Shown piece after piece: positions 1 to 50,870 of a stretch of 50,870 nt of DNA. The position numbers and the translations under genes are program-made. Source of the stretch: a virus (lineage: Duplodnaviria; Caudoviricetes); the IMG/VR virus record IMGVR_UViG_3300031825_000017, positions 1 through 50,870 of that record; one strand, 5' to 3'. Within the stretch, counting starts at the first letter, position 1; every line of letters starts with the position of its first letter. The notes under the pieces are model-generated. The model searched no databases. It saw nothing but the letters and a program-made list of their open reading frames with translations, and was not told the DNA's origin.

Positions 1-44
1 AGGTTAATAGCCTATCGGGGGTTCGAATCCCCCTCTCTCCGCCA
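1..44 (+). tRNA. 3' portion of a tRNA-Ser (long variable arm, T-arm, CCA); prophage attachment site (attL side)
   Basis: Variable-arm hairpin (aggttaatagcct), T-arm GGGGG-TTCGAAT-CCCCC and terminal ctctccgCCA. The integrase ends 75 bp downstream. The anticodon lies outside the window. Confidence 0.85.
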
Positions 45-118
45 CTGATTCCATAAGGCTTTGCGGGTTAGTGGTTGCTGACGGAGCCCTATAGATTTAG
101 CGGCGTCCTATTCAGCTA

Positions 119-1171
119 CTACCGCAGAGGCTGCACCAACTCAGGTTTGCGCCGATACACCCGGTCCGTGATCCTGCTGTCAGCGTGGGCCATCAGCGCC
201 CGCGCATGCTCCAACGTAGCCGCATCGCTTGCGCATTTCGCGCGCAGGTCGTGCTCGTTGAAGCGCATTTTGACCTCCGTCTCCTTCAGCACGCGCTCCA
301 TGAAGCCGCGCCACATCGAATCCCATCCGCCAGCCCGGCCCGTCTCCTCGTTGAGATAGGATTGCCCGTCGCGATTGCAGAAGAGCCAGGGTGAGATGCG
401 CACCGGCCGCGCTTGCTTGGCCATTTCGACGCCTGCACGCAGCTCGTCCGTCCAGGCCAGGATGATCCGCTTTGCGGTGCTGCCGGCCGTCTTCGCCGGC
501 GTGACGTGAATGCCGTCATCCTGCAGGTCGGACATGGTCAGGCGCAGCAGATCCCCGCGGCGTAGGCCGGTGATCAGCTTGACCCGGATGTAGGCCTGCA
601 CCGCGAGGACGCTGCCCGCTTTGCGTTTCGACTCCAGCGACAGGCATTCGACGATCTCCCAGTCCTCCACGTAGCGCGTGCGCGCCTTCTCGCCGGCCAG
701 GCGCACCTCGCCCTTGAACGGGTGCCTGTCGATGATTCCCCACTCGACCGCCTTGGTGAAAGCGTGCGACAGGATCTCAATCTCGCGGCGCGCTGCGACC
801 TTCGATTGCCGGTGCTCGATGTACTGGTAGATCACCTGGGGCCGTACCCCGGAGATAGGGGCCTTGCCGAGCACGGCGCGCAGGCGCTTGATCGCCACCT
901 GATTCTGCACTCGCGTGCTGGGGGCCTTCGTTGGCACGACCTGGAGCGAGTACCGGTCCAGCAGTTGAGCGATCGTGCGCGTGTCTTCGGCGCTGGCCAG
1001 GCGCTCGGCCCAGACCTTATACGCCTCGGGCAGCGATGCGCCGAGCCGGAATTCCTTCTTTCCATCCCACATCGCTTCCAGTCCGGGCGGCACCTGGTAG
1101 TAATAGGCGCCCCGGCGTTGCCGCCAGCGCGTCGGCAGGCCCTTGTTCTCGGGGTTGCGCGGCTTGGGCAT
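119..1171 (-). CDS. int: Tyrosine integrase
   Basis: Catalytic motifs GLRRGD, PAKT, HDLR, AHAD and VYRR; N-terminal arm-binding-like region; next to the tRNA. Confidence 0.95.
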   Translation of the reverse strand: MPKPRNPENKGLPTRWRQRRGAYYYQVPPGLEAMWDGKKEFRLGASLPEAYKVWAERLASAEDTRTIAQLLDRYSLQVVPTKAPSTRVQNQVAIKRLRAVLGKAPISGVRPQVIYQYIEHRQSKVAARREIEILSHAFTKAVEWGIIDRHPFKGEVRLAGEKARTRYVEDWEIVECLSLESKRKAGSVLAVQAYIRVKLITGLRRGDLLRLTMSDLQDDGIHVTPAKTAGSTAKRIILAWTDELRAGVEMAKQARPVRISPWLFCNRDGQSYLNEETGRAGGWDSMWRGFMERVLKETEVKMRFNEHDLRAKCASDAATLEHARALMAHADSRITDRVYRRKPELVQPLR

Positions 1172-1389
1172 CAGGCAGCGTCCCAATCAGGTTGCCACGA
1201 CGGCTGATTGGCGGCCTGGGGTGCGCCGCCCAACTGGGCTTCGATATGCGAGCGCAGTACCACTACGGTGCCGTCGGCGCGCACCTTGTGCTCAATGCCC
1301 ATGGCCCGAAGCGCGCGCACCTGCGCCGAGGATTTTTGCTTGTGCGTGAGGTCTTGGAGTTCCTCGCGCGAGAGGGTCAGGCTTGCCAT
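1171..1389 (-). CDS. DUF4224-like excisionase/small DNA-binding protein
   Basis: LSREELQDLT...AQVRALRAMGI...RADGTVVVLR pattern; stop overlaps the int start. Confidence 0.75.
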   Translation of the reverse strand: MASLTLSREELQDLTHKQKSSAQVRALRAMGIEHKVRADGTVVVLRSHIEAQLGGAPQAANQPSWQPDWDAA

Positions 1390-1442
1390 CTGGTGCTCCC
1401 AGTATTTCCTGGTCGTTTCAATCATACGTGCTGCTGCTTCGG

Positions 1443-2114
1443 TCATTCCAGTTCCTGCTCCGCCTGACGCATCGCTGCCGTGAGCGTCGCCATTTCTTCG
1501 TGCGAGCCTCCGCGGTCCGGGTGCGCCGACTGCGCGCGCCGGCGGTACGCCGCGCGGACGGCCGCCAGATCCTGCTCGCCGGCCGGGACGCCGATCACCT
1601 CGCGCCAGCCCTTCGGCGCCGCCGGCGACGGCAGGGCGGTGAAACCGGTGAACGCACGGTCCAGGATCTGGGCGCCTCCGTGGCGTTCGATCGCGCGCAG
1701 GGCTTCCAGCGTCGCCGCGATGGCGGCCAGGTTGTCGGCCACCGCGCGGTATCGGTCGATGGCCATCACGCGCGGCGCGCCGGCGCGGTCCTGCCAGTAG
1801 ACGGCGGCGCCCGGATCAGCGGGCTCGCGCTGGCCAGATCGCGGCAGGCCGTCCAGGCGGACAGCCACGTTGGTGCTGATGATGGTCGAGCCCGGCCGCG
1901 CGCCGAGGCGTGCCAGCTCGTCGAGCACGCGGTTTGTGCCGTCCGAGACGGTCAGGGCCTTCTTGCTGCGGTAGACGGTTGAGGTGCCGTCCGACCACCG
2001 GTGTTCGGTGGAGGTGCCGCGGCCGAACCTCGCCTCGGCGCGCTGGGCATCGGTCTTGCGCGGCCAGCCGGTCGGCCAAGCCAGCGGGTATCGGGTGATC
2101 GTGTCGGTACTCAT
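1443..2114 (-). CDS. Phage protein with C-terminal DnaJ (J) domain
   Basis: AYRRRAQSAHPDRGG (HPD motif); N-terminal YPLAWPTGWPR typical of this phage family. Confidence 0.85.
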   Translation of the reverse strand: MSTDTITRYPLAWPTGWPRKTDAQRAEARFGRGTSTEHRWSDGTSTVYRSKKALTVSDGTNRVLDELARLGARPGSTIISTNVAVRLDGLPRSGQREPADPGAAVYWQDRAGAPRVMAIDRYRAVADNLAAIAATLEALRAIERHGGAQILDRAFTGFTALPSPAAPKGWREVIGVPAGEQDLAAVRAAYRRRAQSAHPDRGGSHEEMATLTAAMRQAEQELE

Positions 2115-2132
2115 AGGGTTGGTATCTGGTGG

Positions 2133-2663
2133 TTACGCATGGGGTTGGTAGGGAGCGGGCCGTACCGCGCCAGCGACGTACAGCGGGTGCTTGGGGCTGC
2201 CGTCCTTGTTCAGGCCCAAGTGGTGCAGCAGCGGCCCGCGGCCACACATCCGGACGATGCGCAGCACCTCCGCCGCGCGCGCCGGCGCCGCCTTGTGCGC
2301 GCCCCATGCGCAGATCACCAGCGAGCAGCGGTCCAGTGCATCCATGATGGCGCCGTCGTTCCGGTCAGCCCGGTCGCCCAGCGGTGCCGGATGGGTCAGC
2401 AGGCCGTCCGGATCGGTCGAGCGCAGCGGGTAGAGGTTGACCACCTCCAGCCGGCCGTACTTGCCGGCCAGCGCGCGCTGCAGGCACCGCATGATCGTTG
2501 GGTCGTTGACCTGGTGATCTGCGGTTGACGGGTTGAGCATGATGAAGCCCAAGGCCGGCCGGCTGCGGTCCCACTCGCGCCACAGGCGGTAGCGGTACTG
2601 TTCGCAGTCGGAGAGGATGCAGCCGGCCTCGCCGTCGAGGGTAGTTTCCGTCAGATGTTTCAT
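2133..2663 (-). CDS. DUF1643 family protein
   Basis: YRYRLWREW, FIMLNPSTAD, VVNLYPLRSTDP, ICAWG and PKHPLY motifs. Confidence 0.85.
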   Translation of the reverse strand: MKHLTETTLDGEAGCILSDCEQYRYRLWREWDRSRPALGFIMLNPSTADHQVNDPTIMRCLQRALAGKYGRLEVVNLYPLRSTDPDGLLTHPAPLGDRADRNDGAIMDALDRCSLVICAWGAHKAAPARAAEVLRIVRMCGRGPLLHHLGLNKDGSPKHPLYVAGAVRPAPYQPHA

Positions 2664-2872
2664 GGCATGCACCGCGGGTTGCCACAGCACATGCCGCGCA
2701 CCACGTCGCCATCCGTCAGGGTGTCGAGGTCGTCGGCGGTATACCAGCGTGAATCGCCGGCGCGCAGCGCGGCGATCTTCACCGTCTCGCGCGCGCCGCA
2801 ATGGCATTCCAACCAAACCTCAGATTCGTCGGCGAGCGCCTGATCCGCCATCCACTGGTCGAAGGACTTCAT
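2660..2872 (-). CDS. Small Cys-rich hypothetical protein (now in frame with the upstream helicase-methylase)
   Basis: Own GGAGGT Shine-Dalgarno before ATG 2872; CHC and CCGNPRC motifs. Confidence 0.55.
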   Translation of the reverse strand: MKSFDQWMADQALADESEVWLECHCGARETVKIAALRAGDSRWYTADDLDTLTDGDVVRGMCCGNPRCMP

Positions 2873-4516
2873 GCCGCCACCTCCGGGAATCCGGCCCGGC
2901 TTCAGCATGCGCAGCAGCTCGGGCGTCAGGAAATCCATCTGCTGCCAGAAGTGCGAGTTGTCCTCGGTGTGGCCGAAGTCGTTGTACGAGGGCGAATACT
3001 CGTAGTGGTTGGCGAACGGGATCGAGGTCACGATCAGGTCGACCGATGCGTCCGACTGCCGGCGCGCCTCGTCCACGCAGTCGTTGTTCGCCACGCGGAA
3101 GAACCGGCCCTCGACCTCGATGCGCTTGACGCCGATCGAGCGCGCGAGGGTCTCCTGCATGGCGAGTTGGTTGAGGCCATACTGCTTGATGATGTCGGTC
3201 ATCTTCTGCACCATTTCGTCGTGACGGCGCCACTTTTCCTGCAGCGTGCGAAGGATCTCGCGCTCGGCCTCCGAGTGGATGATGTCCACACGGCAGGCGT
3301 GGGGCTGCTGGAACCGCTGGATGCGGTGGATCGCCTGGATGAAGTCGTTGAACTTGAACCCGATGCCGGAGAAGATCTCGCGATGGCAGTGCCGCTGGAA
3401 GTTGCAGCCGCTGCCGGCGATGATCGGCTTCGTGGAGAGCAGCCGGTACCGGCCCTCGCCGAAGTCGATGATGCGCTGCTCGCGCTCATCCAGATCCTGG
3501 CTGCCCCACACGCTGACTGCCTCGGGCAGCGCCTCTTGGATGGCATGCCGCTCCATCTCCAGGTCGTGCCAGATCACGAAATGGTCGTCGGGTGCCTCGG
3601 CCACCAGCTCAGCCGCTTTGGCCACGCGCGCGTCCAGACTGTTGCGCTTCTCCGCCGAGGCCGCTTGCACGCCTAGCGCCGGGTCGTTGAACATCAGGCC
3701 CTGGCCGATCTTGTCGGTGCCGGCCGTGCTGTAGTCGGTGGGTACCTCGTGGTATCGCACGTCGAGCGGCGGCAATTCATAGCCCTCGTCGCTGTAGCCG
3801 AGATCGGATGGCTTCTGGATGAACACCGCCCAGCTGCTCACCCACATCCAGAATTCCTGTTCCTTGTGCGGATAGAGCGTCAGGTTGCCGGCCTTCTCGC
3901 TGTCCCGCTGGAAGAAGCGGGTTAGCGCCTGACCAGTGTCCATCTGCCCAAGGAAGCCGGCGTAGTGGATCAGTTCCTTGAAGCGATTCGGGCTCGGCGT
4001 CGCCGTGTTGACCAGTTTGAACGGCACGCCTTCGAACAGCGGCAGAAACTCCTGATAGGTCTTGCTGCCGAACGAGCGCAGCACGGACGCCTCGTCCAGG
4101 CTGACGGCCGTAAACCGACGCGGGTCGATCTTCCCCTCGCGCACCGATTCGTAGTTGGTCAGGTAGTAGCGCTGGCCGGCGGCGACCTCGGCATCCGTCC
4201 GGATGAAGCGCAGGTCGATGCCGAGCATGCGGGCATCGCGGATCAGTTCTTGGCGCACACCCAGTGGAGCGACGAGCAGCAGCATGCCGCCGGCGCGTTC
4301 GACGGTCAGGCGCCCCCATTCGCACTGCATCACCGACTTACCCAGGCCGAATGAGGCGAAGATGCCGCGGTTTCCGCCCTTGACGGCCCAGCGCACGATA
4401 TCGCGCTGGTGGCCGAACAGGATCGGATTCACGTCACCCGGCGCGACGTCGAACCCGTCGAAGCGAGCCATCTTGATCTTGGCGCGCAGGAATTCGTCGT
4501 ATCGGTCCGCCGTCAT
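2660..4516 (-). pseudogene. SF2/SNF2-like helicase fused to an N4/N6 DNA methylase whose C-terminal half is missing
   Basis: Helicase motifs FGLGKS, LDEAS, TATP and QAIHRIQR. Methylase motif IV (DLIVTSIPF) is present, but homology stops after LKPGRI with no FxGxG motif. Confidence 0.7.
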
Positions 4517-6297
4517 ACTGCCTCCGTGATGCCGGCCACCGACAGCGCCACCGCCACCTGCCGCACCCACACCGGCGTGGCGGACAGCATGAAGGTCTCG
4601 CCCGCCTCGGCCAGCAGTAGGGTGGTGCCCATCACCTCGGCGATGGCCTGCGCCGCGTCGGGCGGCACGGCATTGCCGATACGCTCGCGCCAAGCCTGGT
4701 CGCTCAGGCCGTCCAGCTCGAGGTATTCCTCGGGCTCGATCAGCGACTGCAGGGCGGCCAGCTCCAGCGTGGTGAACGGGCGGTGCCAGGTGCCATCGAG
4801 CGCGCGGATGATCGCCACCAGCTTGTCGTTCGCCGCCGGCATGCGTGGATCGGCCACCGACCACCGGCCGTTGTCGTGCCCGGCCGCCGCCGATACCGCG
4901 CCGCTGGGCTGTTCCCACGCCACCACGCCATAGTGCCCGCCGGTCAGGTAGTTATCGCCCGGTTCGCGGCGCATACCCGGGCGCGGATCGGCCACGGCGT
5001 ATGCACCCTGGCCGGTCGTGCTACCGCTGATGACCGTGCCGGCCGGCGCGTCGAAGGGCGTAACCGCATACTTGCCGAACGTGGGTCCGGCGCGCCGCGG
5101 GTCCTGCACGCACTGGCCGGTGCCGTGGGCGCTGGTGACGGCGCCGGCGGCCTCTGCCCACGGCACGATCCGGAACTCGTTGTTGTGCTTGGCCGGCCCG
5201 GCGTGGCGAGGGTCGGCGACGCTGAAGGTGCCCTGGCCGGGATTGGTTCCGGCCGTGATGGCGCCCGAACTCTCGCCCCAGCATAGCACGCCGTATTGCT
5301 GGTACTGCGCCGCGCCGGCCGGGCCGCGCGGGTCCGCGATCGAGAACGTGCCATTGCTGGGCAGCGATTCGCCCGCAACCGCACCGGCATGCTCTTCCCA
5401 GCCCAAGACGCCCAGGGCGCCGTTGCGGCGCTCCGGCATGATCAGGTAGTCGCGCAGCTTGCCGTTCTCCACCGCCAGCTTGTTCAGGCTGCGCCAGTCG
5501 CTGCCGGCCTCAACGAACGCCAGCCTCACCCATGTCTTCCACTGCAGCGACGGCACGCGGTGCATTGGGCCGCCAGCGGAGTCGCCAGGCAGCGGCATGC
5601 GGCCCAGCACCGTGCCGACACCCTGCAGGCGGTGAATCTCCGGTTCGTACAGGAATGCCGGCACCTTGGCCGTGTGCCGCGCCACCAGCAGGAAGCGCTT
5701 GCGGCTTTGCGCCAACTTGCCGATCTCCCCGCAGTCGTGGGTCGTCTCGTTCACCGCATAGCCGTAATAGCGCAGGATCTTTGCGATCTGGTCCAGCAGG
5801 TGGCGTCCGCGCGTGGCGAGCCGCGGCACGTTTTCGAACACGATCAACTCGACCGGGTCATCCTTCCAAGCCTCGCACATCAGCCACACGCAGCGCAGCG
5901 TCAGCTCGTTGAGCGCCTGGTACTTCGGCGTGCGGCTCAACGCCTCGGACAGCAGGCCGGAGGCGCCCTTGCACGGCGATGAGATGAACACACAGTTCGG
6001 CCGCTCGTTGCCGGCGGCGCGCCGGATGTCGGCGGCCGTGGCCTCGCGCCAGCCCGCCGGCGGCTCCTTGCCATGGAACGCGGTGTACTGTTCGCGCGTG
6101 AACAGGTCCATCACCGTGCACGGCACGCCCACCAGTTGCTGGAAGTCGCGCGCGGCGGCCGGGTCCACGTCAATGCCGCCGATGCACTTCCAGGTGGCAA
6201 TCATGTTGCCGACTTGCGAGGCGGCCTTCTTGAAGCCCTTGGCGCCACCGCCGAGACCGCAGCAGAAACCGAACGTCTTGTATTCTCGGCGGATCAT
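4513..6297 (-). CDS. DNA cytosine-5 methyltransferase with repeated variable region
   Basis: Motif I FCCGLGG, IV SSPCKG, VI ENV, VIII QSRKR, X IGNAVPP. Confidence 0.92.
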   Translation of the reverse strand: MIRREYKTFGFCCGLGGGAKGFKKAASQVGNMIATWKCIGGIDVDPAAARDFQQLVGVPCTVMDLFTREQYTAFHGKEPPAGWREATAADIRRAAGNERPNCVFISSPCKGASGLLSEALSRTPKYQALNELTLRCVWLMCEAWKDDPVELIVFENVPRLATRGRHLLDQIAKILRYYGYAVNETTHDCGEIGKLAQSRKRFLLVARHTAKVPAFLYEPEIHRLQGVGTVLGRMPLPGDSAGGPMHRVPSLQWKTWVRLAFVEAGSDWRSLNKLAVENGKLRDYLIMPERRNGALGVLGWEEHAGAVAGESLPSNGTFSIADPRGPAGAAQYQQYGVLCWGESSGAITAGTNPGQGTFSVADPRHAGPAKHNNEFRIVPWAEAAGAVTSAHGTGQCVQDPRRAGPTFGKYAVTPFDAPAGTVISGSTTGQGAYAVADPRPGMRREPGDNYLTGGHYGVVAWEQPSGAVSAAAGHDNGRWSVADPRMPAANDKLVAIIRALDGTWHRPFTTLELAALQSLIEPEEYLELDGLSDQAWRERIGNAVPPDAAQAIAEVMGTTLLLAEAGETFMLSATPVWVRQVAVALSVAGITEAV

Positions 6298-6551
6298 GCG
6301 GAGGCTCCCTTGGCGATTGCAGCGTCGATGGCGTCCATCGTGTCCATGCGGAATGAACGGGCAGGATGCTGTTTGACGGCGGCTCTCAATACCTTGCGGG
6401 CCTCTATGAAATCACTATAGCGCGCGATAAGCTCGGGATCGCATGTGGTCGCCAATGAGCTGGGTTCGTCTTCGTCACTGGGTTCGGTGAGCCAGCAATC
6501 TCCAAGCACACAGTGCACGCGGATCACGTAGTCTTTCTTCGGTGGAGGCAT
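6294..6551 (-). CDS. Hypothetical protein
   Basis: ORF tiled between neighbours with an ATGA overlap. Confidence 0.6.
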   Translation of the reverse strand: MPPPKKDYVIRVHCVLGDCWLTEPSDEDEPSSLATTCDPELIARYSDFIEARKVLRAAVKQHPARSFRMDTMDAIDAAIAKGASA

Positions 6552-6552
6552 C

Positions 6553-8694
6553 TCAGACTCCCTTCGTGGTTGTGACGTCGCGCTTGTCCTCGCTGGGCTG
6601 CTCTGCGGCCAGGAGGTCGCGCAGTTCCGCCCGGCATTCCTCGGCCCGGTCCATTGCGGTGCCATCATCGAACCTGCCGCCGGCTACCGCCCATGTGCTG
6701 GCAAACTCCTGCACCTTGGTCATGATGGCCTCGACATCCAGCGCCTTGGCGCTCGGTTGCGGGGTAGTGGCCTCTGCCGGCTTGGCGCCGATAGGCTGCC
6801 CAAGCGCCCACAAGAACATGCAGAAGTTCGCCACGTCGCGTGGGTCGCCTTTTTCAACGTGTTCGCGCAGCATGCGAGAGAGGTCAGCAGGGTCGCATCG
6901 CTCCCATCCGCCGCGGCCTTTTGCGCGAGACTTGGCCAGCTTCGCCTTCATAGCGACAGCGAAGCGGTCTACCTCAACATCGTCTGGATGTTGCTCCGCC
7001 AACGCAGCCTTCAGGTGTGACCAGTCAGACGGCGGATCGCAAGAGTTATCACGGCATTCCATTGACTCGATATGTTCAATTGCTTCTGCTAGCGCCTCCC
7101 GGAGCGATACGTTCACCGGATCATCCGTCAGCGCGGCAGGCGATGCGCTCGGCGCAGGGGCGGCGATCTTTGCCAAGGCTTCAGCGATGGTGTCCTTGCC
7201 AAGCTCAATGCCATGCTTCGCGCATAGCTGCTTGAACAAGTAGCTGTTCGTCGGATTGCCGGCCACCGGCACCGCCTGCTGCGCGCTCGGCGCAGGGGTG
7301 GCGAGCGTGCTATCGGCGTTGCCGCGCGTCTTCACGGTTTTTACACCGTTCGTCGGCACGTCAGCGGGGCGCCAGATATGACCGCAGCCGTGGCACAGGT
7401 GGCTGCGGTGGGGCGGGTTGTTCCAGCGCTCCGGCTTGTCGCCGCCGCATTCCCACCACGACGACTCGTGCAGGCGCTCGGTGTACTGCGCGTCGGTCAT
7501 CGGCGCGTCGATGTGCTGCTCCCCGCAGGCCGGGCAGAACAGCACCATGTCGATGGGCTGTGCCTGTTGCGCGCCGGCGCTCGGCCCGCGCCCGGCAACA
7601 TCGGGCGGCATGGGGGTGGTGGCGAGCATGGCAGCGCGGTAGCGATTCCACATGTCCGCACCGACACAGCAGGCGTACTCGTCGGGGTTCGCAGTCGGGT
7701 CCAGCAGCGCCGGCACTTCCTCCGGCTCGATCTTCGGTGGCGCCGGCTGCGCATCCTCTCCGGCCCGTCCGCGCAGCAACTCCATCGCATGCTGCAGCAG
7801 CAGTTCGGCGCTGTAGTCGTGGGATGCGATGCGCGCCTCGATTTCGGCGAGGGTGTACGGTTCCTTGATAGGGTGCTCGGTAGTTTGATGCGGCCGAGTT
7901 GGGGCAGCCAGTGGTGCAGCCTGTGCGGCATCGGGGTTGATGATCCAGCCGCCCCCAGGCCCAACGAGCGTACCTGTGGGCCGCGCATCCTCGCCGGCCT
8001 GCGGCACCGATTGCCCCGCGAGTGCGTGCGGGATCTCCGCAAACCAGCAATTGCCGGTGCGTTCGACGGTTGGCCAGCAACCATCCGTCTGAAGACAAAT
8101 GAACGCATGGTCGCCGCTGTAGCCGATTACCTTGCGCCAGGAGTAACCGCGGTGCTGGTCGCTTTCGATGTCGCAGTTTGCGCCTGATACCAAACAAAAG
8201 GAGTTGATGGCCGGAAGAGTGTCACCAGGTTGATACGGGCGTTCCGCTAGCCTGCCTTCGCGGCGGCCGGTCTGAACCGGATAGGTCATCACCACGGCTG
8301 GCGAAGCCTGTGAGGCGGGGATGCCAAGCACATCGCGCGCCGCTGCCAGCGCCTCTCCCGGCGACAGCAGCCGCTCCGAATATCCACGGCATTCCCCGAA
8401 GCACTGCCACGCGAGGGCCTGTGCGAGATCGCGTATGGCGGCGGCGTTCTGAGCCGGCTGCGGCGATGAAGCGAGTGCCTCGTGCCGATGGAAATGGAGA
8501 TCGCTGACAAGTTGCCGAAAGACTTCGCGGATAGCTGGGCCGCTAGCTTGACCATGCTCGCTGTCAGCATTGAACAGGTAGCATGAATCTCCGCTAGGCG
8601 ACTCCACGCGACAGCCTTCTGTATCGGGGTCAAATTTCCAGCCATCCGTCAGCCCATGTGCCAACGAGGCACCTTGTTTCTGTTCTTCGCTCAT
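6553..8694 (-). CDS. Large modular (Ea22/Ead-like) mosaic early protein
   Basis: Short modules separated by Ala/Pro/Gln linkers; includes the HPDD..VDRFA..MKAKLAKSRAKGRGGW...GDPRDVANF module and a CxxC/HxCxxC module. Confidence 0.7.
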   Translation of the reverse strand: MSEEQKQGASLAHGLTDGWKFDPDTEGCRVESPSGDSCYLFNADSEHGQASGPAIREVFRQLVSDLHFHRHEALASSPQPAQNAAAIRDLAQALAWQCFGECRGYSERLLSPGEALAAARDVLGIPASQASPAVVMTYPVQTGRREGRLAERPYQPGDTLPAINSFCLVSGANCDIESDQHRGYSWRKVIGYSGDHAFICLQTDGCWPTVERTGNCWFAEIPHALAGQSVPQAGEDARPTGTLVGPGGGWIINPDAAQAAPLAAPTRPHQTTEHPIKEPYTLAEIEARIASHDYSAELLLQHAMELLRGRAGEDAQPAPPKIEPEEVPALLDPTANPDEYACCVGADMWNRYRAAMLATTPMPPDVAGRGPSAGAQQAQPIDMVLFCPACGEQHIDAPMTDAQYTERLHESSWWECGGDKPERWNNPPHRSHLCHGCGHIWRPADVPTNGVKTVKTRGNADSTLATPAPSAQQAVPVAGNPTNSYLFKQLCAKHGIELGKDTIAEALAKIAAPAPSASPAALTDDPVNVSLREALAEAIEHIESMECRDNSCDPPSDWSHLKAALAEQHPDDVEVDRFAVAMKAKLAKSRAKGRGGWERCDPADLSRMLREHVEKGDPRDVANFCMFLWALGQPIGAKPAEATTPQPSAKALDVEAIMTKVQEFASTWAVAGGRFDDGTAMDRAEECRAELRDLLAAEQPSEDKRDVTTTKGV

Positions 8695-8695
8695 C

Positions 8696-8971
8696 TCAGG
8701 CTCCCCGCCGCTTGTCGACCAGCGCCCAGCCAGCGTTCTTGCCACTGCCGAGGAAGTGGATCTTCCCGGCCTTGCGCAGGGCTTGGAGGCGGCGCTCGAG
8801 GATGCGGAAGGTATCGACTTGGGTGTAGATGGTGCGCCCCATGTTCTCTTCATGGGCGATGCACGAGCACTCGTCCATCACCTCTCCGCCGAAGAGGTCA
8901 TTGAAGGTATTCGACTGGTCGCCGATCTTGAGCAAGATCAGGGCATCAAGCTTCTCGTATTTGGTTTTCAT
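8696..8971 (-). CDS. Hypothetical protein (possible winged helix)
   Basis: Tiled ORF; RILERRLQALRKAGKI..GW pattern. Confidence 0.6.
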   Translation of the reverse strand: MKTKYEKLDALILLKIGDQSNTFNDLFGGEVMDECSCIAHEENMGRTIYTQVDTFRILERRLQALRKAGKIHFLGSGKNAGWALVDKRRGA

Positions 8972-9279
8972 TGGTGATCCTTGATCTTTTCCAGGAATGC
9001 GGCCATCGGCCCGTATTTCACCCAGCGCGCCAGCGGCTGCGAAGGTCGGTTCTTCGCACCGTCGTGCAGCGCGTCGAGCAAGCGCTCGAATTGCTGCAGG
9101 CGGGCGGCCTGGGCAATTCCGGCCTCGCGCGCCACGTCGAGCAGGGACAGCGTCTCCGCCAACTGCCGGCGCAGCTCGGCGTTCTTTCGCTTCAGGTCGT
9201 CGGAGTCGCGCGCGAGGTCGGCGATGTCGTGGTTCATCCGATCAGCCTGGCGGATCGGCGTGCGGAGGGGCCAGTTCAT
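8968..9279 (-). CDS. Hypothetical coiled-coil protein
   Basis: ATGA overlap with the RT stop and with the downstream gene. Confidence 0.65.
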   Translation of the reverse strand: MNWPLRTPIRQADRMNHDIADLARDSDDLKRKNAELRRQLAETLSLLDVAREAGIAQAARLQQFERLLDALHDGAKNRPSQPLARWVKYGPMAAFLEKIKDHQ

Positions 9280-10643
9280 GAGGGCTCCTTTCTGGCGGCG
9301 GTGGAATTGCGGTATGCCTTGGTCAGGCCGAAATCGACGGCATGCCCGCGGTAGCGGATGATCTTCGCCAGGTGCGCGCGGTCGGCGTGGCTGCCAGTCG
9401 CCTGCCGCAGCAGGCCGAGATAGCTGTTCGCCGCGGCATGCACCTCATGCGCTTCCATCTGCGCGAGACGCTGCGCGGCGACGTTGACGGTGCGGCGGCG
9501 AGTAGTGCGCACCCACGGACGGATGACTTGACCGACGAAGTCGATGCCGCGGCTCACCGGCTGCAGGATGGTCTTCGTCGGGTTCAGCCGGGCGCCGAGT
9601 CGGCGCGGCAGGAACGCCTCGATGTCATCGTGCGCGGCGTTGAGCCACTGTGGCGATTCGTGCAGCAGCAGGAAGTCGTCGACGTAGCGGATGTAGTGCC
9701 GCGCGCCGAGGACATGCTTTGCGCGCTGGTCGAGCACGTTCAGGTACACGTTGGCGAAGAACTGCGACGACAGATTTCCGATGGGCAGGCCGAGATGTGC
9801 GGGCTGTTCCATGAGGCGCTTGTGGGGCGGCACCCGGTCCATCAGCTTGGGATCACCCAGGTAGACGAAGTCGGCTCGTGGATCGTGCATCAGCACGAGC
9901 TCGGTCAGCGCGCGCCAGAACGGCTCGGGGATCTTCGCGAGCAGCAGATCGAGAAGAACGCGCTTGTCGATGCTGACGAAGAAGTTGGCCAGGTCGCATT
10001 TGAGGTAATACGCCGGCCGCGACCAGTTCTGCGTGATCGAGCGCACCTTGGCTTCGAGGCGTCGCGCTGCGTAGAGCGTTCCGTGCCCCTTGATGCATGC
10101 GCACGAGTCCGCGATGAACGAGCGCTCGAAGCGTGGGCCGATGCGGTTGTACAGCAGGTGGTGCACGATACGGTCGCGGAACTCGGCCGCCCACACCTCG
10201 CGGTGCTTTGGCCGATCGATGACGAAGCACTTCGAGCGGCCGGGCACATAGCTGCCATCCTCCAATTCGTCGTGCAGGCGGCACAGGTTGCGCTCGAGAT
10301 CGGCCTCGAACGCAAGCGCGCTTGCTGTGTTGCGTTTGGTGCGCCGGCAGTCGTGGTAGGCCACGACGAGCTCGGCGCCAGTGAATCCTTCTACTTCGTT
10401 CCAATCTGCTGACGACGACCGCGCGAAGCGCGGCGCTCTTGTGGTTGTTGTTCTGGTTGCCGTTGTTGAAGTTCTGGTACCAGGCGTAAGCGGAACCATC
10501 GCGCTATCTACGTCGCCCACCCGATCACTCAGGCGGGAAACTGCGCCGGACCCTGTCGCACACTGGCGGTCGGTTTCCGTTTTGCGCATGGCGGTGGCCT
10601 TGTGGGCCAGCGGCGCGACCAGATTGAAACGGCGCTCAGTCAT
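9276..10643 (-). CDS. DGR reverse transcriptase (start uncertain: ATG 10643 coupled to the avd stop, or ATG 10499)
   Basis: KHREVWAAEFRDRIVHH, YYLKCDLANFFVSID, GLPIGNLSSQ (the IGxxxSQ DGR signature), YIRYVDDF and GIDFVG. Confidence 0.95.
   Translation of the reverse strand: MTERRFNLVAPLAHKATAMRKTETDRQCATGSGAVSRLSDRVGDVDSAMVPLTPGTRTSTTATRTTTTRAPRFARSSSADWNEVEGFTGAELVVAYHDCRRTKRNTASALAFEADLERNLCRLHDELEDGSYVPGRSKCFVIDRPKHREVWAAEFRDRIVHHLLYNRIGPRFERSFIADSCACIKGHGTLYAARRLEAKVRSITQNWSRPAYYLKCDLANFFVSIDKRVLLDLLLAKIPEPFWRALTELVLMHDPRADFVYLGDPKLMDRVPPHKRLMEQPAHLGLPIGNLSSQFFANVYLNVLDQRAKHVLGARHYIRYVDDFLLLHESPQWLNAAHDDIEAFLPRRLGARLNPTKTILQPVSRGIDFVGQVIRPWVRTTRRRTVNVAAQRLAQMEAHEVHAAANSYLGLLRQATGSHADRAHLAKIIRYRGHAVDFGLTKAYRNSTAARKEPS
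10403..10494 (-). repeat. DGR template repeat (TR), 92 bp
   Basis: On the minus strand it reads TCC GCT TAC GCC TGG TAC CAG AAC TTC AAC AAC GGC AAC CAG AAC AAC AAC CAC AAG AGC GCC GCG CTT CGC GCG GTC GTC GTC AGC AGA TT. It has 7 AAC codons and aligns without gaps to both VRs. Confidence 0.97.
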
Positions 10644-11013
10644 GACGGCCTTGACCTCCATGAAGCGGGCGCTTAGCAGCATATTTTTTCCAGGCCGTGG
10701 CTTGCTTGCTGATGCTCACGGTCAACCGGATGACACACCAATACTGCTTTGGCGAAATTCTCTCCATATCCAGCGCGAGGCGTAGCAGCAACTCAACCAG
10801 CTTTATCTTCTCTATCAGATGAGCAAGGTGTGGCACCTTGTCATCGGCGACGTTTGCGCGATAGACAAGAATCAGCAACTTGGAAGATTCCCGCACGATC
10901 TCCTCACCGATCAGGCGCTTGAACGAGCGTTCCATGTTGGCGACGATCTTCGTTACCCTACCGAAAAGGTCGTAGCCAGTCTTATAGACGTCGAGCTCGG
11001 TATGGAGAGCCAT
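10636..11013 (-). CDS. avd: DGR accessory variability determinant (Avd, four-helix bundle)
   Basis: 125-aa basic helical protein (LDVYK...FKRLIGEEI...LLLRLALDMERISPKQY...ISKQATAWKK) directly upstream of TR/RT. Confidence 0.88.
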   Translation of the reverse strand: MALHTELDVYKTGYDLFGRVTKIVANMERSFKRLIGEEIVRESSKLLILVYRANVADDKVPHLAHLIEKIKLVELLLRLALDMERISPKQYWCVIRLTVSISKQATAWKKYAAKRPLHGGQGRHD

Positions 11014-11027
11014 GGCGTGTCAAATGA

Positions 11028-11495
11028 TTAAATTATTGAAGGAATGAATCTGCTGACGACGACCGCGCGAAGCGCGGCGCTCTTGCGGTAGTAGTCCTGG
11101 GTGCCGTAGCAGAAGTACTGGAACCAGGCGTAAGCGGGATCGCCTTCGTAGTCTTCTTCGAGCCAGATGCTTCCCTTGGTGCATTCCTCGGGGAAGGCCG
11201 CCTGCAGAAGGCGCCCCTCGCGACAGTTCGGCAGCTTGAGCCCACGGCCTGCCGCATATGCTTTTGCATCGTCGTGCGGCGCTATCTCGCCCTCGCCGGC
11301 GTGCAGGATCAGGTAGTAGTCGATGGTGCCATCTTCCTTGAAGATCGGACCCGCAACGCGGGCGCCGGGAGGCAGCGGAATTACCGCGCGCTCGATGACA
11401 TATTCGGTGGTGCCTGATTGCTTTTCGTACTGCTCGATCAGCGCGCCGACGCGCGCGTGCTCGGACTTGATGTGTTCCAGCGTGACACTCGACAT
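11028..11495 (-). CDS. DGR target protein 2 (C-type lectin/DUF1566-like fold, C-terminal VR)
   Basis: C-terminus AYAWFQYFCYGTQDYYRKSAALRAVVVSR is encoded by the VR; LPNCREGRLL and IW motifs. Confidence 0.92.
   Translation of the reverse strand: MSSVTLEHIKSEHARVGALIEQYEKQSGTTEYVIERAVIPLPPGARVAGPIFKEDGTIDYYLILHAGEGEIAPHDDAKAYAAGRGLKLPNCREGRLLQAAFPEECTKGSIWLEEDYEGDPAYAWFQYFCYGTQDYYRKSAALRAVVVSRFIPSII
11047..11137 (-). repeat. Variable repeat VR-B
   Basis: 91-bp ungapped match to TR with 10 mismatches, all at TR adenines. Confidence 0.97.
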
Positions 11496-11532
11496 GGAAG
11501 ACCTCCGGTGGTGGATCGAATGGGTGAATGAA

Positions 11533-11892
11533 TCAATTTTTGAATCTGCTGACGACGACCGCGCGAAGCGCGGCGCTATTGTGGTCGTTGCTCTGGCCGC
11601 CGTCGTAGAAGTCCTGGGACCAGGCGTAAGCGGAGTCCCACTCGACGTCGTCGTCGGTCCAGTACGCCTCTGGCTTCACGAGCTCTCGGTGCTCGTTGTA
11701 GATGATCAGCGCATCGACTCGGGTGAAGAGGACGCCGCCGACGCTCTTCGCCCATTCACGCTGCTGGTCACGCGGCCGCCGTGTGTCGGTCACTGCGATG
11801 ATCACGGTGTGCTCGATGTCGCCGTTCTTGTCGATGCGGCCGTGCAGATAGGTTTGGCCTTCGGCGAGCGGTGGGATTTGGATTTGCTGCAT
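11533..11892 (-). CDS. DGR target protein 1 (C-type lectin/DUF1566-like fold, C-terminal VR)
   Basis: EWAKSVGGVLFTR..YWT...SAYAWSQDFYDGGQSNDHNSAALRAVVVSR; GGGAGA Shine-Dalgarno before ATG 11892. Confidence 0.92.
   Translation of the reverse strand: MQQIQIPPLAEGQTYLHGRIDKNGDIEHTVIIAVTDTRRPRDQQREWAKSVGGVLFTRVDALIIYNEHRELVKPEAYWTDDDVEWDSAYAWSQDFYDGGQSNDHNSAALRAVVVSRFKN
11543..11634 (-). repeat. Variable repeat VR-A
   Basis: 92-bp ungapped match to TR with 8 mismatches at TR adenines and one G->T change (11578). Confidence 0.97.
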
Positions 11893-11940
11893 GGGTTCTC
11901 CCATTGGGTTGAGGGGCACTGCGAAAGGTGGTTGATCTGG

Positions 11941-12444
11941 TCAGGTGGCTTCCTGGAATTCCTCGGGCTCGTCGTACGACAGGCTCATGTGGACCTCCTG
12001 GCCGAGGAGCTGGCAGATCCTAGCCAGAGTCTTCTCGTCAGGATGGATCTGCACGCGGAAGTTGATGAAGACGGTGCCGCCTTCCTGAAAGTCGAAGGAG
12101 AGTCTGTTCACTCGTGCATCGTCGAGCACGATGTTGTCTTCCTTGCGCACCTGGCTGAGAATGCTCAGCACCTGGTGCTCCCAGTCGCCGTCCCACTTCA
12201 CGGTGCCCAGCGCCGGGTTCTTCAGGTTCGGCAGGTAGCCGGCATCGGTCACCAGGTCGCCCTGGACGGCCTCGTCCTTGTGGTAGAACGAAGACTTGAG
12301 CGTCGGCGAGAACAGGGTCAGCAGGTCATTGGAGACGCGCGCCTGCAGCTTCAGGTCCACGCCCAACACGCTGTCCTCACCGTGCTTCTCGGTGCGCGTG
12401 TTGATGTGCAGGATCTTGACCAGTTGGTTATCGAGTTCGAGCAT
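11941..12444 (-). CDS. Conserved phage hypothetical protein
   Basis: 167-aa ORF with a GGAG Shine-Dalgarno; NTRTEKHGED motif. Confidence 0.75.
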   Translation of the reverse strand: MLELDNQLVKILHINTRTEKHGEDSVLGVDLKLQARVSNDLLTLFSPTLKSSFYHKDEAVQGDLVTDAGYLPNLKNPALGTVKWDGDWEHQVLSILSQVRKEDNIVLDDARVNRLSFDFQEGGTVFINFRVQIHPDEKTLARICQLLGQEVHMSLSYDEPEEFQEAT

Positions 12445-12472
12445 TGCTTGGCTCCGGTGGTGGGAAGGGGGA

Positions 12473-13297
12473 TCAGGCTGCGCGGGCAGACATCACTTCG
12501 TCCGGGTAGGCCTCGCAGCCGCCGATCTGCATGGCATCCTTCTGGGCCTTGGCCATCTGGTTGAGCGCCGACTGGTTGACGTCCAGCAGGTTCAGGAACG
12601 TCGGGTTCGCGGCGACGAAGCGGACGAGCGCTATCTTGTCGACGCAGCGCGCCTTCCAGTTCTTGCGGGTGGACAGGCCGGAAACCTTCGGCGCCGCGGA
12701 TGCCACCGGCACCGGCGCGGCGGTGACCAGGTCGGCGGTCATCTGGATGGACCGAGCCTCGACGGCGCCGGCTTCTGCCGTGCTGATGGCCGCCTGTTCG
12801 AGTTCAGCCGCCTTGGCGGCGTCGCCCGCGGCGGCAGCGGCGGCAGCTTCGGCTGCGATGGCGTCGGCTTCCACCTGGGACTTGCGCGCGGCCTCCCGTG
12901 CCTCTGCTTCGATGCGCTCGCGTTCCACGCGGGCCAGACGTTCGGCCTCGCGGCGCGCCTCATCCGCCTTGCGCTGCTGCTCGCGGTCGTAGGTGAGCAG
13001 GGCGCCCTTCAGCACCGACTCGGCTTCGTCGAGATACGTCTTGGGTGCGCGGAACAGATCGTTCACGGCCTTGACTGCTTGGTTGAGCGGCCCCGTGATG
13101 GCAGTGCGCTTTTCCTCGACGTGCTTGACCAGCGCTTTGACTTTCGCCAGATCCTCGGCCGCCAGTTCGTACATGGTCGGGCTGTCGATGACGAAGTCCT
13201 TGGCGCTGGCCAGCATGCGCTGGGCCTTGCCGCCGAGCACGATTGCGTCGCTCGCGTCGTATGCGACGGAGCCCTGGGTGTTGTTGGTATCGCTCAT
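12473..13297 (-). CDS. Coiled-coil protein of the recombination cluster
   Basis: Long Ala/Glu-rich coil with a C-terminal globular tail; downstream of exo/bet. Confidence 0.75.
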   Translation of the reverse strand: MSDTNNTQGSVAYDASDAIVLGGKAQRMLASAKDFVIDSPTMYELAAEDLAKVKALVKHVEEKRTAITGPLNQAVKAVNDLFRAPKTYLDEAESVLKGALLTYDREQQRKADEARREAERLARVERERIEAEAREAARKSQVEADAIAAEAAAAAAAGDAAKAAELEQAAISTAEAGAVEARSIQMTADLVTAAPVPVASAAPKVSGLSTRKNWKARCVDKIALVRFVAANPTFLNLLDVNQSALNQMAKAQKDAMQIGGCEAYPDEVMSARAA

Positions 13298-13321
13298 GGT
13301 CGGTATCTCCGGGAGCCGCGC

Positions 13322-13906
13322 TCAGGCGGCGTGTTTGCTGCGGTAGCGGTGAAGGGTCAGGCACGACAGGAAGACGGCCCAGTCGTCCGGGTCCTTCATC
13401 TCGTGCAGGCGGTAGGTACCGTCGTCGCGCAACTGCAGCGTGTAGCGGCCAGGCACGCGCTTGCCGGTTTCCTGCTCGACGGCGTTCTTGTACGCGGCGG
13501 TCTGCGGGCCATAGCTCGGGTACAGCTCGCCGGTCTTGAGGTCGAGGATCCCGCGCGCGCCGTCCATATGGATCAGCCGGTCATAGGTGCCGGCGTACCG
13601 ATGGGCGGGATGGAACACACGTTGCTCCATGCCAAGGATCTCGAATTCCTTCTCGGCTCGGAACCGAATCCACGCGTCGAGGTAGGGACGCACGACGTCC
13701 GAGACCGTCGATTCGTCGAGATCGCCCTCGTCGTATAGTTCGGTCGCCTTGTGCACCGCGGTGCCGAGCTGGCGCTTGTATTCCAGCACCTCGGGGGCGA
13801 CGAACTTGAAGTCGACCAGGGGCGCGAGGATCTGCGTCACGCTCGGCACAGCGACGCCTTCGAACGTGTAGGTGTGCGACGGCTCGTCGAAGACCAGACC
13901 AGACAT
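13322..13906 (-). CDS. PD-(D/E)XK (Cas4/RecB-like) exonuclease
   Basis: PSVTQIL, GTAVH, YAGTYDRL, LDLKTG and QTAAY motifs. Confidence 0.88.
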   Translation of the reverse strand: MSGLVFDEPSHTYTFEGVAVPSVTQILAPLVDFKFVAPEVLEYKRQLGTAVHKATELYDEGDLDESTVSDVVRPYLDAWIRFRAEKEFEILGMEQRVFHPAHRYAGTYDRLIHMDGARGILDLKTGELYPSYGPQTAAYKNAVEQETGKRVPGRYTLQLRDDGTYRLHEMKDPDDWAVFLSCLTLHRYRSKHAA

Positions 13907-14877
13907 CAGCAGTTCTCCCGGATGTAGTCCTGCAGCGCCACGAAGCCATCGCGCGTCAGGCCGTCGAGCGTGTCGGACAGCGACAGGCCGGTGGCGGCCA
14001 GCGCGTCCGCCACGGCGATGTCTGCGCTGCCGAGTTTTTTGCGTACGTACTGCTTCTCTCCGTCCGTGGCCAGGTCGGTGGCCTCGGCGTCTTCGAATTC
14101 GCGAGACTGCGTCGCGCGCTGGGCGGGCGGCTGCTTGGTGGCTTCGCGCTCGACGTGCTCGACCGGCGCGGCGCTCGTGAGTGGCTGTTCGATGGTGGTC
14201 GCCTGCTGCTGCTCGACCTGCTTCGGCTTTGCCTTGGGCTGCTGCACGGCCACTGCGGAGCCGGCAGCGGAGCGCGCTACGTCGGCGGCGCCCATATCGC
14301 GCTCGACGATGCGCTGTGCCTCGTCCTCGTCGTAGATGCCGGCGAAGCCGTAGGCCAGGCGTGCGCCCTGGATGAGCGTCTTGTGGCGCATCATCCGCGA
14401 CGGGTGGGACTTCCACGGCTGCATGCTCGGCCGAACCACCTCCGCGAAGCGCTCGCGGATCTTGATCGGCCGCGCGCGGTCCTTCCGGTAGATATGCACT
14501 TCCATCCAGACCGGCACCGTCTTGCCCTCGAAGGTGGTCGTTTCCTCGGACTCCACGAACTCGAAACCGTCAGACTGAGGGTGTTCGTTGATGATCCGCG
14601 ACCAACCGTCGACGCCCACCACCGGCACGATGCCGCCCTTGTCGGGGAAGGCGTAGATTTCCTTCGTGAATGGGTTCAGACCGTACTGGTCAGCCACGAT
14701 CAGCAGCGCGGCCATCTGCTCGTTGCTGATGTCTTGGTTGCCGTTCTGGCGGAACGCCGTGGCCTTCAGCGTGTTGAGAAGCTTGTCGGCCTCGATGCTG
14801 TACTTCGCCGCAAACTTCGCAACGAGGGTCTGTTTCTGGGGCGCGGCGGCCGGGCGCTCGGCAACTGCAGTAGACAT
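13906..14877 (-). CDS. bet: Single-strand annealing protein Bet/RecT
   Basis: LLIVADQYGLNPFTKEIYAFPDKGGIVPVVGVDGWSRIIN and RMMRHKTLIQGARLAYGFAGIYDEDEA closely resemble lambda Bet. Confidence 0.95.
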   Translation of the reverse strand: MSTAVAERPAAAPQKQTLVAKFAAKYSIEADKLLNTLKATAFRQNGNQDISNEQMAALLIVADQYGLNPFTKEIYAFPDKGGIVPVVGVDGWSRIINEHPQSDGFEFVESEETTTFEGKTVPVWMEVHIYRKDRARPIKIRERFAEVVRPSMQPWKSHPSRMMRHKTLIQGARLAYGFAGIYDEDEAQRIVERDMGAADVARSAAGSAVAVQQPKAKPKQVEQQQATTIEQPLTSAAPVEHVEREATKQPPAQRATQSREFEDAEATDLATDGEKQYVRKKLGSADIAVADALAATGLSLSDTLDGLTRDGFVALQDYIRENC

Positions 14878-14911
14878 TCCAATCTCCTGTGGCAGGGTGG
14901 CGAAGAGGCGA

Positions 14912-15196
14912 TCAGGCGGCAGCCGGCGCCGGCGCAGCCTCGACCTTCACGTACGGGTACTTCTTGTCGTACGGCTTGATGTGCTTGCCGTGGTGCGAGC
15001 CCTTCGACTCGGCATCGCAGAACGCCGCGAAGTCGTCGGTGGTGAAGTTGCTGTAGTGATAGAGCGACGTCGGCGCGTTGGTGCGGCGGTCGCGGAAGCG
15101 GATCGCGAGCGTGTTGCTCTCCGCGTCGTGCCCGATGCTGTGGATCTGCGACGATTCGACTTCCTGCATTTCGATGGTGGGCATGGTCGATTCCAT
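14912..15196 (-). CDS. KTSC domain protein
   Basis: VESSQIHSIGHD..TLAIRF...YHY...AESKGSH..KHIK pattern. Confidence 0.85.
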   Translation of the reverse strand: MESTMPTIEMQEVESSQIHSIGHDAESNTLAIRFRDRRTNAPTSLYHYSNFTTDDFAAFCDAESKGSHHGKHIKPYDKKYPYVKVEAAPAPAAA

Positions 15197-15219
15197 GGTG
15201 ATCTCCAGGTGGTGGTGGG

Positions 15220-15360
15220 TTAGGCGCCAGCGCAGATCGCGATGGCGAGATACCAGATGCAGCCGATGGCCAGGCCGTAGCCGATGGCGCCGGCCCACTG
15301 CCGGGCGCGCGAGCACTTCGCGACGGCCAGCAATGCGTTGGAGCGGGGGTCGTAGGTCAT
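15220..15360 (-). CDS. Small membrane peptide (46 aa)
   Basis: MTYDPRSNALL...AIGYGLAIGCIWYLAIAICAGA; tiled with an ATGA overlap; below the ORF-track cutoff. Confidence 0.55.
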   Translation of the reverse strand: MTYDPRSNALLAVAKCSRARQWAGAIGYGLAIGCIWYLAIAICAGA

Positions 15361-15443
15361 GCCAGCAGCTCCTGCGCAGCGATGACCACCGCGTAGCCGA
15401 CGGCGAGCCAGCGGTTGTTGCGGTCGACTTTGGCGCGATCCAT
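15357..15443 (-). CDS. Small hydrophobic peptide (28 aa)
   Basis: MDRAKVDRNNRWLAVGYAVVIAAQELLA; start and stop overlap both neighbours. Confidence 0.45.
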   Translation of the reverse strand: MDRAKVDRNNRWLAVGYAVVIAAQELLA

Positions 15444-15784
15444 CAGAAGGGCACCTCAGCCGACTCGGTCGGGGTGAACTCGATGGCCGTCACCTTGCTG
15501 ATCTTGTCGTTGATTTCCGCGGTACGGCGCCCGAGCTCGGCACGTACGTTCTCGCGCTCGCGCTCCAGCGCAGCAAGCATCAGCGAGCGCGGGTCGATGT
15601 CGCTCGGGACCTCGACAGTGATCGTGTGCGGCATGATCTTTCGATAGCGCGCCCAGTTGCCGCCCAGCTCATTCCTTGCCCATTTCTCAAAGTCGTTCAC
15701 GCTGAACTCGTAGGACAGCTTGTCGGAGTATTCGCTGACGCTGGCGTAGATCCAGCCCTTGATTTCGATGATTTTCGTGGTCAT
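15443..15784 (-). CDS. Hypothetical protein
   Basis: 113-aa ORF with a GGAG Shine-Dalgarno. Confidence 0.7.
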   Translation of the reverse strand: MTTKIIEIKGWIYASVSEYSDKLSYEFSVNDFEKWARNELGGNWARYRKIMPHTITVEVPSDIDPRSLMLAALERERENVRAELGRRTAEINDKISKVTAIEFTPTESAEVPF

Positions 15785-15816
15785 GGCAGTCTCCTGGTAG
15801 TCGGAAGCGAGGTATG

Positions 15817-16038
15817 TCAGGCAGCGAGGCGTTGAACAGCCTCTGCCTCATCCAGCAGCTGCTGCGCGTAGAGCAGCACCGCGGTCTTGTCGATCTCGTT
15901 CCAGACGGCCCGGCGGTCGGCGGCGGCGATGTAGTTGCGCAGCAGTGCGGCGCGCGCCGGGTTCTTGCCCAGGCTGTCGAGGAATGCAATCTCATTGGCC
16001 GTGCCGTAGCTGCGGGCGGCGGTGTTGTTGGCGCTCAT
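15817..16038 (-). CDS. Hypothetical protein
   Basis: Tiled early-left ORF. Confidence 0.65.
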   Translation of the reverse strand: MSANNTAARSYGTANEIAFLDSLGKNPARAALLRNYIAAADRRAVWNEIDKTAVLLYAQQLLDEAEAVQRLAA

Positions 16039-16217
16039 GCTTGCTCCCTGGCGTGGACGAGGGCGCTGCGGGCGATGTCGCCCAGCATTGCCGGGACATC
16101 GACCAGGTCACGATCTGCCGTGCGCGACAGGCGTTCGATCTGCTGCAACGCAGTGGTCAGGATGCGGGTCAGATTCTCGTGCGCGGCTTGGCGCGACACG
16201 GCTTGGTCGGTCGTCAT
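16035..16217 (-). CDS. Hypothetical protein
   Basis: ATGA overlaps on both sides. Confidence 0.6.
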   Translation of the reverse strand: MTTDQAVSRQAAHENLTRILTTALQQIERLSRTADRDLVDVPAMLGDIARSALVHAREQA

Positions 16218-16570
16218 GCGGCGCTCCTGGCTGCATCGATCCGGTCGCACATGTCCTGCTCGGCGTGCGACTTCGCGATGAAGGCACGCGCCTCTGCGCG
16301 CTCGTCGGCCAGCGACTCAGCGGCCTGTTCTTCCAGGTGCGCCATGAAGTGAGCGTCGAAGAGGTCGAGCACGTTCGCCGTCTCGCTGCCGTCGTCGTTC
16401 ACCATGCGGACGTCCGTGGCCATGAACCGCGGCGCCGCGCCCGGGCCCGGCGTGGTGAACTCGCCGGTGATGGACCACAGGAAATTTGGGGTGCTCACGA
16501 CCGTGCGCACTTGGTCGGCGCTCAGCGCGCGCGGGCGGAAGACGCGGGCGAGGGGAGTGATGGCGGGCAT
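16214..16570 (-). CDS. Hypothetical protein
   Basis: Tiled early-left ORF. Confidence 0.65.
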   Translation of the reverse strand: MPAITPLARVFRPRALSADQVRTVVSTPNFLWSITGEFTTPGPGAAPRFMATDVRMVNDDGSETANVLDLFDAHFMAHLEEQAAESLADERAEARAFIAKSHAEQDMCDRIDAARSAA

Positions 16571-16573
16571 AGC

Positions 16574-17413
16574 TCACTCCACCTCAACGAAGTTGCCGGC
16601 GGCGTCCAGCGAATACCAGGTATCCGGCTTGACGCCATCCCGGCCAGCGATAGCCGCGCGGATATGGCGGATCCGGCCATAGTCGTCGCCATCGCCATCT
16701 TTGTCGCGGTAGCAGAGAACCATGGCGCTGCCAGCGCTAGCCTTCGCGCGACCCTCGATGCCAGTAGCAGCGGCCACGGCATGCTTGCCCTCAACGCTGG
16801 CCGCCGACTGGTAGCCGGTGTTCGTGGCCGCCGACCGGTTGCCGGTGTTCGTGGCCGCCGACTGGTCGCCGGTGTTCGTGGCCGCCGACTGGTCGCCGGT
16901 GTTCGTGGCCGCCGACTGGTAGCCGGTGTTCGTGGCCGCCGACCGGTTGCCGGTGTTCGTGGCCGCCGACCGGTTGCCGGTGTTCGTGGCCGCCGACTGG
17001 TAGCCGGTGTTGGACTCCGTCTTGCTCGACTCCACGCGCGACAGGATGTAGCTGACAGCGCGCGAGATGATCTCGGGGATCTTCAGTTCGGCCTTGATGC
17101 TGATGCGCGCCGCGGCGATCTTGCTGTCCGAGTTCTCGCGGCTCAGCTCGCCGGACATTTCCACCAGGGCGAAGCGGCTATCGGCCGGCGCGTAGTAGCC
17201 AAACACGTCGAGCGGGTATTCGCAGGCGTGGAAGCCACTGGCGCATGCCTCGACGCAGCCCTTGTGCTCGTAGGTGGCGCCCATTTCGTACTGGAAATCG
17301 CGGCACTGCATGTCCTTGTTGAAGCCCTTGTAGGCCGTCACGACGTGCTCGCCGCTGTCGGTCAGCGCCTGGTCGGCTTGGGGCTCTACTGCTGCGGGGC
17401 TTTGGCTCTGCAT
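16574..17413 (-). CDS. First PL gene: phage protein with 9-aa (NTGxxSAAT) beta-solenoid-type repeats
   Basis: AYKGFNKDMQCRDFQY..GFHACEYPLDVFGYY N-terminal domain, 8 repeats, C-terminal GVKPDTWYSLD. Confidence 0.85.
   Translation of the reverse strand: MQSQSPAAVEPQADQALTDSGEHVVTAYKGFNKDMQCRDFQYEMGATYEHKGCVEACASGFHACEYPLDVFGYYAPADSRFALVEMSGELSRENSDSKIAAARISIKAELKIPEIISRAVSYILSRVESSKTESNTGYQSAATNTGNRSAATNTGNRSAATNTGYQSAATNTGDQSAATNTGDQSAATNTGNRSAATNTGYQSAASVEGKHAVAAATGIEGRAKASAGSAMVLCYRDKDGDGDDYGRIRHIRAAIAGRDGVKPDTWYSLDAAGNFVEVE
16800..17011 (-). repeat. 27-bp coding tandem repeat, about 8 copies
   Basis: Unit gccgccgac(t/c)ggt(a/t/c)gccggtgttcgtg. Confidence 0.95.
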
Positions 17414-17463
17414 CCTGTTCTCCATCGGGTTGGTGGGCACCCAGCGGTGCGTCGATGGAAATC

Positions 17464-17518
17464 ATTCTACAAATACGTTTGTAGACGCGCAAGGGAAATC
17501 TACAAAAAAATACGTAGA
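17464..17518 (-). promoter_or_regulatory. PL promoter with operators OL1 (17467-17484) and OL2 (17500-17517)
   Basis: Minus strand TTGCGC-N17-TAGAAT; palindrome TCTACAAA-TACG-TTTGTAGA lies between the -35 and -10; a second degenerate copy lies upstream. Confidence 0.85.
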
Positions 17519-17567
17519 CCAAGAATGTCTGGTACTAGGCATTCAATGAGTGGGGGTGGCGCGGACG

Positions 17568-17597
17568 AAAAAAAGCCCGCCGGTAGAGGGCGGGCTT
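17568..17597 (-). terminator. Intrinsic terminator ending the cI-moron transcript
   Basis: AAGCCCGCC-loop-GGCGGGCTTTTTTT on the minus strand. Confidence 0.85.
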
Positions 17598-17619
17598 GGT
17601 GGGGTGGGGAAGGTGGCGC

Positions 17620-17988
17620 TTACGAGGCGCCGTACCTCAATGGAATTGGCAGAGGGGCGGGCTTGGCAGTAGTGCACCCTTTTTCATAGGCGACGATCTC
17701 CAGCTGGTAGTAGCGCTGCTTCGCACTTTCGACTGCAGCGTCCTTCTCGACAGCATTGCCGATGCCAAAGTCCCCGAGGAAGGCTAGGACATCGCGACCG
17801 TCGAACGCGCTTTCCTTGTCGATGTGTTGGGTGAACCCCATGACTCTTGCCTTGTCGAGATCGATCTCTCGGCATGTCATCGTCTGCTTCTCGAAGTCGG
17901 TCAGCGCACCCTGTCGCCCGTAGTTTTTCGTTGCGCAACCCTGCAGCGCGAGCAGGCTCATCCCTGTGATGACAGCCCATTTCAGCAT
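17620..17988 (-). CDS. Lipoprotein (moron downstream of cI)
   Basis: Signal peptide with lipobox LQG/C (MLKWAVITGMSLLALQGC). Confidence 0.8.
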   Translation of the reverse strand: MLKWAVITGMSLLALQGCATKNYGRQGALTDFEKQTMTCREIDLDKARVMGFTQHIDKESAFDGRDVLAFLGDFGIGNAVEKDAAVESAKQRYYQLEIVAYEKGCTTAKPAPLPIPLRYGAS

Positions 17989-18014
17989 GGCTCGATCTCC
18001 TTCCGTTGTCGCTG

Positions 18015-18284
18015 CTACTGGGGAACTAGGGTCGCACCGCAGTGCTTGCATTTTCGAGCATCCCGGAGCACGAGTTCACGGCAGTCGGGGCATTTCACGT
18101 GGGTGTTCGGATTGGGCTGGCTGGCCATCGCAGCTTTATCCGGGAGGACCAAGACGAAGATGAAGCCGATCAGCGGCGAGAGGAACAGGCAAATGAAAAA
18201 CCAGCCAATCCCTGATCGCCCGCGGCGAGCCGCCAGAAAAGCGCAGGCGATTGCCAGCGCGATATAGACGAATGCGATTTCCAT
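18015..18284 (-). CDS. Two-TM membrane protein with C-terminal zinc ribbon
   Basis: Two hydrophobic segments around KGR-like RRGRS; CPDC...CKHC. Confidence 0.8.
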   Translation of the reverse strand: MEIAFVYIALAIACAFLAARRGRSGIGWFFICLFLSPLIGFIFVLVLPDKAAMASQPNPNTHVKCPDCRELVLRDARKCKHCGATLVPQ

Positions 18285-18296
18285 GGCAAGTCCCGA

Positions 18297-19049
18297 TTAC
18301 AGGCGCGTTTTGATCTTGCGCGCCGGCACAGGGTGCGCAACGTAGTACATCCAGGTGATCTGGTCTATGTCGTAGGTCAGAATCTCCGGATCGTTGTAGC
18401 TGCCCAGGCGGACGCCCTGACGACGAGAGAGAAGGCGCTTGATGATCGTCTCGCCGGATTCCAGGCGCACAAGCACGTCGTCTTCGATCTCCGGCTCTGT
18501 TCCTGGCTCGACCAGGGCGAACTCGCCAGGGTTGAAGCGGGGCACCATCGACGTCCCCACCACCGGCGTGAGAAACGCCTGCGGGTCGGGGCTCGCCATC
18601 TCTGCGTACTGGTCTGTTGCTCCCACTGGATAGTCCCCGTCCGTCCAAATGCGATCGGGCAGTCCCCCGGTCGCGCGGCCGACGACGTAGATCCGTCTGA
18701 ACTTGGAAGTGTCGGCCGGATAGGTCAGCGGGGTGGCTGGTGGTGCCCTTGAAAGGTCATTGTAAGCCGGTGCCGATGGCTCTTTGACACCCTTCTCTAG
18801 TAGGGCATGGGGCATCTTCGGCTTATGGGCACCGCCATAAGCCAGCCAGTTCACATCGCACTTGAGTACCTCCGCGAGGCGCACCGTGTACTTGCTGGAG
18901 CGCGCGTTTTTGTTCGGGTCCAGCAGGTGCTGGATGTTCTGTGGCTTGCATCCATGGCCCACCTGGCGGGCCAATTCGCTCTGGTCTGTATGGGGGTCGA
19001 GCCCGGCGCATTTCATTGCCCAGGCGAGCCGCTCGGCGTACGTGTTCAT
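18297..19049 (-). CDS. cI: CI-like repressor (HTH plus S24 autopeptidase)
   Basis: QSELARQVG..PQNIQHL HTH; VGTSMVP catalytic Ser and IIKRL Lys; divergent from cro. Confidence 0.92.
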   Translation of the reverse strand: MNTYAERLAWAMKCAGLDPHTDQSELARQVGHGCKPQNIQHLLDPNKNARSSKYTVRLAEVLKCDVNWLAYGGAHKPKMPHALLEKGVKEPSAPAYNDLSRAPPATPLTYPADTSKFRRIYVVGRATGGLPDRIWTDGDYPVGATDQYAEMASPDPQAFLTPVVGTSMVPRFNPGEFALVEPGTEPEIEDDVLVRLESGETIIKRLLSRRQGVRLGSYNDPEILTYDIDQITWMYYVAHPVPARKIKTRL

Positions 19050-19113
19050 AACAAAGCATTTTGTAGCCTTGCCTTGCAAAAAGGTTTGTAGGGTGCTACA
19101 AATACGTTTGTAA
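19049..19113. promoter_or_regulatory. OR region with three operators (19049-19066, 19074-19091, 19096-19113)
   Basis: Copies of CTACAAA-N4-TTTGTAG; the 19096 copy matches OL1 at 17 of 18 positions. Confidence 0.85.
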
Positions 19114-19131
19114 TGAATGACCTTATGCGCC

Positions 19132-19383
19132 ATGACCGAAGCCCTCAATGAAGTCGCCGGCCCGCTCGACATCGCCATCTCCATCGTCGGCTCGCAAACC
19201 AAGCTGGCCGCGCTGCTCGGCGTCTCCCAGCAGAACGTTTCCAACTGGGTGAAGAACGGCATCCCGGATGACAAGAAGCCGGTGATCGCGGGGAAGCTCG
19301 AGCGAATCACGGACGGGCGCGTCACTCGTCGGATGGTCTGCCCGAACAACTGGGCAGAAATCTGGCCGGAACTGGCGGCCTAG
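19132..19383 (+). CDS. cro: Cro/YdaS-like regulator
   Basis: GSQTKLAALLGVSQQNVSNW HTH; IWPEL C-terminus. Confidence 0.88.
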   Translation: MTEALNEVAGPLDIAISIVGSQTKLAALLGVSQQNVSNWVKNGIPDDKKPVIAGKLERITDGRVTRRMVCPNNWAEIWPELAA

Positions 19384-19577
19384 TCCTCGGGTTTTTCCTT
19401 GGCGACCTGAACCATGGCCTTCACGCCGCGCAAGTCTTTCTTGAACGCGGTCACCCATGGGTCGCCCAGGATGATCGGGCCGCCGCACAGCCGGCAGGTC
19501 TTTGCGTCGGCAGCAATATCCGTCTGGTTGCCGCAGTTGGCGCAGTGACGGATTTCGATTTTTGGGACGTTCGGCAT
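19380..19577 (-). CDS. Small zinc-ribbon protein, antisense between cro and cII
   Basis: CANC...CRLC motifs. Confidence 0.45.
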   Translation of the reverse strand: MPNVPKIEIRHCANCGNQTDIAADAKTCRLCGGPIILGDPWVTAFKKDLRGVKAMVQVAKEKPED

Positions 19578-19678
19578 TTCTGATCTCGCTCATGGCAGTC
19601 GGGGCGGGTTCTTCAGGTTAGTCGATCGGGGGATGCACCGGGCGCTGTGATGGCGCCTTCATTTAAACGGAGATTCAA

Positions 19679-20098
19679 GTGTCCACGCGACTGTCAACTG
19701 ATGACGCTCAGATCGAGCTGCCTTTGATGTGCCTGATGGAAAAGCCGAAACGCATTGCCGCCGAGGTTGTTGCCGGGATTGCCGGCGAGGCGGACTTGAT
19801 CCGTAGAGCGATCGAGCTCTCACGCTTCAAGTTCATGGAGAAGACCTACGCGGGCTACCTGGGCCTGTCGCCCTCGCAGTTCTCGAAGATCAAAAACGGG
19901 AAGGACAGCGCCGGCAAGGTCTGGCATTTGCCTATTACCTCCATCGCCCGCTTTGAATGCCTGGTCGGGCACACGCTGCTCACGCAGTGGATCGACTTCC
20001 AGCGCGAACTGCTGATGAACGACGACCTGCGCGAGTTGCTCGAGCACGAACAGCGTGCCGCGGCGCTGCGCGAAAAGATGCGGAAGAAGGCGGCTTGA
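19679..20098 (+). CDS. CII-like HTH protein
   Basis: Position after cro; YAGYLGLSPSQFSKIK HTH. Confidence 0.65.
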   Translation: MSTRLSTDDAQIELPLMCLMEKPKRIAAEVVAGIAGEADLIRRAIELSRFKFMEKTYAGYLGLSPSQFSKIKNGKDSAGKVWHLPITSIARFECLVGHTLLTQWIDFQRELLMNDDLRELLEHEQRAAALREKMRKKAA

Positions 20099-20133
20099 GA
20101 GGGCGGCGAGGGAACGGGTAACAGGAGCAGTAC

Positions 20134-20331
20134 ATGGGATCACTTCAGAGACGAAGCAAGCAGGTGGCCGCCATCGGCCCAATGCCGCCGGCCGCCGGGC
20201 ACCGTGCCCACATCGATGAACTCTGCCACCGCATGACGGTCGCCGATACGCGTGCCGTGCGCATGCACCTGTGCAGCGAGCTCAAGCGCGCGGTCGCCGA
20301 GTACCTGGAAGCGGCGAGGGGTGTGGCATGA
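20134..20331 (+). CDS. Hypothetical protein
   Basis: AGGAG Shine-Dalgarno; ATGA overlap with the next gene. Confidence 0.55.
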   Translation: MGSLQRRSKQVAAIGPMPPAAGHRAHIDELCHRMTVADTRAVRMHLCSELKRAVAEYLEAARGVA

Positions 20332-21278
20332 GCAAGGAAGTCCAGAAGACCACACAGAAGAACCGATATCGCAAGATCGAGGTGCGCATGTGGGGCGACG
20401 AGAAATTCAGGCATCTCACGCAGATTCAGCCCTGCGGACAGGGCCTTTGGGTATTCCTGCTGACCGGGCCACATACCGGACCCATCCCTGGCCTATTTCG
20501 CGCTGGCCGCGCCGCGATGGCGGAGGAATTGGATTGGAGCGTCGAAGCCTTCGAGGAAGCCTTCGGGGAAGTCTTTCGGCAAGGCATGGCCAAAGCTGAT
20601 TGGAAGGCCAAGGTGGTGTGGATTCCGAACGCGATCAACTGCAACCGCCCCGAGTCTCCCAATGTGGTGCTGTCATGGGGCGGAGAGTGGGATCTGATCC
20701 CCGAATGCGACCTCAAGCGGGAAGCCTACGAAGCCCTCAAAGCCAGTATTTACGCGCTCGGAGAGGGTTTCGCCAAGGCTTTCGATAAGGCTTTCTGTAA
20801 GCCTTCCGCAAAGCCTTCCGACATGCCTAGCCGTAAGACATGCGCTAATCAGGAACAGGAGCAGGAGCAGGAGCAGGAAAAAGAAAGTAACCCTAACGGG
20901 TTACTCGTCGACAGCGACGACGCTGCCGACTTCTCCCTCGACGGAGGCAATCCAAAACCTGCCCGTCCTGAATGCCCGCATCAGGAAATCATCGCGCTTT
21001 ACCACGAGCTGTTGCCGATGTGTCCGAGCATCCGTGAGTGGACGCCGGCGCGAGCACAGGCCCTGCGCGCGAGATGGAACGAAGACCCGAAGCGCCAGAA
21101 CCTCGACTACTGGCGCGCATTTTTTGGCTACGTGTCCGAATCCAAATTCCTCACCGGTCGCGCGCGCACCGCTGAAGGCCGCAAGCCCTTCGTTGCCAGC
21201 CTCGACTGGATCGTCAAGTCCGAGAACTTCACCAAGATCCGCGAGGAGCGGTATCACAACGAGGCGGCCGCAGCATGA
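20328..21278 (+). CDS. Phage replication initiator
   Basis: WGDEKF...GLFR wHTH-like N-terminus, QEQEQEQEQE linker, SKFLTG..ASLDWIV..NFTKIREERY C-terminus; upstream of DnaB. Confidence 0.8.
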   Translation: MSKEVQKTTQKNRYRKIEVRMWGDEKFRHLTQIQPCGQGLWVFLLTGPHTGPIPGLFRAGRAAMAEELDWSVEAFEEAFGEVFRQGMAKADWKAKVVWIPNAINCNRPESPNVVLSWGGEWDLIPECDLKREAYEALKASIYALGEGFAKAFDKAFCKPSAKPSDMPSRKTCANQEQEQEQEQEKESNPNGLLVDSDDAADFSLDGGNPKPARPECPHQEIIALYHELLPMCPSIREWTPARAQALRARWNEDPKRQNLDYWRAFFGYVSESKFLTGRARTAEGRKPFVASLDWIVKSENFTKIREERYHNEAAAA

Positions 21279-22663
21279 ACGCACCCGACGATCTTCCCCA
21301 GGCGCGCGCGCTGTTCAGCGTCGAAGCCGAACAGGCTGTGCTCGGCGGCCTGCTGCTCGACAACAATGCGGTGGACCGCATCAACGGGCTCGACGCGGCG
21401 CACTTCTACCGCGAAGACCATCGCGCCATCTTCGTGGCCATCCTGCAGCTCGTCGTCTCCAACCGGCCGGCCGACGTCGTGACCGTCTTCGAGCGCCTGC
21501 AGTCGGAAGGGCATGCCGCGCGCGCGGGCGGCTTGCCGTACCTGACGGCCATGGCGCAGCGCACGCCCAGCGCGGCGAACATCGCGCGCTACGCCGAGAT
21601 CGTGCGCGACCGGGCGATGTTGCGCGAGACGGCCGCCGCGGCACGCAAGGTGCTCGAGTTGGTCGAAACGCCGAGCGCGATGAAGGGCGCCGAGGTCGTG
21701 GACCGCGCCCAAGCGCTGCTGGCCGACCTGGCCGCCGTGGGCGTTCGCCGAGAGCCGAAGATGCTGTACGAGCTGCTGACCGAGTTCGTGGAAGAGGTCG
21801 ACGAGCGGTACCACAGCAAAGTCAACCCAGGGATCTCCACGGGCATCGAGTCTCTGGACCGGGCGCTGAACGGTGGGCTCCAGCCGGGCAACCTGGTCAT
21901 CGTCGCTGGCCGCCCCTCGATGGGCAAGACGGCTCTCGCCACGGACATCGGTCTGAACATCGCCAACGCTCACAGCGTGCTGGAGCTGTCGATGGAGATG
22001 TCGGATCGCGAGATCGTCGCGCGTGCGGCTGCCAACCGGGGAAACATCAGCCTTTCCGCGCTGCTGCGTGGGCATATGGATGACGATGACTGGGCGCATC
22101 TCGCCTGGGCGGTCCAGCACATCGGAGATCTGCGCTTCGCCGTGGACGATTCGCCCGCGCTGACGCTCCTGGAAGTCCGGATGAAGGCCAAGGCCCACAA
22201 GCGCAAGCATGGCCTGGACCTGCTGATCGTCGACTACCTGGGCCTCATGACCGGCGGCGAGGAAAAGATGCGCACGCAGCAGATCGGCGCCTACTCGCGC
22301 GGCCTGAAGGCGCTGGCCAAGGAGTTGGGCATCCCTGTCGTGGCGCTTGCGCAGCTCAGCCGCAAGAACGAGGATCGCCCGGACCGCAAGCCCATCCTCT
22401 CCGACCTGCGCGACTCGGGCGACATCGAGCAGGACGCGGACGTGGTGATGTTCGTGCACCGGCCGGAGATGTACGACCCCGGCAATGAGGCGTTGAAGGG
22501 CTACGCCGAGGTGCTGATCCGCAAGCATCGCAACGGCGCGCTCAGCGACGTGCCGCTGCTCTATCGCGGCGCGGTGACCAAATTCGACGAGTGGACCGGG
22601 CCTCTGCCGATGCTGTCGGCGGGCCCGGCCGTGCGCAAGCGCGGCATCGCCGCGGAACTGTGA
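21275..22663 (+). CDS. dnaB: Replicative DNA helicase DnaB-like
   Basis: AEQAVLGGLL, AGRPSMGKT, IVDYLGL, LAQLSR and SDLRDSGDIEQDAD. Confidence 0.96.
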   Translation: MNAPDDLPQARALFSVEAEQAVLGGLLLDNNAVDRINGLDAAHFYREDHRAIFVAILQLVVSNRPADVVTVFERLQSEGHAARAGGLPYLTAMAQRTPSAANIARYAEIVRDRAMLRETAAAARKVLELVETPSAMKGAEVVDRAQALLADLAAVGVRREPKMLYELLTEFVEEVDERYHSKVNPGISTGIESLDRALNGGLQPGNLVIVAGRPSMGKTALATDIGLNIANAHSVLELSMEMSDREIVARAAANRGNISLSALLRGHMDDDDWAHLAWAVQHIGDLRFAVDDSPALTLLEVRMKAKAHKRKHGLDLLIVDYLGLMTGGEEKMRTQQIGAYSRGLKALAKELGIPVVALAQLSRKNEDRPDRKPILSDLRDSGDIEQDADVVMFVHRPEMYDPGNEALKGYAEVLIRKHRNGALSDVPLLYRGAVTKFDEWTGPLPMLSAGPAVRKRGIAAEL

Positions 22664-22670
22664 GGACCAC

Positions 22671-23138
22671 ATGACCAAGATCATCCTGACGCTGCCATAC
22701 CCCGTGAGCGCGAACCGTTACTGGCGCACCTACATGCCGAAGGGCTTCAAGGCGCCTGTCACAGCGCCGAGCGATGAGGCGAGGGCCTACAAGGCCGAGG
22801 TCGGCTGGCGCGCGAAGGCCGCCGGCGTGCGGCAGCCGCTGGCCTGCCGCGTGGCCATCGCCTACACGCTCTACCCGAAGCGCCCGCAGGACTGGCAGAG
22901 GCGCGTAGCCAAGGACCCGTTGAACTGGGACGACAGCGTGCTCTGCATCGACCTGGATAACGCTCAGAAGGTCTTGCTCGACGCGCTGAAGGGCGTGGTG
23001 ATCCAGGACGATGGCTGGCAGGTACGCCGGATCCTCGCCGAGCGCGCGGAGCCAGACGGCGAGGCCCGCCTGGTCGTGACGATCACGCCGCTGCTGACCG
23101 ACTCGCCTCAGGCTGGGTTGTTCGGGGAGGCCGCGTGA
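22671..23138 (+). CDS. rusA: RusA-like Holliday junction resolvase
   Basis: PYPVSANRYWR and DLDNAQKVLLDALKGVVIQDD. Confidence 0.88.
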   Translation: MTKIILTLPYPVSANRYWRTYMPKGFKAPVTAPSDEARAYKAEVGWRAKAAGVRQPLACRVAIAYTLYPKRPQDWQRRVAKDPLNWDDSVLCIDLDNAQKVLLDALKGVVIQDDGWQVRRILAERAEPDGEARLVVTITPLLTDSPQAGLFGEAA

Positions 23139-23791
23139 TGTGCGCCGATTCGAAATCCACCGTCGCGCACCAATTGCACGCGGCGTTCCTCCGCGGCGAG
23201 AAGATCGCGCCGCCCGAGTTTGCTCGGCGCATCGGCGTTTCAACTATGGGCGTTCATCATGCCATCAGGGCGCACTTTGCAGGGATGCTGCGAGAAGAAG
23301 AGCCCAGGGGCACGCGGAACGGCGCTGTGCTGGTCTGCATCAGCATCGAAGAGATGCGGCAGTGGAAGCCCAGGGAGCGCCTTTCGCGCTCTGCGCCCAC
23401 GGAGCCGTTGGGTTATGCCCTGCGTGCTGCCTTCCTGTGCGGCGAGAAGGTCGTCGCCACGACGTTCGCCGAGCGGTCAGGCTATTCGCGGCAGGGCGTG
23501 AGCGATGCGCTGAAGACGATGGAGCGCCGCGGGCTGATCACCGGCGAACTCCTGCGGCCGAACGGGCGCGGCAACGCCGCGATGGTCTGGTCATGCCCGG
23601 ACCGGGTGGCCATGCAGGCCTACCAGCCCCAGGTGCAGACCATGAACCCGATGGCCGGCCGTCGCTCGCGTGGGCCTCGCGGCGCGTTTTCCGCGCTGCT
23701 GGATGTCTGGGGCATCCGCGCCACGGAGATCGCATTGCCGGCGCTGCAGCACCGAATGGCAGTTCCTGAAGACGACATGGAGGTGGCGTGA
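23135..23791 (+). CDS. Double HTH hypothetical protein
   Basis: Two similar L.AAFL.GEK.....FA.R.G.S..GV units. Confidence 0.65.
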   Translation: MMCADSKSTVAHQLHAAFLRGEKIAPPEFARRIGVSTMGVHHAIRAHFAGMLREEEPRGTRNGAVLVCISIEEMRQWKPRERLSRSAPTEPLGYALRAAFLCGEKVVATTFAERSGYSRQGVSDALKTMERRGLITGELLRPNGRGNAAMVWSCPDRVAMQAYQPQVQTMNPMAGRRSRGPRGAFSALLDVWGIRATEIALPALQHRMAVPEDDMEVA

Positions 23792-23953
23792 TGGATGACC
23801 TGATGATGGCGTGGGTTGCCCTGGTGATCGTGATCATGGGCGGCATGGTCCTCTGGGCGTGGGGGCAGAAATGAGGTGCGCGAACTGTGGTAGCACCGGC
23901 CACACGGCGCGCAATTGCCCTTGGACCCGCTGCATGCGGATTGCGAGGCCGGC

Positions 23954-24265
23954 ATGAATTGCAAACCTGGGGATATGGCCATCGTCGTGGCTTCAGGAAC
24001 CGAGCATGGCCGTAAGTACATCGGCAGTATCGTGAAGGTTCTTCATGCAGCACCACCATACCGGTTTCAACAGCCGGATGGAATGTGGCACGTCGGATGC
24101 GAGGCCGGTTTCTGGTTGCTCGAGTCCACTACCGGCATTCCATTCGATGTCAAAGCCGGATACCTGATGGTTCGGACAATGTTTGCGACTGGGGCGGATT
24201 GGAATTTACGTCCCATCAGCGGCATCCCGGTCCACGATGAGCAGCTCGACGAGGTACCGGCATGA
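23954..24265 (+). CDS. Hypothetical protein (MNCKPGD family)
   Basis: Phage-typical N-terminus and LRPISG C-terminus. Confidence 0.65.
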   Translation: MNCKPGDMAIVVASGTEHGRKYIGSIVKVLHAAPPYRFQQPDGMWHVGCEAGFWLLESTTGIPFDVKAGYLMVRTMFATGADWNLRPISGIPVHDEQLDEVPA

Positions 24266-24684
24266 GTCAGCTCTACCGCGAGTTCACCCTGAAGAGCCCG
24301 GGCATCTGGCCTACCGTGCTCGCCTTCATCAAAGCCAACGCGGCGGCCTTCGCGGAGAAGGGGCAGCCCCTGCGCATCGTGGTGACGGCGGAAGAGCGCC
24401 GGCGCACCTCCGAGGCGAACCGCTACTACTGGGGCGTGGTCCTGCGCGACATCGCGGACCAGGCGTGGGTACAGGGTCGCCAGTTCGACAAGGACACGTG
24501 GCACGCCTATTTCGCGGACGTGCACGGCGTGAAGGTCGAGATCACGCTGCCGGACGGACGGATCCACATGACGCGCAAGTCCACGTCGGAGATGTCGGTT
24601 GGCGAGTTCAGCGAGTACCTGGCCCGCGTGCAAGCCGACGCGGCGAACGAGTTCGGAGTCACGTTCGATGGGGTGCACGGATGA
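24262..24684 (+). CDS. ninB: NinB/Orf-like recombination protein
   Basis: RRTSEANRYYWG..DIADQ and STSEMSVGEFSEYL. Confidence 0.8.
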   Translation: MSQLYREFTLKSPGIWPTVLAFIKANAAAFAEKGQPLRIVVTAEERRRTSEANRYYWGVVLRDIADQAWVQGRQFDKDTWHAYFADVHGVKVEITLPDGRIHMTRKSTSEMSVGEFSEYLARVQADAANEFGVTFDGVHG

Positions 24685-24959
24685 CCTATCGATCTGAAAA
24701 GCTGCGCCGCGCGGTGGCATCCCTTGCATGCGTCCACTGCGGCCGCCACGGAGACACGCAAGCCGCGCACCGCAACGAAGGCAAGGGGATGGGCATGAAG
24801 ACCAGCGACGCCCTGTGCGCGGCGCTGTGCTCGGGCTGCCACCACGAGCTCGACAGCGGCAAGACCATGACGCGCGACGAGCGCCGCGACTTCTGGAATC
24901 GAGCGTTCGTGAAGACCATGCAGCAGTTGATCGAAGCGGGGGTGCTCCATGTCGCATGA
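24681..24959 (+). CDS. Small HNH-like nuclease (DUF1364/DUF968-like)
   Basis: CVHCG..QAAH..GKGMGMK.SD...LCSGCHHELD. Confidence 0.75.
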   Translation: MTYRSEKLRRAVASLACVHCGRHGDTQAAHRNEGKGMGMKTSDALCAALCSGCHHELDSGKTMTRDERRDFWNRAFVKTMQQLIEAGVLHVA

Positions 24960-25320
24960 CGAAGGCGCCGGCATCGGCATCACGATCGATCTCGCCGAAG
25001 AAGACAAGGCCGTGGTGCTCTCGTTTCCAGGCAAGAAAAAGCCGGAGGCCGACGAGGGCCCGTACCTGAAGCAGGTCCTGTACAAGCCTGGCTGCCGCCA
25101 TGACCACGGGTTCGAGATCGACGAGAAGCTCATGGAGGTCGAATGCACGGTCTGCCACGAGAAGCTGAACCCCATGTGGGCGCTGATCCAGCTCGCGAAC
25201 ATGGAGACCCGCTGGCACCGGTACCACGAGCAGTACCAGCAGGAAGTCGCGCGGCTCCGCGAACGCCTGCGCACCAAGTGCCGCCACTGCGGCGAGATGA
25301 CGCCAATCAGCCGCAACTGA
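24949..25320 (+). CDS. Zinc-binding hypothetical protein
   Basis: CRH, CTVC and CRHC motifs. Confidence 0.65.
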   Translation: MSHDEGAGIGITIDLAEEDKAVVLSFPGKKKPEADEGPYLKQVLYKPGCRHDHGFEIDEKLMEVECTVCHEKLNPMWALIQLANMETRWHRYHEQYQQEVARLRERLRTKCRHCGEMTPISRN

Positions 25321-25332
25321 AAGGAGACCACC

Positions 25333-25548
25333 ATGCAAACCATCATCATCTTCGGCCTGCTGGCCACGTTCCTCGCGCTGGTCATCGCGGTGAGCCTCGA
25401 GGCCATCGGCCGGCTGGGCGAGGACGATCTGGACGACGAAGACCTGCGGGGCTATGTCGACCAGGATGGGGAGAGCACGCCGGACCCATACGACCGCGAC
25501 GCCTGGCGGCACGCGAGCGTGAAGGTTCCGCGCGCCGAGGATTGCTGA
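25333..25548 (+). CDS. Small membrane-anchored protein
   Basis: AGGAG Shine-Dalgarno; N-terminal TM segment and acidic tail. Confidence 0.6.
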   Translation: MQTIIIFGLLATFLALVIAVSLEAIGRLGEDDLDDEDLRGYVDQDGESTPDPYDRDAWRHASVKVPRAEDC

Positions 25549-25745
25549 TGGCGTTGCCGAGCTACTGCTACCGCGACCCAGCCGAGGTCTACGAGCAAAA
25601 GGAAAGCCGGTCCTGCCGCGGCTGCGTCTACGAGAAGACCGCCCGGCTGATGGGCACAGAGCACACGGTGTGCACGAAGTTGCTGCCGAGCGGGAAGCGA
25701 AGGAATCACGGCAAGCGATGCCAGTTTTACGGGGAGAGGGTATGA
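25548..25745 (+). CDS. Small Cys-rich protein
   Basis: YRDPAEVYE..CRGC...C...C; overlaps the start of Q. Confidence 0.6.
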   Translation: MALPSYCYRDPAEVYEQKESRSCRGCVYEKTARLMGTEHTVCTKLLPSGKRRNHGKRCQFYGERV

Positions 25746-26356
25746 CCGAAGCGATTTTCAAGACCACGAGCCAGGCGCTGCATGTGTCCTACCTGGTGCT
25801 GTCCATGCCGCCGCGGCAGGGCGCGCCGTTCCGGAACATGCTGATCCGCTTGCTGGAGGATCTGGACGAGCGGACGCCCCGGCAGGATGTGTGGCTTCAG
25901 CAGCTGCGCGGCGAGGCCAGCGGCAGCGGCATCAACTTCGGCGGCCTGACGCCGGACGAGATCCGGGCCCAGTGCAGCATGATCACGGCGGCCGTGCGCG
26001 ACCGGCTGCCCGAACCCGAGCGCAACGTCATATGGGCGCGATACGCCTACCAGGTCGAGCGGGCTGCCGGCGTGCGCGGGCTGTCCAGCTACTACCGCAG
26101 CCTGATCGGTGTGGGCAACGATATGGGCATGCTCGCGCTGGTCTGGCGGCGGTATGCCGGCCGGGAGCGGGCGGACCAGGATTTCTCGTTCCGGCAGATC
26201 GCGGCCGAGTGCGGCGGGAGCAAGAGCACTTACGAGCGGGCGAACAAGGTGCTGGCCGCCCACCTGGTTGCGCTGGAGAAGCGGGCTGACGAGACGTTGA
26301 CCGCCAGTTTCCGGGCCCACGGGGTGATCGAAGATGATTCCTTACAGGCCGCTTGA
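25742..26356 (+). CDS. Probable late antiterminator (Q-like)
   Basis: Last delayed-early gene, C-terminal HTH (SFRQIAAECGGSKSTY), followed by a promoter and terminator. Confidence 0.6.
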   Translation: MTEAIFKTTSQALHVSYLVLSMPPRQGAPFRNMLIRLLEDLDERTPRQDVWLQQLRGEASGSGINFGGLTPDEIRAQCSMITAAVRDRLPEPERNVIWARYAYQVERAAGVRGLSSYYRSLIGVGNDMGMLALVWRRYAGRERADQDFSFRQIAAECGGSKSTYERANKVLAAHLVALEKRADETLTASFRAHGVIEDDSLQAA

Positions 26357-26381
26357 GTTTTTGGGACAGTTGGCATAGTAT
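26353..26381 (+). promoter_or_regulatory. Late promoter pR'-like
   Basis: TTGAGT-N17-TAGTAT directly after Q; a -10-like TAGAGT at 26399-26404 could be a sigma-dependent pause site. Confidence 0.6.
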
Positions 26382-26407
26382 TTCGCCAGACTCGCCACTA
26401 GAGTCAC

Positions 26408-26441
26408 AAAAGCCCGCATGGTTCGCCCGGCGGGCTTTTTC
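26408..26441 (+). terminator. tR'-like intrinsic terminator
   Basis: AAAAGCCCGC...GCGGGCTTTTT. Confidence 0.8.
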
Positions 26442-26536
26442 ATTGGAGTCCGCCATGTTCGCACCGCTCGCCGCCTGCCTCTGGTGGGGCGTCTGGGCGA
26501 GAGCATGCTGGCCCACGCCGCCCAAGGACCCCGAGC

Positions 26537-26833
26537 ATGGCCAAGATGATCCTCAAGGCAACGGAGATCGACTACAGCGACCTTGAGCGGTATGGGCGCG
26601 TGACCATCGAGTATGGTAGCGACGGCGCCCGCATCACGGTAGACGGCTTCGATTTCGCGGAGCCTGCCTTGTGCCGACAGCATGTGGCGAAGGCGATGTC
26701 CTGGGCGCGCGACGTGCTCGCAGTCGAGATCGAGGCCAACCGGATCATCCCCGGGGGCCATCTGGTTGGCGTTCTGGGCTTGGACCAGGATGGGCTGGAA
26801 GAAGAGAAAAAGTCGAGCATAGCCGACATTTAG
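26537..26833 (+). CDS. Hypothetical protein
   Basis: 98-aa ORF at the start of the late region. Confidence 0.55.
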   Translation: MAKMILKATEIDYSDLERYGRVTIEYGSDGARITVDGFDFAEPALCRQHVAKAMSWARDVLAVEIEANRIIPGGHLVGVLGLDQDGLEEEKKSSIADI

Positions 26834-27089
26834 AGCAGGCAACTGGTGCCGGACCCGTAACCGGCTTCCTCACGCATGGCGGTTGCAACAGGTGGCCCGC
26901 AGCGTTGGCGAAAGCAGACAGCGATGCCCGACCGCAGCCGCCAGTCGTGAGGGGAAATAAAAGCCGATGCGGGCCAGCGAATACGCGGCCTAAGCATGCC
27001 GAGATTGGCGCCGGCCCCTCACCCTGTAGCCCAGCGGCGCCATCAGCGTGCCAAATCCAGAATTTTGTGTCCCATCGGACACACAGCAT

Positions 27090-27164
27090 TGCGGCATGGC
27101 GCAGAGGTAGCGCAGCGGGTTCATACCCCGATGGTCCCTGGTTCGAATCCAGGTGCCGCAACCA
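27090..27164 (+). tRNA. tRNA-Met (CAT), initiator-like anticodon stem
   Basis: Acceptor TGCGGCA/TGCCGCA, D-stem GCGC/GCGC, anticodon arm GCGGG-TTCATAC-CCCGA, T-arm CCTGG-TTCGAAT-CCAGG, encoded ACCA. Confidence 0.9.
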
Positions 27165-27311
27165 GTCTCGATGACAGTCGAGGCCACCCCCGGCCGGCGG
27201 TGGGGACAATAACACCGGCAGCTGCTGACGTGACGTAAGCCAGTCTCCTCCCCGTTTGGGATCGCGGGTCCTTTCAGGCGACGGGCAGCAGCCCCTTTCA
27301 TGGGTTTCCGA

Positions 27312-27845
27312 ATGGCAAGAGCAAAAGATATCGACTGGGTCGCGGTCGAGGCGGCATATCGGGCCGGCACTGACCCGGTGACGGCGATCGCCGCAAAGCA
27401 CGGCATCAGCCACACCGCAGTGAATAAGAGGGCCAAAGCTCAGGGCTGGATTCGTAACCCTGGGACCGCCAAGCGGGCTATTGTCGAGGCGCATTTCAGC
27501 GGTTCCGGCGCTGCGGTGACTGGTGGAGTTTCACCCGAGGTTTCAGGTTTAACCCGTGAAACTATCCAGGATGCTGCCCGCCAGGACATCGATGACATGG
27601 AGCGCGGCCTGCGCATCCATCGCATGTGTCTGTTGAACCTGGAGGCTGGTGCCGAGAAGGCATCCGACCCGAGAGAAATCAAGATCATCGTCGAGGCGGC
27701 GAGCGCGGCCGTGGTGGCGATCCGGAAGATTCGAGGCCTCGACGCCCCGTCGTCTGCCGATACCAAAGACATCGATGCAGCAATCGAGGCAGAACTGGCG
27801 CAACTGGAGCGCAGCCGACAAGTTGGCACTCCTACAGACGCTTAA
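27312..27845 (+). CDS. terS: Terminase small subunit
   Basis: DWVAVEAAYRAG..IAAKHGISHTAVNKRAKAQGW HTH; upstream of TerL. Confidence 0.85.
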   Translation: MARAKDIDWVAVEAAYRAGTDPVTAIAAKHGISHTAVNKRAKAQGWIRNPGTAKRAIVEAHFSGSGAAVTGGVSPEVSGLTRETIQDAARQDIDDMERGLRIHRMCLLNLEAGAEKASDPREIKIIVEAASAAVVAIRKIRGLDAPSSADTKDIDAAIEAELAQLERSRQVGTPTDA

Positions 27846-29304
27846 GGCGCGTAACCGACTGAACTGGAAGCCGCTGCCCGGACCTCAGTCTCAGGCATAT
27901 GCTTGCCGAGCCGATATCCTGCTCTACGGTGGCGCAGCCGGCGGTGGTAAGACGGACTTGGCACTGGGAAAGGCTCTGACACAGCATCAGCGGTCCCTGA
28001 TCCTGCGGCGGGAGTTTCCCCAGCTCAAGGGCATCATCGACCGCGCGCAGCAGCTCTATAGTGAGTATGGCCGCTACGGCGATAAGGTCTGGCGGTGCGA
28101 GTTCGCCGGCAAGCGACGGCAGATCGAGTTCGGGTCGGTCCAGCATGATGACGACAAGAACAAGTTCCAGGGACGGCCCCACGACCTGAAGGTATTCGAC
28201 GAAGCAGCGAATTTTCTAGAATCACAAGTCGAGTTCATCGCCGGCTGGAATCGGAGCGAGGATCCAGATCAGCATTGCCAGGTTCTGTTGTGCTCGAACC
28301 CGCCAACTGATGCCACGGGGGACTGGCTGAACAGATGGTTTGCGCCTTGGCTCGACCCGATGCACCCGAATCCTGCGGCGCCTGGCGAATTGCGCTGGTT
28401 TGCCTCTCTGGAAGGCCAGCAGATCGAATGTGAGACCGGAGCCCCGTTCATTCTGGTGGATGGACGGCGCGTATATGACTTCAATCCGTCCAACGCCAAG
28501 AAGGTGGACATTATTCGGCCGCTGACGCGCACGTTTATTCCGGCGCGCGTGACGGACAACCCGTTCTATGCCGATTCCGGCTACGTGGCCAAGCTGCAAG
28601 CGATGCCCGAGCCGTTGCGCAGCAAGATGCTATATGGTGACTTCACAGCCGGTCGAGAGGATGACCCATGGCAGATTATCCCAACGGAATGGGTCCGGAT
28701 GGCGCAGCAACGTTGGCGAGGTCGCCCGCGGCCGGTTACGACAATGGACACACTCGGCGTCGATGTGGCGCGCGGCGGTAAGGACAAGACGATCTATACA
28801 CCGCGGCACGGCAACTGGATCGGCGAGCAGTTCAGTCTTCCCGGAAGCGCCACCCCCGACGGTTCGTCTGTGGCAGCGCAGGCGATTCGATTACGTGAAG
28901 AGCGTACGGCCGTCAATATCGATGTGATCGGGGTGGGAACCAGTCCGTACGACATCCTGAAAAGCACAATCTATGCATACGCCGTGCCGATGAATGGCTC
29001 CGAGAAGTCGGAAGCCAGAGATCGCACCGGCCAACTTGGGTTCGTGAACAAGCGCGCCGAGTGGTGGTGGAGCATGCGTGAAGCGCTGGATCCAGTGCAT
29101 GGCCAGGATCTGGCGTTACCTCCTGACAACGAACTGGCGGCGGACCTATGTGCGCCCCGCTGGAAGATGATGGCGCGCGGAATCCAGGTCGAGTCAAAAG
29201 AAGAGATCAAGAAACGGATCGGTCGCAGCCCAGACAAGGGTGATAGTGCGGTGTACGCGTTGCCGGATGATGGTCTTGCTATCTGGGCAAAGCTCGCAGG
29301 TTAA
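27775..29304 (+). CDS. terL: Terminase large subunit
   Basis: YGGAAGGGKT Walker A, FDEA Walker B, SNP motif, GVDVARGGKD nuclease and SPDKGDS. Confidence 0.95.
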   Translation: MQQSRQNWRNWSAADKLALLQTLKARNRLNWKPLPGPQSQAYACRADILLYGGAAGGGKTDLALGKALTQHQRSLILRREFPQLKGIIDRAQQLYSEYGRYGDKVWRCEFAGKRRQIEFGSVQHDDDKNKFQGRPHDLKVFDEAANFLESQVEFIAGWNRSEDPDQHCQVLLCSNPPTDATGDWLNRWFAPWLDPMHPNPAAPGELRWFASLEGQQIECETGAPFILVDGRRVYDFNPSNAKKVDIIRPLTRTFIPARVTDNPFYADSGYVAKLQAMPEPLRSKMLYGDFTAGREDDPWQIIPTEWVRMAQQRWRGRPRPVTTMDTLGVDVARGGKDKTIYTPRHGNWIGEQFSLPGSATPDGSSVAAQAIRLREERTAVNIDVIGVGTSPYDILKSTIYAYAVPMNGSEKSEARDRTGQLGFVNKRAEWWWSMREALDPVHGQDLALPPDNELAADLCAPRWKMMARGIQVESKEEIKKRIGRSPDKGDSAVYALPDDGLAIWAKLAG

Positions 29305-29320
29305 ACAGGATTCTCGACAT

Positions 29321-30754
29321 ATGAGCCGGAAGAAAGGGAATCCAGCACGCCATCAGCCGGCGACTCGCACGAATGACAGCTTCGCGAATTTCCAGGCTCG
29401 GTTAGGCTGGGGGGCGGACAATCTGTCGTCTGGCTCGCAGTACACGCTGAGCTACCAGAGCCGGAACCGGATCTGGCTGGAAGCGGCGTACCGCGGCAGT
29501 TGGATCGTTGCCAAGGCAGTTGATGCCATCCCGGAAGATATGACACGGGCTGGCATTGAGATGTCTGGACTCGACCCAAGCGATATCAGCCGTATCGAGC
29601 GGGACTTTAGCCGGCTGGCGCTGTGGGATGCGCTTTGCGACAACGGCAAGTGGGCGCGCTTGTATGGCGGCGCCGTCGCCGTGATGCTGATCGACGGTCA
29701 GGATCCCAGCACCCCGCTGCGCGTCGAGACTGTGGGCAGGAACCAGTTCAAGGGCCTGCTCGTACTGGACCGCTGGATGATCTCGCCGCCGGTGGGCGAG
29801 CTGGTGCGAGAGTACGGTCCCGATCTCGGCAAGCCGGTCTACTACGACGTGATGCCTGGCGCCCAGGCGTTGGCTGGCGCGCGCATCCACTACACCCGCG
29901 TGCTGCGGATGGAAGGCGCCGACCTGCCGTACTACCAGCGTGTCAGTGAGAACGGTTGGGGACTATCTATCCTGGAACCGCTCTGGGATCGGCTGGTGGC
30001 TTTCGACAGTGCCAGCGTCGGTGCGGGCCAACTGATCTACAAGGCTCACCTGCGCACCATGAGCGTGGAAGGCTTCCGCGACATCGTGGCCCAGGGCGGC
30101 CCGGCACTCGCCGGTCTGGAAGCCATGATGGAGTTCACGCGGCAGGCGCAGAGCAATGAGGGCATGACCGTCCTCGATGCAAAGGACAAGTTCGAGGCGC
30201 ATCAATACACCTTCAGCGGGCTATCGGACATGCTGATTCAATTCGCCCAGCAGTTGTCGGGCGCGACCGGCATTCCGATGGTGCGGCTATTCGGCCAGTC
30301 GCCGGCGGGCCTGAATGCCACCGGTGAAGGTGACATGAAGCAGTACCACGAGAACATCAAGCAGCAGCAGGAACGGCGCCTGCGCAACCCGTTGTACCGG
30401 CTGCTGTCCGTGATGTCTATGTCGACGCTTGGCCAGCCACTGCCCGACGAATTCCAGTCCGAATTCCGTTCGCTGCAGGAAATGTCAGAGACGGAGAAGG
30501 CGGACATCGCCGTGAAGAAGACCACGGCCGTGACGGAAGCGCTCGATGCTGGCCTGATCGACCATGCGACCGGCATGAAGGAGTTGAAGGCATCGGCGCC
30601 GGTGACGGGGCTGTTCGGCAATATCAGTGACGACGATATCGCAACGGCCGAGGAAGATGAGCCGCCAGCGCCAGAGTTGGACCTTCCTGCGCTGTCAGGC
30701 GCTGTGCCGTCAGCGACGAAGGATTCGATCCTGAAACGGCTCTGGAGGAGATGA
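29321..30754 (+). CDS. Portal protein (DUF1073 family)
   Basis: VDAIPEDMTRAG, WARLYGG and IPMVRLFGQSPAGLNATGEGD; follows TerL. Confidence 0.88.
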   Translation: MSRKKGNPARHQPATRTNDSFANFQARLGWGADNLSSGSQYTLSYQSRNRIWLEAAYRGSWIVAKAVDAIPEDMTRAGIEMSGLDPSDISRIERDFSRLALWDALCDNGKWARLYGGAVAVMLIDGQDPSTPLRVETVGRNQFKGLLVLDRWMISPPVGELVREYGPDLGKPVYYDVMPGAQALAGARIHYTRVLRMEGADLPYYQRVSENGWGLSILEPLWDRLVAFDSASVGAGQLIYKAHLRTMSVEGFRDIVAQGGPALAGLEAMMEFTRQAQSNEGMTVLDAKDKFEAHQYTFSGLSDMLIQFAQQLSGATGIPMVRLFGQSPAGLNATGEGDMKQYHENIKQQQERRLRNPLYRLLSVMSMSTLGQPLPDEFQSEFRSLQEMSETEKADIAVKKTTAVTEALDAGLIDHATGMKELKASAPVTGLFGNISDDDIATAEEDEPPAPELDLPALSGAVPSATKDSILKRLWRR

Positions 30755-30755
30755 C

Positions 30756-30977
30756 ATGCCACGCATCCCGGAATTCACTAGCATTCCCGCGCCGCCTATG
30801 CCGGGATGCCGTGAGCCCAATCCATTTGTGACAGAAGGTGCCGCTATTGGCTATGCTGCCGAGCGCCTCAGGAAATGCATCGATGACGTTCACGCGCGCG
30901 ACGCATTGCGATCAGTTCGATATTTCCTTGAGATCGCCGAGGCACGACTGCTCGATGGCGCCAATAAAGACCAATGA
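30756..30977 (+). CDS. Hypothetical protein inserted between portal and minor head gene
   Basis: GGAG Shine-Dalgarno; ATGA overlap. Confidence 0.55.
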   Translation: MPRIPEFTSIPAPPMPGCREPNPFVTEGAAIGYAAERLRKCIDDVHARDALRSVRYFLEIAEARLLDGANKDQ

Positions 30978-31714
30978 GTTTCACGCTAGATCGCAGGCGT
31001 CGTGGCAACCCAGTCAAGACGCGGCCGGCCGAGCGCCGGTATGCCGGCCAACTTCGGAAGATCGCCGAGCATTGCGGCACGGTCATTAACGGCTTTCCGC
31101 CGGGAGATCAGGGCGCAGCGGCAACCATCACCCAACTTCTGGACGCCTACGCGGCAATGCTGCAGCCGTGGGCTGTGCAGACCGCCAGCAACATGCTGAT
31201 GGACGTGGCGCTGCGGGACGAGCGTACGTGGAAGGAATACGCCAAGGACCTGTCCCGCGGGCTGCGCGAGGAGATTCGAAGGACACCCACTGGCGTGGTC
31301 ATGCAGCAGTTGTTGTCCGAACAGGTCGGGCTGATCCAGAGCATCCCCCGGGACGCGGCAGAGCGAGTCCATCGGCTGACGCTGGCCGGCATCGAAGATT
31401 CGACCCGGGCGAGCGAGATCGCCAAGGAAATCATGCGGTCTGGTGAGGTGGCCAAGAGCCGAGCTGTTCTGATCGCCAGGACGGAGGTGTCGCGGACGGC
31501 CTCAACGCTGACGGAAGCACGCGCACTGCATATCGGTTCGCCCGGCTATTTTTGGCGCACATCAGATGACATCGATGTGCGCCACTCTCATCGAGAAATG
31601 GAAGGGAAATTCGTCCGGTGGGACACGCCGCCGACGCTGGATGGCATGACCGGCCATGCCGGGTGCTTTCCGAACTGCCGGTGCTATCCCGAGCCGGTGA
31701 TACCGGATGAATGA
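30974..31714 (+). CDS. Minor head protein (SPP1 gp7/Mu gpF family)
   Basis: RAVLIARTE, WRTSDD.DVRHSH and PNCRC. Confidence 0.9.
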   Translation: MSFTLDRRRRGNPVKTRPAERRYAGQLRKIAEHCGTVINGFPPGDQGAAATITQLLDAYAAMLQPWAVQTASNMLMDVALRDERTWKEYAKDLSRGLREEIRRTPTGVVMQQLLSEQVGLIQSIPRDAAERVHRLTLAGIEDSTRASEIAKEIMRSGEVAKSRAVLIARTEVSRTASTLTEARALHIGSPGYFWRTSDDIDVRHSHREMEGKFVRWDTPPTLDGMTGHAGCFPNCRCYPEPVIPDE

Positions 31715-31759
31715 AGCGCCATCGTCAGACTGGCATAGCAAGCTCGATCCCCCAAAAAC

Positions 31760-31782
31760 AGCCCGCCTCGCGCGGGCTTTTT
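31760..31782 (+). terminator. Intrinsic terminator-like hairpin
   Basis: AGCCCGC-CTCGC-GCGGGCT-TTTT. Confidence 0.65.
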
Positions 31783-31794
31783 CATGCCCATTCC

Positions 31795-33150
31795 ATGCGC
31801 CTGTACACCGTAGAGAAGCTTGGCCCCAAGCAGGCCCTGACGCCGGAGGGCTTCCTCGTCTGCTACGACGTTCCGGTCGCGCGCGTCGGCGTGATGGATT
31901 ACCACGAGTTGGAACTGCCGGATCTGGAAGCCAAGGACGGCGTGATCCAGGTCGAGCGGACCGAAGACGTCGTATTCAGCCCTGAAACGATTGCCAGCTT
32001 CGTCGGCAAGCCGGTGACGATCGACCATCCGTTCGAACCCGTCACGCCGTCGAACTGGCTGGCGTTCGCGAAGGGCAACGCCATGAATGTGCGCCGTGGC
32101 GAAGGCGACCAGAGCAACCTGCTGCTGGCTGACCTGTTGATAACGGACAGGGTTGCCATCGACAAGGTGCGCGGAAAGGACCTGACCGAAGTCAGCTGTG
32201 GCTACGACAGCCAATACGAGCAAATCGCGCCTGGGCGGGCGCGGCAGGCGACCGTAGTGGGAAACCACGTGGCGCTTGTGAAGAACGCCCGCTGTGGCCC
32301 CGTCTGCACGATTGGGGACAGTTTCAAGAACCTCTCGGGAGAAAACCCCATGGCAGCAAAGAAAGGCGCCAAGTCCGTTTCGGACTTGCTGCGCAAGATG
32401 TTCATGACCCGCGACTCGGAGGGCTTCGAGAAGGCGCTTTCCGAGGTCAACGACGAAGATCTCGGTGGCGAAGGCAAGGAAATCCACATCCATGTCGGTG
32501 CGCCGGCGGCACCGGGTGCTGGTGTCGCGGACAAGACCAAGGACGCCGACGATCCGGACGAGCTGGCAGCCGGACCGCTGGCCGAGCTGACTGCGGCCGT
32601 AAAGGGCTTGGCCGAGACCGTCACGGGGATCGGTGAGCGCGTCGCCAAGCTGGAGGCTGGCAAGACCGCGGACGCCGACCCGGACGACGATCCGGGCGCG
32701 GACCCCGACGGCGAGACGACCGATGCGGACCCCGACGGCGACCCGGACAAATCCATGACCGCCGACTCGGCCACGTTCCGCGGGGAATTCCAGGACACCA
32801 TGTCGCGCGCCGAGATCCTCGCCCCGGGCATCAAGCTGCCGACCTACGACAAGAAGGCAGCGCCCAAGAAGACGTCCGACTCGCTGTGCGTCTTGCGCCG
32901 GCGTGCGCTGCGTGCCGCGGGCGAGAACGATAACGCCGAGATCGTTCAGTCGCTGATGGCAGGTGCCGATCTCACGAAGATGACCTGCGATGCGGTGAAG
33001 ACCACCTTCGTGGCCGCCTCCGAAGTCATCAAGCAAAAGAACATGCTCGCCGACAAGGCAAAGCATCAGCAGACCCATGACAGCGGTGGCACGAGCTGGG
33101 CGGAAACCCAGAACAAGCGCAACGCCGATTTCTGGGCCAACCGTAAGTAA
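31795..33150 (+). CDS. DUF2213 prohead protease/scaffold; probable nested scaffold start at 32350
   Basis: TPEGFL, VTIDHP, EVSCGYD, NHVALV..ARCG; internal GGGAGA-N6-ATG. Confidence 0.85.
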   Translation: MRLYTVEKLGPKQALTPEGFLVCYDVPVARVGVMDYHELELPDLEAKDGVIQVERTEDVVFSPETIASFVGKPVTIDHPFEPVTPSNWLAFAKGNAMNVRRGEGDQSNLLLADLLITDRVAIDKVRGKDLTEVSCGYDSQYEQIAPGRARQATVVGNHVALVKNARCGPVCTIGDSFKNLSGENPMAAKKGAKSVSDLLRKMFMTRDSEGFEKALSEVNDEDLGGEGKEIHIHVGAPAAPGAGVADKTKDADDPDELAAGPLAELTAAVKGLAETVTGIGERVAKLEAGKTADADPDDDPGADPDGETTDADPDGDPDKSMTADSATFRGEFQDTMSRAEILAPGIKLPTYDKKAAPKKTSDSLCVLRRRALRAAGENDNAEIVQSLMAGADLTKMTCDAVKTTFVAASEVIKQKNMLADKAKHQQTHDSGGTSWAETQNKRNADFWANRK

Positions 33151-33159
33151 GGAGCCGAC

Positions 33160-33666
33160 ATGCCCGCATTGAACGTCTTCCAATACCGCATGCCGGCGGG
33201 TTTCGCCGGCGACCTGCAGCGCGCCGAGGTGGCCACCATCGAGACGCAGCTGATCGACCCGGCCGCCGCACCGGGCGCCTTCGGGGTGCCCGTGAAGCTG
33301 GTGTCTGGCAAGATCCAGCCGATCAACAATGCCGCCGACACCGCGGCCCTCGTGCAGGGCGTGAACCTGCGTGCTTACCCCATCCAGGGCAATGGGACCG
33401 ACCCGCTCGGCACCTCGACCCCGCCGGCGTCCGGCGTCGTGGACATCCTCAAGCGCGGCTACGTCATGGTCTCGCTGGGCGGAACGGCCGATGCCACCAA
33501 GGGCGGTACCGTCTACGTGCGCGTCGCCGGCGCGGCGGCGGGCAAGCCGCTGGGTGGCTTCGAGGCCGCCGCGGACAGCACCAATACCGTGGCGATGCCC
33601 GGCAACTGGTACTTCACCGGTCCGAAGGACGCATACGGCGTGGTCGAGCTGGCCGTCAACATCTAA
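33160..33666 (+). CDS. Capsid cement/decoration protein
   Basis: Position before the MCP; KGGTVYVRV motif. Confidence 0.75.
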   Translation: MPALNVFQYRMPAGFAGDLQRAEVATIETQLIDPAAAPGAFGVPVKLVSGKIQPINNAADTAALVQGVNLRAYPIQGNGTDPLGTSTPPASGVVDILKRGYVMVSLGGTADATKGGTVYVRVAGAAAGKPLGGFEAAADSTNTVAMPGNWYFTGPKDAYGVVELAVNI

Positions 33667-33729
33667 CCTGGCGCCCACTGCGCAAACAGCCCCGCTTCGG
33701 CGGGGCTTCCCATTTCAGGAGCCATCCAA

Positions 33730-34797
33730 ATGGATATGTCCGTTCAGAAGCACCTCCATCGCCGGGCCGTGGCCGCCGCATCGCAGCACCTGGTGCGCCA
33801 CTTCACCCGCGATCAGCAATTCACCTACGACCAGGCCACCGTCGATTCGACCGGCGCCTTCCTGGTCGGCCAACTCGAGCGCCTGGACCAAACGCTCAAT
33901 GAGCCGCTGGTCGAGTACACCTGGTCGCGTGACATCGATCTGCGCACCGACGTGTCGGCTGCCGATGAAATCGCGTCGTTCACGAACTCCACCTTCGCAT
34001 CGTCGGGCGGCATCACCCCGGGCGGCCTCAACTGGATCAGCAACGAGGGCAATGCCATCGCTGGTCCGTCCGTGGACATCGGCAAGACCGGCCAGCCCAT
34101 GCGCCTCTGGGGTAGCGAGGTCAAGTACACGGTACCCGAACTGGTGAAGTCCCAGAAGCTGGGCCTGCCCATCGACGCGCAGAAGGTCGAGGGGATGAAC
34201 CTCAAGCGCAACATGGACATCGACCAGATCGTCTACATCGGCGATCCGGCGCTGTCGTTCACAGGTCTGGTCAACTCGTCTTCCGCAGTCGGCAGCGTCA
34301 GCAACGTGCCCAATGGCACTGCCGGCACGCCGCAGTGGACCACCAAGACGCCGAACGAGATCCTGAAGGACGTCAACGATCTGTTTACCGCTGCCTGGGC
34401 CGCCTCCGGCTGGAAGGTGATGCCGAATCGCCTGATGCTGCCGCCGGCGCAGTATGGCTACCTGGCCGCCACGATCGTCAGCTCGGCCGGCAATCAGTCG
34501 ATTCTGACCTACCTGCTGGAAAACAACATCAGCACCCGCAGCGGCACCAAGCTGGAAATCCTGCCGCTGAAGTGGCTGATCGGCATGGGCGCCGGCGGCA
34601 CGCAAGGCCAGCTCGGCACGGTCGATCGCATGGTCGCGTACAACAAGGACAAGAAGTATGTCCAGTACCCGATGACCGAGCTGCAGCGCACGCCGCTGGA
34701 ATACCGTTCGCTCTTCCAGATCTGCACTTATTGGTCCCGTCTGGGCCAGGTCGAATTCCGCTACGGCGTCACGCTGGCCTATCGCGACGGCCTGTAA
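33730..34797 (+). CDS. Major capsid protein (DUF2184 family)
   Basis: GAFLVGQLERLD, YIGD...TGLVN and DRMVAY; 355 aa. Confidence 0.9.
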   Translation: MDMSVQKHLHRRAVAAASQHLVRHFTRDQQFTYDQATVDSTGAFLVGQLERLDQTLNEPLVEYTWSRDIDLRTDVSAADEIASFTNSTFASSGGITPGGLNWISNEGNAIAGPSVDIGKTGQPMRLWGSEVKYTVPELVKSQKLGLPIDAQKVEGMNLKRNMDIDQIVYIGDPALSFTGLVNSSSAVGSVSNVPNGTAGTPQWTTKTPNEILKDVNDLFTAAWAASGWKVMPNRLMLPPAQYGYLAATIVSSAGNQSILTYLLENNISTRSGTKLEILPLKWLIGMGAGGTQGQLGTVDRMVAYNKDKKYVQYPMTELQRTPLEYRSLFQICTYWSRLGQVEFRYGVTLAYRDGL

Positions 34798-34812
34798 GCG
34801 AGGAGGGGCAGG

Positions 34813-35010
34813 ATGGCAATGCTCAACATCATCGAGCCCTTCACCATCACCCTGGAAAACGGCAGCCCTCGCGAGTTTGCTGCCGGCATCCAGGAGGTGC
34901 CAGATGAATTGGCATCGCACTGGTATGTGAAGGTGCATTGTGCCGAAGTACCTGCTGAAGAAAGCGCTGAATCGGTAAAGTCCAGTCAGCGCAAGCTACA
35001 GCAGAAGTGA
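34813..35010 (+). CDS. Small head-associated protein
   Basis: Post-MCP ORF; AGIQEVPDELASHWYVK. Confidence 0.65.
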   Translation: MAMLNIIEPFTITLENGSPREFAAGIQEVPDELASHWYVKVHCAEVPAEESAESVKSSQRKLQQK

Positions 35011-35050
35011 GGGGGTATGATGCCTCGCATGGGGCATCATCCTTCAGCCT

Positions 35051-35434
35051 ATGACACCGAACGACTTCCGAACCAATTTTCCCGAGTTCGCTGACACGGC
35101 GCAGTACCCGGACGCATCTGTCTCGTTCTGGCTGACGGTTGCCGTCCAACTCGTGAACGCTGAACGTTGGGGCCCGCTGACGGACCTTGGCCAGGCGCTT
35201 GTCACCGCGCATCACCTAGTGATCGGCGCTCACGACCAACAAGCGGTCGCCATTGGCGGTGTGCCGGGGAAAATGACCGGTCCGCAATCTTCGAAAACGG
35301 TTGATAAGGTCAGCGGCAGCTACGACACGGGAGCGGCTACGCTCGACAATGGCGGCATCTGGAATCTCACCTCCTATGGGGTGCGGTATCTCACTCTCGC
35401 ACGATCCATAGGCGCCGGGCCGATGCAGTTCTAG
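35051..35434 (+). CDS. Head-tail adaptor (DUF4054)
   Basis: FRTNFPEF, LVTAHHL and WNLTSYGVRY. Confidence 0.85.
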   Translation: MTPNDFRTNFPEFADTAQYPDASVSFWLTVAVQLVNAERWGPLTDLGQALVTAHHLVIGAHDQQAVAIGGVPGKMTGPQSSKTVDKVSGSYDTGAATLDNGGIWNLTSYGVRYLTLARSIGAGPMQF

Positions 35435-35459
35435 CCGGTACACCCATCCGGAGGTCCCC

Positions 35460-35948
35460 ATGGGCAACTCTTTCACGAAAATTGATCGATTGAAGGAAGT
35501 TATTCAGTCGATCAATGGACTCGTTCAGAAGCAGGTACTGGTTGGTGTGCCAGATAGCACCGCCGGGAACCGTGAGGATGGCCAGCCCATCAGCAACGCC
35601 GAGATCGGCTACCTGATGGAGTACGGCTCTCCCGCCAACAACATTCCCGAGCGGCCGCACTTGGTGCCAGGGGTTAGGGATGCAGAGCCGAAATACCTGC
35701 CGCATCTGCGCAAGAGCGCTGAGGCGGCGCTGGATGGTGATCTGGAGATGGCGCAACGCGGCATGGCATCAGCCGGCCTGCAGGCCCAGAACGCCGTGCG
35801 AGCCAAGGTCAATAGCAACATACAGCCCAAACTGGCTGATTCCACGTTGGCTGCGCGCCGACGTCGCGGCGTCACGCGGACCAATACGCTGGTCGATACT
35901 GGCCAGTATCGGAATTCCATCATCTATGTGATACGCAAGAAGGGGTAG
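35460..35948 (+). CDS. Neck/tail completion protein
   Basis: EYGSPANNIPERP and LVDTGQYRNSI. Confidence 0.8.
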   Translation: MGNSFTKIDRLKEVIQSINGLVQKQVLVGVPDSTAGNREDGQPISNAEIGYLMEYGSPANNIPERPHLVPGVRDAEPKYLPHLRKSAEAALDGDLEMAQRGMASAGLQAQNAVRAKVNSNIQPKLADSTLAARRRRGVTRTNTLVDTGQYRNSIIYVIRKKG

Positions 35949-35951
35949 CCC

Positions 35952-36323
35952 ATGGCTTGGCTAGACGTCACAGATGTGCTGACCGACCCCGACTTCATGG
36001 ACGCAGGCCTGACCTGCAACCGTATGGTTCAGACCGTAGGCGAAAACGGGCGCGCCGTGAACACCCCGAGCGCCATCCCCTTCGCCGCGGTCGTGACCAG
36101 TGACAAGGGGGACATCTTGCACCGCAACGAGGATGGGTCTCGCATCCTGGGCTCGATCACGTTGCACACGCCTTTCCGGCTTCTCGATGGTGCGCCGGGT
36201 CAGGATGCCGACGAGATCGTCTGGCAGGGCCGTACCTACACGGTGGTGAGCGTCAACGACTACAGCCACTTCGGACGCGGCTTCGTGGCGGCTACCTGTG
36301 ACCTGAAGCCGCTTTCTGGATGA
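35952..36323 (+). CDS. Head closure protein
   Basis: LDVTDVLTDPDF...DEIVWQGRTY...DYSHFGRGF. Confidence 0.75.
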   Translation: MAWLDVTDVLTDPDFMDAGLTCNRMVQTVGENGRAVNTPSAIPFAAVVTSDKGDILHRNEDGSRILGSITLHTPFRLLDGAPGQDADEIVWQGRTYTVVSVNDYSHFGRGFVAATCDLKPLSG

Positions 36324-36327
36324 CCAC

Positions 36328-36990
36328 ATGAACGACAGTTCAACCGGAGGCTACCTAGCGCCATCCGTCGCGGCGCCGCCGGCCGAGGACGATGCGCTTG
36401 ACGATCTGCTGCAGATGATGGTGTGCGGCATCACTGGACTCGACGGCAGCCTGGTGCGCCCGCGCTGGCAGCCGACTGTTCCGAAACAGCCGGAACCCAG
36501 CGTGAACTGGTGTGCGCTCGGCGTCTCCGTACAGACGAACGACGCCGGCCCAGCCATTCGGCATGAAGGGTCGTTCCTCGACAACGTGATCGTCGAAGGC
36601 GGGACGGAGGTTGTCATGGACAGTGGCCCGGTCCTGTTCAGTGATGGCGATGGCCGGGACACCTACATCCGACACCAGGACATCGAGTTGCTGTGTTCGT
36701 TCTACGGGCCCAGTGCCAAGGGTTATGTCCAACGGTTGGCGGATGGCATGAGCATTCCGCAGAATCACGAGCAACTCGGCCAAGACGACATGGCGTTCGT
36801 CAGCGCGAGCGAGATCCGCGCTGCGTCCGACCTGGTCAACCAGCAGTGGGTGCGGCGCTACGACATGACGATTTACCTGCGCCGCAAGATCAGCCGCACG
36901 TATCCTGTGCTGAATTTGCGTTCAGCACAGGCATCCACCACAACGGACAGTTCGCCGCCAATCGGCGGCACTGTCGATGCCAGCCCTTGA
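36328..36990 (+). CDS. Tail terminator/neck protein
   Basis: GITGL..SLVRPRWQ, SFYGP and WVRRYD; directly upstream of the sheath. Confidence 0.75.
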   Translation: MNDSSTGGYLAPSVAAPPAEDDALDDLLQMMVCGITGLDGSLVRPRWQPTVPKQPEPSVNWCALGVSVQTNDAGPAIRHEGSFLDNVIVEGGTEVVMDSGPVLFSDGDGRDTYIRHQDIELLCSFYGPSAKGYVQRLADGMSIPQNHEQLGQDDMAFVSASEIRAASDLVNQQWVRRYDMTIYLRRKISRTYPVLNLRSAQASTTTDSSPPIGGTVDASP

Positions 36991-37014
36991 GCCGGCACGA
37001 ATGACCACCCAGAG

Positions 37015-37038
37015 GCCCCGCCACGTGCGGGGCTTTTT
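37015..37038 (+). terminator. Intrinsic terminator-like hairpin
   Basis: GCCCCGC-CACGT-GCGGGGC-TTTTT. Confidence 0.7.
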
Positions 37039-37058
37039 CATATCGACGAGGGATGACC

Positions 37059-38534
37059 ATGTCCAACGGACTGCCGGTATCGCGGCTGATCAACGTCACC
37101 ATCAATATGTCGCCGCTGGCGGCGCAAGGTGCCAACCTGAATACTGCGCTGCTGCTCGGCGCATCGACCGTCATCGATACCAACGAGCGCATGCGGTCAT
37201 ACGGCCTGATCGACGACGTCGCTGGCGACTTTGGCACGTCGGCACCCGAGTACCTTGCTGCGCTACTGTATTTTCAGCAAACGCCTCAGCCTTCGCAGCT
37301 CTACATCGGCCGCTGGGCGAAGACGGCGACGGCTGGCCTGGTGCGTGGCGCGGTGCTGTCGGCTGCCCAGAAGGACATCACGGCCTGGAAAGCGGTGACT
37401 GCCGGCGGCTTCAAGATCACGGTGGACGCCACGCTCAAGACGCTGTCCGGGCTGGATTTCTCCAGCGTGACGAACCTTAACGGCGTGGCCAGCATCATTC
37501 AGACGGCGTTGGCCGGCGCGACTTGCGTGTGGAACGGCTCACAGTTCGTCGTGTCGTCTCCGACCACGGGCGCCTCGTCGAAGGTCAGCTATGCGACGGC
37601 GCCAGCCAGTGGGACCGATATCTCGGCGATGCTTGGCCTCACGAGCGGCCTGGCGTCGGTGCCGGTGGACGGCATTGTGGCTGAGGCGCCCGATGCATGT
37701 GTGGCGCTGTTCCTGGATCGCTTCGCAAACAAGTTCCTCGGCCTTCAGTTCGCCGATACCGGCGTCACCGACGACCAGCACGCGGCCGTGGCTGCGCTGA
37801 TCGAGGCGGATCAGCGTCATCTGTACGGGATCACGACGCAGGCGCCTCAGGTCCTGGACCCAACCAGCACGAGCGATATCGCCAGTCGGCTGAAAGCGCT
37901 TGGCTACAAGTATTCGTTCGTGCAATTTTCGAGCAGTAGCCCGTACGCCGCGGCGTCGCTGTTCGGTCGGTTGCTGACCACGAACTTCGATGCCAACAAC
38001 ACCACGATCACCCTGATGTACAAGCAGGAACCCGGGATCGGGCCGGATGAACTGACGAGCACCCAGGCCAACACGCTGCAAGACAAGCGCTGCAACGTGT
38101 TCGTCGAGTACGACAACGACACGGCCATCGTGCAGTATGGTGCGACGCCGAGCGGCATCTTCATCGACTCGATTTACAACGCGATCTGGTTCCGGAATCG
38201 CATCCAGACAGACGTCTACAACCTGCTGTACCAGAGCCCGACGAAGATCCCGCAGACCGACGCCGGCAACGCGTTGATCGCAACGGCCATCGAGGGGGCC
38301 TGCGAGGCAGCGGTGAACAACGGCTACCTGGCGCCGGGTGTCTGGAACTCGGGCGGCTTCGGCGCGCTGAAGCAGGGCGACACGCTGGCCAAGGGCTACT
38401 ACGTCTACACGCCGCCGATCTCGCAGCAGTCGCAGGCCGATCGCGAGGCGCGCAAGTCGGTGCCGTTCCAGGTGGCGGCAAAGGAGGCTGGCGCCATCCA
38501 CTCTGTCGACATCATCGTTAACGTGAACCGGTAA
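37059..38534 (+). CDS. Tail sheath (DUF3383)
   Basis: About 490 aa; [27 protein letters not shown] and QSQADREAR. Confidence 0.9.
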
Positions 38535-38549
38535 TCGGAGCGGAACAAC

Positions 38550-38990
38550 ATGAGCACGTATTCCTTTATGGACGTTCAGGCGTCCATCGTTGGCCCTGGT
38601 GGCGCATTTTCTCTGGGCTATGGCGAGGCCGCTGCCGAAGAAGGCATCACCATTGCTACGGGCGCCGACAAGAACACCATGACTATCGGCGCGGACGGCG
38701 AGGGCATGCACAGCCTCCATGCGGACAAGTCCGGCCAGGTGACGTTACGGTACCTGAAGACGGCGCCGGTCAATGCGCTGCTGCAGGCGCTGTACGACGC
38801 CCAGACGCTCGATAGTCGGCTGCACGGGAAGAACCTGATCACGGTCACGCAGTCAGCGAGCGGTGATGTCACCGCGGCGCGCAGCTGCGCTTTCAAGAAA
38901 AAGCCAGATCTGAGGTACGCCAAGGATGGCGATATCGTGGAGTGGGTCTTCGACGCGATCAAGATCGACACCATCCTGGGCACCTACTAA
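38550..38990 (+). CDS. Tail tube (DUF3277)
   Basis: NTMTIGADGEGMHSL; follows the sheath. Confidence 0.88.
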   Translation: MSTYSFMDVQASIVGPGGAFSLGYGEAAAEEGITIATGADKNTMTIGADGEGMHSLHADKSGQVTLRYLKTAPVNALLQALYDAQTLDSRLHGKNLITVTQSASGDVTAARSCAFKKKPDLRYAKDGDIVEWVFDAIKIDTILGTY

Positions 38991-38992
38991 CC

Positions 38993-39451
38993 ATGGCACT
39001 CGAAATCGAACTGAACGGCAACCGCTATTCGATCGGCCGCCTGAGCGCGATGCAGCAGTTCCACGTGTCGCGCCGGATTGCCCCGATCATCCCGACGCTG
39101 ATCCCGGTATTCATGCGCATGCGCGAGAAAGGTATCGAGGGTTCGGGGTTGGCCGACCTGGATGGCCTCGCAGCAGCACTGCAGCCCCTGGCCGATGGCC
39201 TGGCAGCGCTCAAGGACGAGGATGCCGAGTATGTGCTCGGAACCTGCATGTCAGCAGTGCAGCGCCAGCAAGAAACCGGATGGGCCCGTGTCTGGGCACT
39301 CGAGCAGAAACGCGCGATGTTTCAGGACATCGGCATCGAGACCATGCTTCCGCTGGCTGTCCGTGTCATCACAGAGAACCTCGGCCCTTTTATCAGCGGG
39401 CTGCTTACCGGCCAAGCGAGCAGCCCGGCACCGGCAGCACCAGTTGGCTGA
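38993..39451 (+). CDS. Tail assembly chaperone (G-like)
   Basis: Lies between the tube and the tape measure gene. Confidence 0.8.
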   Translation: MALEIELNGNRYSIGRLSAMQQFHVSRRIAPIIPTLIPVFMRMREKGIEGSGLADLDGLAAALQPLADGLAALKDEDAEYVLGTCMSAVQRQQETGWARVWALEQKRAMFQDIGIETMLPLAVRVITENLGPFISGLLTGQASSPAPAAPVG

Positions 39452-39636
39452 AATCGCTGCCCGGCGGCGAGGACTGGCTGATGGCGCCCGTGTTGGAGGG
39501 GATGTGCAAGTTCGAGTCATTGAAGGACGGCACCATCGGGTTGGAAGACATTGCCTTGATGCACGACGCACTGGCCGTCAGGGCCGACAACCAGGCCGAA
39601 GCACGCCGCAGGATGGAAGAAAAGCATGGCCAATAG
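39385..39636 (+). CDS. Tail assembly chaperone GT extension via -1 frameshift
   Basis: C CCT TTT slippery heptamer in frame; the -1 frame stays open to 39636 (LPGGEDWLMAPV...SLKDGTI). Confidence 0.7.
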   Translation, partial: PFYQRAAYRPSEQPGTGSTSWLKSLPGGEDWLMAPVLEGMCKFESLKDGTIGLEDIALMHDALAVRADNQAEARRRMEEKHGQ

Positions 39637-41392
39637 CACCGTCATCCGCGAATTCCTGGTGGCGCTCGGCTTCAAGGTCGACGAGAAAGGTCTGAAAAAC
39701 TTCACTACTGGGGTGGAGAAGGCCACAAAGGGCGTTACGCAGTTGGTAGCGAGCATTCAGGGTGCATCGCTCGCCGTGGCCGCCGGCGTGTCAGCATTTG
39801 CCTCGAAGCTCGAGGCGCTGTACTTCGTTGGGCAGAGAACCGGGGCAACCACGACGAGCCTGAAGGCACTGGAATATGCTGCGCGCAACTTGGGCATCTC
39901 GTCGCAGGATGCCTTCGGAGCCGTCGAGAATCTGGCTCGTTTCCTGCGCAACAACCCGGCCGGCGAGGGCTATCTCGCAAGTCTTGGCGTGCAGACAAGA
40001 AATGCCAGCGGCGAGTTGCGCGACACTGTCGACATCCTTTCGGACGTCGGGGCCGAACTCGCGAAGCGGCCGACTTGGTTGGCGAGCCAGTACGGCAACA
40101 TCTTGGGCATCCCCGAGAATCTGTTGCTTGCAATGCGCAACGGCGACTTCGCCAAGTTCATGCAGCAGTACCGCGAGATGTCGCGGGGCAGTGGTCTGGA
40201 CAAGGCCGCCAATGATGCCCACGCGTTCATGATCGCTCTGCGCGATCTCTGGACGACGTTCGAGAACTTCGCCATCCGAGTGGAAGGGGTGCTGCTGAAG
40301 AAGATCGGCCCGCAGCTCGAGCGATTCCAGAAATGGTTTGCAGAGCATGAGCCAGAGATCGCGGATCGGATCGGTGATATCGCCGTAGCGCTGTTAGCGG
40401 CTGCCGCCGCCATGGGACCGCCTCTGTCATGGTTGGTCGACAAGTTCATCGAACTGGATCGTGCAACCGACGGCTGGTCGACGAAGATCGGGCTGGCTCT
40501 TGGGCTATTCACCGCCTTCGGCGGTGCGAGCCTTATCGGTGGGATCTGGAAGATGGTCGCAGCCCTTCGGGCGATGTCTTTGGCTACGGCCGCTGTTGGC
40601 ACTGCAGCAACTGCAGCGGGCGCGGCTACCGCAGGGGCAAATGTGGCTGGCGCCGCCGGCGCAGGCGCGGCAGCAGGCGTCGGGGCCGGCGCAGGCGCGG
40701 CAGCAGGTTGGCTGTCACGTTTGCTTCCATGGTTGAGTCGTGCTGCTGGTGCCGCCGGCCTCCTGTTCTACAGCGGTGGGCTGAACAATGGCGAGGAAGC
40801 TGAACTGGCGCGGCGTCGGGCTGGTTCCGGAAAGGTCGGCGGTCCAGCTACAGCATCCGCGGAAGATCCACCGCGAAATGCGGTCGATGCGGTGAGTTTC
40901 TTCCAGCGCATGGGCTGGACGAAAGAGCAGGCGGCCGGCATCGTCGCGAACCTGCACGCGGAGAGCAATCTCAACCCTCGCGCGGTGGGCGACAACGGCC
41001 AGGCCATCGGCGTTGCACAGTGGCATCCGGATCGCCAGTCCAATTTCAAGGCGTGGGCAGGAAAGGACATCCGCGAGTCCTCGCTGATGGAACAGCTGCA
41101 ATTCGTCAACTACGAGCTGACCCAGGGCGCTGAGCGGCGCGCTGGCGCTTTGCTTCGTGCTGCGCAGAACGCGCAGCAGGCTGGCGAGATCGTGTCTCGG
41201 TACTACGAACGACCTGCCTTGGCTGATGCCGAGGCGTCACGCCGTGGAGCAGGGGCGGTGCAGATTGCCCAGGACATCAAGATCGACGTGCGCGGTGTGG
41301 ACGATCCTGTGGCCGCTGCCAATGAGGTGCGCCGTCAGCAGAGCGACCTCAATGCCGATATGGTCAGGAACCTACAAGGGGCAATCTCGTGA
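39626..41392 (+). CDS. Tape measure protein with C-terminal phage tail lysozyme domain
   Basis: IREFLVALGF start, Ala-rich helices, AAGIVANLHAESNLNPRAVGDNGQAIGVAQWH..R...QLQF..YEL...YERP. Confidence 0.9.
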   Translation: MANSTVIREFLVALGFKVDEKGLKNFTTGVEKATKGVTQLVASIQGASLAVAAGVSAFASKLEALYFVGQRTGATTTSLKALEYAARNLGISSQDAFGAVENLARFLRNNPAGEGYLASLGVQTRNASGELRDTVDILSDVGAELAKRPTWLASQYGNILGIPENLLLAMRNGDFAKFMQQYREMSRGSGLDKAANDAHAFMIALRDLWTTFENFAIRVEGVLLKKIGPQLERFQKWFAEHEPEIADRIGDIAVALLAAAAAMGPPLSWLVDKFIELDRATDGWSTKIGLALGLFTAFGGASLIGGIWKMVAALRAMSLATAAVGTAATAAGAATAGANVAGAAGAGAAAGVGAGAGAAAGWLSRLLPWLSRAAGAAGLLFYSGGLNNGEEAELARRRAGSGKVGGPATASAEDPPRNAVDAVSFFQRMGWTKEQAAGIVANLHAESNLNPRAVGDNGQAIGVAQWHPDRQSNFKAWAGKDIRESSLMEQLQFVNYELTQGAERRAGALLRAAQNAQQAGEIVSRYYERPALADAEASRRGAGAVQIAQDIKIDVRGVDDPVAAANEVRRQQSDLNADMVRNLQGAIS

Positions 41393-41973
41393 GTCTGCTG
41401 GACATGGTACTGATCTCGTCCAAGTCGATCGGCGACATCACTGTCGCCGTGTCGATCGAGGAGACCGCCACGGACGAATTGACAATCACCGAGCATCCGG
41501 TCGAGCTTGGCGCCGAGATCAGCGACCATGCCTTCAAACGGCCCGCGGAACTGGTGATGAAGTGCGGCTGGTCCAACGCGGACTATGCCGCGCTGATTGG
41601 CGTCTTCCAGGCACTGTTCAACGGCCAGTTGCCCACGGCTGACTACGTCAATTCGGTCTATTCGCAGTTGCTGGCGTTGCAGGCCACGCGCAGGCCGTTC
41701 ACGGTTGTGAGCAGCCGGCTCACCTATCCGAACATGCTGCTGAAGGGATTAACGGTCGTGACAGACCAGAAGACCTCGGCCACGCTGATGGTGACTGCCT
41801 CGCTGCGCGAGGTGATCATCGTCAACACACAGGTGACCACATTGCCGCCGCGGGAGAGTCAAGCGAACCCGCAGGCCACGGCGGAGACCGTCATCGCAGG
41901 CGTGAAGTCGGCGATTCCAGCAATCCCGGCACCCGGCGGCATCATCCCGCCGACGGCATGGGGCAGCCTATGA
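41389..41973 (+). CDS. Tail/baseplate initiator (Dit-like)
   Basis: ITEHPVELGAEISDHA motif. Confidence 0.8.
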   Translation: MSLLDMVLISSKSIGDITVAVSIEETATDELTITEHPVELGAEISDHAFKRPAELVMKCGWSNADYAALIGVFQALFNGQLPTADYVNSVYSQLLALQATRRPFTVVSSRLTYPNMLLKGLTVVTDQKTSATLMVTASLREVIIVNTQVTTLPPRESQANPQATAETVIAGVKSAIPAIPAPGGIIPPTAWGSL

Positions 41974-42281
41974 ATTATTTCGAGATCCCGCTGTCGCCGG
42001 ATCCGCAAACGTTCTCCATCACGCTGAGTGGCATCGACTATCGCCTGACCGTCCAATACCGGTCGGCGGGCGGAGCAGGGTGGGTGCTGGACATTGCGGA
42101 TGCCAATGACAATCTGCTCGTTGGAGGAATTCCGCTGGTGACTGGCGTGAATCTTCTGGGTCAATACGGGTATCTGGGCTTCGGTGGGCGGCTCTGGGTG
42201 CAAGGGGCGGCAAATCCTGACGACGTGCCGACGTTCGATGACTTGGGCGTCGGGTCGCATGTTTTCTGGGTAACGGACTGA
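41970..42281 (+). CDS. Baseplate protein
   Basis: GIPLVTGVNLLGQY motif. Confidence 0.75.
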   Translation: MNYFEIPLSPDPQTFSITLSGIDYRLTVQYRSAGGAGWVLDIADANDNLLVGGIPLVTGVNLLGQYGYLGFGGRLWVQGAANPDDVPTFDDLGVGSHVFWVTD

Positions 42282-43579
42282 TGAGCACGCCGCAATACCT
42301 CCGCAAAGCCTCGCTGATCATCGGTCAGGCCGCAGGCGATGCGCTTGACCTGTCGGCGCTGCGATTTGTCTTCGACGTACGCCGCGGCGACCTGCAGACA
42401 CCAAACTCGGCGCGCGTGCGTGTCTTCAACGTAGGGCCGATGACGGCGCAGCGGGTCCAGAAGGAATTCACGCGCCTGGTGCTGCAGGCAGGCTACGAGG
42501 GCAACTACGGCATCATCTTCGATGGCAACATCAAGCAAGTTCGCCGCGGCCGCGTCAGCCAGACCGATACCTACCTGGACATCACGGCGGCCGATGGCGA
42601 TTCGGCCTACAACTTCGCCGTGGTGAACGCCACACTGGCCGCCGGCTCGACATCGGCGGATCACGTCGCGGCCGCCTGCACGGCCATGAACCCCTACGGC
42701 GTAAGTCTGGGTTATGCCCCGTGGGGCAAGCCGGCGCAGGCGAAGCCGACGGCGGACGACATTGCTGCGCAACAGGCGGCGGTGGACGCGGCGAGGAAGA
42801 CGGTAGACGACAACACCAACAAGGCTTCCGACCTTGTCAGCCAGGGAATTCAGCTTCGCAAGCAGGGAGATGCGGCGGCAGCGGCGGGGGATTCCGCTGC
42901 TGCGCGTCAGTATTACCTACAGGCGAAGGCGTTGAATGACCAGGCCGGCTCGGTGCTGACCGGCGTCAACAAGGTGGATCTGCCTCGCTACAACAGCGAA
43001 CTCGACAAGCTCAAGGCGATGAAAGAGGCTGCGGCGCAGCCGGATACGCCGTCGGCCGCCATGTCGGGCCTACCGCGGGGCAAGGTGATGTTCGGCATGG
43101 CGCGCGACTTCATGCGCTCGACAGCAAAGAGCACGCAGACGGTCTGGAGTATCCAGGACGGAAAGGTGGTGCTGGTGCCGGAGACGTCTTACAAGCCTGG
43201 TGATATCCCGGTAGTTACGGCAGCCACCGGCATGGTGGGTCTGCCAGAGCAGACCCAGAACGGCATCAGGGTGAAGATGCTGCTCAATCCGAACGTGAAG
43301 ATCAGCCAGTTGATCCATTTGGACAACGCCAGCATCCAGCGATTCGAGTTCAGCCTGAACGTAGGTCAGCAGGCTGAAATGGAGCGCGTGGGGCTGCAGA
43401 ACAAGCTGCAGGACGATGGCTTCTACTACGTCATGGTGGCCGAGCACACCGGCGACACCCGGGGTAACGACTGGTACACCGAGGTCATCTGCCTGGCGGC
43501 GGATGTGACCTCGATTCCGAAATCCTTCCTGCAGCAACAGGATGTTCCCCCGGACAACGTGATCAAGCCCTTCGGTTAG
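42281..43579 (+). CDS. Baseplate hub protein with an internal helical insertion
   Basis: LQAGYEGN.GIIF.G, AADGD.AY, LPRGKVMFG, WSIQDG, TGMVGLPEQT and GDTRGNDWY. Confidence 0.85.
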   Translation: MSTPQYLRKASLIIGQAAGDALDLSALRFVFDVRRGDLQTPNSARVRVFNVGPMTAQRVQKEFTRLVLQAGYEGNYGIIFDGNIKQVRRGRVSQTDTYLDITAADGDSAYNFAVVNATLAAGSTSADHVAAACTAMNPYGVSLGYAPWGKPAQAKPTADDIAAQQAAVDAARKTVDDNTNKASDLVSQGIQLRKQGDAAAAAGDSAAARQYYLQAKALNDQAGSVLTGVNKVDLPRYNSELDKLKAMKEAAAQPDTPSAAMSGLPRGKVMFGMARDFMRSTAKSTQTVWSIQDGKVVLVPETSYKPGDIPVVTAATGMVGLPEQTQNGIRVKMLLNPNVKISQLIHLDNASIQRFEFSLNVGQQAEMERVGLQNKLQDDGFYYVMVAEHTGDTRGNDWYTEVICLAADVTSIPKSFLQQQDVPPDNVIKPFG

Positions 43580-44394
43580 CGCATCGAATCGTGATATTTC
43601 CGCACGTTCTCGATGTACTTGCTCATTGACATAGCGGGACCGATGACCTCGGCCGATCCATCAGCCTTGATCATCGCCTCTTGATATGACGTGAGCGAAC
43701 CGGATCGGATGTCTCCGAACTTTGTAATGGTGACTATCTTGTCGTCGGTCGGGCTTAGAACCTTCCCCCAACAACCGCCAACCAGGCCCATGCCAAGTAG
43801 GAATTCGGCTTTCTTCATGTTGCGGGCGTTCGCGACGGGAAGATCGCAGGGCCGAGACGGATACAGCAAGGAAATCATGGCTGCGCGGGGAATTACGGCC
43901 GAGCCAGTCACAGAAGGAGCCTCCACGAGCGCTACTTTCCCAGTCGTCGATGGGTCGAAGGATTTCATGCTCGCGGCCTCGGTCCGCTCGGCCTGACCTC
44001 GCATGTATGCGGGTTCAACGACGGGTTCGCGGTATTCGGAGATGCCAGTTAGAACGCACGTCGGCTGCGGTTGCGATTTCAAGACTTTTATCTCGCACTG
44101 CGCCGAGACGGCGCCAATCGATGACGAGGTGACGGCGGAGGCAACGGAATCGTCTTTCGGGTCGATGATGAAGGACTCCGGCGAATTTTGACCGGGCCTG
44201 GTAATTACGAACGACCTCGGTGTGAGAAAGTAAGCCTTCCTCTGGACAACCATCCCATCCTGAACGCCAAATGTGGACCCCAATCGGATGCTCCCAATCA
44301 TGGTCACATGCTCTCCATCTTGGACGAGCGTTGGCTCTACCGCGTGAGCACTCAGTGATGCAACCGCAGCAAACGCCAAAATAATTTTCTTCAT
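43576..44394 (-). CDS. Secreted protein, antisense moron in the tail operon
   Basis: Sec signal peptide MKKIILAFAAVASLSAHA; lower GC than its neighbours. Confidence 0.75.
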   Translation of the reverse strand: MKKIILAFAAVASLSAHAVEPTLVQDGEHVTMIGSIRLGSTFGVQDGMVVQRKAYFLTPRSFVITRPGQNSPESFIIDPKDDSVASAVTSSSIGAVSAQCEIKVLKSQPQPTCVLTGISEYREPVVEPAYMRGQAERTEAASMKSFDPSTTGKVALVEAPSVTGSAVIPRAAMISLLYPSRPCDLPVANARNMKKAEFLLGMGLVGGCWGKVLSPTDDKIVTITKFGDIRSGSLTSYQEAMIKADGSAEVIGPAMSMSKYIENVRKYHDSMR

Positions 44395-44403
44395 AGCAAC
44401 CCC

Positions 44404-45120
44404 ATGGACAGACGAGAGCGAGTAGGCGATCCCGAGGAAGCTATTCGGGAAGCGTTCGATGGGATGCGTGCCGGGCTGTGGACCGCGCTGCCAGGCACCA
44501 TCGAGAGCTTCGATGCCGAGGCGATGACCTGTACCGTCCAGCCAGGGCTCAAGATGCTCGTGCGCGGCCAGGACGGCACCATAACCAGCATGGCCCTGCC
44601 GCTGCTGGTCGACTGCCCGGTGCATTTCCCATCTGGCGGGAATTGTACGCTGACATTTCCTGTCACCCGGGGAGACGAATGCCTGGTGGTATTCGCCTCG
44701 CGCTGCATCGACGCCTGGTGGCAATCTGGCGGCGTGCAAGAGCAGGCCGAGCTGCGAATGCACGACTTGTCGGACGGATTTGCCTTTGTGGGCTTCCGAT
44801 CCAGGCCGCGCGCGCTGGCCGCGGTGAGCACGGGCACCGCACAACTACGCAGTGACGACGGCGAAACATACGTGGACCTGGATCCAGCCGGCCAGATTGT
44901 CAAGGTCAAGGCTCCCGGCGGCATGGTGCTGGACACACCGACAGTGACGGTAACTGGCGTGATGGATATCCAGAACGCCGACAGTGCGCCCACGGCATTT
45001 GCGATCAACGGCAAGACGCAGTTCAGCGGTCAGGTCTGGGCGAACGGAAAACGCATCGACGAGACACACAACCACAACGGCGTGCAGCCTGGCAGCGGAA
45101 ATAGCGGCGACGTCAACTAG
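44404..45120 (+). CDS. Baseplate spike (gp138/gpV-like)
   Basis: LTFPV..GDECLVVFASRCIDAWW, RMHDLSD and C-terminal HxH (THNH). Confidence 0.9.
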   Translation: MDRRERVGDPEEAIREAFDGMRAGLWTALPGTIESFDAEAMTCTVQPGLKMLVRGQDGTITSMALPLLVDCPVHFPSGGNCTLTFPVTRGDECLVVFASRCIDAWWQSGGVQEQAELRMHDLSDGFAFVGFRSRPRALAAVSTGTAQLRSDDGETYVDLDPAGQIVKVKAPGGMVLDTPTVTVTGVMDIQNADSAPTAFAINGKTQFSGQVWANGKRIDETHNHNGVQPGSGNSGDVN

Positions 45121-45141
45121 AACCCATCACATCGAATCTCG

Positions 45142-45163
45142 ACCCGCCCGTGTGGCGGGTTTT
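45142..45163 (+). terminator. Intrinsic terminator
   Basis: ACCCGCC-CGTGT-GGCGGGT-TTTT. Confidence 0.75.
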
Positions 45164-45171
45164 TGCTTTGC

Positions 45172-45252
45172 GCTGCGGATAGGCCGACGGGCCGAACACA
45201 CGCTTCCCTGGGCGTGCTTCCGCAGCCCCTCATCTCCAGGGCTGCTCAGGGG
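45172..45252 (+). ncRNA. Putative three-way-junction leader RNA (c4-antisense-like) upstream of rha
   Basis: Closing stem GCTGCGGA/TCCGCAGC around hairpins GGCC-GACG-GGCC and CACGC-TTCCCTGG-GCGTG; the loop is complementary to downstream CCAGGG and CAGGG. Confidence 0.55.
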
Positions 45253-45258
45253 TTCCCG

Positions 45259-45768
45259 ATGAAAGACTTTCCGTTTCCTCTTGTGGTGCCGATCGATGGC
45301 GAGGCGCGCTCCTCTTCCGAGATCATCGCCAAGGGCGTTGGCATTCAGCACAAGAACATGCTCGGGCTGATCCGACGCTACGTGATTGATTTCGAGCAGT
45401 TTGGCCCACTCGCGTTTCAAACGCGATTGGCGAAGACGCCGCAGGGCGGCGGCCGGCCAGTCGAGTTCGCCATGCTCAATGAACACCAGGCGACTCTGCT
45501 TCTGACATTCATGCGCAACTCGCCCAAGGTGGTCGAATTCAAGATCGCGCTCGTCAAAGAGTTCTTCCGCATGCGTGACGAGTTGCAAGGGCGGAACAAA
45601 GACCTGTGGCAGCAGATGCAGGCGCTCATCTCCAAGGAGGTGGAGTCCAAGGTGCGGGCATCGTTCGGCTCACACCTGATGCTCGAGCGGAAACGCGAAA
45701 TCCCCGGTTTCGATGACGAGCGATCTCGACTCGAAAGCCAGATACAGCCTTCTCTTCTTACCCACTGA
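45259..45768 (+). CDS. rha: Rha family regulator/antirepressor
   Basis: SSEIIAKG..IQHKNML.LI, LNEHQATLLLTFMRNS and FKIALVKEF. Confidence 0.85.
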   Translation: MKDFPFPLVVPIDGEARSSSEIIAKGVGIQHKNMLGLIRRYVIDFEQFGPLAFQTRLAKTPQGGGRPVEFAMLNEHQATLLLTFMRNSPKVVEFKIALVKEFFRMRDELQGRNKDLWQQMQALISKEVESKVRASFGSHLMLERKREIPGFDDERSRLESQIQPSLLTH

Positions 45769-45790
45769 CCCGGCCCAGAGCCGGGTTTCC
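45768..45790 (+). terminator. Hairpin after rha
   Basis: ACCCGGC-CCAGA-GCCGGGT-TT. Confidence 0.55.
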
Positions 45791-45809
45791 TGTTTATGGG
45801 GATGCATCA

Positions 45810-46163
45810 ATGCGATACCGGAAATTAACCCCGGACGGTGACTATCAGTTCGGTGGGCAGCAGGCCGACTTCTATCGGGACAGCCCGGAGGCGGTGGCGC
45901 AGGCGGTCCTGACGCGCCTGCGCCTGCTGCGCGGCGAGTGGTTCCTAGACACGACCGAGGGAATGCCTTGGCTGACCGAGGTGCTGGGCAAGTACACCGG
46001 CTCGACAGCCGATGCGGCGATCCGGCAGCGCATTCTCACCACGCCCGGCGTGACCGAGCTCACGGACTACAGTAGCTCGCTGGACAGCGAGGCCCGCACA
46101 CTTAGCGTGTCGGCCACGATCAATACCCTCTATGGCTCCACGCCCGTTCAGGCGACGCTATGA
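45810..46163 (+). CDS. Baseplate wedge (gp25/W-like)
   Basis: AVAQAVLTRLRL..GEWFLDTTEG. Confidence 0.85.
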   Translation: MRYRKLTPDGDYQFGGQQADFYRDSPEAVAQAVLTRLRLLRGEWFLDTTEGMPWLTEVLGKYTGSTADAAIRQRILTTPGVTELTDYSSSLDSEARTLSVSATINTLYGSTPVQATL

Positions 46164-47341
46164 CCATCACCACGACCGCGCCAACTATCGACGCCAACGG
46201 CATCACGGCGCCGACCTACGCCGACGTGCTGGACTACCTGAAGGCGCAATATCGCAGCATCTACGGCGAGGATACCTACCTGGAAGCCGACAGCCAGGAC
46301 GGGCAATTGCTCGCGGTGTTCGCCTCGGCCATCAACGACGCCAACGCAGTAGCGATCGCCATCTACAACTCGTTCAGCCCGGCCACGGCTCAGGGGGCGG
46401 CGCTATCCAGCAACATCAAGATCAACGGCATCGCCAGAAAAGAGGCGTCGCGTTCCACGGCCGACCTGTTGATCGTCGGCCAAGCCGGCACCACCATTGT
46501 CAACGGCCTTGCGAAGGACGTCGATGGCAACAAGTGGGCGCTGCCGGACTCGGTGGTGATTCCGCCTGGCGGCGACATCACGGTCACGGCCACCTGCCAG
46601 GCCCTTGGCGCAGTGGCCGCGCGTGAGAACGCGATCAACCAGATTGGCACACCCACGCGGGGGTGGCAGTCGGTCACGAATCCCGTTGCGGCGGCGCCTG
46701 GCGCGCAAGTCGAGACGGACGCGGCGCTGCGCCAGCGCCAGATGGTTTCCACGGCGCTGCCTTCGCTGACGGTGCTCGACGGCATTGCCGGCGCGGTTTC
46801 CAATCTGCCGGGGGTGACGCGCCTGGCGGTCTACGAGAACGACACCGCTGCCGAGGACGGCAACGGCCTGCCGCCGCATTCGATTTCCCTGGTCGTGGAA
46901 GGAGGCGATGCCACGGAGATCGCACAGGCAATCGCAGCCAAGAAAACGCCCGGGTCCGGCACCTACGGCACGACGGGAGTCGTGGTGCGGGACGCATACG
47001 AACGGCCGATCACGATACGGTTCTATCGCCCGGCCGAGGCGCAGGTCACGGTGGCGGTCACGCTCAAGGCACTGCCGGGCTACACGACCATGGCGGGCGA
47101 CGAGATCAAGCAGGCGATCGCGGACTACGTGAACGCGGTGGCCATCGGCGGCGGCACTTCGGGCAGCGTGGAGTGGGCCGACGCCATCACCGCCGCGAAC
47201 GGCATCGGCGGTGGCACCGCGTTCAAGCTGACGGCGCTTGCGCTGGCCGGTCCCCGCGGCGCCGGTATGCCGGACGTTGCGCTGCTGTTCAACGAAGTGG
47301 CGTCGTGCAAGCCCGGCGACGTCGCGATCACGGTGCTCTGA
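46160..47341 (+). CDS. Baseplate J-like protein
   Basis: ETDAALRQR and YENDT....NGLPPHSI.LVVEGG. Confidence 0.9.
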   Translation: MTITTTAPTIDANGITAPTYADVLDYLKAQYRSIYGEDTYLEADSQDGQLLAVFASAINDANAVAIAIYNSFSPATAQGAALSSNIKINGIARKEASRSTADLLIVGQAGTTIVNGLAKDVDGNKWALPDSVVIPPGGDITVTATCQALGAVAARENAINQIGTPTRGWQSVTNPVAAAPGAQVETDAALRQRQMVSTALPSLTVLDGIAGAVSNLPGVTRLAVYENDTAAEDGNGLPPHSISLVVEGGDATEIAQAIAAKKTPGSGTYGTTGVVVRDAYERPITIRFYRPAEAQVTVAVTLKALPGYTTMAGDEIKQAIADYVNAVAIGGGTSGSVEWADAITAANGIGGGTAFKLTALALAGPRGAGMPDVALLFNEVASCKPGDVAITVL

Positions 47342-47342
47342 C

Positions 47343-48005
47343 ATGGCCGAAGCGAGCGACTACACCAGGCTGGTCACCAGCCAGCACAGCCGCAGGCCGA
47401 AGTTCATGGCGGTGGTCGAGACACTGGTCCGGCCGATGGTCGGGGTGATGAACGTGCTCGGCGACATGCCGGCGAAGTTTGACCTGGATGGCGCCGTCGA
47501 TGCGCAACTGGACGCCGTGGGCCAGTGGGCCGGCATTTCGCGCAACGTGGCAGTGCCGTTGACTGACGTTTACTTCTCGTTCGACACGGAGCGGCTCGGC
47601 TTCGACCAGGGCAGCTGGAAGGGCCCGTTCGACCCGGACAACGGACTGACGCGGCTGGACAACGAGACTTACCGGCTTGTCATTCGCGCCAAGATCGGCG
47701 CCAACCACTGGGATGGCACGCTGGAATCGTCACGCTCCATCCTCAACACGATCTTCGGTGGCGGCACCTTTGTCTTCATCCAGGACAACCAGGACATGTC
47801 GATGACGATCGGCATTGCCGGAGTCATCCCGTCCGCCGTCTTCCTGGCACTGCTGGCGAACGGAATCATCCCGCTCAAGCCGGAAGGCGTGCGGGTGAAC
47901 TACACCATCGTCACTTCGACAGACGGCGCGCCGATCTTCGGCCTCGACGTCGAGAACGACCTGATTGCGGGCTTCGATACCGGGGCCTGGGGCACACCAC
48001 TGTAA
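47343..48005 (+). CDS. Baseplate wedge protein (DUF2612)
   Basis: FDLDGAV.AQLDAVGQWAG.SR, YRLVIRAKI and DNQDMSM. Confidence 0.88.
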   Translation: MAEASDYTRLVTSQHSRRPKFMAVVETLVRPMVGVMNVLGDMPAKFDLDGAVDAQLDAVGQWAGISRNVAVPLTDVYFSFDTERLGFDQGSWKGPFDPDNGLTRLDNETYRLVIRAKIGANHWDGTLESSRSILNTIFGGGTFVFIQDNQDMSMTIGIAGVIPSAVFLALLANGIIPLKPEGVRVNYTIVTSTDGAPIFGLDVENDLIAGFDTGAWGTPL

Positions 48006-48014
48006 GGACTATCA

Positions 48015-48899
48015 ATGCCTGCAAACGATTTCCTGGTGTTCGGCGGCGGCGCCGGCGCCAACGTGATGAGCCAGGCCGATTGGGCGGCGCTCGCCCAGCG
48101 GCTCAGCGGCTTCCAATCCGGCGTGGCGCAGTCTGCGCAACTCAACAAGGCATGGCGGCAATCGAGCATCATGGCTGCGGTGCTGGCGCAGTTCATTTCG
48201 GACCAGACTGGTCAGGATGTGCTGGACGATGGGACCATCGCCACGATCCTAGCGAACATGAAGAAGGCAATGCCCGGCCGCTACTTGGGAACTCGCGTGT
48301 TCACCGCCAGCGGTACCTACACTCCCACGGCCGGCACGACCAGCGTCATTGTCGAAGTAATCGGCGGCGGCGGCGGCGGCGGAAATACATCTACAACAAG
48401 TGCTTCTCAGGTGTGCATCGCAGGTGGCGGAGGTGCAGGGGGGTATGCCAGAAGCTACCTGACATCTGGATTCAGTGGCGCGAGCATCACGATCGGCACT
48501 GCTGGCGCAGCAAATGGAAACGGTGGCACGACTTCCTTTGGCGCGTTGCTTTCTGCGACGGGCGGTGCGGGGGCAGGTAACGGCCCAGCTGTGATCCCGG
48601 CGGCCACGGCAATCGGCGGCATCGGTGGTAACGGCTCGTCTGGGAACATCATCAATTCGAAGGGGGGGGACGGATCCTGTGGCGTAGCTGGCGCGACGAC
48701 CAGCTTCATCAGTGGAGCGGGCGGCACCTCAGAGTTGGGCGCTGGCGGGGCTGGTCAGCCCACTAGCACAGCAGCAGGGATTGCTGCGGTGACACGCGGT
48801 TCCGGCGGCGGCGGATCCTTGTGTGGAACCAGCACCGGGACTGTTATCTTGGGCGGTGCGGGGGCGGCCGGGATCTGCTTGGTTCACGAGTTCGCTTGA
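48015..48899 (+). CDS. Tail fibre with glycine-rich C-terminal domain
   Basis: N-terminal ANVMSQ..GFQSGVA.SAQLNKAWRQ baseplate-attachment region; VEVIGGGGGGG and Gly-rich body. Confidence 0.82.
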   Translation: MPANDFLVFGGGAGANVMSQADWAALAQRLSGFQSGVAQSAQLNKAWRQSSIMAAVLAQFISDQTGQDVLDDGTIATILANMKKAMPGRYLGTRVFTASGTYTPTAGTTSVIVEVIGGGGGGGNTSTTSASQVCIAGGGGAGGYARSYLTSGFSGASITIGTAGAANGNGGTTSFGALLSATGGAGAGNGPAVIPAATAIGGIGGNGSSGNIINSKGGDGSCGVAGATTSFISGAGGTSELGAGGAGQPTSTAAGIAAVTRGSGGGGSLCGTSTGTVILGGAGAAGICLVHEFA

Positions 48900-48916
48900 A
48901 AGGGAGATAGAGACAT

Positions 48917-49534
48917 ATGAAAACCTACGCCCGTATTGAGAGTGGCCGAGTGGTTGAGATCATCGAGCCGATGGTCTACGAGATCGATGCGCCGGGAGAC
49001 CAGCCAGATTTCAAGAGCGGTGAAGAGGTTCCAATCGAGCGCCGCTTCACACCGGAGATCGTGGCAACTCTCGTTGATGTCGGCGACCTTTCGAGCGTCG
49101 GTATCGGTGATGCCTACGCGAATGGAATCTTCACCCCATGCGTATCTCCTGCGCCCACCGCCGCGCAACTGCTCACCCAAGCGCAGGCGGCGCAGATCGC
49201 GAAGGTCAGTGCATCGTGTCAAGCGACCATCCTAGCCGGCTTCACCTCGTCTGCGCTCGGCGCCACGCGCAACTATCCGTCCCAGGATACCGATCAACGC
49301 AACCTGCTGAGCGCGGTATCGGCGTCGGTCGGGGCCGCAACTGGTTGGGCGACGCCGATCTGGTGCGCGGTGGGCGATGTATGGTCCTTCGAATCGCACT
49401 CTGCCGCACAGGTGCAGCAAGTCAACGGCGACTGGCTGGCTGCGCGTGTGGTGGCGCAGAAAAAGTATGCCGATCTGGTCGCGCAGATCAATGCGGCGGC
49501 GACGGTCGCTGCGGTTGAAGCCATCGACTGGTAA
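48917..49534 (+). CDS. Tail fibre assembly protein (DUF4376-like)
   Basis: GFTSSALG..YPS..TDQ.NL, HSAAQVQQV and INAAATVAAVEAIDW. Confidence 0.78.
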   Translation: MKTYARIESGRVVEIIEPMVYEIDAPGDQPDFKSGEEVPIERRFTPEIVATLVDVGDLSSVGIGDAYANGIFTPCVSPAPTAAQLLTQAQAAQIAKVSASCQATILAGFTSSALGATRNYPSQDTDQRNLLSAVSASVGAATGWATPIWCAVGDVWSFESHSAAQVQQVNGDWLAARVVAQKKYADLVAQINAAATVAAVEAIDW

Positions 49535-49601
49535 GAGCAAAAATCCCGCAGCAACGATGCCCGCCCCAGCGCGGGCATTTCTCTTTCTGGACACACCAGA
49601 C

Positions 49602-50348
49602 ATGGCAGGGGACGACGGCGTCTGCAATACAAAGGCGTGCAGGGTGTGCGGTATTACCAAGCCCTCCTCCGAGTTCTACAGGCGGCGCAGTGATGGGGAT
49701 GGCCTTAGATCGGAGTGCAAGTCATGCAGAAGTGCGGCTAACAGGGCGAGGAAAGATGCGGATCCAGAGCGCTACGCCGCGACTAAAAGAGCATGGCATG
49801 AGGCCAATCGCGATTCCCAGTTGCTCAAGAATAAGGCGTGGCGCGAGACGAACAAAGAGCGCCATCTTGCTAGCGTAAAGGCGTGGCAGACCGACAACCA
49901 AGAACGGATCGCTATCGCAAGACGCAAGTGGCGGAAGGAAAATAAGCATCGGCACGCCAATACCCACAAGAACTGGTGCGGGGCAAATCCGGATCTGATC
50001 CGGGCTTATGCGGCCGCACGACGCGCTATGAAGCTGCAGGCTACGCCGTCCTGGGCAAATCGTGACGCAATCATCGAGTACTACGAAGACGCGGTCCGGC
50101 TTTCTGCCGAGACTGGCTATGCGTGGCACGTTGACCACATCGTTCCGCTCAAGTCCAAGTTTGTGTGCGGGTTGCATTGTGAGGCGAACCTGCGAGTCAT
50201 CCCGTCGATAGAGAACCAAATGAAGAACAACCGCTGGTGGCCGCACATGGCCATTGACGGCCCACGTGCGCGAAGAACTTCGAGCGCCTCGGGCGCATTT
50301 CAATGCAACACTGCCGCTTACGGCGGCTCTATTGGGCAACAGACATGA
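49602..50348 (+). CDS. Free-standing HNH endonuclease
   Basis: CRVC..CKSC zinc ribbon, W-periodic helix, TPSWA, HVDHIVPL..VCGLH..NLRVI...N..K.N. Confidence 0.85.
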   Translation: MAGDDGVCNTKACRVCGITKPSSEFYRRRSDGDGLRSECKSCRSAANRARKDADPERYAATKRAWHEANRDSQLLKNKAWRETNKERHLASVKAWQTDNQERIAIARRKWRKENKHRHANTHKNWCGANPDLIRAYAAARRAMKLQATPSWANRDAIIEYYEDAVRLSAETGYAWHVDHIVPLKSKFVCGLHCEANLRVIPSIENQMKNNRWWPHMAIDGPRARRTSSASGAFQCNTAAYGGSIGQQT

Positions 50349-50761
50349 CAACTGGCCGACAACTGAAGGACTTCGACCCAGCCGCCCCAATCACTGATGC
50401 AGACGTTCTCTACGGAGCGCAGTCAGGCGCCGAGAAGAAGGTGACGGCGGCGCAGGTGGCGGCGTATATCGTGGGCAGCCAACTCGACTTGACGCTGCTC
50501 GGCTGGGCCCAGACGCAAAACTTCCAACTGGTGAGCGGCACGCGCGATGCCAATGGCGCGCTGACGGCAGCGCAGATCGCATGGCCTGACGGTACTGCCG
50601 GCGTATTCACCGCAGACGTGCTCAGCACCGCGTTTCCGGGTGCCATCGACGCATGGCATGCCACCTACGTGGGTGCCACCACCAAGACCGTCACGCAGCC
50701 TGCTGTGACGCGAGATGCCAACGGCGCCGTGACGGCGCAGCCTGCAATTTTGATTTCGTGA
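50345..50761 (+). CDS. Hypothetical virion-associated protein
   Basis: Two TRDANGA repeats; ATGA overlap with the HNH gene. Confidence 0.6.
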   Translation: MTTGRQLKDFDPAAPITDADVLYGAQSGAEKKVTAAQVAAYIVGSQLDLTLLGWAQTQNFQLVSGTRDANGALTAAQIAWPDGTAGVFTADVLSTAFPGAIDAWHATYVGATTKTVTQPAVTRDANGAVTAQPAILIS

Positions 50762-50769
50762 GGTGAGAG

Positions 50770-50870
50770 ATGGGATTGCTTGACCCGCCGTTTCGTCAGC
50801 CAACAAAGGTCCAGAATTGGGCGCGCAGCATGCGCAACCCGCGTTCGGTATTTCCGGTTATGGCGGCCCC
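50770..50870 (+). CDS. Start of a gene running off the window
   Basis: GAGG Shine-Dalgarno followed by an open frame (MGLLDPPFRQ...). Confidence 0.45.
   Translation, partial: MGLLDPPFRQPTKVQNWARSMRNPRSVFPVMAA

What the first reader, a model, noticed from the sequence alone, without database searches (positions are those of the whole stretch)
9276..11892. Two-target DGR diversifying small non-structural lectin-like proteins in the early-left operon
Seen: an RT with IGxxxSQ and YVDD motifs, avd, a 92-bp TR, and two VRs ending tandem 119-aa and 155-aa genes. VR-B has 10 of 10 mismatches at TR adenines; VR-A has 8 of 9. The two VRs carry different substitutions, so they were mutated independently. 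The 7 AAC codons alone allow 15^7 (about 1.7e8) variants per target. Known: the classic phage DGR (Bordetella BPP-1) diversifies a tail-fibre receptor-binding protein. Here the tail fibre in the window (48015-48899) has no VR. The targets lack signal peptides and virion-attachment domains and sit among bet/exo, methylase and accessory genes. Inference: they are hypervariable cytoplasmic binders made early in infection or induction, possibly as a combinatorial heterodimer. They could be an adaptive counter-defence or host-takeover system. Similar cassettes may already be catalogued, but I know of no established function.
Basis: partly seen in the sequence, partly recalled or inferred. Interest (0 to 1): 0.9.

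Follow-up and report, generated by a model that had tools for sequence, protein, structure and literature searches.

The report
Phage mutator diversifying two early lectins
A temperate soil phage carries a complete mutagenic reverse-transcriptase system that rewrites the binding tips of two tiny lectin-fold proteins encoded among its early genes rather than its tail genes; this layout is real and already catalogued, but what the proteins bind is still unknown.

Summary
On the minus strand lie, in order, a 119-aa target, a 155-aa target, avd, a 91-nt TR and the RT. Against the TR, 10 of 10 and 8 of 9 VR mismatches fall at TR adenines. No further VR exists in the complete 50.9-kb phage record.

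The short target folds with high confidence (pLDDT 95.7). Its best solved match is the Legionella Lcl C-terminal domain, a C-type-lectin fold. Both targets belong to the DUF1566/Lcl_C family.

The cassette is not new:
- The same module sits in the early, integrase-side arm of Burkholderia phages Magia, vB_E192a and vB_PL1.
- Short DUF1566-only and two-target DGRs are described in Wu et al. 2018.
- This scan has already reported the layout on other genomes.

Three results here add to that:
- The short-plus-long target pair recurs in 25 of 41 betaproteobacterial loci.
- Integrase, ParB and methylase genes are the commonest named flank genes there. No tail family is among the 25 commonest.
- Two near-identical GenBank phage records differ at 31 positions, 27 of them inside two VRs. 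This shows the cassette family is active.

A cytoplasmic, counter-defence or heterodimer role remains untested inference.

The parts
11533..11892 (-). Short target gene (119 aa). It is a stand-alone Lcl_C/DUF1566-type C-type-lectin-fold protein.
   Evidence: ATG 11892 has a GGGAGA Shine-Dalgarno. There are 91 homologues, many named DUF1566 by NCBI. Of 87 aligned members, 51 hit Pfam Lcl_C at E<=0.01, but the window's own protein does not. The AF2 model has pLDDT 95.7. The best PDB fold match is 8q4e_A, the Legionella Lcl C-terminal domain (E 2.2e-4, TMq 0.71).
11543..11633 (-).
   Evidence: 91 nt with 9 mismatches to the TR. Eight are at TR adenines and one is G-to-T.
11028..11495 (-). Long target gene (155 aa): an N-terminal helix plus the same lectin-type domain. 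It is a paralogue of the short target.
   Evidence: 32% identity to the short target over 111 aa, E 1e-14. There are 34 homologues, many named DUF1566. The AF2 model is poor (pLDDT 55.3), but residues 6-25 form a helix with pLDDT 77-88. A GGAGG Shine-Dalgarno precedes the ATG.
11047..11137 (-).
   Evidence: 91 nt with 10 mismatches to the TR, all 10 at TR adenines.
10636..11013 (-). avd (125 aa), the accessory four-helix-bundle protein.
   Evidence: PHROG 3206 'Avd protein of DGR' at 1.3e-21. Pfam bAvd at 2.2e-8, 35 bits, below the cut-off of 40. NCBIfam DivGenRetAVD at 1.9e-9, 37.8 bits, below the cut-off of 80.
10494..10635 (-). Stretch between the avd stop and the TR. It is probably part of the DGR RNA; its structure was not tested here.
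   Evidence: Position only. An earlier first-reader note (e1-6286389) proposes a structured RNA here. I did not test it.
10403..10493 (-). Template repeat (TR).
   Evidence: 91 nt with 25 A. It is the A-rich copy of the three-copy repeat. Its last 36 nt are identical in the TR and both VRs, and contain a 6-bp GC inverted repeat, CCGCGC-TTC-GCGCGG (my reading).
9276..10402 (-). DGR reverse transcriptase. The frame stays open upstream through the TR to ATG 10643, which overlaps the avd stop, and to ATG 10682.
   Evidence: Pfam RVT_1 at 1.1e-14. IGNLSSQ and YVDD are in the translation. The best solved relative is 8ub7_A, a 328-aa 'Reverse transcriptase', E 4.9e-36. Full-length tblastn matches of 63-81% identity occur in 29 of 41 related loci. 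The true start codon is not settled.

Best explanation
This is a complete diversity-generating retroelement of the DUF1566/CLec2 class, and it is probably still working. It lies in the early-left (recombination-to-integrase) arm of a temperate myophage of a Burkholderiaceae-type host.

How it works:
- Shown: the parts are present and intact.
- Inferred: the operon is transcribed from the early-left promoter. The RT with Avd copies the TR RNA while misreading adenines.
- Inferred: the cDNA replaces the last roughly 50-90 nt of two tandem genes. This randomises about a dozen codons (7 AAC codons plus TAC, CAC and AAG) on one face of each protein.

The targets are an old, co-inherited pair of minimal C-type-lectin-fold proteins. 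One is a bare 119-aa domain. The other is a 155-aa paralogue with an N-terminal helix.

My committed reading of their role is inference, not shown. They are soluble ligand-binding proteins made early from the incoming or induced genome. They act inside the infected cell, or at least off the virion, on a variable host or competitor molecule. They are not stoichiometric tail receptor-binding proteins.

Confidence that the DGR is real is about 0.95. Confidence that the cassette family is active is about 0.9. Confidence in the off-virion role is about 0.45. The figure below is for the whole statement.
For: DGR anatomy:
- RT, Avd, TR and two VRs lie in canonical order, with 18 of 19 mismatches at TR adenines.
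- There are only three repeat copies in the whole record.

Fold:
- The short-target model has pLDDT 95.7. Its best solved match is the Lcl C-terminal domain, followed by C-type-lectin-like domains.
- 51 of 87 homologues hit Pfam Lcl_C.

Activity in the family:
- In 28 related loci, 659 of 786 TR-VR mismatches (84%) fall at TR adenines, although A is 29.6% of the TR.
- GenBank OK094664.1 and OP650936.1 are both 47,902 bp and differ at 31 positions in all. Fourteen lie in the VR of the short-type target (14 of 14 at TR adenines). Thirteen lie in a remote third VR (12 of 13). Four are elsewhere, and the long-type VR is identical.
- Family alignments are hypervariable exactly at the codons that hold TR adenines.

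Early, off-tail placement:
- In the window the cassette lies between Bet/exonuclease genes and a Gam-like protein, methyltransferase, helicase and integrase. The tail genes start about 25 kb away on the other strand.
- The layout is the same in the complete genomes of Magia and vB_Sb_QDWS, and in the 14.6-kb stretch of vB_E192a that I fetched.
- Among 136 flanking ORFs of 16 related loci, the commonest families are integrase (10 by PHROG, 8 by Pfam), ParB-like (5 and 4), methyltransferase (5), primase/helicase and CII-like. No tail or head family is among the 25 commonest in either library.
- No minus-strand terminator-like site lies inside or just upstream of the cassette.

Old pair:
- 25 of 41 loci keep the order first target, second target, Avd, RT.
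- On a quick tree, long and short types need 3 label changes against 21.7 in shuffles (0 of 500 as low).

No virion anchor:
- The 119-aa protein is one fold from end to end.
- Of 10 longer relatives scanned, none carries a tail-fibre or virion domain. One carries ParB_N and one DUF551.
Against: - Nothing shows where the proteins are or what they bind.
- The only phage DGR target with a demonstrated function (Mtd of BPP-1) is a receptor-binding protein. Surveys predict most viral targets to be tail proteins. Baykov et al. assume a receptor-binding role even for small single-domain C-lec targets.
- A gene's position among early genes does not exclude a virion role.
- The flank tallies print only the 25 commonest of 160 (PHROG) and 50 (Pfam) families. 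Rare structural hits cannot be excluded, and one flank ORF is a terminase.
- The window's own two proteins do not reach any Pfam, PHROG or NCBIfam threshold.
- The long target's model is poor.
- Activity is shown for a relative (RT region 72% identical in DNA), not for this phage. The only within-sample variant seen at a VR adenine site has depth 2 of about 252 and may be an error.
- The branch separating long from short types has weak support (72). The N-terminal helix columns were left in the alignment and may help the split.
Confidence: 0.45

Rival explanations
1. The two small lectin-fold proteins are virion-associated receptor-binding or adhesin accessories, functional analogues of Mtd. 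They would dock non-covalently on the tail fibre or baseplate through their conserved non-variable face, the conserved N-terminal peptide (short target) or the N-terminal helix (long target). The DGR would then serve tropism switching as in BPP-1.
For: - The only demonstrated function of a phage DGR target is receptor binding. Viral targets are mostly predicted as tail proteins (passages read).
- Small single-domain C-lec targets flanked by short helices were proposed to be Mtd-like binders.
- The closest solved fold, the Lcl C-terminal domain, belongs to an adhesin by my recollection (one search gives only the title). A Bdellovibrio Bd2740 C-terminal domain also matches.
- The first 13 residues of the short target are strongly conserved (Q3, P7, P8, A10, G12 at 90% or more). 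The N-terminal helix of the long target is conserved down to 31% identity. Either could be a docking element.
Against: - There is no attachment domain such as Mtd's N-terminal domains.
- The genes lie about 25 kb from the tail module on the opposite strand.
- They keep an integrase-side early position in the complete genomes of the window, Magia and vB_Sb_QDWS, in the fetched part of vB_E192a, and in related loci.
- None of 10 longer relatives is fused to a tail domain.
Confidence: 0.3
2. The proteins work for the lysogen or at lysis rather than during takeover. In one version they are expressed from the prophage as hypervariable sensors or blockers against other phages. In another they are released at lysis to bind surface glycans or receptors on debris or neighbouring cells.
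For: - The cassette lies near the integrase end of prophages, where lysogeny-expressed accessory genes often sit.
- DGR targets in or near putative defence or signalling systems have been reported (passage read).
Against: - There is no effector domain and, by my reading of the N-termini, no export signal.
- No promoter-like site above chance precedes the cassette. One site was found against 1.1 expected, and it lies inside a VR.
- The genes are in line with an operon that a CI-type repressor (18297-19349) would be expected to silence in the lysogen. That last point is inference.
Confidence: 0.12
3. This particular copy is a frozen DGR. The parts look intact but no longer home, so the VR differences are historical only.
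For: - Decayed relatives exist. Twelve of 41 related loci lack a full-length RT in the fetched flank, and three of them keep only 43-70-aa RT fragments.
- One long-type target in L035 has an internal stop.
- One VR mismatch is not at an adenine.
- The contigs of the best-holding run show no well-supported VR variant.
Against: - RT, Avd, TR and both targets are open and full length against relatives.
- The 36-nt 3' ends of the TR and both VRs are identical.
- A relative with the same architecture has changed two VRs between two deposited genomes.
- Contigs drop rare variants, so cannot show absence.
Confidence: 0.08

Closest known systems
DGR of Burkholderia cenocepacia phage Magia (MT701587; genes 44-47 plus remote gene 57), with the same module in Burkholderia phages vB_E192a and vB_PL1
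   Same: - The order is the same: short lectin-fold target, about 154-aa second target, Avd, TR, RT.
- The place is the same: downstream of the RecT/nuclease genes and upstream of the integrase.
- The cassette is about 70-72% identical in DNA.
- TR-VR differences fall at adenines.
- The Magia announcement names a potential DGR with targets in genes 47 and 57 (passages read).
   Different: - Magia has a third, remote target (gene 57), and its TR differs in sequence.
- The announcement does not name gene 46 as a target, although its 3' end is a VR copy.
- The window has exactly two VRs.
- The window's structural proteins gave no tblastn hit in the fetched 14.5-kb parts of Magia and vB_E192a.
Bordetella phage BPP-1 DGR (mtd-avd-TR-brt)
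   Same: - The mechanism class and gene order are the same: target, avd, TR, RT.
- The VR is at the C-terminus of a C-type-lectin fold.
- Mutagenesis is adenine-specific.
- The RT's best solved relative is 8ub7_A (E 4.9e-36). I recall this to be the BPP-1 RT; the tool gives only 'Reverse transcriptase'.
   Different: - There is one target, Mtd (381 aa). It has N-terminal domains thought to attach the trimer to the tail fibre (as described in the section read).
- By recollection, the BPP-1 cassette lies beside the tail genes.
- Here there are two targets of 119 and 155 aa with no such domains, in the early arm.
Category 'd' / CLec2 DGRs of Wu et al. 2018 (DUF1566, DUF823, Fib_succ_major), exemplified by Legionella LdtA
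   Same: - The VR class and DUF1566-type domain match.
[quoted passage not shown]
- It also states that 13% of DGRs have two targets (passages read).
   Different: - LdtA is a surface lipoprotein of a bacterium.
- The window's targets show no lipobox or hydrophobic leader in my reading, and they are phage genes.
Quimbyvirus DGR (Benler et al. 2021)
   Same: It is a phage DGR with two targets, one of which lies outside the structural module, in a defence-related island (passage read). This is a precedent for non-structural phage targets.
   Different: - It is a Bacteroides phage with an unrelated genome.
- One of its targets is structural.
- Here both targets, and the third in relatives, are in the early arm.
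nd4_tgt2 / nd12_tgt2, small single-domain C-lec DGR targets of gut phages (Baykov et al. 2023)
   Same: They are a single globular C-lec domain flanked by short helices, lacking Mtd's attachment domains. They are diversified together with a second target from one TR (section 2.5 and Discussion read).
   Different: - They belong to the DUF6273 family and are 234-294 aa.
- They are paired with a large Ig-domain 'tentaclin'.
- The authors assume receptor binding.
- Here the family is DUF1566/Lcl_C, the proteins are 119 and 155 aa, and the pair are paralogues.

Membership tests
Diversity-generating retroelement (DGR) | Reverse transcriptase of the DGR type (RT domain with the [ILV]GxxxSQ motif and YxDD) | tested here: met
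   Pfam RVT_1 at 1.1e-14. IGNLSSQ and YVDD are in the translation. The best solved relative is 8ub7_A at 4.9e-36. The motif definition is recalled, not taken from a call. No DGR-specific RT model was available; the NCBIfam hits to group II, retron and Drt models are all far below their cut-offs.
Diversity-generating retroelement (DGR) | Template repeat and variable repeat(s) whose differences fall at template adenines | tested here: met
   10 of 10 and 8 of 9 mismatches fall at TR adenines, while A is 25 of 91 TR bases.
Diversity-generating retroelement (DGR) | Accessory protein (Avd or HRDC) | tested here: met
   PHROG 'Avd protein of DGR' at 1.3e-21. The Pfam bAvd and NCBIfam DivGenRetAVD matches are significant but below their curated cut-offs.
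Diversity-generating retroelement (DGR) | VR at the C-terminal end of a C-type-lectin-fold target | tested here: met
   The short-target model has pLDDT 95.7. Its top PDB matches are the Lcl C-terminal domain and C-type-lectin-like domains. Each VR ends 10-19 nt before the stop codon.
Diversity-generating retroelement (DGR) | IMH / IMH* pair and a downstream hairpin or cruciform, as in BPP-1 | tested here: inconclusive
   The last 36 nt of the TR and both VRs are identical and GC-rich, then diverge. No TR-specific IMH* difference is seen inside the repeat. The only GC inverted repeat lies inside the shared segment (reading). Only 14 nt separate the long target's stop from avd. Wu et al. note that most DGRs lack such a hairpin (fragment seen).
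Diversity-generating retroelement (DGR) | Mutagenic retrohoming actually occurs | not testable with these tools
   For this window only contigs of sequencing runs were on hand. In a relative with the same architecture, 27 of 31 differences between two deposited genomes lie in two VRs.
Lcl_C / DUF1566 (Pfam PF07603) | Match to the family HMM at or above the gathering score | tested here: not met
   Neither window protein gives any Pfam hit at E<=0.01. 51 of 87 homologues of the short target hit Lcl_C at E<=0.01. NCBI names many homologues DUF1566. Membership therefore holds at family level, through homologues, and not by the protein's own score.
Lcl_C / DUF1566 (Pfam PF07603) | Fold of the Lcl C-terminal domain | tested here: met
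   Foldseek's best PDB match is 8q4e_A, the Legionella Lcl C-terminal domain (E 2.2e-4, TMq 0.71, 18% identity). BFVD matches include small DUF1566 proteins of uncultured Caudovirales.
Mtd-like phage receptor-binding protein | N-terminal domains that attach the protein to the tail fibre | tested here: not met
   The 119-aa protein is a single fold with strands from residue 14 to 118. The 155-aa protein adds only a helix of about 20 residues. Mtd's domains are as described in the section read.
Mtd-like phage receptor-binding protein | Gene in or beside the tail module | tested here: not met
   Targets lie at 11028-11892 on the minus strand. The tail sheath to tail fibres lie at 37053-49534 on the plus strand.
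Mtd-like phage receptor-binding protein | Presence in virions and a role in adsorption | not testable with these tools
   No proteomic or host-range data were found. The papers seen on Magia and vB_E192a contain none in the passages read.

The most novel reading that the evidence does not exclude
The phage uses the DGR as an adaptive counter-defence or host-takeover device. The short and long paralogues would be early intracellular binders, each rewritten at about a dozen codons. Rare progeny would then carry a variant that binds and neutralises a variable host protein, such as a defence sensor or nuclease. Because the incoming genome expresses its own variant at once, genotype and phenotype are linked from the first infection, which is not the case for a tail protein. 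The module's recurrent position just upstream of an orphan methylase and a Gam-like nuclease inhibitor (window, vB_Sb_QDWS, vB_E192a, L009) would make it part of an anti-defence island.
Probability: 0.25. Interest if true: 0.85.

Novelty: new member of a known kind. Interest (0 to 1): 0.4.

Why it matters
Every phage DGR target with a demonstrated function is a receptor-binding protein. Here a whole lineage of betaproteobacterial prophages keeps a pair of bare lectin-fold targets among early genes, away from the tail. If these proteins act inside the cell, DGRs would be a phage tool for evolving binders against host factors, not only for switching receptors. That would also offer natural, very small (119-aa) diversifiable binding scaffolds.

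The question is directly testable. Cultured phages with the cassette exist (Magia, vB_E192a, vB_PL1). Two deposited genomes of one phage already show the cassette rewriting two of its three targets.

If the proteins prove to be virion accessories, the finding is an ordinary variant of the BPP-1 theme.

Tried and rejected
- Long-target structure: the model built from 33 close homologues was poor (pLDDT 55.3). I used it only for the N-terminal helix.
- Heterodimer of short and long target (complex prediction): the verdict was 'no answer' (score 0.01 against a mark of 0.32). This is no evidence either way.
- Expression: no RNA holder was listed among 24 runs. Nothing can be said about transcription.
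- Population variation: only Logan contigs were available. In the best holder (X1, soil metagenome, 0.96 of words, possibly the source sample) the contigs break at the shared TR/VR 3' ends, as expected for a repeat. One variant at an adenine site (11111) has depth 2 of about 252 and may be an error. A relative in X2 differs from the window inside the long-target VR at 6 listed positions, 5 of them adenine sites. I treat this as weak. Runs with small shares say nothing about habitat.
- Fused forms: a search for longer proteins gave 35 hits, mostly single-member clusters. I scanned 10 of the 35. Eight have Lcl_C with unannotated extensions, one has ParB_N, one has DUF551 plus Lcl_C, and one has nothing. 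The ParB_N case may be a read-through of neighbouring genes. I draw nothing firm from it.
- Promoter and terminator scan: one promoter-like site was found against 1.1 expected. All 11 terminator-like sites are on the plus strand.
- Literature: my searches found no experiment on the function of small DUF1566-only phage targets.
- Tree: the careful search did not finish in 288 s. The quick tree is reported, with weak support at the key branch. I dropped five mis-started or truncated ORFs before building it (L016_10389, L036, L014_9857, L034_9863, L018_9947).
- TR-VR tally: I dropped three alignments of 43, 25 and 25 nt as spurious. Magia, vB_E192a and the window are listed apart. Local alignments ran a few bases past the repeat and so added non-adenine mismatches.
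Virion proteins lack one too.

Full report
**1. What is there**

The stretch 9276-11892 holds a full DGR on the minus strand.

- A repeat search found one three-copy family at 10369-10522, 11013-11166 and 11509-11662. The alignment shows a shared core of about 91 nt.
- Trimmed to that core, the A-rich copy (TR, 10403-10493; 25 A of 91) lies between avd and the RT homology.
- The other two copies end two tandem genes.
- The copy in the 155-aa gene (11047-11137) differs from the TR at 10 positions, all TR adenines.
- The copy in the upstream gene (11543-11633) differs at 9 positions, 8 of them adenines and one G-to-T.
- Seven positions (six of them adenines) are changed in both copies, and only one carries the same base, so the copies were written separately.
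- The last 29 nt occur three times in the window and never in 100 shuffles.
- The TR matches nothing else in the record, which is a 50,870-bp virus record rated 100% complete. The tail-fibre genes therefore have no VR.
- In the VR frame the TR holds 7 AAC codons (my reading).

**2. The enzymes**

- The RT frame contains IGNLSSQ and YVDD and hits RVT_1 at 1.1e-14.
- Its best solved relative is 8ub7_A, a 328-aa reverse transcriptase, at 4.9e-36. I recall this entry as the BPP-1 enzyme, but the tool does not say so.
- Avd hits the PHROG 'Avd protein of DGR' at 1.3e-21. It hits the Pfam and NCBIfam Avd models below their cut-offs.
- The RT frame stays open upstream through the TR to an ATG that overlaps the avd stop. 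I did not settle the true start.
- The 36-nt 3' end shared by the TR and both VRs contains a 6-bp GC inverted repeat. There is no room for a hairpin after the long target's VR, because only 14 nt separate its stop from avd.

**3. The targets**

- The two proteins are paralogues: 32% identity over 111 residues, E 1e-14.
- The short one has 91 homologues and the long one 34. Nearly all named ones come from Burkholderiaceae, and NCBI names many of them DUF1566.
- Neither window protein reaches a Pfam, PHROG or NCBIfam threshold by itself. However, 51 of 87 homologues of the short one hit Lcl_C.
- With the 87-row alignment the short target folds at pLDDT 95.7 as one domain.
- Its best solved match is the Legionella Lcl C-terminal domain (8q4e_A, TMq 0.71). 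A long list of C-type-lectin-like domains follows.
- Small DUF1566 proteins of uncultured phages match in BFVD.
- The long target's model is poor (pLDDT 55.3), except for an N-terminal helix at residues 6-25. That helix is conserved in relatives down to 31% identity.
- In both family alignments the variable columns are those encoded by adenine-bearing TR codons, while W, Q, G and the C-terminal LRAVxVxRF stay fixed.

**4. Context**

- The window is a temperate myophage.
- On the minus strand lie an integrase (119-1186), a helicase, a DNA methyltransferase, a 766-aa protein with a Gam-like end, the DGR, two exonuclease-type genes, Bet/RecT and a CI-type repressor.
- Replication genes and the tail sheath, tape measure, baseplate and tail fibres lie on the plus strand.
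- No minus-strand terminator-like site interrupts the arm.
Transcription itself was not observed.

**5. Relatives**

- A DNA search of 50,697 phage records found 11 with a match. Six cover more than half of the query. They stand for phage Magia (deposited twice), vB_E192a, vB_PL1, vB_Sb_QDWS and 'Hujiaoplasma phage zrk29-1'.
- In Magia and vB_E192a the order is the same and the place is the same, between the RecT/nuclease genes and the integrase.
- Magia has a TR and three VR copies, in genes 46, 47 and 57. vB_E192a has a TR and two VR copies.
- The Magia announcement mentions a potential DGR with targets in genes 47 and 57 (passages read).
- A scan of one genome per species found 41 loci with a relative of the short target. 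They span Burkholderiaceae, Alcaligenaceae, Oxalobacteraceae, Gallionellaceae, Methylophilaceae, Azonexaceae and others.
- Of these 41 loci, 29 have a full-length RT in the fetched flank. In 25 the order is first target, second target, Avd, RT, at nearly constant spacing. Some have three tandem targets or a remote one. Twelve lack a full RT, and three of those keep RT fragments.
- Over 58 TR-VR pairs in 28 loci, 659 of 786 mismatches fall at TR adenines, against 29.6% A in the TR.
- On a quick tree of the domains with the VR cut off, 25 of 26 long-type rows fall on one side and 42 of 48 short-type rows on the other. This needs 3 label changes against 21.7 in shuffles. The dividing branch is weak (72), and the helix columns were left in.
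- I read this as an old duplication whose two products have been kept together.

**6. Where the cassette sits in relatives**

I called ORFs in the flanks of 16 loci and scanned 136 of the 225 called.

- The commonest PHROG families are integrase (10 ORFs), ParB-like (5), methyltransferase (5), primase, helicase and CII-like (3 each).
- The commonest Pfam families are Phage_integrase (8), DUF5131, ParB_N and HTH_ParB (4 each), VapE-like and CII (3 each). Single chromosomal genes follow, probably beyond the attachment site. One terminase and one RecT also appear.
- No tail or head family is among the 25 commonest in either list. Rarer families were not printed.
- In the complete genome of vB_Sb_QDWS the cassette lies between RecT/exonuclease genes and a cytosine methylase, a 'host nuclease inhibitor' and the integrase. 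The tail genes are on the other strand.

**7. Direct sign of activity**

- OK094664.1 (vB_Sb_QDWS) and OP650936.1 (zrk29-1) are both 47,902 bp. After rotation they differ at 31 positions.
- Fourteen differences lie in the VR of the short-type target, all at TR adenines.
- Thirteen lie at 44987-45037, in a third VR inside gene 65. Twelve of those are at TR adenines.
- The long-type VR is identical in the two records, and four single differences lie elsewhere.
- So 27 of 31 differences sit in 180 nt of a 47.9-kb genome. This is what mutagenic retrohoming between two samplings of one phage would produce.
- It shows activity in the cassette family. For the window's own copy, activity is inferred from intact parts.

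**8. What it does**

- Shown: the anatomy, the fold, the conserved pair, the early-arm position and activity in a relative.
- Inferred: the proteins are ligand binders whose variable face is rewritten.
- Where they act is open. I lean to an off-virion, intracellular role (about 0.45) for four reasons:
  - the placement is kept across many otherwise unrelated prophages;
  - the short protein has no room for an anchor;
  - no longer relative that I scanned is fused to a virion domain;
  - the module repeatedly neighbours a methylase and a Gam-like inhibitor.
- The rival, a virion accessory that docks through its conserved N-terminal peptide or helix (about 0.3), is what the field assumes for small C-lec targets. 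My data do not exclude it.
- The heterodimer idea got no answer (see Tried and rejected).

**9. Comparison and novelty**

- The element is a member of the DGR kind, and within it of the DUF1566/CLec2 class.
- Wu et al. write that about half of that class's targets are short DUF1566-only proteins and that 13% of DGRs have two targets (passages read).
- A non-structural phage target was proposed for Quimbyvirus.
- This scan has already reported the same early-arm, two-small-target layout in Ralstonia-type, Pseudomonas and Methylotenera prophages. I list those notes but did not use them as evidence.
- It is therefore a new member of a known kind.
- The pieces I did not find in the papers read are the conserved short-plus-long pairing, the flank tally and the QDWS/zrk29-1 comparison. 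One earlier scan note does name QDWS as a relative.

**10. Verdict**

The DGR is real, ordinary in mechanism and catalogued in kind. The biology of its targets is an open and testable question. Interest is 0.4.

Noticed in passing
L049 (OP650936.1) and L050 (OK094664.1), whole records: Two GenBank phage records are the same 47,902-bp genome apart from 31 positions. One is assigned to Shewanella baltica. The other is assigned to a Tenericutes bacterium and is flagged UNVERIFIED_ORG. Their G+C is 63.2%. Their DGR module matches Burkholderiaceae prophages at about 70-72% DNA identity. The stated hosts look doubtful, and a betaproteobacterial prophage is more likely.
   Followed up: partly
window 11941-12444 (minus strand): A 167-aa gene lies directly upstream of the short target and has no Pfam, PHROG or NCBIfam hit. 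It has relatives upstream of the cassette in L009 (61% identity, adjacent), L023 and L030 (32-39%, 1.7-4 kb upstream). It may travel with the cassette.
   Followed up: no
window 10403-10682 (minus strand): The RT reading frame is open through the whole TR up to an ATG that overlaps the avd stop (ATGA at 10640-10643). The true RT start, and whether the TR is translated, are unsettled. An earlier first-reader note raises the same point.
   Followed up: partly
window 6553-8853 (minus strand): A 766-aa protein has its last 50 or so residues matching Mu Gam-like end protection and host nuclease inhibitor families. The rest hits only families of unknown function. It sits between the DGR and a 594-aa DNA methyltransferase.
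   Followed up: no
window 9338-9579, run X1: In the best-holding soil metagenome run, two contigs of nearly equal depth (240.8 and 226.4) cover the 3' part of the RT gene and differ at 18 of 242 letters. Depth is raised over 9276-9593. A second, related element probably shares this stretch in the sample.
   Followed up: no
L035 10385-11344; L015, L018, L030: Decayed relatives exist. In L035 (Chitinilyticum) one of three tandem target genes has an internal stop and no RT lies within 10 kb. L015, L018 and L030 keep only 43-70-aa RT fragments after the two targets.
   Followed up: no
P0136 (384 aa) and P0159 (277 aa): Single-member protein clusters in which a short-target-like region follows a ParB N-terminal domain (P0136) or a DUF551 domain (P0159). 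ParB-like genes are also common directly upstream of the cassette, so P0136 may be a read-through of two neighbouring genes.
   Followed up: no
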